Source: Nanobdellota archaeon (lineage in GTDB: Archaea > Nanobdellota > Nanobdellia > Parvarchaeales > Parvarchaeaceae). From it: 48,281 bases of DNA. Both the position numbers and the translations under genes were made by a program. This document shows positions 1-48,281 of this stretch, piece after piece. The DNA lies in assembly GCA_021811735.1 (NCBI GenBank), contig JAJZNK010000015.1:1-48281 (forward strand). The letters run 5' to 3'. The notes under the pieces were generated by a model. The model was not told the origin of the DNA. It searched no databases and worked only from the letters and a program-made list of their open reading frames with translations. Every line of letters starts with the position of its first letter. The first letter of the stretch is position 1.

Positions 1-1
1 A

Positions 2-910
2 GCAATCTATGTCTCAAATACCGTAGGATACCCTGTAAACGTAACGGACATAAACGTAAGCGGAAACAACGGCGTCAATACAGTACAGAATGTAAATTCA
101 CTGCTTAGGGCAGGACAATCAGGAGTCTTTTACGTGAACGGAGCATGCAATGGTTCTACATCCTCTTATTCAGGGTCGGTAGCTATAAAATACACGGAGC
201 CAAGTCAGATACTTCCTGGGCCCTTTTTTTCCAATGGAAAGATTTCAAGCGTGATATCTTCTCATAATTCGAATTATGTAGCTAAATTCAATGGGTCTGG
301 GAATTACATAAGCATTCCATCTGGGGTGTACTTCAGTGGTAATGCCTTTACAATCACAGGGTGGGTTTACCTAAAGAATTATAATAAATGGGAAAGATTA
401 TTGGATTTTGGGAATGGGCATCCGTCGAACAATGTTTTGTTCGCGCTCAGTCAAGGCATATCTGGTCAACCATTACTTCAGTATTTTAATGGAAGTATCG
501 GAACGCCTGAATCTGGTAGTACACAGTTACCGTTAAATTCTTGGATATTCATAGTGGGTGTATATAATGGCAGTGGTCTTTTAATATATGAAAATACTGT
601 TTTTGCAGGTTACAATCCTACAAATGGTTTAACGCTACCAAGAATTGTAAGAACTTCAAATTATATAGGCAGGAGCAATTGGTATAGCCTCGGAGATCAA
701 GATTTTAATGGCTCTATGGCAAATATACAGATCTACTCAACATTACTATCAAAATTCGAAATACAAACCATGTATCAAGAAGGAATGGGAAATGTGCCAG
801 TATCAAATACAGGGCTTGTTAGTTGGTGGCCCTTGGATGGGAATGCCAATGACTACAGTGGAAATAACAATAATGGTATAGCAACTGGTATTCAATGGGC
901 GTCTCCTTAA
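2..910 (+). CDS. LamG/concanavalin-A-like lectin domain surface protein, 5'-truncated by the window edge
   Basis: The frame of the 134..910 ORF stays open back to nt 2 (AIYVSNTVGYPVNVTDINVSG...), so the GTG at 134 is probably not the start. LamG-like motifs: FTITGWVYL, WERLLDFGNG, GSMANIQIY. The C-terminal WWPLDGNANDYSGNNNNG is typical of the start of a further LamG repeat. Confidence 0.6.
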   Translation, partial: AIYVSNTVGYPVNVTDINVSGNNGVNTVQNVNSLLRAGQSGVFYVNGACNGSTSSYSGSVAIKYTEPSQILPGPFFSNGKISSVISSHNSNYVAKFNGSGNYISIPSGVYFSGNAFTITGWVYLKNYNKWERLLDFGNGHPSNNVLFALSQGISGQPLLQYFNGSIGTPESGSTQLPLNSWIFIVGVYNGSGLLIYENTVFAGYNPTNGLTLPRIVRTSNYIGRSNWYSLGDQDFNGSMANIQIYSTLLSKFEIQTMYQEGMGNVPVSNTGLVSWWPLDGNANDYSGNNNNGIATGIQWASP

Positions 911-953
911 TATTTCAAACTGTAAACGTCATATCTCATTTTCTTTAATTTGC

Positions 954-2054
954 TTATAATTTAACAGTTTTTAATTCTTTCACACTTTCTTCAATTACTT
1001 TTTCTAGGTTCATATCCTCTTCCAATTTTTCAACGAGTGACCGCTTCGATTTAGTCGCGGGGTTTTTTGAAACTATCGAACAGCAGTCCTTATAATCCAT
1101 TATGGATAAATTATAAAAACCATATTTTATTGATTTCTCAATTATTTCTCCCTTGTTATACCCTATAAATGGTCTGAACACCGGAATTTCTATTCCAAAA
1201 CTTATGGCATTAATATTTTCTATAGTTTGGGATGCAACCTGTGAAAGTGCGTCACCTGTCACAATTGCTTGATAACCTTTTTCGATGCTTATTTTTTCTG
1301 CTAGTTTTAGTAAAAATCGTTTGAACATTACCAGTTCATATCGTTTATCAATTTTAAGTGCAGATACACTGAAGTAATGAAATGGCACAAGGTGCAAATT
1401 TAATCCACTTTCTATACTACTTAATTTTTTAGCAATATCTCCAATTTTATCTTTTAGAGCATAGTCTGGTGAATTAAGAGCATAAACATGCAATAAGTCT
1501 GTCTTAGCACCTCTTTTCATCATTTCGACAGGAGATACCGTAGAATCAATACCCCCGGAAAAAAGCGAAAGAACTTTACCAGAACTACCGACTGGCAGTC
1601 CTCCAATGCATCTTTTAATGTTATAGTTTAATATGAAAGAATCCTTCATTATCTCAACTCTGATTTTTCTTTCTGTTTTATTAAATCGTATCCCAAGTGT
1701 TTTTGCTATGGTTTCCTTTAATTCCAATGAGGTTTTACTGTAACCTTTGTCTACTCTCTTTACATCTATATCTATTTCTTTGTTAGTTCCGAGTTCTTTT
1801 TCCAATACATCAAGCAATTTCTTTTCGTCTCTTTCTATCAAGTAAGCTTCGCTTACCCACGAAACACCGGGTGTAAGCTCCATAGCATTTATATTCTCAT
1901 TATTGTAATTCTCCAGTATTAATCTGGTTTCCATAGTCTTTACTTCACTTTTCACTTTTTGTTTTATATTTTTTATCAGGAGACTTTGGAAGTATCCTCT
2001 CTGTTTACCTTTAAGGGCTATTTCATCATAGTGTATTGACAGTATTTTTTTCAT
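954..2054 (-). CDS. thiI: tRNA 4-thiouridine synthase ThiI (THUMP domain plus PP-loop ATPase)
   Basis: PP-loop motif LFSGGIDSTVS; N-terminal THUMP-like region; 366 aa. The start overlaps the archease stop by 4 nt (translational coupling). Confidence 0.8.
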   Translation of the reverse strand: MKKILSIHYDEIALKGKQRGYFQSLLIKNIKQKVKSEVKTMETRLILENYNNENINAMELTPGVSWVSEAYLIERDEKKLLDVLEKELGTNKEIDIDVKRVDKGYSKTSLELKETIAKTLGIRFNKTERKIRVEIMKDSFILNYNIKRCIGGLPVGSSGKVLSLFSGGIDSTVSPVEMMKRGAKTDLLHVYALNSPDYALKDKIGDIAKKLSSIESGLNLHLVPFHYFSVSALKIDKRYELVMFKRFLLKLAEKISIEKGYQAIVTGDALSQVASQTIENINAISFGIEIPVFRPFIGYNKGEIIEKSIKYGFYNLSIMDYKDCCSIVSKNPATKSKRSLVEKLEEDMNLEKVIEESVKELKTVKL

Positions 2055-2458
2055 ATATCCAAAACTACCTTACATTTAATTAATCCTTTTTGTTTTTTTA
2101 TCTGTAGGTCGTGGAGCGTTGCCGCCTTTATGTCAACTATAAAGCGGTCCTTAAGGTTTTCCAGTTTTTCCGCATTTGCATTACATGAAAGTGTGAACCC
2201 TTTCTTTATACCAATTCTTGAGTCAGTTATTATGACTTTTTTATAATCTTTGTACATGATTATTTTGTTAATAAAATCTATTAACAGATACTCTAAGTTA
2301 GGATTCTTTACTGTAAATTTTAATTTTACGTTACCGCCCTTTTTTACATTTAGTATCATTATATTTGAAAGTGCCATCGCGACATTTTCAAATAATTCAT
2401 TAAGGGTTTTACCATACGCTAAAAATGCAATGTCTGCCGTAGCCTCATTTTTTAAAAG
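2051..2458 (-). CDS. Archease (RtcB activator); start codon unresolved
   Basis: The C-terminus DIKAATLHDLQIKK...VVLDI matches the archease VKAITYHxxxI...DI signature. The same frame upstream of the ATG at 2377 encodes NEATADIAFLAYGKTLNELFENVA, the conserved HTADIxxxAYGxTLEExFExAA N-terminal motif. That frame opens after a TGA at 2459-2461 and has no ATG/GTG/TTG before 2377. The gene lies immediately downstream of rtcB. Confidence 0.8.
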   Translation of the reverse strand, partial: LLKNEATADIAFLAYGKTLNELFENVAMALSNIMILNVKKGGNVKLKFTVKNPNLEYLLIDFINKIIMYKDYKKVIITDSRIGIKKGFTLSCNANAEKLENLKDRFIVDIKAATLHDLQIKKQKGLIKCKVVLDI

Positions 2459-3942
2459 TCAGTATTTTTCCATGATCCTTTTATGTTTCCTATAGGCTTA
2501 AAACTTAGGACTTTTAGGCTAATCCCTGCCGCGTCCATTGAGTTTACTACCTCATTTATGTCTTTGTATGCTGAACCATTTTCCTCTGTCAGACCTGCGG
2601 TGCTGTTAGCTTTTATATATATGCCATTTTTGTTCATTCTGTTTATCAAAGTGTCTGCATCTATTTGTTTCCTTGCGGCAACTCTACTCATTGTTCTGCC
2701 ACTACCATGCAAAGTAGTACCAAAGGTCTCTTCTTCGGCTTTTTTTGTTCCAACACATAGATAAGAACCAGTTTCCATACTTCCTCCGACGATAACTGGT
2801 TGTCCAGTAGATTTAAGTACACCAGATAACTCTTTATTACCAGGACCAAAACTCCTTGTTGCACCTTTTCTGTGAACTATCACTTTCTTTTTTTGGCCAA
2901 GTATATTATATTCCTCAACTTTTGCGGTGTTATGTGCTACATCATATACGATCTCCAATCCAAGATCATTTTCACTTTTTTTAAACACTTGTTTAAAGGC
3001 TTTTCTTATTTGGTAGGTTATCAACTGTCTGTTTACAAATGCGAAGTTTATCCCGCATGCCATGGCTTTTAAATAATTTTGTCCTTCTTCTGAATTGAAA
3101 GGGGCATACGCAAGTTGTTTATCTTTTAATATAATATTATTATTACTCGAATACTCTAGAAACTTGCGTATGTAATCACTTGCGATTTGATGACCAAATC
3201 CTCTAGAACCAGTGTGAAACATTATAACTACTTGATTTTTTATGACATCTAAATCTAAGTTATTCGCAATTTTTCTGTTAAAATCTTTATTTATAACTTG
3301 TATCTCAAGATAATGGTTTCCAGATCCCAATGTTCCAAGTTGTTCTTTTCCTCTTTTAAAGGCATCGTTACTTATCTTTGAAAAGTCTGCGTGATTTGAC
3401 ACCCCTCCTTCTTCTATTCTTTTCGAATCAGCTTTTGTAGCATATCCTTTTTTTATGGACCAATTTATACCTTCCTCCGCGATTTCTTTTAATTCTGAGC
3501 GGTTGACAGATTTTAGTTCGGGTAAAGTGGCAGGTGAACTTGAACCAACTCCAGCAGGAACCATTTTAAACAGAGTATCAACTAGCTCTTTTATTTTGGG
3601 TTTTATTTCTTCTAAACTAAGATTAGTTCTTATTAAACGCATCCCGCAGTTTATATCAAAGCCAACTACTCCTGGAGATATTATTCCACTCTCTAAATCA
3701 AATGCTCCTGCCCATCCAACTGGGACACCATAACCTATATGTGCATCGCTAAAAAGGTAAGAATACTTTAGTATACCAGGTAATGAGGTAGCATTTGCCG
3801 CTTGTTCAAGCACACCATCCTCAAGTTTTTTCATGATGTTATTATTTGCATAGATTCTTATAGGAACATTATCAATTCTTTCCGATTCCCAAGTGTTTTT
3901 TTTAATTTCTTTTATGGTTTTTTTAATCTGTTGAACTTCCAT
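2452..3942 (-). CDS. rtcB: RNA-splicing ligase RtcB (3'-phosphate/5'-hydroxyl tRNA ligase)
   Basis: RtcB motifs GFDINCGMR, GSGNHYLEIQ, HTGSRGFGHQ and HGSGR; 496 aa; no intein-sized insertion. Confidence 0.92.
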   Translation of the reverse strand: MEVQQIKKTIKEIKKNTWESERIDNVPIRIYANNNIMKKLEDGVLEQAANATSLPGILKYSYLFSDAHIGYGVPVGWAGAFDLESGIISPGVVGFDINCGMRLIRTNLSLEEIKPKIKELVDTLFKMVPAGVGSSSPATLPELKSVNRSELKEIAEEGINWSIKKGYATKADSKRIEEGGVSNHADFSKISNDAFKRGKEQLGTLGSGNHYLEIQVINKDFNRKIANNLDLDVIKNQVVIMFHTGSRGFGHQIASDYIRKFLEYSSNNNIILKDKQLAYAPFNSEEGQNYLKAMACGINFAFVNRQLITYQIRKAFKQVFKKSENDLGLEIVYDVAHNTAKVEEYNILGQKKKVIVHRKGATRSFGPGNKELSGVLKSTGQPVIVGGSMETGSYLCVGTKKAEEETFGTTLHGSGRTMSRVAARKQIDADTLINRMNKNGIYIKANSTAGLTEENGSAYKDINEVVNSMDAAGISLKVLSFKPIGNIKGSWKNTDF

Positions 3943-4022
3943 CTTTTTTTATGGTTTTATGCAATTATATCTGTTTATAGGCTAGAATGCACTTGAGAAT
4001 GTTATTGTTATAAGTTTTGATA

Positions 4023-4787
4023 TCAACCATTACTCATATTATTATACCCTTTTAGAATGTGTAAATTATCTTTTCTTTCAGGCATTTTATTTATTTTGAT
4101 TAATATTTCTTCTTTGCTCATTTTTTTGCTGCATAATATTATTGTATTCCCAGATCCCATTGGATTATTTACTAAGTAAACTTTGAAATGTTTTTTAAGT
4201 TTATTGATATAATTTTGAAGAAATACTATAGCTTTAAAACTCATTGCGTAGTTTATAGCCAATATCCCGTCATCTGATAATGACTTGTCAATGTATTCAA
4301 TAGCTTTTTCATTTAGAAAGTCATCAGGTATTTTATCTCCATCATATGCATCCAAAAAAACAAGTTGATATATTTTTTTATTTTTCTTTAGGAATTCTAT
4401 GCCGTCTTCAATAAAAAGAGCTATAGTTTTTATATCTTTAGGAATAAAATCTTTTGCTAACTTAACCATTTTATCGTCTATTTCCACAACGTCCATTCTA
4501 GTTTTTTGTCTATATAGTTTGTTTATCTGATAAACAATAGTTCCTCCACCAAGTCCTATCATTAGTATGTCCGGTTTGTCGTAAATTAACGGGAGAGGGG
4601 TGAAATAATCCCAATAAGAGCCGGTGAAAATAGCATTATGGGCTCGTCTAGAGTAGGTTATACCGTTAAATTTCACGCTTGTTCCTTCTGGTCCATCAGT
4701 GAGGGTAAGAATTTTTTTATTATCGGTTTCAGTTTTTATTATCCTTTCTCCTTTTATTTTTTCTATTATTTTACTTATTACGCCCAT
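4023..4787 (-). CDS. Spermidine-synthase-like class I SAM-dependent transferase
   Basis: Motifs ILMIGLGGGT (motif I), VVEID and LVFLDAYDGD resemble spermine/spermidine synthase family proteins. Overlaps the upstream MMPL gene by 17 nt. Confidence 0.55.
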   Translation of the reverse strand: MGVISKIIEKIKGERIIKTETDNKKILTLTDGPEGTSVKFNGITYSRRAHNAIFTGSYWDYFTPLPLIYDKPDILMIGLGGGTIVYQINKLYRQKTRMDVVEIDDKMVKLAKDFIPKDIKTIALFIEDGIEFLKKNKKIYQLVFLDAYDGDKIPDDFLNEKAIEYIDKSLSDDGILAINYAMSFKAIVFLQNYINKLKKHFKVYLVNNPMGSGNTIILCSKKMSKEEILIKINKMPERKDNLHILKGYNNMSNG

Positions 4788-7047
4788 ATGTCTTTAAACC
4801 TGGCCACCAATTATACTTTTGGAGTATAAACATTATAGAGGGAACTATAAACAATACAGATAATGTTGAGTCAATAAGTATCCCCATTGATACTATGAAT
4901 CCAACTTCTGCTATCAGTGGAATACCGCTTGCAACAAGTGATAAGAAAACTACTGAAAAAATTATCCCGATACTTGCCACTACTGGTCCACTTTTAATTA
5001 GACCAAGTTTAATCGATTCATAGTTAGTTTTTCCCGCTTTTACGTATTCCCGTATTCGCATTACCAAAAATATATCATAATCAACCCCGACTCCCATTAT
5101 ACTAGTTATAAGAAATACTTGTGCTATAGATATGAATGGTAATGAAAATATATAGTGGAATATAAAAAGAGTTATTCCGTTCGCGGCAATTACATTTGCG
5201 ATTATAAGAAGTACTAATCTCAAAGGTGTATACAATGAAAATAGGATTATAAAAAGAACAATGAATATCATTGACCCAAGTGAAAATATAAGTAACGGAA
5301 CATCTGAATTCATAGTGCTGGCGGAGCTTTCAAGGAATACTTGTAGACCGCTAGCGTTGTATTTTACTCCACTACTTTGCAGATAATTGTTTATCTCTTG
5401 ATAATCATTTAAAGCAGGGGTACTGAACCCTAATGGTTTAAGGTAGGCAGTTATTTCAAATGATTTGTTATTATTGGACATCTGCGTATATCCTACTCCC
5501 TTTATTGATTTTATATCGTTATACACTTTTGTAAAGTTTACATTTTGGTGGTTATTTAGGGTGATTATGATAGGGTCTAGTGGATCGAATCTAAAATTAT
5601 TGGTGGCAACATAAAATGCTGTTTTTGATTGTGAACTCGGCAAAAGTCCTAGGAAATTAATGCCTGGATGGTAATATACAAAAAAGTAAGCCGCTATGGC
5701 TATAAGAATAACAAAAATTGAAATTATAACATACCTGTGTTTATAATTTAATTCTCCAAGTTTTTTGAATCCATTTTCAAATAGAAATTCCGAATCAAGG
5801 TTTGGGTAAAAGATTTTTTCTCCAAGAAAAATAAGTATTGATGGCATGAATGTTACTGCAGAGATAAGGACGATCAGGACTCCTATAGAATCTAGAATTC
5901 CAGTAGAACCTAGAAACGCAAGGTTAAATCCTGAAAGAATAGCATATGCGAGGATAACTGTAGTTCCACTGACAAGTATGGCCGCACCAGCGCCCCCTAT
6001 ACTTATTTTTACGCTTTCTCTATGATCCGTTTTAAGTTCTTGTTTGAATCTATACATCATATAAACAAGGTAATCTGTTGAGATACCTAACATAAGTATA
6101 GCCACAAGTGCTGGGTCAAAAAATGAGATAGTACTCTTCAGTATTACATGATAAATTAGGTAGAAGACTGAGAATGCTATTGTTAGGTCCACTGCGTATA
6201 TCATAAGTGGAATTATGGCTGCAATTGGTGATTTGAAAAGGATTCCTGTTATTATTATAACTAGTAATATACCCATCCCTATCGCTATAAGCGTACCAAA
6301 ATTAGTTTCGTTTTCTATGTTTCGGCTTAATCCTGTGGATCCAGTTACATATGAATTCAAGCCATATGCTTTAGATATCTTATTTACATATGAATTTACG
6401 AACGAGTAGTTTGAATTATTAATTATGGATATTATCGTAGTACCGTTATAGTTTATTAGAGTAGCTGTTTTGTTTCCAGTAGGTATCAAAGGATAATCAG
6501 TAAAATTATAGTTATTTATTATGTAGTCCGGAGTAGCATTTTTGTATCCTTTTATTATACCGATAGTAAAATTGTATGCTGTAATCCTAGTGCTAATTTC
6601 TGAGTTATTTAAACTTGTATAAATCTTGTTGGCTACTTGTTTTATGATAGTGTCGTTCAGTGACGGTGGAACAGTTTCGTAAGTAAAATTATATTTATTA
6701 TAAGTCTGGTTTAATGCGATTTTTGCGCTAGCCTGTATACTGTAATAAGAAGAATTAATTATAGCGTACTCTATGGAGTATACTGACGTTATGTTTTTGT
6801 AGCTGAAATTATTTGATATGTTCTCAATAAATTGCTTAGCATCACTAGAAAAGGGAACCTTACTTACTGTGACAACAATTTGCGGCAAATTAGTCTTTTC
6901 TGCGCTTCCAGTTACATTATAAGAAACTGTACTAAATAAGTGTGCCGCAAAAGGTACTGAAACTAAGAAAAAGATTATCCATATAACTATTATTTTTTTG
7001 TGATGTCTATCTACTAGGTTACCGAACCTTCTTAAGTTGATTTCCAT
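4771..7047 (-). CDS. MMPL/RND-superfamily membrane transporter (two TM bundles, each preceded by a large extracytoplasmic loop)
   Basis: 758 aa. Architecture is N-terminal TM, long N-x-S/T-rich loop, TM cluster (LSTDYLVYMMYRFKQEL), second loop, second TM cluster (GVGVDYDIFLVMRIREY). The repeated GxxxDYxxF/Y motif after each bundle is typical of MMPL/SSD-type exporters. Confidence 0.7.
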   Translation of the reverse strand: MEINLRRFGNLVDRHHKKIIVIWIIFFLVSVPFAAHLFSTVSYNVTGSAEKTNLPQIVVTVSKVPFSSDAKQFIENISNNFSYKNITSVYSIEYAIINSSYYSIQASAKIALNQTYNKYNFTYETVPPSLNDTIIKQVANKIYTSLNNSEISTRITAYNFTIGIIKGYKNATPDYIINNYNFTDYPLIPTGNKTATLINYNGTTIISIINNSNYSFVNSYVNKISKAYGLNSYVTGSTGLSRNIENETNFGTLIAIGMGILLVIIITGILFKSPIAAIIPLMIYAVDLTIAFSVFYLIYHVILKSTISFFDPALVAILMLGISTDYLVYMMYRFKQELKTDHRESVKISIGGAGAAILVSGTTVILAYAILSGFNLAFLGSTGILDSIGVLIVLISAVTFMPSILIFLGEKIFYPNLDSEFLFENGFKKLGELNYKHRYVIISIFVILIAIAAYFFVYYHPGINFLGLLPSSQSKTAFYVATNNFRFDPLDPIIITLNNHQNVNFTKVYNDIKSIKGVGYTQMSNNNKSFEITAYLKPLGFSTPALNDYQEINNYLQSSGVKYNASGLQVFLESSASTMNSDVPLLIFSLGSMIFIVLFIILFSLYTPLRLVLLIIANVIAANGITLFIFHYIFSLPFISIAQVFLITSIMGVGVDYDIFLVMRIREYVKAGKTNYESIKLGLIKSGPVVASIGIIFSVVFLSLVASGIPLIAEVGFIVSMGILIDSTLSVLFIVPSIMFILQKYNWWPGLKTYGRNK

Positions 7048-7058
7048 CAGGTCTAGCG

Positions 7059-7439
7059 TTAATCAATTTTTTTCAAGGTTACTTGCCCGTCTTGACCTGG
7101 CCTATTTATTACTATGCCCTTTCCTTTGTCTGTTTCTAATATTGCGCCTTTTGTTATAATATTACGTCTTGCATAAGATCTATTTGCCTTGTTTTCGAGC
7201 ACCCTTGTTATCTTTACAGTTAAAAATTTCTTTTCTTTTGTATCGAAAAAGTTTCCTTTATCTGTCCTTAACTGTATAATTTTGGTATTGCCCCCAAGTG
7301 TTCTAGTGGTTTTTATCCTATTATCACCGACTTGAAGAAGTACCGATAAATCCTTGGATTCGCTTCTTCTTTTATCTCTCCTTTTACCCTTGAAACCGCC
7401 TCCTCTTTTCTTTAAGGTTGGTGTAGTACTTTTAGACAT
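7059..7439 (-). CDS. rps8e: 30S ribosomal protein S8e
   Basis: Basic N-terminus (KKRGGGFKGKRRDKRR) and a C-terminal ITKGAILETDKGKGIVINRPGQDGQV, matching the S8e signature ITKGAIIET..G.A.VTSRPGQDG. Confidence 0.85.
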   Translation of the reverse strand: MSKSTTPTLKKRGGGFKGKRRDKRRSESKDLSVLLQVGDNRIKTTRTLGGNTKIIQLRTDKGNFFDTKEKKFLTVKITRVLENKANRSYARRNIITKGAILETDKGKGIVINRPGQDGQVTLKKID

Positions 7440-7479
7440 ATTCTTATTGTATTAAATGTGTTATATTTAAATGTTTTTG

Positions 7480-8142
7480 TTATGATTCTATTGAGTTTAA
7501 AATCGTCACAGGTATTCTGTTTTCTACCAGTTTTTTGAATTCTTTCGCGTTTTCCTCTGTTCCAATTCCAGAGTCATAATGCATGGGTACGGCAATTTTA
7601 GGTTTTATTAGCATAGTAGCATCGGCTGCTTCTTTTGCATCCATTACATATATTCCGCTAACGGGTAACAATGCTATATCTGTTTTGTAATCTTTTATTT
7701 CAGGTATATTATCAGTGTCTCCAGCCAGATAGACTCTGGTGTCACCGATTATAAATATATACCCTACATTTCCTTTTTCTTTTGGATGAAATACTTTTCC
7801 ACCGTCTGAGAATTTAGTCAGATTGTACGATGGAACAGTCTTTATAGTAACATCATTTATTATTTTTACCTGGTTTGGAGCTACAAACACTTTTTTATTG
7901 TTAAACTTCATTAATGGCTTTTCACAATCCTCTGGTGCAACAATAATTGTGTTGCCATTTATCAATTTTTTTATACTTTCTTGGTCCAAGTGGTCATAAT
8001 GATCATGGGTTATAAGTATGATATCCGCATCATTATAATTGTTTTTAACTTTATATGGGTCGGTATATACAGTTACTTTATTATTGCTTACTCTAAAACA
8101 AGAATGGTGCAGCCATTCTAGTTTTATTCCCTCAAAATCCAT
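7480..8142 (-). CDS. Metallo-beta-lactamase-fold hydrolase (UPF0173-like)
   Basis: The HxHxDH motif appears as ITHDHYDHL; N-terminal IKLEWLHHSCFRV; 220 aa. Confidence 0.7.
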   Translation of the reverse strand: MDFEGIKLEWLHHSCFRVSNNKVTVYTDPYKVKNNYNDADIILITHDHYDHLDQESIKKLINGNTIIVAPEDCEKPLMKFNNKKVFVAPNQVKIINDVTIKTVPSYNLTKFSDGGKVFHPKEKGNVGYIFIIGDTRVYLAGDTDNIPEIKDYKTDIALLPVSGIYVMDAKEAADATMLIKPKIAVPMHYDSGIGTEENAKEFKKLVENRIPVTILNSIES

Positions 8143-8221
8143 AAAAATATATGATTTACTCCAATAAATAATTCTTTCGTCGGACCATTAAACTTTTATA
8201 CTGAAATAATTTAATGATTAA

Positions 8222-8743
8222 ATGATATTGGGTGATAAGGACATACATGAATATTTGAATGGAAAAAAGCTAACAGTTGACCCGCTCTCTAAAGATACCG
8301 TAAGGGAGAACGGAATTGATTTAAGAGTTGGCGACGAAATAATGCGGTTTGTTTACAATAAGGACCCTGTTGATATAAATGATAAGTCCCTGCTCGAAAA
8401 AGTGTATACTAAGGAAAACGTAGAGGATAGCTTTGTTATTTTTCCGCAAGAGAGAATATTGATAAAAATAAAAGAAAAAATAAAAGTTCCTAATAACTTG
8501 GTCGGCATGTGTAATATAAGATCTACCTTCGCAAGATTAGGGCTAGCCATACCACCTACAATAGTAGATGCAGGTTATGAAGGAAATCTGACTATAATGA
8601 TGATAGGCGGAAATGTTCCTGTAAAAATTTCAAAAGAAACCAGATTTCTTCACCTGGTTTTTAGTACTACTGTGAGTGAGGTTCAAAAACCGTATTCAGG
8701 TAATTATAACAATAGTTCTGGCGTGACCGGGGCCAAGATATAA
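8222..8743 (+). CDS. dcd: dCTP deaminase/dUTPase-family protein
   Basis: The N-terminus MILGDKDIHEYL... resembles the MILSDRDI start of the dCTP deaminase family. GIDLRVGDE and AGYEGNLT motifs are present. At 173 aa I cannot separate dCTP deaminase from archaeal dUTPase by eye. Confidence 0.7.
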   Translation: MILGDKDIHEYLNGKKLTVDPLSKDTVRENGIDLRVGDEIMRFVYNKDPVDINDKSLLEKVYTKENVEDSFVIFPQERILIKIKEKIKVPNNLVGMCNIRSTFARLGLAIPPTIVDAGYEGNLTIMMIGGNVPVKISKETRFLHLVFSTTVSEVQKPYSGNYNNSSGVTGAKI

Positions 8744-8767
8744 ATGAGGTGAAAACTTAATTAATGT

Positions 8768-8884
8768 ATGAAAAGAAGTTCAAAGAATTGGAAAAAATAC
8801 CACAAAGACAGGTGGAAAACGAGAAAGAAAAAGATGCTTGATAGAAAGAGGAAAAGAAGGCTTCTTAGGGAGAAGAGCGCTTAG
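8768..8884 (+). CDS. rpl41e: Small, very basic protein resembling archaeal ribosomal protein L41e (absent from the ORF track)
   Basis: Hand translation gives MKRSSKNWKKYHKDRWKTRKKKMLDRKRKRRLLREKSA* (38 aa). The KRSS..WKK...RWK..KK...KRKRR pattern resembles archaeal eL41 as I recall it. A GAGGTGA Shine-Dalgarno-like sequence lies at 8747-8753. Confidence 0.55.
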   Translation: MKRSSKNWKKYHKDRWKTRKKKMLDRKRKRRLLREKSA

Positions 8885-8917
8885 ATATAAATAATCTGCT
8901 GTTAACTATTATTTTGA

Positions 8918-9038
8918 GCAGAGGTAGCGAAGTCTGGCCCAACGTGCAGGACTTAAGGTCCTAGTCTGTCTTTGTAAAGCAAAGAATAAGATATCCTGCG
9001 GCTTAGCGCCCTCGTGGGTTCAAATCCCACCCTCTGCA
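8918..9038 (+). tRNA. tRNA-Leu(UAA) with a 35-nt intron at the canonical 37/38 position (intron 8958..8992)
   Basis: Acceptor GCAGAGG/CCTCTGC with A73. D arm GCG...CGT. Anticodon stem CAGGA/TCCTG is perfect only once 8958-8992 is removed; the loop is then CT-TAA-GA. Long variable arm (CGGCTTAGCGCCCTC). T arm GTGGG-TTCAAAT-CCCAC. The mature length is 86 nt. Confidence 0.85.
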
Positions 9039-9043
9039 TCCTT

Positions 9044-9337
9044 ATGAAAGTTTACGAGTATAAAAAAGGTAAAGTCAGAACGAAGCGTTTGGAGGACTAC
9101 GCTTTAACAAGCAAAAAATACAGAGTAATGAAAGCCCTATATAATTTAATGTTCTCGATATCTTTTGTTTCAATAGTTTTATCAGTAATTATTGCACTTT
9201 CTGTTATTTTGGTTCTATTTTATAAATTTTCCTACTTGTCTGCTGTGATAATAAACGTGCTTGCAGTTTTTATCTCCTGGCGCATATTATCATTTTTTTG
9301 GGTTAGATATAAGCACAATTTGGGTAAGACAACATAA
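9044..9337 (+). CDS. Small membrane protein (two predicted TM helices), function unknown
   Basis: The ORF-track start at 9014 lies inside the tRNA-Leu T arm, so the first ATG outside the tRNA (9044, MKVYEYKKGK...) is used. Hydrophobic segments are FSISFVSIVLSVIIALSVILVLF and AVIINVLAVFISWRILSFFW. Confidence 0.45.
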   Translation: MKVYEYKKGKVRTKRLEDYALTSKKYRVMKALYNLMFSISFVSIVLSVIIALSVILVLFYKFSYLSAVIINVLAVFISWRILSFFWVRYKHNLGKTT

Positions 9338-9373
9338 AATGACAATGCTTATAAATAATAAGGTTATAAATGA

Positions 9374-9691
<318 letters not shown>

Positions 9692-9732
9692 AATTATATT
9701 AAATATTTAAACTATCATTTCAATTCAATTAT

Positions 9733-9978
9733 ATGGTGGAGGAGAATGATGTTTTTGTGGGGGTCGCTTATCCCGCTAAACTCCAATATGAAGAACTTAG
9801 AAGAGCAGTTAACAAGGCCTCCGATTCGCTCAGTAAATTTAGCGTGAGTAACAAAAAATATGAGGAATTGCTTTATAAATTATCAGAAGATTTAACAGAT
9901 GTACATGGTTCTTTTGAATTGATATTCGAGGACTTAAACAAGTCAGCAGCTGTAAAAAATGATGCGAAACAAAGTTAA
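9733..9978 (+). CDS. Hypothetical 81-aa helical protein
   Basis: ORF only; no recognisable motif. Confidence 0.35.
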   Translation: MVEENDVFVGVAYPAKLQYEELRRAVNKASDSLSKFSVSNKKYEELLYKLSEDLTDVHGSFELIFEDLNKSAAVKNDAKQS

Positions 9979-10041
9979 TTTACAATGTTAAAATATATTT
10001 AAGCTATATATTCAGATATAATATTTATAAAATATAACTGT

Positions 10042-10146
10042 GCAGGGGTAGCGAAGCCTGGCCAAACGCGGCAGACTCAAGAAAAGTGCGCGTTTGAGCT
10101 ATCTGCTCTCTTTGTGAGTTCAAGGGTTCAAATCCCTTCCCCTGCA
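10042..10146 (+). tRNA. tRNA-Leu(CAA) with a 19-nt intron at 37/38 (intron about 10082..10100)
   Basis: Acceptor GCAGGGG/CCCCTGC with A73. D arm GCG/CGC. Anticodon stem GCAGA/TCTGC forms after intron removal; the loop is CT-CAA-GA. Intron TTTGAG pairs with exon CTCAAG (BHB-like). Variable arm TCTCTTTGTGAGTTC. T arm AAGGG-TTCAAAT-CCCTT. The mature length is 86 nt. Confidence 0.85.
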
Positions 10147-10197
10147 TTGTTTTAACGTCCATTAAAATTTGTATAGATAAACACCATATCGATATTT

Positions 10198-12588
10198 TTA
10201 ATACAGTACAGAAATCCCTCCCTCCTTTTTTAGCTTTATTACGTTATCTGCTATATTCTTCATACTGTCTTCATGTGTTACTATTATAATCTGTTTTAAA
10301 TCACGTATTTTTGTTATCGCATTAGTCAATGCGTTTATATCTTCTTTATCTAGTCCAGAAGTCGGCTCATCCATTACTACCAGCTCATTTTTTCCTACTC
10401 CTCCAAGGATAGAAGCAAGTGAGGATAGAGCAAGTCTATATGCTATCGCTACAGAAGTTTTTTCTCCGCCTGATAAAGTTCTTGCGTCAGTTTCTTCGTG
10501 GCCGGAGCTTATCACAACATTGTAATTGTTATCTATATCAATAGAATAGTCATTTTCATTTCTTAGCTCTTCAAATCTTGTCTTAAATAACGATCTAAAC
10601 TCATTTATAAATTTTAGTCTTATGTATTCTCTGATGCTCCGTATATCCTCTCTTAAATTGGATAATAATTTTAGAAGCTCTTCTTTTCTTGTTAATTTTG
10701 CTGTTATCTCCTCCTTTTTTTTCATTCTTATTTTTAATCCCGTCAGTAACAACTCATCCTCAATAATTTGTTTTTCTCTCATTTCGATTTCTTTTTTAAA
10801 TTCAGTAATTCTATAATTTATCTTGTTTATATCATCATTTATAGCGTTGTAATTCTCTTCAGATTTTTTAAGTTGGTCGTCATCAAAATTTATTTCTTTA
10901 AGCTCAGAACGAAGAGAATCTATATCGTTTGAGCCCGCTAAAAGTGATGCATTAATTTCAATGACTCGATTGTTCAGATTTTTTATTTCTATTGCGATTT
11001 TCTCTTGCTCCTGTAATAGTTTATTTTCTTCCCTCATTTCTTTAAGTGAAGCTAAAATTGTTTCAAGGTCTTCACTGCTTTTTCTATATTTTATACTCGC
11101 GTTTTTACACAAAATATTCATTTTATCTAAATCTAACACAGATAGTTTTTTTCTTACAGTATTAAGACTTTCATTTGATGAGCGTAATTTTATTTTTATT
11201 ATTTCTAATTGATTTTCAAGTTCATTTTTTGAAAATTTAATATTTTTATAAATATCATTTAGCTTAGTGATATAGCTTTCATAATCTTTAATCCTTTTTT
11301 CGTATTCTGCAGTTATATGTGAAATATCATTTATTTTACTGCCGCATAACAAACAAATCCTTTTATCTATTGAGTTTTTCATTTCGGTTTCAAGTTCTTT
11401 CTTTATATTTTGGATTTCACTAATTCTTCCCTTTAGTTCTTCTTTATTCTCTACATCAGCGGCCAAGTTTATCTGATTTTTTAATAAGTTTTCTTCGTTA
11501 ACAATCTGAGAGATTTTTTCTATTTCATTTTTTTCTTCATTTATGAGATTTTCTTTGTCATTTGTAGCTTTTTTGTAAGAGTATTCTAAGTTATAGAACT
11601 CCTCATATAGCTTTTTTACTTCTTCATTTTTTGTACTGAATTTGGTTTCAATCTCTTTTATGGTAGTTTCTATCGCGTATTTTCTTTTTTCATCAAAATT
11701 TGTTAATTTCTTGGTATAACCCTCAATTTTTTCTTCTGTTTTTTTAAATTCATCCTGAAGTTTTTCCTTTTCCTTTTCTCGCATTTTTATTTCAGTTGAA
11801 ATTCTTTCAAATCCAATTTTTTTGGATCTTTCAAGTTTTATTTCATTTTCTATATATGTTTTTACTTTAATCTTATTCTCAAGAACTAAATTTTGATTGT
11901 TGCTACTGGTTTTTATATCCTCTATCAGGTTTTTATAGTCATTTATTTTATTTTCAGTTTTAATTATCTCATTTTCATCTATGCTTAGTTCAATCTCTTT
12001 TCTGTCTAATTCTATTTCATTTTTCAATCTAGTTATAAGTTCTCTCATATTTTCATATACTGATAGATACTTGTTAAGTTGGAGGAGTCCATCTATGTAT
12101 TCTTGTTTATATTGGCCTGTTTCAAAAATTAAATTTTTTAATTCATCTTGTTTTATATAAGTTATAGTTTCAAACATTTTTAGTGGGTTTTCTGACTCTA
12201 TTTTTAGAATTTTATTAACATAAGAATTTATATCCGATGCCCTATTTTGCAAGTCTACTCTGTTTTTATTTTTATCTATATAATTCTTAGAGTCATCATT
12301 TCTAACAGCTTCGTTTAATCTTTTTAGTCCCCTACTTACTTCAAATTTGTCTTCTCCATCTTCTATTTTTATTGTTATTTTACCATCCTTTGCATTTCTT
12401 CTCAGTAAAATTTTTCCTTCATCTTTACCCTCACCTATTTTTCCAAAGAGTGCGTATTCGATGGACATTAATATTGAAGATTTACCGCTCCCAGTGTTAC
12501 CAGTTATTATGTTTATGCCTTCAATAAATTTTACAGTAGTTCTATTGTGGCTTCTTATATTTTCTAGATAGATATCTGAGATTATCAT
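10198..12588 (-). CDS. rad50: DNA double-strand break repair ATPase Rad50
   Basis: Walker A GNTGSGKSS; very long K/E/N/I-rich coiled coil with a central CxxC zinc hook (CLLCGS); signature LSGGEK; Walker B LVVMDEPTSGLD. Overlaps mre11 by 4 nt. Confidence 0.9.
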   Translation of the reverse strand: MIISDIYLENIRSHNRTTVKFIEGINIITGNTGSGKSSILMSIEYALFGKIGEGKDEGKILLRRNAKDGKITIKIEDGEDKFEVSRGLKRLNEAVRNDDSKNYIDKNKNRVDLQNRASDINSYVNKILKIESENPLKMFETITYIKQDELKNLIFETGQYKQEYIDGLLQLNKYLSVYENMRELITRLKNEIELDRKEIELSIDENEIIKTENKINDYKNLIEDIKTSSNNQNLVLENKIKVKTYIENEIKLERSKKIGFERISTEIKMREKEKEKLQDEFKKTEEKIEGYTKKLTNFDEKRKYAIETTIKEIETKFSTKNEEVKKLYEEFYNLEYSYKKATNDKENLINEEKNEIEKISQIVNEENLLKNQINLAADVENKEELKGRISEIQNIKKELETEMKNSIDKRICLLCGSKINDISHITAEYEKRIKDYESYITKLNDIYKNIKFSKNELENQLEIIKIKLRSSNESLNTVRKKLSVLDLDKMNILCKNASIKYRKSSEDLETILASLKEMREENKLLQEQEKIAIEIKNLNNRVIEINASLLAGSNDIDSLRSELKEINFDDDQLKKSEENYNAINDDINKINYRITEFKKEIEMREKQIIEDELLLTGLKIRMKKKEEITAKLTRKEELLKLLSNLREDIRSIREYIRLKFINEFRSLFKTRFEELRNENDYSIDIDNNYNVVISSGHEETDARTLSGGEKTSVAIAYRLALSSLASILGGVGKNELVVMDEPTSGLDKEDINALTNAITKIRDLKQIIIVTHEDSMKNIADNVIKLKKEGGISVLY

Positions 12589-13745
12589 GAGTAAAATAAC
12601 CCCTCTATATAATTTTTAACAGTATCTGTTTTATCACTTGTAGTGTCCATTAAGTATTTACCTATCATAATTTCTTTATCAGAATATCCCTTACTTCTTA
12701 AAAATTCCTCTTCTACGCTAGAAATATCTTCATTTTTTAGGTTATCGGCGTCTAAGATAACATCTTTATCGAGTAACTTTGATTTGTTTATACTAATGTA
12801 AGAATACCCGAGTTCATATCCAATATTTTTTATTTTGACTGCGTTTATCTCTGATATTTTTCCATTTATCTTGCCAGATATTTTTATTACAAGTATATCT
12901 CCATCGTTTTTTGTAAGATTATCTGTAGCCTCTTTTTCAATTTCATTACTAGTTTTATTGTCGGCGTTGATAGTAAATATGTGCTTTTTTCGCGTTTTTA
13001 TTACTTGATAGATTATTGAATGTATCCCATTTTCATCGTAATCAATTACATAAAAACCTCTGTTAGGGTTATCCACTATCTCCTTTTCATCGCAGTATTC
13101 TAATGATCCAGGGTATTGTATTATCCCATTATCGTAGGGAATATTTTCCATATGTCCATGCCAATGTCCTGCTGCATAATAATCAAATCCTTTAGGCAGG
13201 CTTTCGGTTTCTAGGTCTTTAAATTTTTCACCTAAGAAAGATATTGTGTGATGAAACACAAAGATTTTAACGTGCGCAGAATTGTCCATGTTCACATTTA
13301 GTTTTTTGAAAATTTCATCTTCTACTCGACTTCTTTTTCCTTTTATACCACATATAAATGCTTCTTTGTAAGTTTCACCTGACAGGTTGATTTTCTCTCC
13401 AAGATCTAGATACTTGTCCGAATTTAGGTTGATCAATAATCCATTTCTATGAAAAAGTTCTATAATGCTTTTTTCTTCACCTATTCCAACATCGTGTGAT
13501 CCAGGGATTATAAACAGTGGGATATGTTCTCTTTTGAGTCTGTTTAGCTCGTCTGTTACAAATAGTAGTGCGTCAAGCGGCGGAGTACCAATATCAAATA
13601 AATCTCCAGAATGAACAATAAAATCTATTTTATTCTTTATTGCGTAGTCTATCAACTGTATAAATGCATTTTTTATATCTTTATTTCGAGTATCGTTTTT
13701 GTAAACCTGTCCTATGTGGGTGTCTCCAACATGTATAAATTTCAT
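12585..13745 (-). CDS. mre11: DNA repair nuclease Mre11 (calcineurin-like phosphoesterase)
   Basis: Phosphoesterase motifs HVGDTHIG, HSGDLFD, GSHD, HH and GHWH; located immediately upstream of rad50. Confidence 0.88.
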   Translation of the reverse strand: MKFIHVGDTHIGQVYKNDTRNKDIKNAFIQLIDYAIKNKIDFIVHSGDLFDIGTPPLDALLFVTDELNRLKREHIPLFIIPGSHDVGIGEEKSIIELFHRNGLLINLNSDKYLDLGEKINLSGETYKEAFICGIKGKRSRVEDEIFKKLNVNMDNSAHVKIFVFHHTISFLGEKFKDLETESLPKGFDYYAAGHWHGHMENIPYDNGIIQYPGSLEYCDEKEIVDNPNRGFYVIDYDENGIHSIIYQVIKTRKKHIFTINADNKTSNEIEKEATDNLTKNDGDILVIKISGKINGKISEINAVKIKNIGYELGYSYISINKSKLLDKDVILDADNLKNEDISSVEEEFLRSKGYSDKEIMIGKYLMDTTSDKTDTVKNYIEGLFYS

Positions 13746-13800
13746 TCTTATTAACCTCAGTCAGTAAATTAAAATTTATTTTGGTAGATAATATACTATG

Positions 13801-13808
13801 TTTATATA
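13801..13808 (+). promoter_or_regulatory. TATA-box-like element for a leaderless tyrS transcript
   Basis: TTTATATA is centred about 26 nt upstream of the ATG at 13831. The ORF-track ATG at 13798 immediately abuts this element. Confidence 0.4.
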
Positions 13809-13830
13809 CTCTAATAGGTTTTATATAATA

Positions 13831-14850
13831 ATGGATTTGGGAGATCGTTTTGACCTTATAAAAAGAAATACGTCTGAAATAATAACCGAGGATAATCTTA
13901 AAAACCTTCTTAGCAGCGGCAAACCACTATCTGTTTATATAGGTAGAGCTCCAACTGGGTCCATTCATTTAGGACATCTCGTAGCCCTAGGAAAACTTTT
14001 CGATTTTGAGAGAGCAAGTATAAAGCCAAAGATATTGATAGCAGATCTTCACGCAGCATTAGACGATTTAAAATCAAAATGGGAAGAATTGGACAAAAGA
14101 GTAGATTATACAAAAAAATGTATAGAACTTGCATTTGACTGGGAAAGAACGCCTGAATTTGTTAGAGGCTCAGATTTTCAATTAAGCCAGGCATACGTTT
14201 CAGATGTACTAAAACTTTCAACAATAACTACAGTTGAAAAGGCATTACATGCAGCTTCTGAGGTAACAAGAATGAAGAATCCAAAAGTGAGTGAGCTTAT
14301 CTACCCCATAATGCAGTCATTGGATGAAGAATACTTGGATGTTGACATACAATTGGGTGGTACAGATCAAAGGCACATATTTACATATGCACGAGAATAT
14401 CTTGAAAAGTTAGGTTACAGAAAAAGAGTAGAAGTTCTTACACCACTTATAGCCTCAATAAGGGGGCCAGGTACAAAAATGTCTTCTTCGGTTCCGGAGA
14501 GCAATATAAAAATATATGATTCCGAAGAATCAGTTAAGAAGAAAATAATGAACGGCTACTGTCCAGAAGGAGTAGTGGAAGATAATTTCATAATACAACT
14601 TATAAACTTCTTTATATTGCCAAATGATGGCACTTTTCACATTGAAAGGGATGCAAAATTTGGTGGGAATATTGACATAAACTCTTCCGAACAGTTGATA
14701 AAGTTGTACACGGAGAAAAAAATCCATCCTCTGGACCTTAAAAATTCAGTCGCAGAAAATCTTATAAAAAGATTTAAAAACGCAAGAGATTACTTTGAAA
14801 GACAGACAGATTTGCTAGAGGGGTTAGGTAAAAGTTTCTTACCTTATTAA
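13831..14850 (+). CDS. tyrS: Tyrosyl-tRNA synthetase (archaeal type)
   Basis: The N-terminus MDLGDRFDLIKRNTSEIITEDNLKNLL is typical of archaeal TyrRS. HIGH-type motif PTGSIHLGH, GGTDQR, and a KMSKS-type motif KMSSS. The start was moved from 13798 to 13831 on family N-terminus and TATA spacing. Confidence 0.82.
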   Translation: MDLGDRFDLIKRNTSEIITEDNLKNLLSSGKPLSVYIGRAPTGSIHLGHLVALGKLFDFERASIKPKILIADLHAALDDLKSKWEELDKRVDYTKKCIELAFDWERTPEFVRGSDFQLSQAYVSDVLKLSTITTVEKALHAASEVTRMKNPKVSELIYPIMQSLDEEYLDVDIQLGGTDQRHIFTYAREYLEKLGYRKRVEVLTPLIASIRGPGTKMSSSVPESNIKIYDSEESVKKKIMNGYCPEGVVEDNFIIQLINFFILPNDGTFHIERDAKFGGNIDINSSEQLIKLYTEKKIHPLDLKNSVAENLIKRFKNARDYFERQTDLLEGLGKSFLPY

Positions 14851-15248
14851 TGATGGGAGAAACCTTTTCATTCGTTGAGGATGTTCAAATATATGATACA
14901 GATGCCCAGGGAGTGGTTCACTATTCTGGTTATTATAGATTTTTTACGGACGCAATGCATGAGTTTGTAAAATCCAAAGGTTATAAATTTCCATTTATAG
15001 ATGACAAACACTGGTTTGTTGTTTTAGAATCAAATGCAAAATACTTAAATTCAGCAAAAGTTGGGGATACGCTAGACATAAATTTAACGGTAAATTCTGT
15101 ATCAAAGAAGATAATAAGATTTGATTTTGACATAAAAAGAGGGCAGGAGCAAATATGTCAAGGGTACGTCCTTCATATATGCATAGATAAAGATAAATGG
15201 AAATCAGCGGATATTCCAGATAATATTTTAAATGAATTAACTAAATAA
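14850..15248 (+). CDS. Hotdog-fold acyl-CoA thioesterase (4HBT/YbgC-like)
   Basis: VQIYDTDAQGVVHYSGYYRFF matches the catalytic-Asp N-terminal motif of YbgC/4HBT thioesterases; 132 aa. The TAATG junction overlaps the tyrS stop. Confidence 0.7.
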   Translation: MMGETFSFVEDVQIYDTDAQGVVHYSGYYRFFTDAMHEFVKSKGYKFPFIDDKHWFVVLESNAKYLNSAKVGDTLDINLTVNSVSKKIIRFDFDIKRGQEQICQGYVLHICIDKDKWKSADIPDNILNELTK

Positions 15249-15893
15249 ATCAAGAGTTTTATTTTCGTTTTCTTTGATAGTAGACCAGCTTTTCCTTATT
15301 AAACTATCATACGGCTCTTCTTTTATTTTTCCGTTGTTTTTTATTATCTTCAAGAATTCAACGGTACGAGGGTCAGAGGGGTAACCACTGCCAAAATCAT
15401 ATCTAAATATTTTTTTTATATTATCAACTTCTCGTTCCCTTTCTGCTTTTGCAATTATGGATGCAGCAGATACCTCAATATGATTTCTATCAGCATAGTT
15501 TTCAGCGATGATTGCTTTTTTAACTACAATTTTTTGCATGTAAGCTTTAATCTTTTCCGTATTACGACTAGGTGAATCTATTATAACCGTCTCTCCATTT
15601 AGATTATTTGCAATAAACGCCATGTTATCTAGTTCAAGATAATTTAGATTCTTACCATGTTCAAATCTTTTATCTATGTCTTTTGGAGAGATTTTAATAG
15701 TCAGGTAATTTTCAGTAGTTTTTTTTATTTCTCTTTCCAGCAAATATATCCTTTTTAAACTTAAAAGTTTTGAATCCTTTATCCCAAGAAGTTTAAATTT
15801 TTCCGCACTTTGTTCATCGATTCCAACACCTGCAATCGTCATGGGCCCAATCACAGGACCTCTACCAGCTTCATCAATACCGATAGTTATCAT
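15237..15893 (-). CDS. rnhB: Ribonuclease HII
   Basis: IGIDEAGRGPVIGPM active-site motif, DSK, ASIIAK; 218 aa. Confidence 0.9.
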   Translation of the reverse strand: MITIGIDEAGRGPVIGPMTIAGVGIDEQSAEKFKLLGIKDSKLLSLKRIYLLEREIKKTTENYLTIKISPKDIDKRFEHGKNLNYLELDNMAFIANNLNGETVIIDSPSRNTEKIKAYMQKIVVKKAIIAENYADRNHIEVSAASIIAKAEREREVDNIKKIFRYDFGSGYPSDPRTVEFLKIIKNNGKIKEEPYDSLIRKSWSTIKENENKTLDLFS

Positions 15894-16214
15894 TTAACCA
15901 CGACTTTTGCCAAGCTCATCCGCTCTAAACTTAGCATGTCCAAATTGAATTATCGCTTTTATACCAAATTTTTCAAGGCCGATTGGGATATCACAAGCAC
16001 CATACGTGCTTCCGCCCCAGATATACACTTCGGCATTTGAGTTCTTACTTATCATATCTGCTATGTCTAAAGAATGGAGTTTAAATCCATCTGGTATTTG
16101 TACAACTACTTTATCATACTTTTTTTCCTTTATGTGGTCGATTATATCGTCAAAGTCAACGTCATACTTATTCGTTATATATCTCAGTCCATCATTTTCT
16201 ATATTGTATTTCAT
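15894..16214 (-). CDS. Dph2-like (diphthamide synthesis, radical SAM-type) N-terminal fragment; possible gene remnant or split gene
   Basis: VVVQIPDGFKLHSLDIADMI...WGGSTYGACDIP...IIQFGHAKF resembles the first domain of archaeal Dph2 (about 330-340 aa). This ORF is only 106 aa. Its TAA (15894-15896) directly abuts the rnhB ATG (15893). Confidence 0.5.
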   Translation of the reverse strand: MKYNIENDGLRYITNKYDVDFDDIIDHIKEKKYDKVVVQIPDGFKLHSLDIADMISKNSNAEVYIWGGSTYGACDIPIGLEKFGIKAIIQFGHAKFRADELGKSRG

Positions 16215-16272
16215 TAATTTCTTACGTTTTTTGGTATTTAAATTATTTATTTTTATAGTTACAATTCAAATA

Positions 16273-16932
16273 GTGGATGATAATAATTTTGTAAAAATTG
16301 TAAAAATATTAGAGACAATATATAGCGAAACTGGGAGAAGAGAAGAACCATTCGAAATACTGATTCATGGAATAATGTCGACTAGGACAAAAGATACAAC
16401 TACTTTTCCTGCACAGAAAAGACTTCTTTTGATAGCAAATACTCCAGAAAAGATATCTAAAATGAGCGTTGGCAGGATTGAAAGACTAATTTATCCAGTT
16501 GGTTTTTATAAAACAAAGGCAAAACTGTTGAAGAAAGCATGTAAATTTATAATAAAAAACTTCGATTCGAACGTACCCTCAAACAAAAATGATTTGATGG
16601 AAATACCAGGTGTTGGGCCAAAAGTTGCTAGTTTGGTACTGGAATGGGGTTTTGGAATGCCTTACATTGCAGTTGATACACATGTAAACAGAGTGGCTCA
16701 AAGAATAGGCTTAGTTCCTTTTGGTACAAAACCTGAAAAAACAGAGGAAGTGATGGAAAATATATTGGATGATTCTACAAAGATCAGTGTAAATACGACT
16801 CTTATTAAGTTCGGAAGAACCATATGCAAACCTATATCTCCCGTATGCAACAACTGCCCAGTTTATGATTACTGCGGGTTTAAGCTTAAGAAAAAATACT
16901 ATAAGTTGTGGGCTAGTAGGGTTAAGCATTAA
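16273..16932 (+). CDS. nth: Endonuclease III-family DNA glycosylase (HhH-GPD with a C-terminal [4Fe-4S] loop)
   Basis: PFEILIHGIMSTRTKD, the HhH LMEIPGVGPKVASLVL, VDTHVNRV, and the cluster CKPISPVCNNCPVYDYC. The ORF-track N-terminus (16006-16272) is antisense to the Dph2-like ORF and looks non-coding. GTG 16273 is the proposed start, with a TATA-like ATTTTTATAG about 25 nt upstream. Confidence 0.8.
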   Translation: MDDNNFVKIVKILETIYSETGRREEPFEILIHGIMSTRTKDTTTFPAQKRLLLIANTPEKISKMSVGRIERLIYPVGFYKTKAKLLKKACKFIIKNFDSNVPSNKNDLMEIPGVGPKVASLVLEWGFGMPYIAVDTHVNRVAQRIGLVPFGTKPEKTEEVMENILDDSTKISVNTTLIKFGRTICKPISPVCNNCPVYDYCGFKLKKKYYKLWASRVKH

Positions 16933-16957
16933 AATATTGGTATCTATATCATTAACT

Positions 16958-17710
16958 ATGGAAGGCAAACTAAAAGACCTCTTTTTACCAATAGTCTATG
17001 GGCTAGAATCAATTTTGGATGCAAGCTCATTTTTGGTTTTTTTGACGATTTTCTTAGTTATGTTTGTAGTGGGTTTTTTTGTAATAATAAACTATCTGGA
17101 GCTTGGAGCATTCATAGGTAAAACAATTTATTCTCCTTCTTTATACATAATATTTGCGGGCGAGATGGCCTTTATCGTATCGATTCTTGTAATTATTTTT
17201 TCTATTTGTATATTGTTTTATTATAAGATGTATTACATTGTCTCTAAAAATCTAAAATTCACCAATCTTTTGCGCGGGTCAATCTCAACGTTTCCAAAAT
17301 TCATTATAGCAACCTTTGTACAATTTGTGGTATCGATTATTGGGCTGGTGGCATTTATAGTGCCAGGGGTTTACTATGGCAGTTCTTTGATGTTTTTTGG
17401 ATTTTTCTGCACCTATAATAATTCAACAATTTATTCTGCCTACTCGCATAGTAGAGGCCTTGCAAAAAGTATACGTTTAAAATCAATGATTTCATTTTTT
17501 GTTTATCTAGTTCTTTTATTCGTGGCAGTCTACATCTTAATTATGATAAATATCGAATTCGTGTATCGTGGCCTTTTCGTCACCTTGTTTTTATCATATT
17601 GGGTTGTAAGCTATAGTAACACTGTTTTTGTTCTGGCTGACAAAAACTATAGCTTACCCGCGAGCGAATCCCACATTAGCCACATTATAGGGAGGTATCT
17701 GCGCCAATAA
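16958..17710 (+). CDS. Polytopic membrane protein, function unknown
   Basis: About six hydrophobic segments. The start is set at the first ATG after the nth stop (MEGKLKDLF...). Confidence 0.45.
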   Translation: MEGKLKDLFLPIVYGLESILDASSFLVFLTIFLVMFVVGFFVIINYLELGAFIGKTIYSPSLYIIFAGEMAFIVSILVIIFSICILFYYKMYYIVSKNLKFTNLLRGSISTFPKFIIATFVQFVVSIIGLVAFIVPGVYYGSSLMFFGFFCTYNNSTIYSAYSHSRGLAKSIRLKSMISFFVYLVLLFVAVYILIMINIEFVYRGLFVTLFLSYWVVSYSNTVFVLADKNYSLPASESHISHIIGRYLRQ

Positions 17711-17828
17711 AATTCGTATTTAATCGTAGTGAATATGAATGTATAACATAAAATTTAATAATAGAAAAGCTTAAATACTATAACTATAATAGAATTGAAT
17801 TATAAATTATACTTAAAGGGGTCTGTGC

Positions 17829-18062
17829 TTGGATATCGACGTATTTAGTAACCGTTTGTCACCGCAATATAGAATTATGCAAAAAGAGGAAGTAGACAAA
17901 CTTCTGGAGAAGTATAATGTTTCTTTGAAAGACCTTCCAAAAATAAAGTCTAATGATCCTGCCGTAAAGCAGCTCTGTGCAAATGAAGGAGAAGTTATAG
18001 AGATAAAACGAAAAAGTGCTACGGCTGGAGATTACAGTTATTATAGGTTTGTGGTGAAATAA
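17829..18062 (+). CDS. rpoH: DNA-directed RNA polymerase subunit H (Rpb5 homologue)
   Basis: The pattern ...QYRIMQKEEVDKLLEKYNVSLKDLPKIKSNDPAV...GEVIEIKRKSATAGDYSYYRFVV matches the RpoH consensus. TTG start; first gene of the rpo block. Confidence 0.88.
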   Translation: MDIDVFSNRLSPQYRIMQKEEVDKLLEKYNVSLKDLPKIKSNDPAVKQLCANEGEVIEIKRKSATAGDYSYYRFVVK

Positions 18063-18063
18063 G

Positions 18064-19542
18064 GTGGAAAAGGAAGCTTACGATATTATGTTGAATTCTG
18101 CGCTCAATTCTACTGCGCTTGCAGGTCACCACATTACTTCATTTGAGTACTTTATAGACAAGGGGTTACAGAGAATAATAGAAACTGAGGGGCTTGTAGA
18201 ACCGTCTATAAAGCCGACAGGTTTTAATGATTTTAAGATAAAGATAAATAAAATAACTATAGGTAAGCCAGACATAATAGAATCTGACAGCATAGTTAGG
18301 GCCATAATGCCGATGGAGGCGAGGATTAGAGATTTAACTTATGATGCACCGTTGATGATAACCGTTTCATATCTCGGAGACGGAAAAACCATTGCAGAAG
18401 AAGAAGTCTTCATAGGAAGAATGCCAATAGTGATAAAATCAAAATACTGTAACTTATATGGATTATCTAAAGAGGACCTTATCCACGCTAAAGAGGACCC
18501 TACGGATCCGGGTGGCTACTTTATTATAAACGGGACCGAGAGAATAATTATAACAACAGAAGATTTGGCTCCAAATAATATATTAATAACAAAAGATAAT
18601 CAAGAGGGCTTCAAGTTCAGCGCAAAAATATTTGCAGATGCAGATGCCATAAAAGTTCCGCATACTATCCAGCTCTCAAGCAGTAACCTCCTTTACATAA
18701 CTTTTGGAAAACTTAAGAGAGTCCCACTTGTTATGCTTATAAAGGCCTTAGGGGTTACAAATGAAAATGAGCTTATAAAGAAAATAGGAAAGGGCGATGA
18801 TGATATAATAAATACCGTAGATATGAACCTTATAGCCTTTGACATCGACACGGAAAATTCGGCATTGGATACGATAGGTAAGATGCTTCATTCGGTTCAT
18901 ACAAAAGAAACCGCTGAACTTAATATAGATTCATTGTTATTTCCTTTCTTTGGCAGAGACAAAGACTCAAGAAAAGTAAAAGCAGAATACTTGATGTTTA
19001 TTTCCAATCTATTGGTAAAAAGTGCCATCCGTGGAACAGAAGTTGACAAGGATCATTACTCAAACAAGAGGTTACACGCAGAAAGTTACAATCTAGACAT
19101 GTTATTTAGGTTCATATTTAAGCAGATACTTAACGATGCAAAATATAATTTCGAAAAGGGCATAAGGAAGGACAAGATACCTAGCCCTAAGTACATATTC
19201 ACATCTGATCAACTGACTGCGAGATTACGTTCCTCACTGGCAACTGGACAATGGGTTGGCGGGAGAGTTGGTATAACGCAGCACTTAGACAGGAGAAGTT
19301 TCCCTGCTACAATATCGCATCTTAGGAAAGTAGAGTCGCTTCTTACTTCAAATAGGGAAAACTACAGAGCCAGAGACCTGCATGGTACACAATTCGGCAG
19401 ATTCTGCGCAGTCGAGACCCCAGAAGGTCCAAAAATTGGTTTGACTAAAAATATGGCAACGCTTTCAATGATGTCAAAAGAAGGAGTAGATACAGCAACT
19501 ATAAAAGAACTCCTTAAAGACTACGGGGTGAAAAAGATATGA
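18064..19542 (+). CDS. rpoB2: DNA-directed RNA polymerase subunit B'' (N-terminal half of split subunit B)
   Basis: HHITSFEYFIDKGLQRII, GYFIINGTERIIIT, and ends with RFCAVETPEGPKIGLTKN...; GTG start 2 nt after the rpoH stop. Confidence 0.93.
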   Translation: MEKEAYDIMLNSALNSTALAGHHITSFEYFIDKGLQRIIETEGLVEPSIKPTGFNDFKIKINKITIGKPDIIESDSIVRAIMPMEARIRDLTYDAPLMITVSYLGDGKTIAEEEVFIGRMPIVIKSKYCNLYGLSKEDLIHAKEDPTDPGGYFIINGTERIIITTEDLAPNNILITKDNQEGFKFSAKIFADADAIKVPHTIQLSSSNLLYITFGKLKRVPLVMLIKALGVTNENELIKKIGKGDDDIINTVDMNLIAFDIDTENSALDTIGKMLHSVHTKETAELNIDSLLFPFFGRDKDSRKVKAEYLMFISNLLVKSAIRGTEVDKDHYSNKRLHAESYNLDMLFRFIFKQILNDAKYNFEKGIRKDKIPSPKYIFTSDQLTARLRSSLATGQWVGGRVGITQHLDRRSFPATISHLRKVESLLTSNRENYRARDLHGTQFGRFCAVETPEGPKIGLTKNMATLSMMSKEGVDTATIKELLKDYGVKKI

Positions 19543-21341
19543 GTTTCGTTTTTGTGAATGGCGTTCTTTCAGGCACTACGGATGATTCGGAAAAGTTGGT
19601 TAAATCAATAATAGAAGATAGGAGAATAGGAAAGATTCCAAAGGAAGTTAATGTTAGATACAGAAAAGATACAGATAGTGTCATGGTAAATTCAGATGGA
19701 GGCAGGCTTCTAAGGGCATTGATAGTAGTTAAGAATGGTAAGCCACTGGTTTCGAAAGATGATGTTAAATTACTTGCTGAAGGCCATATAAATTGGCAGG
19801 ATCTTATAGATAAAGGTAAAATAGAATATATCGACGCAGATGAAGAAGAACTCGCATTTACTGCTTTGAAGGAAGAGGACCTCACTCCAGCGCATACGCA
19901 TTTGGAGATAACTCCTTTATCAGTTTTCGGAACACAAGCCTCTCTGCTTCCATTTATAAATCACAGTAATGCACACAGAAATGTTACCGCTGTAAAAAGT
20001 GTGCAGCAGGGCGTTGGTGTATACACGACAAATTATCTCATAAGGCATGACAATGATTCTATGATTGCAATAGATCAGCAAGTACCTATTGTTAAGACAA
20101 AAATGTATGATAACGAAAATTTCAATTCCCATGTTTTCGGCCAGAATATAGTAGTAGCTGTATTGTCGTATCTCGGGTACAACATGGACGACGCGATAAT
20201 AATAAACAAATCCTCTGTAGAGAGAGGGTTGTTCAGAGCAATGTTCTTCAGACCTTATAAAGTAGAGGAGACCAAATATGTCGGCGGTCAAAGCGATCTT
20301 ATAACTATGCCGGACAAAGACGTGGCAGGCTACAGATCTGAAGAAGCATATAAATATCTTGATGAGGATGGGATATCAGCAGTAAATTCACATGTAAATA
20401 GTGGTGATGTTCTTATAGGTAGAGTATCTCCCCCAAGATTTGTATCCTCTATAGATAAGTTTAGGTTAGGGGTGCAAAAGCAGGTAGAATCTTCGATAGA
20501 GTGTCGTACTGGAGAGAGTGGAACAGTCGAAAATGTTTTCGTCACGTCTACTGCCGAAGGTAACAAATACATCTCACTTAAGATAAGACAAGACAGGAAA
20601 GTAGAAATAGGCGATAAATTTGGGCCAAGAAGCGGGCAGAAAGGAGTCGTAGGAATGCTCCTAAATCAAGAGGATATGCCGTTTACTTATTCAGGAATAG
20701 TGCCTGACCTCATCTTTTCCCCATATTCGATACCTACAAGAATGTCCATGGCGTATTTGCTTGAGTTAATTGGTGGAAAAGTAGGTGCATTGGGTGGAAG
20801 ACGTATCGATGGTACATCTTTCACAGGTGAAAAGGAAGAAGATTTAAGAAAAGAATTAATGGAATACGGGTTTAGAGAGAACGGCGTTGAAACGATGTAT
20901 AACGGAATAACTGGTGAAGAGATGCAAGTCAGGATTTTTGTGGGAGATATGACATACATACGTTTGAAACATTTCGTTGCTAACAAGATACAATGGAGGG
21001 CTAGAGGGCCGATTCAGTTGCTTAATAGACAACCAACAGAGGGTAAATCCAAGAGTGGTGGTCTAAGACTTGGGGAAATGGAGAAAGATTGTTTTGTTGC
21101 TTATGGTTCAGCTATGGCTCTGAAGGAAAGATTTGACTCTGATAAGATAACCATACCTGTTTGTTCGAAATGTGGAATGGTTTCGGTATATAATGTAAAG
21201 AAAAGGACTGGTTACTGTCCAATAGATGGTGAAGACGTTCAGATAAAACTGATTGAGGTTTCTGCCTCATTCAAGATATTGCTCGATGAGCTTAAAGCGG
21301 TAGGGATATATCCAAAAATGGTTTTGGGGAGTAAAGTATGA
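19539..21341 (+). CDS. rpoB1: DNA-directed RNA polymerase subunit B' (C-terminal half of split subunit B)
   Basis: GDKFGPRSGQKGV, FSPYSIPTRMSMAYLLE, LKHFVANKIQWRARGP, GGLRLGEMEKDC, C-terminal Zn-ribbon region. ATGA overlap with rpoB''. Confidence 0.93.
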   Translation: MSFVFVNGVLSGTTDDSEKLVKSIIEDRRIGKIPKEVNVRYRKDTDSVMVNSDGGRLLRALIVVKNGKPLVSKDDVKLLAEGHINWQDLIDKGKIEYIDADEEELAFTALKEEDLTPAHTHLEITPLSVFGTQASLLPFINHSNAHRNVTAVKSVQQGVGVYTTNYLIRHDNDSMIAIDQQVPIVKTKMYDNENFNSHVFGQNIVVAVLSYLGYNMDDAIIINKSSVERGLFRAMFFRPYKVEETKYVGGQSDLITMPDKDVAGYRSEEAYKYLDEDGISAVNSHVNSGDVLIGRVSPPRFVSSIDKFRLGVQKQVESSIECRTGESGTVENVFVTSTAEGNKYISLKIRQDRKVEIGDKFGPRSGQKGVVGMLLNQEDMPFTYSGIVPDLIFSPYSIPTRMSMAYLLELIGGKVGALGGRRIDGTSFTGEKEEDLRKELMEYGFRENGVETMYNGITGEEMQVRIFVGDMTYIRLKHFVANKIQWRARGPIQLLNRQPTEGKSKSGGLRLGEMEKDCFVAYGSAMALKERFDSDKITIPVCSKCGMVSVYNVKKRTGYCPIDGEDVQIKLIEVSASFKILLDELKAVGIYPKMVLGSKV

Positions 21342-23860
21342 AATTAGACTCAAATTTTGTTTTCAGTAAGATAGCTTCACTGGAGTTTGGTATCCTTTCT
21401 CCTAAAACTATACAGAAAATGAGTGCAGTCGCAATAACATCGTCAGAACTTTATGATATAGATGGATTCCCAGTAGATGGTGGTTTATCTGACCTTAGAA
21501 TGGGGGTAATAGATCCTGGACTGACATGTAAAACTTGTGGAAATACAATAAGAGATTGTCCAGGCCACTTTGGCCACTTGGAGCTGGCAAGACCTGTGTT
21601 TAATATCAAGACAGTGCCCTACGTTTATAACATATTGAATGCGACTTGTAATTCATGTGGTAGGGTACTTATATCTGATGATCACTTAAAAAAACTGAGC
21701 GAGGAGATAATATCCGCTGAGATAAATGAAGGGCATAAGAAGAAGATAAAACTTATTAAAGCACTTATAAAGCATGCAAAAAATGTTACTGTCTGTCCGT
21801 TTTGTAGGACAAAACAGGCCAAGGTAAAGCTGGAGAAACCGTATACTTTTGTTGATGCCGACCAAAAATTGACACCTATAGATGTACTTAACAGGCTGGA
21901 AAAAATAAAAGATTCCGATTTGCAGTTCTTTGGGTTGGATCCAGATTATTCCAGACCAGAATGGATGATAGTATCGATACTTGCCGTTCCGCCTATAACT
22001 ATAAGGCCTTCGATAACGCTGGAGAATGGACAGAGAAGTGAAGATGACCTTACCCACAAATTAACAGACATTGTAAGAACAAATCAGAGACTTGCAGAGA
22101 ATATAAGGTCTGGTGCCCCAGAAATTATAATAGACGAGCTTTGGGACCTCCTTCAGTATCATATAACTACTTTTATATCAAACGATTCTGCGCAAGTTCC
22201 AGTGGCACGACAGAAATCCAATAAGAAACTGAAAAGTCTCGAAGATAGAATAAAAGGAAAGGAAGGTCTTTTCAGAGGATCCGGTCTGGCTAAACGTGTG
22301 AATTACGGTGCAAGATCAGTGATATCCCCAGATTCGTTTCTTAGATTTGATGAAGTCGGTGTACCTCTAAAGGTTGCAAAAGAAATAACTTATCCTGAGC
22401 GCGTTACCGACATAAACATAGACCGACTGAAAAGCCTTGTCAAAAGCTTCGATGCTTATCCCGGTGCTAATTATGTAATAACTCCAGATGGAATAAAAAA
22501 GAAAATAACAGAGACTACTGTTAGTAATATATTAGATGAGCTTAAAGTAGGTTACATAGTTGAAAGACACATTAAAGATGGTGATATAATACTATTCAAT
22601 CGTCAACCTTCACTTCATCGTTTATCAATAATGGGCCACAGCGTTAAGGTATTACCCTACAGCACTCTCGGGATAAACCCAGCATCTACTCTTCCATACA
22701 ATGCAGACTTCGACGGAGATGAAATGAACATACACGTGTTGCAGAACGAAGAAGCGCTTGCAGAGGCTGACATGATTATAAACATAAAAAACAACATAGT
22801 TTCACCAAGGCATGGTCTTCCTTTGATAGGAGCAGCGCAAGACTACGTTTCTGGATGTGCGTTACTGACTTCAGGTGAAACAACTTTTGAAAAAGAGAAG
22901 GTTGAGTTCTTACTTTCAAATATAGGTATAATAACAACACTAAAGAACAAAAAATATTCTGGGAGGGAGATATTCAGCATGATTCTACCGGACGATTTGA
23001 ATTTTGAAAGTAACAGTAGTACATACAAAATTACAAAGGATGACGATTCGATAGTTAAGATAAAGAATGGTAAGCTTGTCAGCGGAGTGATAGACGCGGC
23101 AACAATTGGAAGAGAAAGTGGTAGCCTTCTTCAATTCCTTTTCGTAAGATATGGTTCTGATGTTACCGCGAAGTTCATAGACCAGGCAAATAAAATAGGG
23201 TTGATGTCTCTTTTTATGATGGGTATGAGCGTAAACATACGTGATTTTGATATTCCTAAAGCCGCAAATACCGATATAGAAAAAGTGGTTGCTGACGCAG
23301 AAAAAGAAGTATCTGAACTTTTAAAGGATTATGACGATGTAGCTGAAGCAAAGATTCTTAGTATTGCGAATAAAACGAGGATCAAGGTCAGGAACATAAT
23401 AGATACCTATATAGAAAAGAAAAACAACAATGTAGAGTCTATGATTACAACGGGTGCTAAGGGCAGTATAACAAATCTTATACCAACTGTTGGACTTGTA
23501 GGTCAGCAGATGTTGAGAGACGTAAGAATTAGCAATGGTTTCTCCGATAGACTTACTTCACATTTTAAGAAAAATGATAATGGGCTTATTGCAAGAGGAT
23601 TTATCGTTTCAAATTATAGAGAGGGCTTGAATCCCGTGGAATATTTCCTTCACTCAGCAAGTAGTAGAGAGGGGTTAATGGACAATGTTATCCGTACACC
23701 GATTTCAGGGTACATGCAGAGAAGGTTGTCTTCTGCACTTCAAGATTTAAAGGTAAGCGACGACCTTTCAGTAAGACTTGGCTCATCCATAGTACAGTTT
23801 AAGTACGGAGAAGATGGATTGGATGTATCAGCCAGTGACAAGGGGGATCTTAAGTTATGA
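21338..23860 (+). CDS. rpoA1: DNA-directed RNA polymerase subunit A'
   Basis: Zn motifs [17 protein letters not shown] and CNSCG...CPFC; catalytic [10 protein letters not shown]; 840 aa. ATGA overlap with rpoB'. Confidence 0.95.
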
Positions 23861-24984
23861 AAATAGAAATTCCTGAAAAATATATAATTGCATTTAAGAA
23901 AAAATACGGAGAGGATGCCGACATATCTGAGCTTGAGAAGATATACATAAGATCTTTAGTTACTCCTGGTGAAGCAGTGGGAGTAATCGCTGCTCAGAGT
24001 ATAGGTGAAGCAAGTACTCAGCTTACTCTTAGGACAAAACACGCGGCAGGTCTTTCGGTTATAAATACCACTACTGGTTTGCCAAGGTTAGTAGAAATAT
24101 TCGATGCTAAAAAGGATATCTCAACACCATTTATGGATATATACTTAAAGCCAGAATATTCAAAATCAAAAGAGAAGGCAGGAGATTTCGCATCAAAAAT
24201 AATCGAGATAAAAATAGGGGACGTAACATCATCCTACACAGTATCCTTAAGGAAGAAGGAGATAATGTTCACGATGGATAAAGCGCTGATAAAGGATTAC
24301 GGTTTTACTGTAAAAGATGTAACTTCAAGATTATCAAATATGAAAGTATCGACAACACTAGAGGGTGATCAGTTGCTCGTCGTGGATAAATCTGCCGACA
24401 GCGTTAAGAAACTTATACGGTTAAGAAACAAGATAGTTAACATCACAGTTTCTGGTATTTCGAATGTTTCCAGAGCTATACTAAACCAGAATAAGGAGGG
24501 GGAATATTGGGTAAAAACAATAGGAACAAATCTTACAGAAGTATTAAAAATGGAAGAAGTTGATACTTCTAAAACAGTTTCGAATGATATAATAGAGGTC
24601 TCAAAGGTATTAGGGATAGAATCTGCAAGAAACCTTATCATAGAAGAGGTGAGGGGCACACTTGAAAATGTAGGTCTTATCGTTGACTTAAGACATATCT
24701 TCCTGATAGCCGATGCAATGTGTCTGGATGGGACTGTAAGAGGTATAGGTAGGTACGGATTAAGCGGAGAAGCAGACTCTGTGCTTGCGAGAGCATCGTT
24801 CGAAGTTCCATTTAAGCACTTAGTTGAAGCTGGATTATATCACGAATCTGATCCATTTAAATACGTTGCGAACAATATAGTCTCTAATCAGGTAATCCCA
24901 GTGGGAACAGGAGAAGTAAAATTAGTGGTGAAAGAAAATGGAAAAGGACATAGCAAAGAAAATGCAGGAGAAAATAAAGAGTAA
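23857..24984 (+). CDS. rpoA2: DNA-directed RNA polymerase subunit A''
   Basis: [25 protein letters not shown] (trigger-loop region), and the C-terminal [18 protein letters not shown] overlap with rpoA'. Confidence 0.93.
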
Positions 24985-25195
24985 TAAAGTTTTTGTAGGA
25001 CTAAACTCAACTTTAAGGGCTTATAAAAATGGTGAATTAGCATTCATAGTGTATGCAAGCAATGCAAGTGAGGAAATAATAAACAAGCTAGATTCCGTTG
25101 ATACAGAAAAATATGCATACACTGGGGACAGTGATGCTCTGTCAATAGCATGTGGAAAATCCTACGGAGTAACTGTGCTCGGAATAAAGAAATAA
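24938..25195 (+). CDS. rpl30e: 50S ribosomal protein L30e
   Basis: The pattern [33 protein letters not shown]...[21 protein letters not shown] matches L30e, and the position after rpoA'' is conserved. Overlaps the rpoA'' 3' end by 47 nt if the ATG at 24938 is used. Confidence 0.85.
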
Positions 25196-25198
25196 GAT

Positions 25199-25609
25199 AT
25201 GAATATAAAATTTGATAATGACATTATACTCTCGATGAATCTATTCTCTGATGTTACAAGTGTTATCCCAAGAGACTGTATAAATTTTGAGGACAAGACG
25301 ATATTTGTTGTAAACCAGGGACAGGCTGGCCTTGCAATAGGGAAGAATGGCATTAAAATAAAGATGTTACAAGAAATGCTAAAGAAAGAAGTTATTGTAA
25401 TAGAATATTCTGATGATCCTGTAAAGCTTTTCGAAAATGTTATAAGGCCAAATAAACTTATTTCTGGATACATAACAGTATCTGGGAATCCGCAAAATAA
25501 CAAAAAAGTAGAAGCTTCGGTCGACGGAAAAGTAAGTAATAACAGGATTAGGCTGATAAAAATGCTAATGCAAAGGTATTTTAATATAGTTAGTATAAAT
25601 ATTAAATAA
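25199..25609 (+). CDS. nusA: Archaeal NusA-like transcription termination/antitermination protein (two KH domains)
   Basis: KH GxxG motif GLAIGKNGIKIKML; 136 aa; conserved position between rpl30e and rps12. Confidence 0.85.
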   Translation: MNIKFDNDIILSMNLFSDVTSVIPRDCINFEDKTIFVVNQGQAGLAIGKNGIKIKMLQEMLKKEVIVIEYSDDPVKLFENVIRPNKLISGYITVSGNPQNNKKVEASVDGKVSNNRIRLIKMLMQRYFNIVSINIK

Positions 25610-25614
25610 AAAAT

Positions 25615-26052
25615 ATGGGAAATAAAACACGAGGGCTTTTTAATGGGAAGATGTTGCTAAAAAGAAAAGATAGAGTTAGGTTTAGCAAGAATAAGAGTAA
25701 ATCGTACTTCAGCGGAAGTTGGAAGAAGAATGACCCATTGGCAGGAGCGCCGCAAGCAAGAGGAATAGTGCTTGAAAAGGTTGAAATAACCCCTAAGAAG
25801 CCTTCATCTGGAAAGAGGAAATCATGCAAGGTCCAGCTTACTAAAAATGGAAAGGTAATAACAGCGTATATACCTTGGAGTAAGGGAGTTTCATTTGTCG
25901 ATGAACATAACGATGTCATAGTTGAAAGGATAGGTGGGGCCCAGAAAGGTGCGAGAGGAGACCTTCCAGGAGTTAAGTTTAAGATTACAAAAGTGAATGG
26001 GATTTCATTAAAGGAACTTGTCAAGGGAAGGAAGCAAAAACCCGTGAGATAA
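25615..26052 (+). CDS. rps12: 30S ribosomal protein S12 (uS12)
   Basis: DPLAGAPQARGIVLEKV..., KKPSSGKRK, DEHNDVIVERIGG and GDLPGVKFKITKVNGISLKELVKGRKQKP match archaeal S12 closely. Confidence 0.95.
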   Translation: MGNKTRGLFNGKMLLKRKDRVRFSKNKSKSYFSGSWKKNDPLAGAPQARGIVLEKVEITPKKPSSGKRKSCKVQLTKNGKVITAYIPWSKGVSFVDEHNDVIVERIGGAQKGARGDLPGVKFKITKVNGISLKELVKGRKQKPVR

Positions 26053-26053
26053 A

Positions 26054-26677
26054 ATGGAAAAAGAATCAACCGAAATAAAAAATGAAAAGGAAATAAAGCT
26101 ATTTAATAAGTATAGTTTTGAAGGAGTTGTAGTTAATGATTCCGGCCTTAAAAACGTGATATCATTAAAGCATGTGATAATCCCAAAAACATCTGGTAGA
26201 ATGTCGCAACAGAGGCTAGCGAGGTCCAGGATGAATTTAGTAGAAAGACTTATAACGCATCTAATGATACCGGGTCACAAAGGGAAAAAACACTTAAGAA
26301 CAAGTAAATTAATGTCCGGACGATTTTATACTGCAGTAAATCTCGTTGACAAGGCTTTTGATAGGATTAGCCAAGACGGTTCCAATCCAATACAGGTTTT
26401 AGTGAAGGCAGTGGAAAATTCAGCGCCAAGAGAAGAAGTTATGACGCTTCTTATAGGGGGGCAGAGAATCGCAAAACAAGTAGACACAGCACCTATTCGA
26501 AGAGTAGACCTTGCACTTAGATGGATAGCAGAGGGAACATATCAGCTTTCTGCAACTGGTAAAAAAGCGGATCAGGCACTCTACGAGATATTAACCCAGG
26601 CTGCCAACAACCAAGATATAGTCTTTCCGATATCAAAAAGAATAGATACAGAGAGACAAGCATCTTCAAGCAGATAA
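26054..26677 (+). CDS. rps7: 30S ribosomal protein S7 (uS7)
   Basis: LVERLITHLMIPGHKGKK..., AVENSAPREEV and the C-terminal ERQASSSR pattern; conserved position after rps12. Confidence 0.9.
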   Translation: MEKESTEIKNEKEIKLFNKYSFEGVVVNDSGLKNVISLKHVIIPKTSGRMSQQRLARSRMNLVERLITHLMIPGHKGKKHLRTSKLMSGRFYTAVNLVDKAFDRISQDGSNPIQVLVKAVENSAPREEVMTLLIGGQRIAKQVDTAPIRRVDLALRWIAEGTYQLSATGKKADQALYEILTQAANNQDIVFPISKRIDTERQASSSR

Positions 26678-26687
26678 TGGTTTTAGA

Positions 26688-27434
26688 TTAAGGAGATATT
26701 TTTTTTATAAAAAGAAGGAAACCAGTATGCAGAATTCCATTGCTTTCAGGTCTTAATATGTCCCGTTCTATCTCCGTTTTCCAATTTATCTCATTGTTTT
26801 GAATTAGTCTTTCCACTGCGAAGTTCTTCGGAAGGCTCCTCATGGTCTTTTCAATCTGTATTATTGAGGGTGAGTAGGTGACTATTCTTGCTCCAACAAC
26901 GAAATTTTTTTCTATTTTTGGAATTACTTCCCACGGATCTGGCAAATCAACAATTCCGCAGTCAAAGCCCTTTTCCTTTATTCCGTTTCTTACATCTTTG
27001 TTTAAAAATTTTATATTATCAAGTTCAAATAAAGCAGCGTTTTTCGTTGCCACTTTAATAAATTCTTTTCTTAGTTCGTATGAATACACTTTTATTTCTT
27101 TGGAAAGATTTGCTATAACACATGCATTTACCCCGGATCCGCTGCCAGCGTCAAAAACTTTGCTGCCATTTTTTATGCCAAGATACATTATGATGCTTCC
27201 AATATCCTTGAGAGTTATTATCTGGGGAAGTCTTATAACTTTTTTAACAAGATCCGGAGCAGTTGGGTCAACAACATAAAAAATATTACCCGTATGAGTT
27301 TTTATCTTTGAACCTTTTTTTGCTTTTTTCAGCGCTTTTGATTTTATTATCCCGAATTGAGTATTGCTGTCTTTATCCTTATCTAAAAAAATGAAGCCTT
27401 TCTCATTAATAAGTAAAATCTTTTTACTGCTCAT
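26688..27434 (-). CDS. trmI: tRNA (adenine-N1)-methyltransferase TrmI/Gcd14 family
   Basis: SAM motif VFDAGSGSGVNA and catalytic-region motif VDLPDPWEV, typical of TrmI; 248 aa. Confidence 0.8.
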   Translation of the reverse strand: MSSKKILLINEKGFIFLDKDKDSNTQFGIIKSKALKKAKKGSKIKTHTGNIFYVVDPTAPDLVKKVIRLPQIITLKDIGSIIMYLGIKNGSKVFDAGSGSGVNACVIANLSKEIKVYSYELRKEFIKVATKNAALFELDNIKFLNKDVRNGIKEKGFDCGIVDLPDPWEVIPKIEKNFVVGARIVTYSPSIIQIEKTMRSLPKNFAVERLIQNNEINWKTEIERDILRPESNGILHTGFLLFIKKISP

Positions 27435-28225
27435 AAAACGTCCGAGATTATATTTACCATGCTTCCAAAGGATTTACCGTTTGCAATTTTCTGTGCATCT
27501 GTAATTATAAAAGTTATAGTTTTATATGCGCTTCCATATCCCATCGCATTTATAAAATCTTTTTTATTTATTATCTTCTTTTTTAGGATTTGTACTATTA
27601 CCTTAGTATCGTTTTTACCATAATCACACAGAAACACATTTTTTTCAATATTTTTTGGATTTTTGAAGCCATTTCTACCAAGTAGATCTGTCATGCTCAC
27701 AGGAGGACTTGCTTTACTTATATTCTCCAATCGTTTCTGCAGTTTAGGTTTATTTTCATTGCCAGTATCCGAACCTTTTTTATTTATAATGTTTTTTACG
27801 TCGTCTAAGCTTAAACTCTGTTCATATATGTAATCTGACTTTTCTCCAGTCTGGTTATCTTGCGCTGATACTTTTTTAATAAAGTCGGTAAGATTCTGGG
27901 ATAGGTATCTTTCTGCAGACGACAAAGAATCCAGATTGATTACTTTTGATTCTCTTACTTTTGCAATTAATGTTTTTTCTTGGCTATTTAAAGTTTGCAT
28001 TAAAATTTCCAATGCTTTTTCATGGTCTTTTTCAAGAAAGTAAACTGGGGAAGATCCAAACTTTCGTTGAGTTTTTCTTATTTCCCCCCTGGATACAAAA
28101 TAATCGACTATTGTCTGGGCTTGAAGAGTGTCTTTTTCTATACTTTCCGCTATTTCTAGTACCATAGCAGGTCCTTTGTCGAGTCTTCCCATTATGTTAT
28201 TATGAATTTCATTTATATCTTCCAT
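27431..28225 (-). CDS. Hypothetical protein: N-terminal winged-helix-like domain, possible C-terminal PD-(D/E)xK-like domain
   Basis: The N-terminus (PAMVLEIAESIEKDTLQAQTIVDYFVSRGEIRKTQ...SPVYFL) looks like a wHTH. In the C-terminus (FLCDYGKNDTKVIVQILKKK...ITFIITD), a D...QxK pattern loosely resembles Mrr-type nuclease folds. Overlaps trmI by 4 nt. The domain calls are tentative. Confidence 0.35.
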   Translation of the reverse strand: MEDINEIHNNIMGRLDKGPAMVLEIAESIEKDTLQAQTIVDYFVSRGEIRKTQRKFGSSPVYFLEKDHEKALEILMQTLNSQEKTLIAKVRESKVINLDSLSSAERYLSQNLTDFIKKVSAQDNQTGEKSDYIYEQSLSLDDVKNIINKKGSDTGNENKPKLQKRLENISKASPPVSMTDLLGRNGFKNPKNIEKNVFLCDYGKNDTKVIVQILKKKIINKKDFINAMGYGSAYKTITFIITDAQKIANGKSFGSMVNIISDVL

Positions 28226-28365
28226 TTTTAGTTATAACACATATCATTTATATCTTGCAAATTTTAATATTATTAGTATATCTGGCATGGTATTAAAGTA
28301 CGGCAGTTTCATAAGTATCTGGTCTTTAATAAAACATATATCAGCCCGGAGAACACTATGATTTT

Positions 28366-28893
28366 ATGAATAAGAAAGGACAGATTTTTACAATTGATCT
28401 TTTAATTGCATTGTTTATATTTCTGCTTCTTTTCACAACAGTATTGCTTTTTCTCTATTCGACTGCTGATATAAACAACACTTATTCCACTTACTACTCG
28501 CAGATAGCTTCTAATTATATAAATAACCTAGCTGTCCAAGGTGCCAATTCTCTTATAGGTTCGGTTGGATACCCTCAAGATTGGCCCTCGGTTTCGTGCA
28601 GCAGTATAAAACAAATGGGCGTGATGCATAATACTTTGGAGGCATCACCATCCAAGTTATACAATATTACGGCCCTGCCGGTTTCATGTCTTTCCGCACT
28701 TTTAAAGGGAGGGAATTCGTTTAATATAACATTTTACTATCTAAACAGTTCTATGTTGAAGATAAATTCGGTACCAATAACAGTAGGTTTCCCGATAGAC
28801 TTTTCTGCTAGCTACATTGCGTCTATAGACCGATTTATAGTCCTATATCCTGGGAACGAAATAATACGACTTTCATACACGGAGTGGACATGA
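28366..28893 (+). CDS. Class III signal peptide (type IV pilin-like) protein
   Basis: The N-terminus MNKKGQ/IFTIDLLIALFIFLLLFTTVLLFLY has a short basic leader, a KGQ processing-site-like motif and a hydrophobic helix. The rest is S/T/N-rich. Confidence 0.65.
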   Translation: MNKKGQIFTIDLLIALFIFLLLFTTVLLFLYSTADINNTYSTYYSQIASNYINNLAVQGANSLIGSVGYPQDWPSVSCSSIKQMGVMHNTLEASPSKLYNITALPVSCLSALLKGGNSFNITFYYLNSSMLKINSVPITVGFPIDFSASYIASIDRFIVLYPGNEIIRLSYTEWT

Positions 28894-29600
28894 AAAAAGG
28901 ACAGGTATTTACAATAGATTTGGTTGTAGGTAGTATAATAATCTTGAGTGTTATAACTTCTGCTTATGCTATAACGAACTATTACGTTTCGTTGAACAGC
29001 TCAATAACCACAAATAACAACTTCGTATCCTTAGTTTATTCCGCAATATCTTCTTTTTCTACAGTCTCCTCAACGGAAAATGCCATACTCCAATTTCAAA
29101 ATAGTGGGTCTTCATCAGCGCTTTCTGATTATGTCTCTTCCGTCCTAGGCGCAGAAGTACACGGGCCATTCATGTTAAATATTCTAACTAAGAACAATTA
29201 TTCCTCTTCCAATGTACCTAATCTGTTAATATTCTCCTATAATTCTGGCATTTCGTCATCATCATCCTACCTTCAATTCTACGAACCTATACTAATAACC
29301 AACTATAGCAGTGCATGCGGTTCCTCATGCAATCCCTCTCTTTCCGTAAAAAGCGTTTTTCCGTCTTATAATACCACTATAAACGCTATAAACTGTAACG
29401 TTGTTTACGACAATGGCAGTGCTACTGGCTGGACCATATTAAACAACACCCCCTCCGGAGACTGCACAATCGAGGTTCCTACCTATGCCAATCCGAACAA
29501 TTACGACGTAGTTACAACTTCTTCTAGCGGTAATCCGACTGGCTCTGCGACACTGTATATACTCGGACTTGATCTTATACAGTTTAAAGTCGCAAAGTGA
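28884..29600 (+). CDS. Class III signal peptide (type IV pilin-like) protein, paralogous N-terminus to the preceding gene
   Basis: MDMKKGQ/VFTIDLVVGSIIILSVITSAYAI. The body is S/T/N-rich with many N-x-S/T sequons. Overlaps the upstream gene by 10 nt. Confidence 0.65.
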   Translation: MDMKKGQVFTIDLVVGSIIILSVITSAYAITNYYVSLNSSITTNNNFVSLVYSAISSFSTVSSTENAILQFQNSGSSSALSDYVSSVLGAEVHGPFMLNILTKNNYSSSNVPNLLIFSYNSGISSSSSYLQFYEPILITNYSSACGSSCNPSLSVKSVFPSYNTTINAINCNVVYDNGSATGWTILNNTPSGDCTIEVPTYANPNNYDVVTTSSSGNPTGSATLYILGLDLIQFKVAK

Positions 29601-29601
29601 C

Positions 29602-29844
29602 CTATAAAAACACTATAGATCTATTCCTTTCAATTGATCCAAGCTGGAATTCCATCTCGGAGAGCTGTGACTCCACGTCACCGCGGGAGATACCCACTCT
29701 GACTGCGAGGTTGTTAATGTTCACCAACAATTCGCTTAACCGTTTAGCTTTTTCAAAATCTACGTTATTTCTGTATTGGTTGTACAAGGTTATCTGTTGC
29801 AGTAATTTCTCATATAGACTCTTCACTTCCTCCTTTTTCCCCAT
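29602..29844 (-). CDS. Hypothetical 80-aa helical protein
   Basis: A GAGGGGGG Shine-Dalgarno-like run lies a few nt upstream of the ATG, and the composition looks protein-like. The overlapping + strand ORF 29597..30052 is low-complexity and runs antisense into ABCE1, so it is judged spurious. Confidence 0.45.
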   Translation of the reverse strand: MGKKEEVKSLYEKLLQQITLYNQYRNNVDFEKAKRLSELLVNINNLAVRVGISRGDVESQLSEMEFQLGSIERNRSIVFL

Positions 29845-29948
29845 ATTTATCCCCCCTCATGTTTATACAGAGCCATTTTTACATAAAAAGAACCTCTTTG
29901 TATTACTAGAATATTACCAAGGAAACTTAATTTTTCATTTTAAAGTGA

Positions 29949-31667
29949 CTACTCTGCAAAGTAAATCCCAGAGGCCTTCTGTTCGACATCAAGTCTACTT
30001 CCCCTCTGATTTATTCTCGGCCTGCCACTGTCTTTATCTCTCCGTATGGTGATGTCTACCTCTTTAAGGAAATTGTTTATAGCTCTCCCAGTTCCTTCAA
30101 TATCGTCTGTCATACCGTTTACTCCTTTTTGTCCCTTAAAAAGTATGCTTCTTGGACACGTCGAATCAAGGAATGCTAAGTCATGGTCTACGATTATGGC
30201 GCATTTGCTTCTTGCAGATATGAATGAAGAGATTATACCCATACATTCCAACCTATCCTCAATATCAAGATTTGCAGATGGTTCATCGATAAGGTAAATA
30301 TCTGCCTCCTGCATCAGCGTAGTTATTATCGCTAGTTTCTGCAGTTCTCCTCCTGATAAGTTTTGGACGTTTTTGTTGATTATCTTATTCACTCCAAGTT
30401 TGTTTATTGAAGAAACTATCCCCATATCGTTCTGGTAATCTGGGTTTATGTTGATTAATGCATCGCTTACCAGCATATCAAACGGTTTTAATACTTGAGG
30501 TTTATACGCAATTTTTATCCCCAGCTCAAGTTTTCCTATACTAGTCTCCATTAATCCCGCAAGTGCTTTTATAAATGTGCTCTTTCCAATGCCGTTTTCC
30601 CCTATTACTCCAATCACATCGCCTCTGAAAAGTCTTCCTCCTTTAGTATCAAGCGTGAAGTCCTGAAGTTTTACAGTGAATTCTGGCCATGATATAAATG
30701 GTTCGTTTGTAGTTGGCGGAAGAGTCTTCTTTATCTTTATGCTATAATCTCTAAACCTTACGTTCTCTGTCGGTAGATATCCGTCAAGATAAGTGTTTAT
30801 ACCGTTTCTCGAGGGCATTACGTGGGAGGAGATACCATAGTTAGCCTCTGAGCCGTACAAAATCTGTATAAAATCAGTTATATAATCAAGCATGACAAGG
30901 TCATGCTCTACAACCACTACAGTTTTTTCTTGCAAAGCCTCCTTTATCTTAGTTGAAACATCCAATCTTGCACTTATATCAAGGTAATTCATAGGTTCAT
31001 CAAAAATGTACACATCAGCATCCTCATCCATTACTTTGGCTATTTCTACCAATTGTGCTTCTCCTCCAGAAAGTGTTTCGGTGTCTTTTTTAAGTAAATC
31101 TTTAGTTATTAATCCAAATCTGTTTACTTTCACCAAGTCATTGACTTTTCCAGTCTGATCAAATGACTGTTCTTTTTTTACCACTTTCAGACTGTTTGAA
31201 TACAGTTTCGTAAGATACGGCTGTATATCTTTTCCTCTAAACTCTTTTATTATCTCCTCATCAGTATAAGTTTTGTTAAAATTACCAAAGTTAGGCATCA
31301 GGCTATTCGAGATAAGCTTTATATTTGTAGTTTTACCTATTCCATTCCTACCTATCAATCCAACCACTTTGTTTTCTATAGGCGTTGCTATACTGAATGT
31401 TCTAAAGGAGTTAACTCCATACTGAAACGTGAGTTCTTTTGCCATCTCATCTGGAAGGTTGATTATCCTTATCGCATCAAATGGACAGCGTTTTACACAG
31501 ATCCCACAGGATATGCACAGGCTTTCGGTTATTGCTGCTTTTCCATTTTCTCTGGCATAAACAGTGTCTTTTGCACCTTCTCTTACTCTAGGACATACCT
31601 CTGCACATATGTAGTTACAGTTGTCTGGTGCCTCACATTCACTTTCTTTTATAACAGCTACTCTCAT
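29949..31667 (-). CDS. abcE1: ABCE1/RLI ribosome-recycling ATPase
   Basis: N-terminal FeS domain (CNYICAEVCP, CISCGICVKRCPFDAI). Two ABC modules: GLIGRNGIGKTT and GVIGENGIGKST, signatures LSGGEAQ and LSGGELQ, Walker B FDEP and IDEP. Confidence 0.93.
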   Translation of the reverse strand: MRVAVIKESECEAPDNCNYICAEVCPRVREGAKDTVYARENGKAAITESLCISCGICVKRCPFDAIRIINLPDEMAKELTFQYGVNSFRTFSIATPIENKVVGLIGRNGIGKTTNIKLISNSLMPNFGNFNKTYTDEEIIKEFRGKDIQPYLTKLYSNSLKVVKKEQSFDQTGKVNDLVKVNRFGLITKDLLKKDTETLSGGEAQLVEIAKVMDEDADVYIFDEPMNYLDISARLDVSTKIKEALQEKTVVVVEHDLVMLDYITDFIQILYGSEANYGISSHVMPSRNGINTYLDGYLPTENVRFRDYSIKIKKTLPPTTNEPFISWPEFTVKLQDFTLDTKGGRLFRGDVIGVIGENGIGKSTFIKALAGLMETSIGKLELGIKIAYKPQVLKPFDMLVSDALININPDYQNDMGIVSSINKLGVNKIINKNVQNLSGGELQKLAIITTLMQEADIYLIDEPSANLDIEDRLECMGIISSFISARSKCAIIVDHDLAFLDSTCPRSILFKGQKGVNGMTDDIEGTGRAINNFLKEVDITIRRDKDSGRPRINQRGSRLDVEQKASGIYFAE

Positions 31668-31795
31668 TTCGTTAATACACTCTCTTTATTCATATATAAT
31701 CTTTATATTCGCCCATCTTCCATTATTTCTATCTAATTCTTGTTTACAGTAACTCAACCATATATATTTTTATTTTTACCAGACTATACTATATA

Positions 31796-32269
31796 ATGGA
31801 TAAATATGATACAAACTGTTCTATAATGGAACACAGAACAATATCAAGCATGACTAAGGATGGACATACAGACGCAGAGATTAAGGAGATATTATCAAAA
31901 TATAAAAAAGTGGCCGTAATAGGCATGTCAAGGGAGGAAGGTAAAGCCAGTCACGAAATTCCAAGCTATCTTATCCGAAAGGGATATGATGTCATCCCTG
32001 TTAATCCAAACACTGATTCCATTCTTGGCAGAAAATCATATAACTCCATAGGGGAAGTAACTGATGATATAGACATTGTAGATGTTTTCAGGCCATCCGA
32101 AAAGGTTTTGGCCGTGGTGAAAGACGCCATACTTAAAAATCCAAAAGTAATCTGGCTACAGGAAGGCATATCAAATGATGAGGCAAGAAAAGCGGCGGAG
32201 GGAAGTGGAATACTATTCGTGTTTAACCGGTGTATGATGAAAGAACATATTCGCCTTTTTGGAGAATAA
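31796..32269 (+). CDS. CoA-binding domain protein (YccU-like)
   Basis: KKVAVIGMSREEGKASHEIPSYLIRKGYDVIPVNP and DIVDVFRPSE are typical of the CoA_binding_2 family. AT-rich TATA-like run about 25-35 nt upstream. Confidence 0.7.
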   Translation: MDKYDTNCSIMEHRTISSMTKDGHTDAEIKEILSKYKKVAVIGMSREEGKASHEIPSYLIRKGYDVIPVNPNTDSILGRKSYNSIGEVTDDIDIVDVFRPSEKVLAVVKDAILKNPKVIWLQEGISNDEARKAAEGSGILFVFNRCMMKEHIRLFGE

Positions 32270-32299
32270 GTATTTAAAGTATAATCCACTAAGCTAGGT

Positions 32300-32692
32300 A
32301 TGTCAACTTCGGTGTGCAAATGCTATAAGTGTGGCTATAAATTCAACTATGAGTTTATATTTGGTGCATCATTCCACAGTATAAGACTGGGCACAAAGAG
32401 AATATTCCGCTGCCCAAAATGCAAGACACTCCAGAAGTTCTATTTAATGGATAAAGGTCCGAACAAATCACTAAAAACTTACGGAGACAGTTCAGAGCTC
32501 GGTATAGGTGCAAAAATGTGGGCCGTAATTCTATTACCTACGTTGGTGCTTACGTTCTTTGGAGCATTTTCCTTCAGTCTGTTCATAAAACCAGTATATC
32601 TCCATCTCGTTTTAATTATTTTGGGGATAGCATGGCTGTTTGCATCCTTAGTGTATATTATATTCACGGTCGGACCTAAGAAGGGTAAGTGA
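32300..32692 (+). CDS. Zinc-ribbon membrane protein, function unknown
   Basis: CYKCGYKF...CPKCKT (CxxC...CxxC) followed by two hydrophobic helices. Confidence 0.45.
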   Translation: MSTSVCKCYKCGYKFNYEFIFGASFHSIRLGTKRIFRCPKCKTLQKFYLMDKGPNKSLKTYGDSSELGIGAKMWAVILLPTLVLTFFGAFSFSLFIKPVYLHLVLIILGIAWLFASLVYIIFTVGPKKGK

Positions 32693-33255
32693 TGGTATAT
32701 AATTTTATACTTCCAAGCCCTGGCAGTATCGACATAGCGTCCATTATAATGTTTCTCACAGGGGTTTCACTCATATTTCTGGGGATATTTGGAAGGAGAA
32801 AAAACGAGAATACGAGGGGGATAAAAAACACTTCCTATATTCTGATAGTAACAGGTTTAGTTATCATAGTGGTTGGAATCTTCCTATTCTTTGCCCTAAG
32901 CGCGCCGTATAGTGTTATTATAGGAAATGGCTACATATATGTAAACGGCCCAATGATCGGGGGAGGTAGTATAAACGTAACATCAAATGAAATAGCCAAT
33001 GCCTACGTCGGGAATATAGTTACTGGAAACCTAACTATATCCGTAAGAACAGGGGGAACCAGCATCGGTAATTTAAACGCAGGTAAGTTCTTGCTTAGTA
33101 ACAACGCGAGTGCTTATCTTGCGTCAGAAAACAACACTGATGTGATAATTAGATTAAAAAGTGGAGAATACTTTATAATCGGCAACAATGATACATACCT
33201 CTTGGCATCCACCGTGTCTAGGTACGTTTATAACATTAGTGGATACCCTCCATGA
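32689..33255 (+). CDS. Membrane protein with two TM helices and a C-terminal beta-rich (possibly bacterial PH-like) domain
   Basis: Hydrophobic segments IASIIMFLTGVSLIFLGIFG and ILIVTGLVIIVVGIFLFFAL. The 4-nt overlap with the upstream gene suggests co-translation. The PH-like call is tentative. Confidence 0.4.
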   Translation: MMVYNFILPSPGSIDIASIIMFLTGVSLIFLGIFGRRKNENTRGIKNTSYILIVTGLVIIVVGIFLFFALSAPYSVIIGNGYIYVNGPMIGGGSINVTSNEIANAYVGNIVTGNLTISVRTGGTSIGNLNAGKFLLSNNASAYLASENNTDVIIRLKSGEYFIIGNNDTYLLASTVSRYVYNISGYPP

Positions 33256-33300
33256 ATATACATAAAAAAGCATTTATTCTACGTTCTTCTTCATTAAAAC

Positions 33301-34977
33301 ATGACCGAATATACATTAAATAACAAGTTCAATAGCCCGTTCAATAAGGTTCAGTTCGGAGTTTCGATTGGAGAGAGGAACCAGCTTGAAGAGTTTTCAA
33401 AAGTTCTGAGAAGCGGTGCAAGAATGGTGGAGGTCGACATCGCCAGCGTGTATGGTCTTATGAGAGAAGAGGGAAACGCGGCAGACACTATAAGCAAGAC
33501 TGAAAGAGAGGCTATTGCCAATCTCGCAAAAGTTAATGATGTTGATTTAAGCGTCCATGCTCCTTGGGCACTGAATTTCTCCAGTTTAAATCCTGAGTCC
33601 GGGAAGAAAGACGCGGCGTATGGGCATCTGGTTGAGAATGAGATTGGTGCGGCCCTGCAATTTGCGGACGATATAGGAAAAAAGATGGGCAGAAAAAACA
33701 TGCCTGTAATATTTCATGCTTCTTCAGATAATTTCTCTGATCCAGATAGGAATCTTATATATTCAGTTTATGATACAGAAGAGAAAAAAGTTCTTCAGGT
33801 ACCGTCACAGGAGATTGATCTTGGGGTGGGATCATTGAACCTGTCCGATCCAAGCGAAAGAAAACTCAAGGCAGAAAAAGCGTTTTCCGAAATTTACGGT
33901 GACGAACTTTACAATAAGATTTTCGGAAACAAAAACAATAAATCCCTAGGACTTGTCTCGGATGAGGGGAAGGTAATATTAAAACCAGAAGGAGCCTTCG
34001 AATTTCAAAAGGCAAAGTTTTCACAGCAGTTTGCACAAGAGAGATCTAGTATTAGTTTAAATCTTAGAAATCTCGAATATCAAAGGCTGGATGCGCTAAG
34101 AAGGATGGGGGCTGCAAAGGCCAGTTCGAATCGCAAGGAATTAGAGGAGGCACAGAAAGATCTGGAAGATTCCGAAAGCATGATTAAAAATATCAAAGAA
34201 AAGAGAGAGGAGCTTAAAATACAAGAAAAAAACATTGCAACTAAGTTCGTACCATATGATGAAATTGCTCCAAAGCTAGCCGCAGAAGGGATTACAAAAG
34301 CAGCGATGTTTTCATATAAGAACACAGAGTCAAAACCAATTGTGCTAGTTGAAAACCCGATGTCTCCTAATATGTCCCTTAGCAATCCAAAGGACACTGC
34401 CGAGGCTGTTAAAATTGCAAGACAGAATTTCGCAGAAGAGCTACAGCAGAAGGAACATATATCTCGTGGGGAAGCTGAAAGGATAAGCAGCGAATTAATA
34501 GGGATAAATCTTGACGTAGGGCACGTAAATGTGTTCAAATCTTATATAAATCCAAAGACTGGAAAGCTTTATTCGGATAAGGATGTAGTTGAGATGTCAA
34601 AGTCAGCTGCGGACTATCTGAAACGATATCATTTAAATGATAACATGGGTAACAAAGATAACCACCTCCCTCTTGGACAGGGAAACGCGCCGGTAAAGGA
34701 GATATATGACGCCATGATGGAAAAAGGTCTTGACGTTCCTGCGATAATGGAAGTTTTCGGAGGTTTGGGAGGGCTGGAATCTGGCACGATTCAATCCCTG
34801 CAGTACATGGGCGCTCCAATATACGGAAATGTACCATACGTTTCACTTCCTTCTTATTTAGGGCAGCCTTATTCATCAATAGTGGGAGACTATTCATCAT
34901 ATTCTAATCTTGGTCTTAAACAGGACCTATTCTCGTATGGCGGCTTTTCTAATATATTCCCAGCAGCATGGAGATGA
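33301..34977 (+). CDS. AP-endonuclease-2/xylose-isomerase-like TIM-barrel protein with a large internal insertion and a Tyr/Ser/Gly-rich tail
   Basis: Family-like metal-site motifs in order: LSVHAPW (about aa 86), VIFHASS (about 139), IVLVENP (about 351), INLDVGHVN (about 405-408), YHLNDNMGNKDNHLPLGQGN (about 444-455). Residues about 150-345 have no counterpart in the compact family members I know and include a charged coiled-coil-like stretch. Confidence 0.55.
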   Translation: MTEYTLNNKFNSPFNKVQFGVSIGERNQLEEFSKVLRSGARMVEVDIASVYGLMREEGNAADTISKTEREAIANLAKVNDVDLSVHAPWALNFSSLNPESGKKDAAYGHLVENEIGAALQFADDIGKKMGRKNMPVIFHASSDNFSDPDRNLIYSVYDTEEKKVLQVPSQEIDLGVGSLNLSDPSERKLKAEKAFSEIYGDELYNKIFGNKNNKSLGLVSDEGKVILKPEGAFEFQKAKFSQQFAQERSSISLNLRNLEYQRLDALRRMGAAKASSNRKELEEAQKDLEDSESMIKNIKEKREELKIQEKNIATKFVPYDEIAPKLAAEGITKAAMFSYKNTESKPIVLVENPMSPNMSLSNPKDTAEAVKIARQNFAEELQQKEHISRGEAERISSELIGINLDVGHVNVFKSYINPKTGKLYSDKDVVEMSKSAADYLKRYHLNDNMGNKDNHLPLGQGNAPVKEIYDAMMEKGLDVPAIMEVFGGLGGLESGTIQSLQYMGAPIYGNVPYVSLPSYLGQPYSSIVGDYSSYSNLGLKQDLFSYGGFSNIFPAAWR

Positions 34978-35810
34978 TACATGGAAAACAAGGGAAATCA
35001 AGGTTTCTCGGGGGCACCGATGGTTTAATGGAAGAAAACAACGAAAAAGGAAGGTTGGAACTAAAAGGGTATGATGGGGCGTATAAATTTGCAAAAGGAA
35101 TCTTCGAAGCGTATCCTAAAATAATGAAAACTATTGTTTTGTTTGGATCCTACAGCAAGGGAAAGCAGACGGAAGACAGCGACGTCGATGTAATGGTAGT
35201 AATGGATGATGTTTTGAATAAGCTTGACGAAAAAGTCCAGTCTCTTATATTCTCGGACGTCGACAGGCTTGTCAAGGGAAGTGAGATAAAGCTTCACATA
35301 AACTTTGTAACTTTAACAGCTTTTTGGAGAGGGGTTATAGCAGCAGACCCGGTTTCCGTGAATGTGTTGAAATACGGTGTTCCATTAATAGATACTGGTT
35401 ATTTTGAGCCGTTGCAGGCACTTTTAAATATGGGCGAGATCAAACCGACGGAAGAGTCAATCTATGCTTCACTCACCAGGAGCGAGCTATATTCAAATTC
35501 CGCAAGACTAAAACTTGCAGGAGTGGTGACGGACATGTATTGGGGAGTAGTTAACTCGGCTCAGGCCGCATTAATGAGACAGGGTGAAATTCCTCCTTCT
35601 CCAGAGGTTATACCGGAAATGCTGAAAAAACTTGAAAAAATGGGACTGATAAACGAAAAGTATCTCACCGATTTCAATGAAATATTCGAGTTGGGTAAGA
35701 GGATATTTCACGGCGAAAAAATAGAAATAAATGGTGAAAAGGCACAGGAGCTTCTAGTCAAGGGTATTGAGTTCAATTCCAAAATGGCAGAATTAGCAAA
35801 ATCTAAATAA
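34968..35810 (+). CDS. Pol-beta-type nucleotidyltransferase domain fused to a helical (HEPN-like) C-terminal domain
   Basis: IVLFGSYSKGKQTEDSDVDVMVVMDD is the GS...DxD minimal nucleotidyltransferase motif. The C-terminal half is all-helical. The start is uncertain (34968 overlaps the upstream stop by 10 nt; alternative ATG at 35028). Confidence 0.65.
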   Translation: MEMIHGKQGKSRFLGGTDGLMEENNEKGRLELKGYDGAYKFAKGIFEAYPKIMKTIVLFGSYSKGKQTEDSDVDVMVVMDDVLNKLDEKVQSLIFSDVDRLVKGSEIKLHINFVTLTAFWRGVIAADPVSVNVLKYGVPLIDTGYFEPLQALLNMGEIKPTEESIYASLTRSELYSNSARLKLAGVVTDMYWGVVNSAQAALMRQGEIPPSPEVIPEMLKKLEKMGLINEKYLTDFNEIFELGKRIFHGEKIEINGEKAQELLVKGIEFNSKMAELAKSK

Positions 35811-36354
35811 AAATATTTATAAGGATTCCCGTAATAGCACTTACACCGGCTATAAGTAATCCTACCCCAGCAGTCTTTAGCCCGTCTTTTATCCTGTCTG
35901 CCTTTTTCTCAATATGGTATCCTCCCAAGTATGCTAATATCGCTAAGCTCAGTGCAAGAGAAATTATACTATCTGAGAAATTCCGAGAAATTCCGATAAT
36001 GGAATAGATAATATACGGTATCAAGACGATAAAACTCCCAAGTAACGTGGAAAGGAAACTTACCTCGGCATATATCAAGTTTTTGAATTTTTTCATCCTA
36101 GTCATCTTGTTTGGGTTGTAATCCCTAGCGAACAAAACTCTTCCATACTCCTTTATCTGCTGGCCCAGTACGAAGTTCTCGGCATTGTACGTCGAGAAAA
36201 AGTTCGAAAGTGAGCCGCTGATTCCCACTAACAAAATAGACGCAAAAGTGAGTTGGTAGTTATGAAAAAATGATATCCCAAGTGATATACCCAACCCTAG
36301 AAATAATCCATCGCTTAATCCGAGGATTATATATCTACTTCTTGATTTTTCCAT
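35803..36354 (-). CDS. VIT1/CCC1-like membrane protein (TM domain only)
   Basis: LGLSDGLFLGLGISLGISF resembles the VIT-family GxxDGLVS motif. About five TM segments and a C-terminal GLLIAGVSAITGILINIF. Confidence 0.45.
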   Translation of the reverse strand: MEKSRSRYIILGLSDGLFLGLGISLGISFFHNYQLTFASILLVGISGSLSNFFSTYNAENFVLGQQIKEYGRVLFARDYNPNKMTRMKKFKNLIYAEVSFLSTLLGSFIVLIPYIIYSIIGISRNFSDSIISLALSLAILAYLGGYHIEKKADRIKDGLKTAGVGLLIAGVSAITGILINIFI

Positions 36355-36607
36355 TGGAACTGACTGTCGCTTCGTCTAGGCTGTTTATAACGGCACCCCT
36401 ATCCTTCAGTGCCTTTTGCACACCTTCAAAGTTTATTTTCAAGCCTTCTATGACTATTTTTAGACCTTCTGTGTGGATGTCAACCTCTACAACCTTTATA
36501 AAAACATTACCATTTCTAACGTATTTTGCTAGGTCGTTTGCCAAATCTATTATGTTATATTCTCCAATAGGCTTTACAGCATCAATAACTATTCTGGTTA
36601 AATACAT
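36335..36607 (-). CDS. DUF211-family small protein
   Basis: LTRIVIDAVKP...IIDLANDL...VVEVDIHTEGLKIVIEG..INFEGVQKALKDRGAVINSLDE matches the DUF211 pattern (RlVLDVLKP...E.D..T....i.ieG..id...i...IE..GgvIHSIDE). Confidence 0.6.
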   Translation of the reverse strand: MYLTRIVIDAVKPIGEYNIIDLANDLAKYVRNGNVFIKVVEVDIHTEGLKIVIEGLKINFEGVQKALKDRGAVINSLDEATVSSNGKIKK

Positions 36608-36696
36608 ACAATGTGTATTCTATGAAGGTTCTTGTTAATAAACCTTTATTTGCCACTTTTAGTATATTTTTATCCAAAAATCGATTTTTGCAAATG

Positions 36697-36704
36697 TTTA
36701 AATA
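36697..36704 (+). promoter_or_regulatory. TATA-box-like element for the leaderless pilin-like gene 36727
   Basis: TTTAAATA is centred about 27 nt upstream of the ATG. Comparable boxes sit 25-27 nt upstream of the ATGs at 37165 (CTTTTATTT, 37136-37144), 37849 (ATTTTAAAT, 37818-37826), 39168 (ATTTAAAAA, 39138-39146) and 40437 (TTATTTAAAG, 40407-40416). Confidence 0.4.
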
Positions 36705-36726
36705 CTAGAATTTTTAGTAGATAAAT

Positions 36727-37104
36727 ATGTCATTTGAAAGAAGAGCACAAGGCTTGCCAATCAATACAATTATATTGATTGCAGTGGGTTTGCTTATTTT
36801 GGTATTGCTTATAACTTTCGTTTTGGGAGGTTTTAAGGGGTTGGGGGCTGCTTCGCCTGCCAGTTCAACATTATCTACGTTCTCTGCCACGTGCTCCTCT
36901 TATTCTACGGTCGTGCCTGCTAGTTTAGGTTTTTCAGACTGGTGTACTGATGTCGTTGCGAATCCGTCAGGATCTGGAGTTTATCACTGTTATTCTGATC
37001 TGTCCGTTGCGCCAGGGACAACACAGACGGCAAATCCGACAACCATAGTCCTTAGCAATGGAACAGAGGTAGGTTACACTGACTGTCAAGCTGCATATCC
37101 TTAG
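36727..37104 (+). CDS. Class III signal peptide (type IV pilin-like) protein
   Basis: MSFERRAQG/LPINTIILIAVGLLILVLLITFVLGG has a basic leader, a G at the putative -1 position and a hydrophobic helix. The body is S/T/A/C-rich with 6 Cys. Confidence 0.6.
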   Translation: MSFERRAQGLPINTIILIAVGLLILVLLITFVLGGFKGLGAASPASSTLSTFSATCSSYSTVVPASLGFSDWCTDVVANPSGSGVYHCYSDLSVAPGTTQTANPTTIVLSNGTEVGYTDCQAAYP

Positions 37105-37164
37105 AAAATCTGCTTTAAGTCAAACACATAAAAAGCTTTTATTTGTGGTCGAAGTATTTTATAG

Positions 37165-37809
37165 ATGGCTTCAAAACAAGGTACAACGCTTAGTAATATC
37201 TTAGCCATAGTGTTGTTGATAATCATTCTAGTGGCTGTCTTCTATGGATTTAAATCTCACATAATGGTTTTTAATTCGTGTTATTTTTCGAATTCTACAT
37301 TAGCAGTCAATAGCAATGGACCATTTTGCCTTGCGAATAATGTTATCAACATAATAATAAACCGATCAATACTATCCTACTATTCGAATTCTACATTAGC
37401 AGTTCATAACCAAAACGTTTCAGCACTACCATTTTCTTTTTTGGACGGGAAACCGTATATAACAGTGTGGAATGAACCCTCCAGTATAGGTTTGGATTCG
37501 TATTCATTTTTAACCATACCTGATACTTTTAAAGTCCACATGCAATATAATGCGACTGCAGACACATATTTTATAGTAATGACAAATCAGCAGTATATAT
37601 CTTGGGTTAGAAACGGGGGCAGCCTTGTAAACGATACAACGCTTCTAACAAAGGGAAAGAATGTTGCTGTTTGGTTTAATGAAAGCACTGGTTGCGCTGG
37701 ATATGTTGCAGTAATAGAATCCACAAATAAGCAGCCGGTTTCCATAACTCCTAATGAGCAGATATTGTATGATCCGGCAAGCGCCCCGACTGGAGCGTGT
37801 ATTACATAG
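37165..37809 (+). CDS. Class III signal peptide-like secreted or surface protein
   Basis: MASKQG/TTLSNILAIVLLIIILVAVFYGF. The body is N-x-S/T-rich and contains an in-frame internal 21-nt exact repeat. Confidence 0.55.
   Translation: MASKQGTTLSNILAIVLLIIILVAVFYGFKSHIMVFNSCYFSNSTLAVNSNGPFCLANNVINIIINRSILSYYSNSTLAVHNQNVSALPFSFLDGKPYITVWNEPSSIGLDSYSFLTIPDTFKVHMQYNATADTYFIVMTNQQYISWVRNGGSLVNDTTLLTKGKNVAVWFNESTGCAGYVAVIESTNKQPVSITPNEQILYDPASAPTGACIT
37287..37403 (+). repeat. Two exact 21-nt direct repeats (TTCGAATTCTACATTAGCAGT) at 37287-37307 and 37383-37403
   Basis: Read directly from the sequence. The spacing is 96 nt (32 codons), in frame, and both copies encode SNSTLAV. Confidence 0.9.
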
Positions 37810-37848
37810 AGTAGTCAATTTTAAATCCTTTAATGTTATATTAATACT

Positions 37849-38460
37849 ATGGAAGTTGATGTTTTTGACGCGGTAAACGAATTGAAAAGTTTTTATGATG
37901 AGAATTCAGCCCTCTCTAAAATAAGTGGTTTGGTAAATTACAAGAAGGTTGAGATTAGCATGGAATATAAGGAAGGAGTTATACGAATAAAAGTTCAACA
38001 TCCTCTTTCAATAAAAGTGTATAAGATATATAACATACTTATGAGACTTTTCCTTATAAAATCCGTCAAATTGACGATGGATTTTATCGAAAATAACAAA
38101 CAAAAATCCGTATCGAAACAATTCGGCCCGAATGAAAACATAGATCCTATAATAGAAGACTTAAGGGGATTGCCACATGATACTATCTCCGATATAGTAA
38201 TCGATACCGATTATTTTAAACTTGTGGAAACACAAGATATGAGCGACAATGTCTCTATAATGCTAAAGAAAAACGGAAAGAAAGAACTTTTTAAAAGTTT
38301 CTCAAATTATCTTTTCCCGTTCATAAATATGCCTGCAAACGAGTCTTTAAAAGAAGAAATATCTTTTTTAAAGAGTAACGATGAGTTAACTGTCGATATA
38401 TCTATGAGAGTGGATAACTCACCGATGGGTATAAAATCAAAAAAAGTAAAATTAGTTTAA
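37849..38460 (+). CDS. Hypothetical 203-aa cytoplasmic protein, first gene of the KaiC-like/GTPase/Roadblock run
   Basis: ORF with a TATA-like box at -27 and no recognisable motif. It ends 4 nt before the next gene. Confidence 0.5.
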   Translation: MEVDVFDAVNELKSFYDENSALSKISGLVNYKKVEISMEYKEGVIRIKVQHPLSIKVYKIYNILMRLFLIKSVKLTMDFIENNKQKSVSKQFGPNENIDPIIEDLRGLPHDTISDIVIDTDYFKLVETQDMSDNVSIMLKKNGKKELFKSFSNYLFPFINMPANESLKEEISFLKSNDELTVDISMRVDNSPMGIKSKKVKLV

Positions 38461-38464
38461 AAAA

Positions 38465-39133
38465 ATGGAAAATCTAAAGACAGGTCTTAAATCCTTTGAT
38501 GAATTATCCGGTGGGTTGGACTACAGAAAAACATACGCCTTATTTGGTAATAAAGAATCTGGCAAAGAACAGTTTATCTATAAGCTTGTACAGTCTGCCC
38601 TCTCTAATAGAAATGCAGTCGTTTATGTTTTGACCTCTAAATCTTATTCTGAGCTTATAAACGAATTCAATGCGAGAACTATCCCTATAAACCAGTATCT
38701 TGGTCAAGACTTTAAGATACTTGATGATTTCAGCAGAACCAATTCTCCCAGCATGACAGATAATTCATATGCCAAGATCCTAAACGGCCCAGTCGACTTG
38801 ACAGGTCTGTCAGTTGCGCTCTCAAATACTAATAGCGATTTTTTAAAAGATGCGAAGACTGTTATAAACATCTTTGACAATCTTTCAAACCTTTTAATAT
38901 ACAATAACCCGTTGACAGTTTACAGGTTCCTACAGTTTATATGTGGAAAATCGAAGTTAGCAGGAGTAACTACAGTATTCTCGGTTGATACGGCCATGCA
39001 CTCTCCAGACGTCATAGAAACCATAAAGAATTTATCTGATGCAATCATAAGCTTAAAGCTCGAAAATGGGAAAAGATATTTCACTTTATCTGGTACTAGC
39101 AGAGAAGTTTTAGACTTTAAGGAAATAGATTGA
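38465..39133 (+). CDS. KaiC/RecA-superfamily single-domain ATPase-like protein (ArlH/FlaH-like) with an atypical Walker A
   Basis: LKTGLKSFDELSGGLDYRKTYALFGNKESGKEQFIYKLV follows the KaiC-like layout (TG...LD..LgGG...h.G..GsGK). The P-loop reads GNKESGKE, with Glu where Ser/Thr is expected. Walker-B-like INIFDNLS. Confidence 0.6.
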   Translation: MENLKTGLKSFDELSGGLDYRKTYALFGNKESGKEQFIYKLVQSALSNRNAVVYVLTSKSYSELINEFNARTIPINQYLGQDFKILDDFSRTNSPSMTDNSYAKILNGPVDLTGLSVALSNTNSDFLKDAKTVINIFDNLSNLLIYNNPLTVYRFLQFICGKSKLAGVTTVFSVDTAMHSPDVIETIKNLSDAIISLKLENGKRYFTLSGTSREVLDFKEID

Positions 39134-39167
39134 ATACATTTAAAAAGATTGGGAAACATAGAATGAT

Positions 39168-40406
39168 ATGGTCGAATATAAGGGTTTAGATGGATTGCCT
39201 GAAGAAATAGACCCCTATTTTGGTATAGCAAAACTCGATGAACAGTTGAAAGGGATTCCATCAAAAAAAATAGTCCTTATATCAGCTTCACCGTCGGTTG
39301 GAAATGAAGTTTTTGGTTATCAGATAATAAGTAAGAACGTAAACTCCAACGTAAAAACTGTAGTGTTTCTGAATAGAACTTCTCCACAGTCGTATCTTAC
39401 GGAAATGAAAGAATATGATTTACCATCGAATAATAACTTGGTTATAATAGATGCATATAGCGGAATAACCGGTATAAAATCAGACGAGACCGACCATGTA
39501 AGAGTTATAGATAACCCATATGACAAAGAGGAAGTTAAATCCAAAATAGTCTCAGAACTTAAGAAGGGTTACGGCCTTCTGGTCATAGATTCACTTTCAC
39601 TACTGATAGATTTCTTCGACTTCGACTATGTAAATTCGTTGGTAGCTGCCATAAAGAAATCCATTGAGGAAAACGATTCAGCAGCAGTCTTCCTGTTTAC
39701 GGATTGGGGATACGAAAAGGAAAGCCTGCAGAAGTTAAGTTCAAATTCCAATTCCACTATAGAAATAAAAGGTATAGAAAAACGGGTTATATTCGGACAG
39801 TATTTTGCGGTTCTTAACTGTGACTGGCTTGAATCTAAGCAAGGGTTCTCAGCAGTCTTATTCAAGGCGATGAAGCCTGGAGGAATAAAAGTGTATTTCC
39901 CGAAAATACTTGTAACAGGCCCTACGGATGCGGGTAAAAGTTCATTTATACACAGTGCTTCCAAAAACGCAGTCAGCGTAGATAAACTCGGTGGTACAAT
40001 AGCGTTAGACCATGGTAATGTTGATTTTGAGGGTTATCGCGCGGATTTATTTGGTACACCTGGGCAGGAAAGATTCGATCCTCTTCTAAAAATGTTGGGA
40101 GGGGAGGCTATAGGCGTTTTCCTTGTAGTGGACTCGACAAAACCAGAGCAGTTTCCGAGAGCTATAGAAATGCTTAGAAAGACGGAAACATATGGTTTAC
40201 CTGTGGTAGTTGTCGCTAATAAATCAGATTTAGAAGGGGCATTGGGAAAAGAGGAAATAAGAGAAAAGCTTCATCTTGATTCTAATATTACTTTAATACA
40301 GACTTTTGCACAGGATTTGTCAAAGGTTGATCCAAACGAGCCGACAAAATTAAAAGAGGCAGGAATACACGAAGCTCTTTCAGCTCTTTTCAAACAATTG
40401 ACATAG
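39168..40406 (+). CDS. Fusion protein: degenerate KaiC/RecA-like N-domain plus a C-terminal small Ras-superfamily (MglA/COG2229-like) GTPase
   Basis: N-domain: GIAKLDEQLKGIPSKKIVLISASPSVGNEVFGYQII has the KaiC-like layout, but the P-loop lysine is lost (SPSVGNEV); Walker-B-like LLVIDSLS. C-domain: G1 GPTDAGKS, G3 DLFGTPGQERF, G4 VANKSD. Confidence 0.7.
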   Translation: MVEYKGLDGLPEEIDPYFGIAKLDEQLKGIPSKKIVLISASPSVGNEVFGYQIISKNVNSNVKTVVFLNRTSPQSYLTEMKEYDLPSNNNLVIIDAYSGITGIKSDETDHVRVIDNPYDKEEVKSKIVSELKKGYGLLVIDSLSLLIDFFDFDYVNSLVAAIKKSIEENDSAAVFLFTDWGYEKESLQKLSSNSNSTIEIKGIEKRVIFGQYFAVLNCDWLESKQGFSAVLFKAMKPGGIKVYFPKILVTGPTDAGKSSFIHSASKNAVSVDKLGGTIALDHGNVDFEGYRADLFGTPGQERFDPLLKMLGGEAIGVFLVVDSTKPEQFPRAIEMLRKTETYGLPVVVVANKSDLEGALGKEEIREKLHLDSNITLIQTFAQDLSKVDPNEPTKLKEAGIHEALSALFKQLT

Positions 40407-40436
40407 TTATTTAAAGAGGCAAATTATAAATTAGTT

Positions 40437-40811
40437 ATGGCTACAAAATCCGAACAATTGAAAAGTGTTTTACAGAGATTAAGCACGGTTGGTGGAATAA
40501 AGGCCTCAGCAGTGATATCTTCAAACGGTTTGCCAATGGTTTCATTAATGCCTGAAGATGTAGACCCGAATACATTCGCGGCAATGCTTGCTTCTATGGT
40601 TGGTTCGGCAGAGACTGCTTTAAAATCACTTGGAGCAAAGAATACACTCGATAGAGTAGTAGCTGAGTCGAAGGATATACGGGTTGTCGCAGTACAAGCT
40701 GGCACGGACGCTATCTTGACTATAATGATTGACCCAAATACTAATTATGGTTTGATTCTTCTAGAGTCGAAGAAGGCTTCTGACGAAATAGCGACCATAA
40801 TGAAGCAATGA
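40437..40811 (+). CDS. Roadblock/LC7 (MglB-like) domain protein
   Basis: LQRLSTVGGIKASAVISSNGLPMVS...DPNTFAAMLASMVGSAE...VVAVQAGTDAILTIMID...YGLILLESKKASDEI fits the Roadblock/LC7 pattern; 124 aa; directly downstream of the GTPase. Confidence 0.75.
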   Translation: MATKSEQLKSVLQRLSTVGGIKASAVISSNGLPMVSLMPEDVDPNTFAAMLASMVGSAETALKSLGAKNTLDRVVAESKDIRVVAVQAGTDAILTIMIDPNTNYGLILLESKKASDEIATIMKQ

Positions 40812-40866
40812 TTGACTGAAACCATACTGCGTCCAATTGCACCCTAAATCCTAGCCATTATCTGTT

Positions 40867-41133
40867 TTAGAGCGTCTTTACAATATCATTGAGTTTATCA
40901 ATATTATCCTGATTTATTGCATCTATGATTGCTAATTTACTCTTTTTTCTTATTTTTATCTTTTCCCCACTTTTGATTACTTTTACCTGTTCTCTCTCTA
41001 AGTCTACAGGCATCTTTCCGTTTTTTGGTTCAAAGTTTTCATAGTATCCTTTTTTGATATATACTATCTCATAATCTCTAAATTTTACCGTCTTCACGGA
41101 TTTACTCTGTCTATGAGTGTACCATTCTTCCAT
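40867..41133 (-). CDS. Hypothetical 88-aa protein
   Basis: ORF only; K/E-rich; no motif recognised. Confidence 0.35.
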   Translation of the reverse strand: MEEWYTHRQSKSVKTVKFRDYEIVYIKKGYYENFEPKNGKMPVDLEREQVKVIKSGEKIKIRKKSKLAIIDAINQDNIDKLNDIVKTL

Positions 41134-41252
41134 AACGGTATAGTGTTTTTTTAGTTTAAATCAATTACTATATGATATGTTCAATCTACTTAAAATTTAT
41201 TTTTACGGGATACTTATTTATAACCTGCCGATTAAAAGATATAATGTTATGA

Positions 41253-41336
41253 GCTCAGGTTGCGTAACCTGGCATCGCGTAAGCCTGGAGAGCTTATGGG
41301 AGCAATCCCTTGAGGGTTCGAATCCCTCCCTGAGCG
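41253..41336 (+). tRNA. tRNA-Ser(GGA), no intron
   Basis: Acceptor GCTCAGG/CCTGAGC with G73. Anticodon arm TAAGC-CTGGAGA-GCTTA. Long variable arm TGGGAGCAATCCCTT. T arm GAGGG-TTCGAAT-CCCTC. Confidence 0.85.
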
Positions 41337-41358
41337 TTTATTTTGTCTGTGTAAAAGG

Positions 41359-43269
41359 TCATTTCTCCTCGTACAGCTTTCTGAGTTTTATGTCTTCAAG
41401 TCTTTCGTTTATGAAATCTTCTATTTTAAGGTTATAAGCCGTCTTGCCTTTTCTATTTCTTACTGCAATCGTATTCTTTTCTTCTTCTTTGTTTCCTATG
41501 ATTATGATGTAGGGGATTTTTTCAAGTTGACCTTTCCTTATTTTGTAGTCAAGGGTTCCGTTTTCAAGTTCATTATCAACTCTTATTTCACTACTCTTCA
41601 ACTTTTCTACTATCTTTAAAGCATACTCATTGTTTTTTTCTGTAATAGTTAATACTCTGACCTGTACAGGAGAGAGCCAAAATGGAAGTTCTCCCTTCGA
41701 GTTTTCCAATATTATCCCCATAAATCTTCCGATAGTACCCATTATTGACTTATGTATGACTATTGGAAAGTGCTCTTTATTGTCACTGCCCACATATTTT
41801 GCATCGAATCTTACTGCAAGATTAAAATCTAGTTGGATGGTTGATACTGCATAGGCATCTTCCGGTTTGCCGCTAAAATCAAGCGCATAAATGTCTATCT
41901 TTGGCCCGTAGAATGCACCGTCTCCTTCCTTAATTTCGTAATCGTAGCCCTTCTTCTCTATAGCAGCTTTAAGTATAGACTCTCCTTTGTCCCAAAGTGC
42001 TTCTTCTCCTATCCTTTTTTCTGGCCTTGTTGCAAGTTTCATTATTGGTTTTAGGTTAAACTTGTCATATACTTCATCCATCATATCAAACGTTCGCATT
42101 ATCTCGCCTTCTATCTGATCCTCTGTCGCGTATACATGCGAATCATTCTGTTCCATAAGCCTAGTTCTGAATAATCCATCCAACGTTCCTTCAAGCTCAT
42201 ATCTATGCAAGAAACCATAATCTGCAAGTCTCATCGGTAATTCTCTATAGCTTCTGGTTCTAGCTTTAAATAAAATTACCGAAAATGGACAGTTCATTGG
42301 TTTCAAACCGTACTCTTCATCAGATTCAAATGGAGTAACCTTAAACATATTTTCTCTGTATTTGTCAAAATGTCCGCTTATTTTCCATAAGTCAACTTTT
42401 GCTATCAGAGGTGTTATTATCTCTGAATAATCATATTTCTTGTCCAGCTCTCTGGCAAATTTGAGTAGTTCATTATAGACTATCGTTCCCTTTACGGTGA
42501 AAAATGGGGATCCGGGTGAAAGGTCAGAAAATTCAAATAATCCGAGCTCTTTTCCTATCTTTTTATGATCATGCTCTTTTCTTTCCTCCACAAGTTTGAT
42601 ATATTCCTCAAGTTCTTTCTTAGATGGAAAACTTATGCCGTATATCCTTGTCATCACTTCTCTTTTACTATCTCCCTTCCAGTATGCTCCGGCAACTTTA
42701 AGTAGTTTTATAGCAGATAGGTAAATTGTCGAAGGGATATGTGGGCCTCGGCACAAATCAAAAAAATCTCCATTTTTGTATATACTCAAGCCTTCATCTA
42801 CCTCATTTATTATTTCAAGTTTGAATTTATTATCCTTCAGAAGTTCCTTTGCCTCTTCCTTTGAGATATCCTTCCTTTCAAATACTAAGTTTTCCTTTGC
42901 AATTGCATACATCTCTTTTTCTATCTTTTCAAGATCATTATCGCCTGTTTTTATGTTGTATATATCATAATAAAACCCTTCTTCAATAGCAGGCCCTATA
43001 CCAAGTATTGCTTCGGGATAAAGTCTCTTGACCGCAGTTGCCAAAACATGTGCAGACGAGTGCCAAAACACCTTTTTACCCTCCTCATCATCGAAAGTGA
43101 GGAATTTTATCTCACCATCTTCATCTACCTTTCTTGATAGGTCAATTAGTCTACCATTAATCTGTGCAACAAGCAGTTCTTTCATAGGGACATTGAACTC
43201 CTTGGCTATCTCCCTGGCAGTCTTACCTTTCTCTATATCTTTTTCCGATTTTTTGTATAAGATCTTCAT
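41359..43269 (-). CDS. thrS: Threonyl-tRNA synthetase (with N-terminal TGS and editing/SAD domains)
   Basis: HSSAHVLA (SAD/editing), class II core (RGPH, FHRYELEG-like LHRYE, MNCPF...), C-terminal anticodon-binding domain; 636 aa. Confidence 0.9.
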   Translation of the reverse strand: MKILYKKSEKDIEKGKTAREIAKEFNVPMKELLVAQINGRLIDLSRKVDEDGEIKFLTFDDEEGKKVFWHSSAHVLATAVKRLYPEAILGIGPAIEEGFYYDIYNIKTGDNDLEKIEKEMYAIAKENLVFERKDISKEEAKELLKDNKFKLEIINEVDEGLSIYKNGDFFDLCRGPHIPSTIYLSAIKLLKVAGAYWKGDSKREVMTRIYGISFPSKKELEEYIKLVEERKEHDHKKIGKELGLFEFSDLSPGSPFFTVKGTIVYNELLKFARELDKKYDYSEIITPLIAKVDLWKISGHFDKYRENMFKVTPFESDEEYGLKPMNCPFSVILFKARTRSYRELPMRLADYGFLHRYELEGTLDGLFRTRLMEQNDSHVYATEDQIEGEIMRTFDMMDEVYDKFNLKPIMKLATRPEKRIGEEALWDKGESILKAAIEKKGYDYEIKEGDGAFYGPKIDIYALDFSGKPEDAYAVSTIQLDFNLAVRFDAKYVGSDNKEHFPIVIHKSIMGTIGRFMGIILENSKGELPFWLSPVQVRVLTITEKNNEYALKIVEKLKSSEIRVDNELENGTLDYKIRKGQLEKIPYIIIIGNKEEEKNTIAVRNRKGKTAYNLKIEDFINERLEDIKLRKLYEEK

Positions 43270-43358
43270 TTATTTTATATAAAATTGCATATATTAATAA
43301 TTAAATTATTTTAGTCATATTAAATAATGTATTAATAACCAAATATAGTATAACTTGT

Positions 43359-43535
43359 ATGTTAGGTAATAAGAAGGGTATGGAGCTAGGGATAACTATA
43401 ATAGTAATTATAGTGATTGCGTTAGCTTTATTGGTTATACTGTTGTTCCTTCTTAAGAGTGGAATATTTACACCGATTACCGGTTTGTTGAAATCTTCTC
43501 CGAACACAACTAGTATTAATAACTCACTTCCATAA
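43359..43535 (+). CDS. Small (58 aa) class III signal peptide-like protein (absent from the ORF track)
   Basis: Hand translation gives MLGNKKG/MELGITIIVIIVIALALLVILLFLLKSGIFTPITGLLKSSPNTTSINNSLP*. It has a basic leader ending in KKG followed by a long hydrophobic helix. It competes with the antisense ORF 43301..43507, which lacks any such signal. Confidence 0.45.
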   Translation: MLGNKKGMELGITIIVIIVIALALLVILLFLLKSGIFTPITGLLKSSPNTTSINNSLP

Positions 43536-43591
43536 TTTTGAATATAAACTATTTTAATGTTTTTCTAGTGATTTTTACGCAGGCTGCACAC

Positions 43592-44035
43592 TCAGCATTT
43601 GAAGTAATAAAGATTATAGTTTTTACCAGACTTTATTCTGAGCGTTTTAGTTTTGCTAGTCGAAGTTGTAGCATTTGAACATAGAGTTTTGTAGCTAGAT
43701 ATTATAGGATAGATTACAAGTGAATAGTTGCCAGAAGATGACTGTACTCTTATGCTGTCATTTAAATATTCCGTGTAGTTTACGCTGTTAAAGTTTATAG
43801 TCCAGCTGTAAATTATACTTGGAAAAGGTGTACACGAGGAAGAGCAATTATACGCTGTAAAATTGGTTGTGACTTCAGAAAATTGCCCAGTGCTTGAAGT
43901 TTTCAGGTCATTTGTTAATCCGTTTAGATTACTCATTATATAAGTCCTTATAGTTGAATCAAATATGAGTAGTATGACTATGGCTATTATTGCAGTTATT
44001 AACACCCAAGCACTGAAATTTATTTGTCCCTTCAT
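43592..44035 (-). CDS. Class III signal peptide (type IV pilin-like) protein
   Basis: MKGQ/INFSAWVLITAIIAIVILLIF. The body is S/T/N/Y-rich with several N-x-S/T sequons. The ATG overlaps the stop of the upstream methyltransferase gene by 4 nt. Confidence 0.6.
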   Translation of the reverse strand: MKGQINFSAWVLITAIIAIVILLIFDSTIRTYIMSNLNGLTNDLKTSSTGQFSEVTTNFTAYNCSSSCTPFPSIIYSWTINFNSVNYTEYLNDSIRVQSSSGNYSLVIYPIISSYKTLCSNATTSTSKTKTLRIKSGKNYNLYYFKC

Positions 44036-44622
44036 ACATTTAATTTATATATTAATATGATTGGCAAGGTATAAGAGGGTTTTTTATGAAAATACAGACT
44101 CCGCTGTAGTTTTATCCCTGCAAGTTTCGATATCGACAGGTTGTTTGCTTGTACTATTTTTCTAATGCTAAAGTTGTCTTTGTATAAGAAGAAAAAATTG
44201 TTGGATATTTCGTCTACCTTTTTAATAAATGCGACTATACTAAAGTTACTCTGAAATCCAAAAGGAGGGTTCGAAACTATGACATCATATTTTTTGTCGA
44301 TGTCAAATAGGTCTTTTTTGATTACGTTTACATTTTTAAGTCCGAGTTTCTCTACGTTTTTTCCAGCAATTTTGACTTGGAGTTCGTCAATGTCGTACAT
44401 ATCTATCTCTGATGCTCCAGACACGGCAGCGGATATACCAAGTATTCCGTCACCACAGCCAATATCAGCCACTTTCATCCCTTCAAAAGATAGATTTTGG
44501 CCTATAAATTCTGTAACTTCATAAGCAGTATCTATATCCGTGCCATACTGCTCCAGTTTTAATTTGTTACTTGTATTTCTCTCAAGTTTTGACAGCATTC
44601 TATAAAAATCATTTTTTTTCAT
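44032..44622 (-). CDS. METTL5-like class I SAM-dependent N6-adenine methyltransferase
   Basis: LEQYGTDIDTAYEV, SAM motif VADIGCGDGILG, catalytic VSNPPFG; 196 aa. Confidence 0.7.
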   Translation of the reverse strand: MKKNDFYRMLSKLERNTSNKLKLEQYGTDIDTAYEVTEFIGQNLSFEGMKVADIGCGDGILGISAAVSGASEIDMYDIDELQVKIAGKNVEKLGLKNVNVIKKDLFDIDKKYDVIVSNPPFGFQSNFSIVAFIKKVDEISNNFFFLYKDNFSIRKIVQANNLSISKLAGIKLQRSLYFHKKPSYTLPIILIYKLNV

Positions 44623-46432
44623 CTTTAATCATTTCTGTCGCCAGTTCATAGGCGTCTCTTGCTTCAAATGTAGGTCCAACTCGGTCCTTTAAATTTATTA
44701 TTAGCGAATCTATTTTTTCTATTTTTCCATCGCGTATCAGCTTTTTAATTTCGATTTTTAACCTATTCTTATCTATTTTCAGCAGTTTTTTATCCTTGAT
44801 AATCTTGTCTAAATCTTCTCTATTTTCTAGTGCTATCACTTCCATCACTGAAAGAGCGCCTTCTTTGGTTATCTTCTCTTTCTTTATTTTTTCCAATATT
44901 TTTTCTATAATTTCCGGCTGAATCTTAACCCCAAATTTTCTTTTTATAAATTTCCAATTTTCAACAGCTATTTGTATTATCAGATTAAAGGGTAGGCCAG
45001 TGTTTTTATTAAGGTAAACTGCTTCGTCTAATTTTCTTGCAGATATCAATTGATCTAAAAATTCTCCAGATATTCCAAGCGAATCTTTTACAGATTCAAC
45101 AGTCAATCCTTTATAATTTTCGGCATTTGAAAGCGTCTTGTCATCTATTTTTATTATTGGTAAGTCTGTTTCTATATACATCCTGTCTTTTCCACCCATT
45201 GGCCTGAGGAATTTTGTCGTGTTATCTTCCTGCACAAGTCTGACTTCTGAGGGTACATCCGTAAGCAGACTTTTTATTCGATTTTTTATGGATTCAACTA
45301 CTTGTTCTTCGTAATTTTTATCGCATATCGAAAAAATAAAAGCATCTTTTGTCCTACAGCCAAGTTTTTCAGCTATCCTGCGTTTTGTGTCTTCTGTTAT
45401 CCCATAAGCAGGGAGTTCATCAGAATGTATTATACCATAATTTAATTTTATTTTAAGGTAGTCACTGATTTCACTGCCAAAACGCTTTTTTTCACAGATG
45501 TAATTACCTAAAACTCCTGCGAAGCCATTCAATTTCATGGCTATTATATTCTTTCCCAGGTTTACGGCATTTTTAATAATGTTCGAGTCGGTGCCAAAAA
45601 ACACCTCCTTTATATCAACTGGTTCTAGAGCTAAATCGTCTTTAAGATAGCCAAACTCAGTCTTCATCTTTATGAGATTTTCCTGTCTTTTTGCCTCGTT
45701 TAATATCACTTTATCCATTTCCCTTATGTTTTGGAACCCTTTTAATTCAACTCTTTTTCCATTTTCTATTGACAAATTTACGTCTTGTCTTATTGTCCCT
45801 ATACCCCTTTTGACATTGAAAAGCCGAGTGAACTTTCCAAATTCTAGCGCGATCTCCTTCGCTTCGTTCTCGTCGGTATCTATTACTCCCGTTGCTATTT
45901 CTATGAGAGGGATTCCTATTCTGTCTAGAAAGTAAACAGTCTGGTTTGCATCGTCGCTTTCCTTTCGTGCAGAATCTTCTTCTAGAGATATGGTATCTAT
46001 CTTTATTTTTTGATCCCCAAATTGAAAAGATCCATTCACAGAAACTGTTGCCGTTCTTTGGAACCCTGTTGTATTAGATCCGTCAACAATCGTTTTTCTC
46101 ATAAAAACTAGGTTTTTAAAAATGTATGCGTTGAGCGCGTATGAGATGTTTACAGCTGCTGAAAGTGCATCATTATCTATATTGCGTGGCGGTTCTTCAT
46201 CGATGTCTATAAGGCAATCCGTGTCATTAAAAAACTTGTATGTTATATTTTTCATTTTTTGACCTTCGAATTCGGCACTAGTGTCGATTTTTCCACTTTC
46301 TCCAAAAGACGGTCTTATAATACGTTTTATTTCCCCAAAATCTTTGTTCTCTTTTATTTCAGATTTACATCTACAGAAAAGCTTGCCAGACGCAACCTGG
46401 ACATGCCATTCAAAACCACACTTTATTTTCAT
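44609..46432 (-). CDS. gatE: Glutamyl-tRNA(Gln) amidotransferase subunit E
   Basis: GatB/E-type N-terminus KCGFEWHVQ, the GatE-specific insertion, and a C-terminal YqeY-like helical tail; 607 aa. Overlaps gatD by 4 nt. Confidence 0.88.
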   Translation of the reverse strand: MKIKCGFEWHVQVASGKLFCRCKSEIKENKDFGEIKRIIRPSFGESGKIDTSAEFEGQKMKNITYKFFNDTDCLIDIDEEPPRNIDNDALSAAVNISYALNAYIFKNLVFMRKTIVDGSNTTGFQRTATVSVNGSFQFGDQKIKIDTISLEEDSARKESDDANQTVYFLDRIGIPLIEIATGVIDTDENEAKEIALEFGKFTRLFNVKRGIGTIRQDVNLSIENGKRVELKGFQNIREMDKVILNEAKRQENLIKMKTEFGYLKDDLALEPVDIKEVFFGTDSNIIKNAVNLGKNIIAMKLNGFAGVLGNYICEKKRFGSEISDYLKIKLNYGIIHSDELPAYGITEDTKRRIAEKLGCRTKDAFIFSICDKNYEEQVVESIKNRIKSLLTDVPSEVRLVQEDNTTKFLRPMGGKDRMYIETDLPIIKIDDKTLSNAENYKGLTVESVKDSLGISGEFLDQLISARKLDEAVYLNKNTGLPFNLIIQIAVENWKFIKRKFGVKIQPEIIEKILEKIKKEKITKEGALSVMEVIALENREDLDKIIKDKKLLKIDKNRLKIEIKKLIRDGKIEKIDSLIINLKDRVGPTFEARDAYELATEMIKDEKK

Positions 46433-47724
46433 ATTAAGAATTCATCTGTCCCGCTTCGTTCTTTCATTTCACCTGCAAGTGGATTTAGCATGGTTTCCTT
46501 GACATTTTTTAAATTCTTAGACTGGCCCAATGCAAACATCATTTTTACGAAGGCTGTTTCGGTTGTCATATCCCCAACGTAAATGATGTTCTCAAATTTA
46601 GATATCTCCCTTAAAGTGCTGTAGACAAATTTGTTAGTCGTCCCGTAAACAGTTTGCGATGTTACAGTTATTGGTATTCCTTTATTCTCTGCGTTTTTTA
46701 ATGAGGGTATGATAGTTTTTTCTTCTAACGGCAGGTTACCAAAGCCGGTTGCAGCTATAACAATCCCATGTACTTTATTCTCCACATAATAATCTATTAT
46801 GTCTCCCTCCATGGATGGATAGCTGTATATCAATTTTACTTTACTGTCTATCTTATCATTAAGTCTAGTTATATTGTTTTTTCTTATTCTCTCATCCAAT
46901 ACGTCTATAAATCTTCCATCAGGATATACTTTTGCCAAAGGCTTCATATTTATCGGCCTGAATGCATCCCTTCTTTCGGTATGCATTTTTCTTGCCTTAT
47001 TTCCCCTTAATATATAATTATATTCATCATTAAGGTTAGCATGCATACATATGACTGACTCTCCCACATCGAAATTTTTCGCGGTTACAGCCGACATTAG
47101 TAGGTTAGTAGAAGCATCCGAGGAACCTCTATCAGTACTTCTTTGCGAACCAGTGAATACGATAGGAACAGATAAAGGGTTTAAGATAAATGACATTGCA
47201 GATGATGCAAAATGCATAGTATCTGTACCGCTCGTCACTATCACTCCTTTACTACCCTCTTGTATAGAAGAATAAGCCTCCCTTGCAATATTTACCCAGT
47301 CAGACGGTAGCATGTTCTCAGATAATTTCTGCATCAGACTGACTACAGCTATCTTCCCAAGATCTTTCAGACCTGGGGCAATCTTAAAATAATAACTACT
47401 GTCTACTGAAGGTGAAACCCCGCCTGTTTTGTAGTCTATCTTTGAGGATATCGTTCCACCAGTAGTTATCAATGTCAAATCTGCCCCCTTAGTTTTTACT
47501 TCCAAAGTTGTCTTATTTTCTTTTTCGATCTTGTTTTTTTCAATCAATGATACACTGTTTATGTCCTTATGTTCTAATGCTATGTCATATCCTGATTTGA
47601 GTTTTACTATCAATAAGTTTTCATCAGTCTTTATAAATTCACCATTGAATTCCTGGTTATCTATTTTTATATTTACCAAATCTCCAAATGAAAAATTTTC
47701 CAGACCAGCCTTTTTATCTTTCAT
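46429..47724 (-). CDS. gatD: Glutamyl-tRNA(Gln) amidotransferase subunit D (asparaginase-like)
   Basis: Asparaginase motifs TTGGTISS and TSGTDTM, with the GatD-specific N-terminal domain; 431 aa; upstream of gatE. Confidence 0.88.
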   Translation of the reverse strand: MKDKKAGLENFSFGDLVNIKIDNQEFNGEFIKTDENLLIVKLKSGYDIALEHKDINSVSLIEKNKIEKENKTTLEVKTKGADLTLITTGGTISSKIDYKTGGVSPSVDSSYYFKIAPGLKDLGKIAVVSLMQKLSENMLPSDWVNIAREAYSSIQEGSKGVIVTSGTDTMHFASSAMSFILNPLSVPIVFTGSQRSTDRGSSDASTNLLMSAVTAKNFDVGESVICMHANLNDEYNYILRGNKARKMHTERRDAFRPINMKPLAKVYPDGRFIDVLDERIRKNNITRLNDKIDSKVKLIYSYPSMEGDIIDYYVENKVHGIVIAATGFGNLPLEEKTIIPSLKNAENKGIPITVTSQTVYGTTNKFVYSTLREISKFENIIYVGDMTTETAFVKMMFALGQSKNLKNVKETMLNPLAGEMKERSGTDEFLI

Positions 47725-47841
47725 GATAATACTTATTATTCACACATTTTAACGTTTTTCTCTGCGTCTAGAGTGTATACTTTATTACAATAATCCTTTT
47801 AAATGAAAAGATACTACTATTGTTATTTAAATAAATAGAAT

Positions 47842-47871
47842 AAATTTGAATGTTGGGGAACATTCAAATTT
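47842..47871. repeat. Perfect palindrome with 13-bp arms: AAATTTGAATGTT-GGGG-AACATTCAAATTT
   Basis: Read directly from the sequence. It lies in the 255-nt gatD/ftsZ intergenic region, about 110 nt upstream of the ftsZ ATG. Confidence 0.9.
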
Positions 47872-47979
47872 TAATCGTAACGTTGTAAGTTTGGGTCACT
47901 TACTTGTTTTTCTTAATAACATAAAACATGTTGGGAATATAAAGCTTTCGTTTTTGTTTCCAACATAAGGAGGGAAAAA

Positions 47980-48281
47980 ATGGTAATGGATTTGCTTGTT
48001 GAAAGCGCACTAAAGGCCAGTAGGGAAGGCAGTATAAATGAACCTTTGTTCAATCAGGCCCTTATAAAGGTAATGGGGGTAGGCGGCGGTGGAAATAATA
48101 TGGGGAATTGGCTCTTTAAGAAAGGGGTCAAAGGGGCGGAAGTAATTCTAGCTAATACCGATCAAATACAGTTGAACGCAAGGAATGCAGACAAAAAGAT
48201 TCTTATAGGGAAGGAGCTCACAAGAGGATTGGGGGCTGGCGGTTTTCCTGAAAGAGGAAAGATGGCTGCAGAGGAATCTTC
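47980..48281 (+). CDS. ftsZ: Cell division GTPase FtsZ, 3'-truncated by the window edge
   Basis: Hand translation gives [14 protein letters not shown]...[17 protein letters not shown]...[11 protein letters not shown]...[18 protein letters not shown]. It contains the tubulin signature GGGxGxG-type motif and NTD. A strong AAGGAGGG Shine-Dalgarno sequence ends 5 nt upstream. Confidence 0.9.

Follow-up and report, generated by a model that had tools for sequence, protein, structure and literature searches.

The window (the whole stretch of 48,281 nucleotides that was analysed) contains a cluster of genes on one strand, in which a single reading frame of 412 amino acids, without an internal stop, encodes a KaiC/RecA-like domain followed by a small GTPase domain (Table 1). 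In source annotations this fusion is named merely 'GTP-binding protein'. Its gene lies between those of a degenerate KaiC-like protein and a Roadblock/LC7 protein, and pilin-like genes are found further upstream. The flanks of the window are occupied by housekeeping genes (RNA polymerase, Rad50/Mre11, RtcB, ThrRS, GatD/E) and by an ABC ATPase with ferredoxin-type domains; genes for a pilus ATPase or a platform protein were not found in the window. A role in anti-phage defence was considered and rejected, PADLOC having returned only a sub-threshold P-loop match (mad8, E=3.6e-4) and no stretch that passed alone.

Table 1. Features of the fusion gene and its cluster, with positions in the window
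Feature	Position	Strand	Basis or remark
Pilin-like protein, class III signal-peptide-like N-terminus RRAQG/LPINTIILIAVGLLILVL	36727..37104	+	First gene of the same-strand cluster
Second protein with hydrophobic N-terminal helix, perhaps a minor pilin	37165..37809	+	Flp1_like, faint
203-aa protein, Parvarchaeota-specific	37849..38460	+	4 bp separate its end from the KaiC-like paralogue
Degenerate KaiC-like paralogue (DUF7504/KaiC), 222 aa	38465..39133	+	Immediately upstream of the fusion gene
iKaiC-like domain plus MglA-like small GTPase, complete ORF	39168..40406	+	Pfam, NCBIfam, homologues, AF2 model, profile search
KaiC/RecA-fold pseudo-ATPase domain (predicted), aa 19-243	39222..39896	+	Pfam, profile, Foldseek
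Degenerate Walker A SASPSVGNEV, aa 39-48	39282..39311	+	Aligned with GGPGTGKT of PH0284
R70-T71, where active KaiC-like ATPases have their catalytic Glu-Glu pair	39375..39380	+	Alignment to 2dr3 and KaiC
Walker-B-like strand LLVIDSLS, aa 137-144	39576..39599	+	Aligns with VVVDSVTT of 2dr3
Junction PGGIKVYFPK	39876..39905	+	Homologue alignment, AF2 model
Ras-superfamily GTPase domain, aa 246-407	39903..40388	+	Arf/Ras/Roc/MMR_HSR1, TIGR00231
G1 / P-loop GPTDAGKS, aa 251-258	39918..39941	+	G256 and K257 invariant
G2 switch-I Thr277	39996..39998	+	T277 in 116/117 homologues
G3 GTPGQ, aa 296-300, catalytic Gln300	40053..40067	+	GTPGQ invariant in 117 homologues
G4 NKSD, aa 351-354, guanine specificity	40218..40229	+	N351 and K352 invariant
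Roadblock/LC7 (MglB-like) protein, 124 aa	40437..40811	+	Immediately downstream of the fusion gene

Domains of the 412-amino-acid protein

The N-terminal domain has the core fold of the KaiC/RecA-like superfamily, as the original prediction had proposed. Pfam KaiC (PF06745) matches residues 19-220 with 33.7 bits (cut-off 26.6), a profile built on 70 homologues matches the archaeal KaiC-like protein PH0284 (2dr3) with E=3e-25, and Foldseek comparison of the AF2 model gives TM values of 0.80-0.84 for the domain, with PH0284 (0.84), FlaH/ArlH (4yds, 0.81) and SSO2452 among the matches. Residue frequencies were counted over 117 aligned homologues. Opposite GPGTGKT of PH0284 the protein reads SPSVGNE, so that the Walker-A Lys and Thr are replaced by Asn46 and Glu47 and the GxxxxGK[ST] motif of KaiC/RecA-like ATPases is absent; across the family the Lys position is occupied by N (85), G (16), S (8), D (4) or V (2), and by Lys in 0/117. 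The pair of catalytic Glu residues that follows beta-2 is likewise missing (R/S/N/T at position 70 and K/T/A/M/S at position 71, with Glu absent from the five commonest residues), and D219 aligns with the arginine finger R226 of KaiC. The dead Walker A that had been predicted is thus confirmed, and the losses are wider than was first noted, extending to the Glu pair and the R226 equivalent.

Other parts of the domain are retained. The Asp of the Walker-B pattern hhhhD (LLVID) is kept as D141 in 105 of the 117 homologues, and S144 is invariant; D24, P42, F49, Q52, D95, Y97, S98, D148, W180, Y182, W220, F232 and K233 are also strongly conserved. The remodelled loop is itself maintained as P-[GSA]-[VI]-[EG]-N-x-x-F-[GA]-Y-Q (P42 and F49 in 116/117, Q52 in 115/117). 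Such strong conservation of residues outside the catalytic set speaks for selection on a function other than catalysis. Judged from its sequence, the domain is a KaiC-like pseudo-ATPase, in which the Walker-A Lys and Thr, the Glu pair and the Arg-finger equivalent have been lost family-wide, and it is most likely unable to bind ATP in the normal manner. A KaiC-family fold that is conserved after the loss of its catalytic motifs is the pattern of the iKaiC class.

The C-terminal domain has the GTPase-family significance on which the original prediction depended: residues 246-407 match Pfam Arf (41.4 bits) and Ras (34.9 bits), as well as Roc and MMR_HSR1, and the NCBIfam small_GTP model TIGR00231 (58.9 bits; cut-off 42.5), and the 70-homologue profile matches Arl3/Arf with E of about 1e-13. 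Motifs G1, G3 and G4, earlier described as intact, are all present, but G3 reads GTPGQ and not the canonical DxxGQ, its Asp being replaced by an invariant Gly; T277 and Q300 are in place. G1 conforms to GxxxxGK[ST], with S or T at position 258 in 117/117, and G4 conforms to [NT]KxD in the 412-aa protein, position 354 being D in 70 homologues and N in the other 47 (NKxN). The domain carries every GTPase motif expected of a working switch, and is predicted to be active. Position 276 is occupied by Gly here, and by Thr in 72 and Gly in 42 of the 117 homologues; because the residue preceding the G2 Thr277 is Gly (Thr in most homologues), an intrinsic Arg finger of the MglA type is absent. By sequence and by structure the nearest solved proteins are Arf, Arl and Rab, and MglA is absent among the best 60 matches.

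At the junction between the domains P237, G238, G239 and P245 are invariant and K246 is found in 116 of the 117 homologues, and the AF2 model of the whole fusion (pLDDT 88) runs ordered beta-strands across it. An invariant and ordered junction, together with a pTM of 0.78, suggests that the domains are rigidly coupled. An artefactual origin of the fusion, whether by chimeric assembly or through an overlooked stop or frameshift between two genes, is refuted by the comparative data and has a negligible probability in our view: the N-terminal domain can occur alone, as iKaiC homologues exist that stand alone and measure about 230 aa (P0138, P0178), but the frame runs unbroken through the junction, the junction is invariant in 117 homologues that come from different phyla and independent assemblies, dozens of predicted full-length homologues of 380-415 aa come from independent sources, and the best-matching loci (best 80 of 339) are, except for 3 with a cut or partial match, full-length fusions in independent assemblies. 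A single polypeptide, as claimed, it therefore is, and the chimeric join or missed stop that had been named as a risk is excluded. No GTPase neighbour, which would have suggested a split version of the fusion, was found at the two stand-alone homologues. A separate GTPase starting from an internal codon was rejected, as conservation is lacking at Met235, close to the junction. Taken together, the motifs indicate a protein in which a catalytically dead KaiC/RecA-like domain is joined to a motif-intact MglA-like small GTPase.

Distribution and gene neighbourhood

The fusion has about 1000 relatives in the databases, and 339 related loci were found in species-representative genomes. Full-length fusion homologues, 41-100% identical, occur in many archaeal phyla (Parvarchaeota, Nanoarchaeota, Altiarchaeota, Archaeoglobaceae, Methanoperedens/ANME-2, Hydrothermarchaeota and Thermofilaceae are among the taxa represented), and the architecture cannot be called unusual in the sense of rare, as had been supposed. 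Neighbourhoods were counted at 34 Parvarchaeota-type and 44 other loci, drawn from the best 80 of the 339.

A KaiC-like paralogue lies immediately upstream at 32/34 Parvarchaeota-type and 24/44 other loci. In the window this paralogue has the Walker A sequence GNKESGKE, in which GK is kept and Ser/Thr is replaced by Glu, and its catalytic Glu pair is gone. The presence of a Roadblock gene beside the fusion, also anticipated, holds true: the downstream product matches Pfam Robl_LC7 with E=4.7e-13, and such a gene directly follows at 34/34 Parvarchaeota-type and 25/44 other loci. The Roadblock [DN]-G-L motif has D in 40 and N in 16 sequences and G in 56/56; against the NCBIfam MglB equivalog the protein scores 18.7 bits, compared with a cut-off of 200. 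The paralogue, the iKaiC-GTPase fusion and the Roadblock protein appear, from these gene arrangements, to make up a self-contained module across Archaea; at about 40% of the non-Parvarchaeota loci either the upstream paralogue or the adjoining Roadblock gene is missing. The gene of the 203-aa protein is probably in the same operon as the paralogue; its structural model is confident, and no match to it was found in the PDB.

The original prediction had missed the upstream degenerate KaiC-like gene, the MglA-like GTPGQ type of the GTPase, and the pilin and type IV pilus (T4P) context. The pilin-like N-terminus (RRAQG type) is conserved in 25 loci, and at 29/34 Parvarchaeota-type loci, which are syntenic and so count as roughly one observation, the fusion has pilin-like genes no more than 6 genes away; the second upstream product matches Pfam Flp1_like only faintly (E=0.05). 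Elsewhere, the fusion lies within a full pilin-T2SSE-T2SSF operon in a Nanoarchaeota genome (L047), and T2SSE/T2SSF genes are found within 10 kb of it in Archaeoglobus JdFR-22, two Nanoarchaeia and one Hydrothermarchaeota MAG; of the roughly 44 distinct loci outside Parvarchaeota, only 4 show an association with pili. Housekeeping genes surround the fusion in Altiarchaeota and Methanoperedens. KaiC-family and Roadblock genes have been noted previously at archaeal T4P loci (PMC4858521), and supplementary data from a census of archaeal T4P gave nothing decisive.

A proposed scaffold and switch, and alternatives

We hypothesize, as a reading that is somewhat probable, that the fusion consists of a pseudo-ATPase scaffold and, attached to it, a GTPase switch under the regulation of Roadblock, and that in Parvarchaeota and a few other lineages it may control pilus-type filaments. 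The N-terminal domain would most likely serve as an iKaiC scaffold for oligomerisation or docking, and would probably assemble with the degenerate KaiC-like product of the adjoining upstream gene, the predicted assembly resembling the hetero-rings of other RecA-like pseudo-ATPases. The rigidly attached MglA-like domain of the GTPGQ type would act as a nucleotide-dependent ON/OFF switch, and the downstream Roadblock/LC7 protein as its MglB-like regulator; by analogy with MglB, the latter may be a dimer that both stimulates GTP hydrolysis (a GAP function) and offers a platform. It may reasonably be inferred, as was originally suggested, that through the fusion KaiC-type oligomers are physically coupled to the cycle of the GTPase. 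The likely output in Parvarchaeota and the few other lineages would be the control of type IV pilus-like filament assembly, the iKaiC part taking an ArlH-like docking role in the pilus-linked lineages; docking of this domain on an ATPase of the ArlI/PilB type is plausible. Several observations sit less easily with this scaffold-and-switch reading: pilus genes accompany few of the non-Parvarchaeota loci, housekeeping genes are the neighbours in Altiarchaeota and Methanoperedens, the window is without pilus ATPase and platform genes, a part of the non-Parvarchaeota loci lacks the paralogue or the Roadblock gene, the fusion GTPase is without an intrinsic Arg finger, and the N-terminal domain retains the Walker-B Asp and a conserved pocket, which is compatible with the binding of some ligand.

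It is possible, though on balance we doubt it, that the N-terminal domain is instead a ligand sensor, which binds a nucleotide, a phosphate or a small molecule without hydrolysing it and gates the GTPase allosterically. The retention of the Walker-B Asp and of Ser144, the high conservation of the remodelled P-loop itself, and a rigid, invariant junction suited to allosteric coupling would all agree with a sensor. By contrast, the Lys and Thr that contact phosphate and Mg2+ have become Asn and Glu, and their replacement, with the gain of an acidic residue in the loop, disfavours the binding of a triphosphate.

Equally unlikely in our estimation is a general signalling or polarity switch unrelated to pili, for which the pilus neighbours would be coincidental or a lineage-specific co-option. 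Such a switch would suit the 40/44 non-Parvarchaeota loci with no pilus genes within 10 kb, the recurring sensor and regulator neighbours (V4R at 11/44 loci, also PAS and TrmB), and the remaining flanks of housekeeping genes; it is opposed by the occurrence of the fusion in bona fide pilus operons of at least 3 unrelated lineages and by the cotranscriptional arrangement of the fusion and the pilin-like genes in Parvarchaeota.

More doubtful still is the idea that the paralogue and the N-terminal domain of the fusion form a hetero-oligomeric ring docked, like ArlH, on an ATPase of the T4P/archaellum type, with a GTPase cycle set by Roadblock replacing the ATP-driven timing and phosphorylation of KaiC. 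If such a ring existed, it would be an archaeal GTP-timed controller of surface filaments, present in ultrasmall DPANN (Parvarchaeota) among others, with a mechanism distinct from that of ArlH and from those of bacterial MglA and SofG.

Proteins of the KaiC family have been put forward as the principal signalling hubs specific to Archaea, and small GTPases that are paired with Roadblock proteins bear interest for the question of how GTPase regulation arose in eukaryotes; to our knowledge, almost none of the archaeal KaiC-family or GTPase-Roadblock proteins has been studied experimentally. The fusion may be regarded as a natural 'Rosetta stone', which would indicate that the iKaiC scaffold works in the same complex as the MglA-like switch, two partners being encoded next to it. 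It offers a defined system of three or four proteins, small enough for expression and testing, and its carriers include, besides DPANN, cultivable or enrichable Archaeoglobaceae and Methanoperedens. If the link to pili is true, the fusion would represent the first case in which a GTPase regulates type IV filaments of Archaea.

Comparison with known systems

Like MglA of the MglA/MglB systems (Myxococcus xanthus, Thermus thermophilus), the fusion contains a Ras-superfamily GTPase whose G3 motif lacks the Asp. MglA groups 2-5 are marked by GTPGQ as their G3 signature (Wuichet & Sogaard-Andersen 2014, PMC4316618), and the fusion, in whose family this motif is invariant, further resembles them in the adjoining Roadblock (mglB) gene; the MglB proteins coupled to these groups have an Asp/Asn-Gly pair (PMC4316618), as does the Roadblock protein of the fusion. 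In group 1 MglA the Arg finger stands next to the G2 Thr (R53-T54; PMC3199381), where the fusion family has Gly or Thr; MglA groups 2-5 have Thr in its place, and the fusion family, which varies between Thr and Gly (Gly276 in the window), never has an Arg-type finger. MglA is a single-domain protein, whereas the GTPase of the fusion is the C-terminal half of a two-domain protein. Type IV pilus ATPases of bacteria are under the control of MglA and SofG (PMC4316618).

ArlH/FlaH shares with the N-terminal domain a KaiC/RecA fold of about 230 aa, and both are encoded with type IV-filament genes, the fusion in some lineages. Unlike the fusion, ArlH has an intact Walker A, with which it binds ATP, and has no fused GTPase, and the fusion locus has no archaellum operon (no arl genes in the window). 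Membership of ArlH/FlaH or of bona fide KaiC was rejected, the NCBIfam scores being 20.3 bits for ArlH (cut-off 215) and 34.9 bits for FlaH (cut-off 194).

The actinobacterial conservon (CvnA-D) and the eukaryotic Rag/Ragulator, like the module, combine a small GTPase with Roadblock-fold partners; the conservon differs in that it lacks a KaiC-like component and includes a histidine kinase as well as a DUF742 protein. In the Rag GTPases, as in the fusion, the GTPase is covalently joined to a second, non-catalytic domain, which in Rag is C-terminal and of the Roadblock fold, in contrast to the N-terminal KaiC fold here. A precedent for RecA-like paralogues that have lost the P-loop and act as a hetero-oligomeric scaffold is the Elp4/5/6 ring of Elongator; Elongator is eukaryotic, acts in tRNA modification and has no GTPase, so that its likeness to the module is structural and conceptual only. 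Some fusion homologues and neighbours have weak matches to Pfam PAXNEB/Elp4.

The iKaiC proteins are a recognised class of archaeal signalling domains (Makarova, Galperin & Koonin 2017, cited in PMC5847659), and resemble the fusion in having a KaiC fold, lost catalytic motifs, and signalling domains fused to them or encoded with them; the known iKaiC fusions, to the extent that this source describes them, carry REC, HalOD1 and similar domains, whereas the partner here is a small GTPase. The fusion-family profile also touches Pfam DUF7090, DUF7125 and DUF7504. Presumably Makarova et al. 2017 (mBio 8:e01959-17) is the likeliest place for an earlier mention of a KaiC/small-GTPase architecture; our full-text literature search, which lay outside that article, found no paper describing such a fusion. 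In an architecture that is itself uncharacterised, the fusion combines two known kinds of component, inactivated KaiC domains and MglA/MglB-type pairs.

Two domains of one polypeptide

The fusion, as predicted originally, joins a KaiC-like domain to a small GTPase in one uninterrupted frame. In Pfam, residues 19-220 match KaiC (PF06745) with a score over the gathering threshold, and residues 246-407 match Arf, Ras, Roc and MMR_HSR1; NCBIfam small_GTP reaches 58.9 bits (cut-off 42.5), and the two-domain description is therefore correct and statistically sound. An AlphaFold2 model (pLDDT 88, pTM 0.78) has ordered beta-strands on both sides of the junction, so that the two domains are predicted to be rigidly coupled rather than tethered.

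That the N-domain is KaiC-like rather than of unrelated fold was seen with a profile from 70 full-length homologues, which matched the single-domain archaeal proteins PH0284 (2dr3, E=3e-25), PH0186 (E 4e-23) and SSO2452 (E 8e-16), and likewise cyanobacterial KaiC; the model's N-domain agrees in fold with PH0284 (TM 0.84), SSO2452 (0.80) and FlaH/ArlH 4yds (0.81). In the profile alignment the PH0284 Walker A, GGPGTGKT, faces SASPSVGNE in the window (Lys to Asn46, Thr to Glu47), the catalytic Glu-Glu pair falls on R70-T71, and N217/D219 correspond to the KaiC K224/R226 region, while the Walker-B Asp is retained as D141. The dead Walker A held throughout the family: among 117 full-length homologues the Lys position is N85/G16/S8/D4/V2, with Lys in none, and Glu is not among the commonest residues at the Glu-pair positions. 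The loop that replaces the P-loop has a conserved sequence of its own, P-[GSA]-[VI]-[EG]-N-x-x-F-[GA]-Y-Q, and about 25 further N-domain positions are invariant or near-invariant in the 70-homologue alignment, which argues for selection on a non-catalytic role. Judged from these alignments, the N-domain is a KaiC-fold pseudo-ATPase; an allosteric ligand sensor was considered for it, beside the non-catalytic ring or scaffold that we prefer.

The C-domain carries, as read from its motifs (see the table), every switch element of a small GTPase, with G1 and G4 intact as claimed and G3 present in a deviating form. In the G3 the Asp of canonical DxxGQ is an invariant Gly, and the resulting GTPGQ is the G3 motif of MglA groups 2-5, archaeal group 4 included; these groups have Thr where group 1 has the Arg finger (Wuichet & Sogaard-Andersen, PMC4316618). 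Just ahead of the G2 Thr, 72 of the 117 homologues carry Thr and 42 carry Gly, as does the window; the mechanism by which Thermus MglA uses its intrinsic Arg53 (PMC3199381) therefore cannot apply. Among solved proteins, Arf, Arl and Rab come nearest in plain sequence; the label 'MglA-like' is based on the motif signature and Roadblock coupling. In 47/117 full-length homologues G4 is NKxN, not NKxD (window 40218-40229, NKSD). In Ras and EF-Tu the same change moves base preference towards xanthine, and base specificity may be altered in part of the family.

Features of the window and sequence motifs of the fusion
Feature	Position	Strand	Remarks
Split rpoB (two ORFs), then rpoA' and rpoA''	18064-24984		ordinary archaeal feature
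Pilin-like ORF	28366-28893	+	class III signal-peptide-like N-terminus
Pilin-like ORF	28884-29600	+	class III signal-peptide-like N-terminus
Probable operon, gene 1	36727-37104	+	pilin-like, N-terminus RRAQG/LPINTIILIAVGLLILVL
Probable operon, gene 2	37165-37809	+	second protein with N-terminal helix
Probable operon, gene 3	37849-38460	+	203-aa protein
Probable operon, gene 4	38465-39133	+	KaiC-like paralogue
Probable operon, gene 5	39168-40406	+	fusion, one open frame, 412 codons
Probable operon, gene 6	40437-40811	+	Roadblock
tRNA-Ser(GGA)	41253-41336		between fusion cluster and ThrRS gene; ordinary archaeal feature
Pilin-like ORF	43359-43535	+	class III signal-peptide-like N-terminus
Pilin-like ORF	43592-44035	-	class III signal-peptide-like N-terminus
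G1	residues 251-258		GPTDAGKS; GK invariant
G2	Thr277		116/117 homologues
G3	residues 296-303		GTPGQERF; invariant, contains catalytic Gln300
G4	residues 351-354		NKSD; NK invariant
G5-like	Ala381		near-invariant

Conserved neighbours and pilus genes

The window, an archaeal chromosome fragment of low GC (~35%), encodes elsewhere Rad50/Mre11, RtcB, an ABC ATPase with ferredoxin-type domains, ThrRS and GatD/E. The fusion gene lies among six same-strand genes with intergenic gaps of 4-60 bp, probably an operon. ORFs called in 85 fetched loci and the window were clustered, and neighbour families were searched with small HMMs built from window and locus proteins. Two neighbours make up a conserved triad with the fusion: a further degenerate KaiC-like protein, directly upstream in 32/34 Parvarchaeota-type and 24/44 other loci, and a Roadblock/LC7 protein, directly downstream in 34/34 and 25/44 (30/44 within six genes). 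The upstream paralogue matches DUF7504 and KaiC and shares only about 20% identity with the fusion N-domain; its family keeps G-x-x-x-S-G-K (Lys in 51/55), has the Walker-A Ser/Thr replaced by Glu in 36/55 and lacks the catalytic Glu pair, so that it may bind nucleotide, with hydrolysis unlikely. Common to the Roadblock proteins is a [DN]-G-L motif (D40/N16, G56/56), in agreement with the Asp-Gly pair described in MglB proteins that are coupled with MglA of groups 2-5 (PMC4316618).

Outside the triad the flanking genes vary between lineages and commonly have housekeeping functions (AIR-synthase-like protein, SepRS, ribosomal S19e), with TrmB, PAS and V4R proteins in some lineages. V4R-domain proteins are near the fusion in 11/44 other loci and absent from all 34 Parvarchaeota-type loci, the window included; in Archaeoglobaceae and some other lineages the gene directly follows Roadblock (L004:7519-8106, in a fetched locus; 11 other loci) and may add a small-molecule-sensing component. 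The 203-aa protein, confined to Parvarchaeota (29 database relatives), is always encoded before the KaiC-like paralogue; its confident AlphaFold model (pLDDT 91, pTM 0.86) consists of repeated units of a helix and 2-3 strands, with no significant PDB fold match (best Foldseek E 4e-3, TM <= 0.2).

The N-terminus of pilin-like gene 1 is conserved in 25 Parvarchaeota loci, and those of the further pilin-like ORFs include MNKKGQ/IFTIDL, MKKGQ/VFTIDL and others; ORF 28366-28893 clusters with a pilin of Nanoarchaeia type IV pilus (T4P) operons in two fetched loci, L001 and L047. The window has no pilus ATPase or platform gene. Four lineages outside Parvarchaeota have pilus genes near the fusion. In the Nanoarchaeota MAG L047 the fusion lies within a complete T4P operon, ordered pilins (KAQ/ISTEF-type signals), T2SSE, two T2SSF, fusion, Roadblock; 3' of the fusion (11551-16456, JAHJSS010000031.1) an expanded Roadblock array has three paralogues, each alternating with predicted membrane-protein pairs. 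In Archaeoglobus JdFR-22 the genes T2SSE-T2SSF-adhesin-KaiC-like come directly before the fusion, and a second Nanoarchaeia genome and a Hydrothermarchaeota MAG have T2SSE/F <=10 kb away. KaiC-family ATPases and Roadblock (arCOG02603) are frequent neighbours of archaeal T4P loci, in a survey that leaves small GTPases unmentioned among them (Makarova, Koonin & Albers, PMC4858521). A general signalling module with no pilus connection was considered; pilus genes near the fusion in 4/~44 distinct non-Parvarchaeota loci exceed a rough 2-3% chance expectation, itself a judged estimate and not calculated, and make the link suggestive, short of proof.

Spread of the architecture

An assembly artefact as origin is refuted, as the junction PGG(237-239)-x-K-x-Y-x-PK(245-246), crossed by the frame with no stop, is invariant among homologues and full-length fusions occur across many lineages. 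The protein's nearest relatives are from Candidatus Parvarchaeota / Parvarchaeum (ARMAN-4/5-like DPANN archaea; 79-85% identity), and one metagenome entry is 99.8% identical; that cluster representative (P0001) has Lys at G2 Thr277, where the window has Thr (ACA, 39996-39998), which reflects a sequencing error or else natural variation in switch I in that entry.

The supposed rarity of the architecture did not survive: 991 relatives were found among 8000 scored database candidates. The best 120 nearly all have GTPase-domain Pfam matches, most also KaiC; almost all have 380-426 aa (three exceptions are shorter, mostly partial), and they are annotated only as 'GTP-binding protein' or 'ATPase domain-containing protein'. 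Scanning a single genome for each GTDB species gave 339 loci that encode a relative, and the best 80, except three cut or partly matching, encode full-length fusions in Parvarchaeota, Nanoarchaeota/Woesearchaeota, Altiarchaeota, Archaeoglobaceae, Methanoperedens and ANME-2, Hydrothermarchaeota, Thermofilaceae, Alkanophaga and Halobacteriota MAGs. An N-domain-only search of 1.8 billion representatives returned 104 clusters, about half of them fusions and the rest proteins of ~200-290 aa, at least two of the latter being complete stand-alone inactivated KaiC (iKaiC) genes with no GTPase neighbour; intact GK[ST] is absent from all closer matches. The fusion is real, conserved and testable, and less rare than first assumed.

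Proposed mechanism and known systems

The protein does not qualify as ArlH, as a bona fide KaiC ATPase or as single-domain MglA. Each half on its own is of a known type, the iKaiC domain (Makarova et al. 2017, in the account relayed by PMC5847659) and the MglA/MglB-type pair (PMC4316618). The literature searched contained no description of a KaiC and small-GTPase fusion (an earlier computational mention is possible, the 2017 KaiC survey lying outside that literature) and no experimental characterisation of any family member. We propose that the GTPase would be the switch, that the Roadblock protein, probably a dimer like MglB, would be GAP and platform, and that the output in some lineages may be control of type IV pilus-like filaments. 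By analogy, both KaiC-like parts, the fusion N-domain and the upstream paralogue, would form a non-catalytic ring or scaffold, with precedents in the ArlH rings on ArlI and in the Elp4/5/6 pseudo-ATPase ring.
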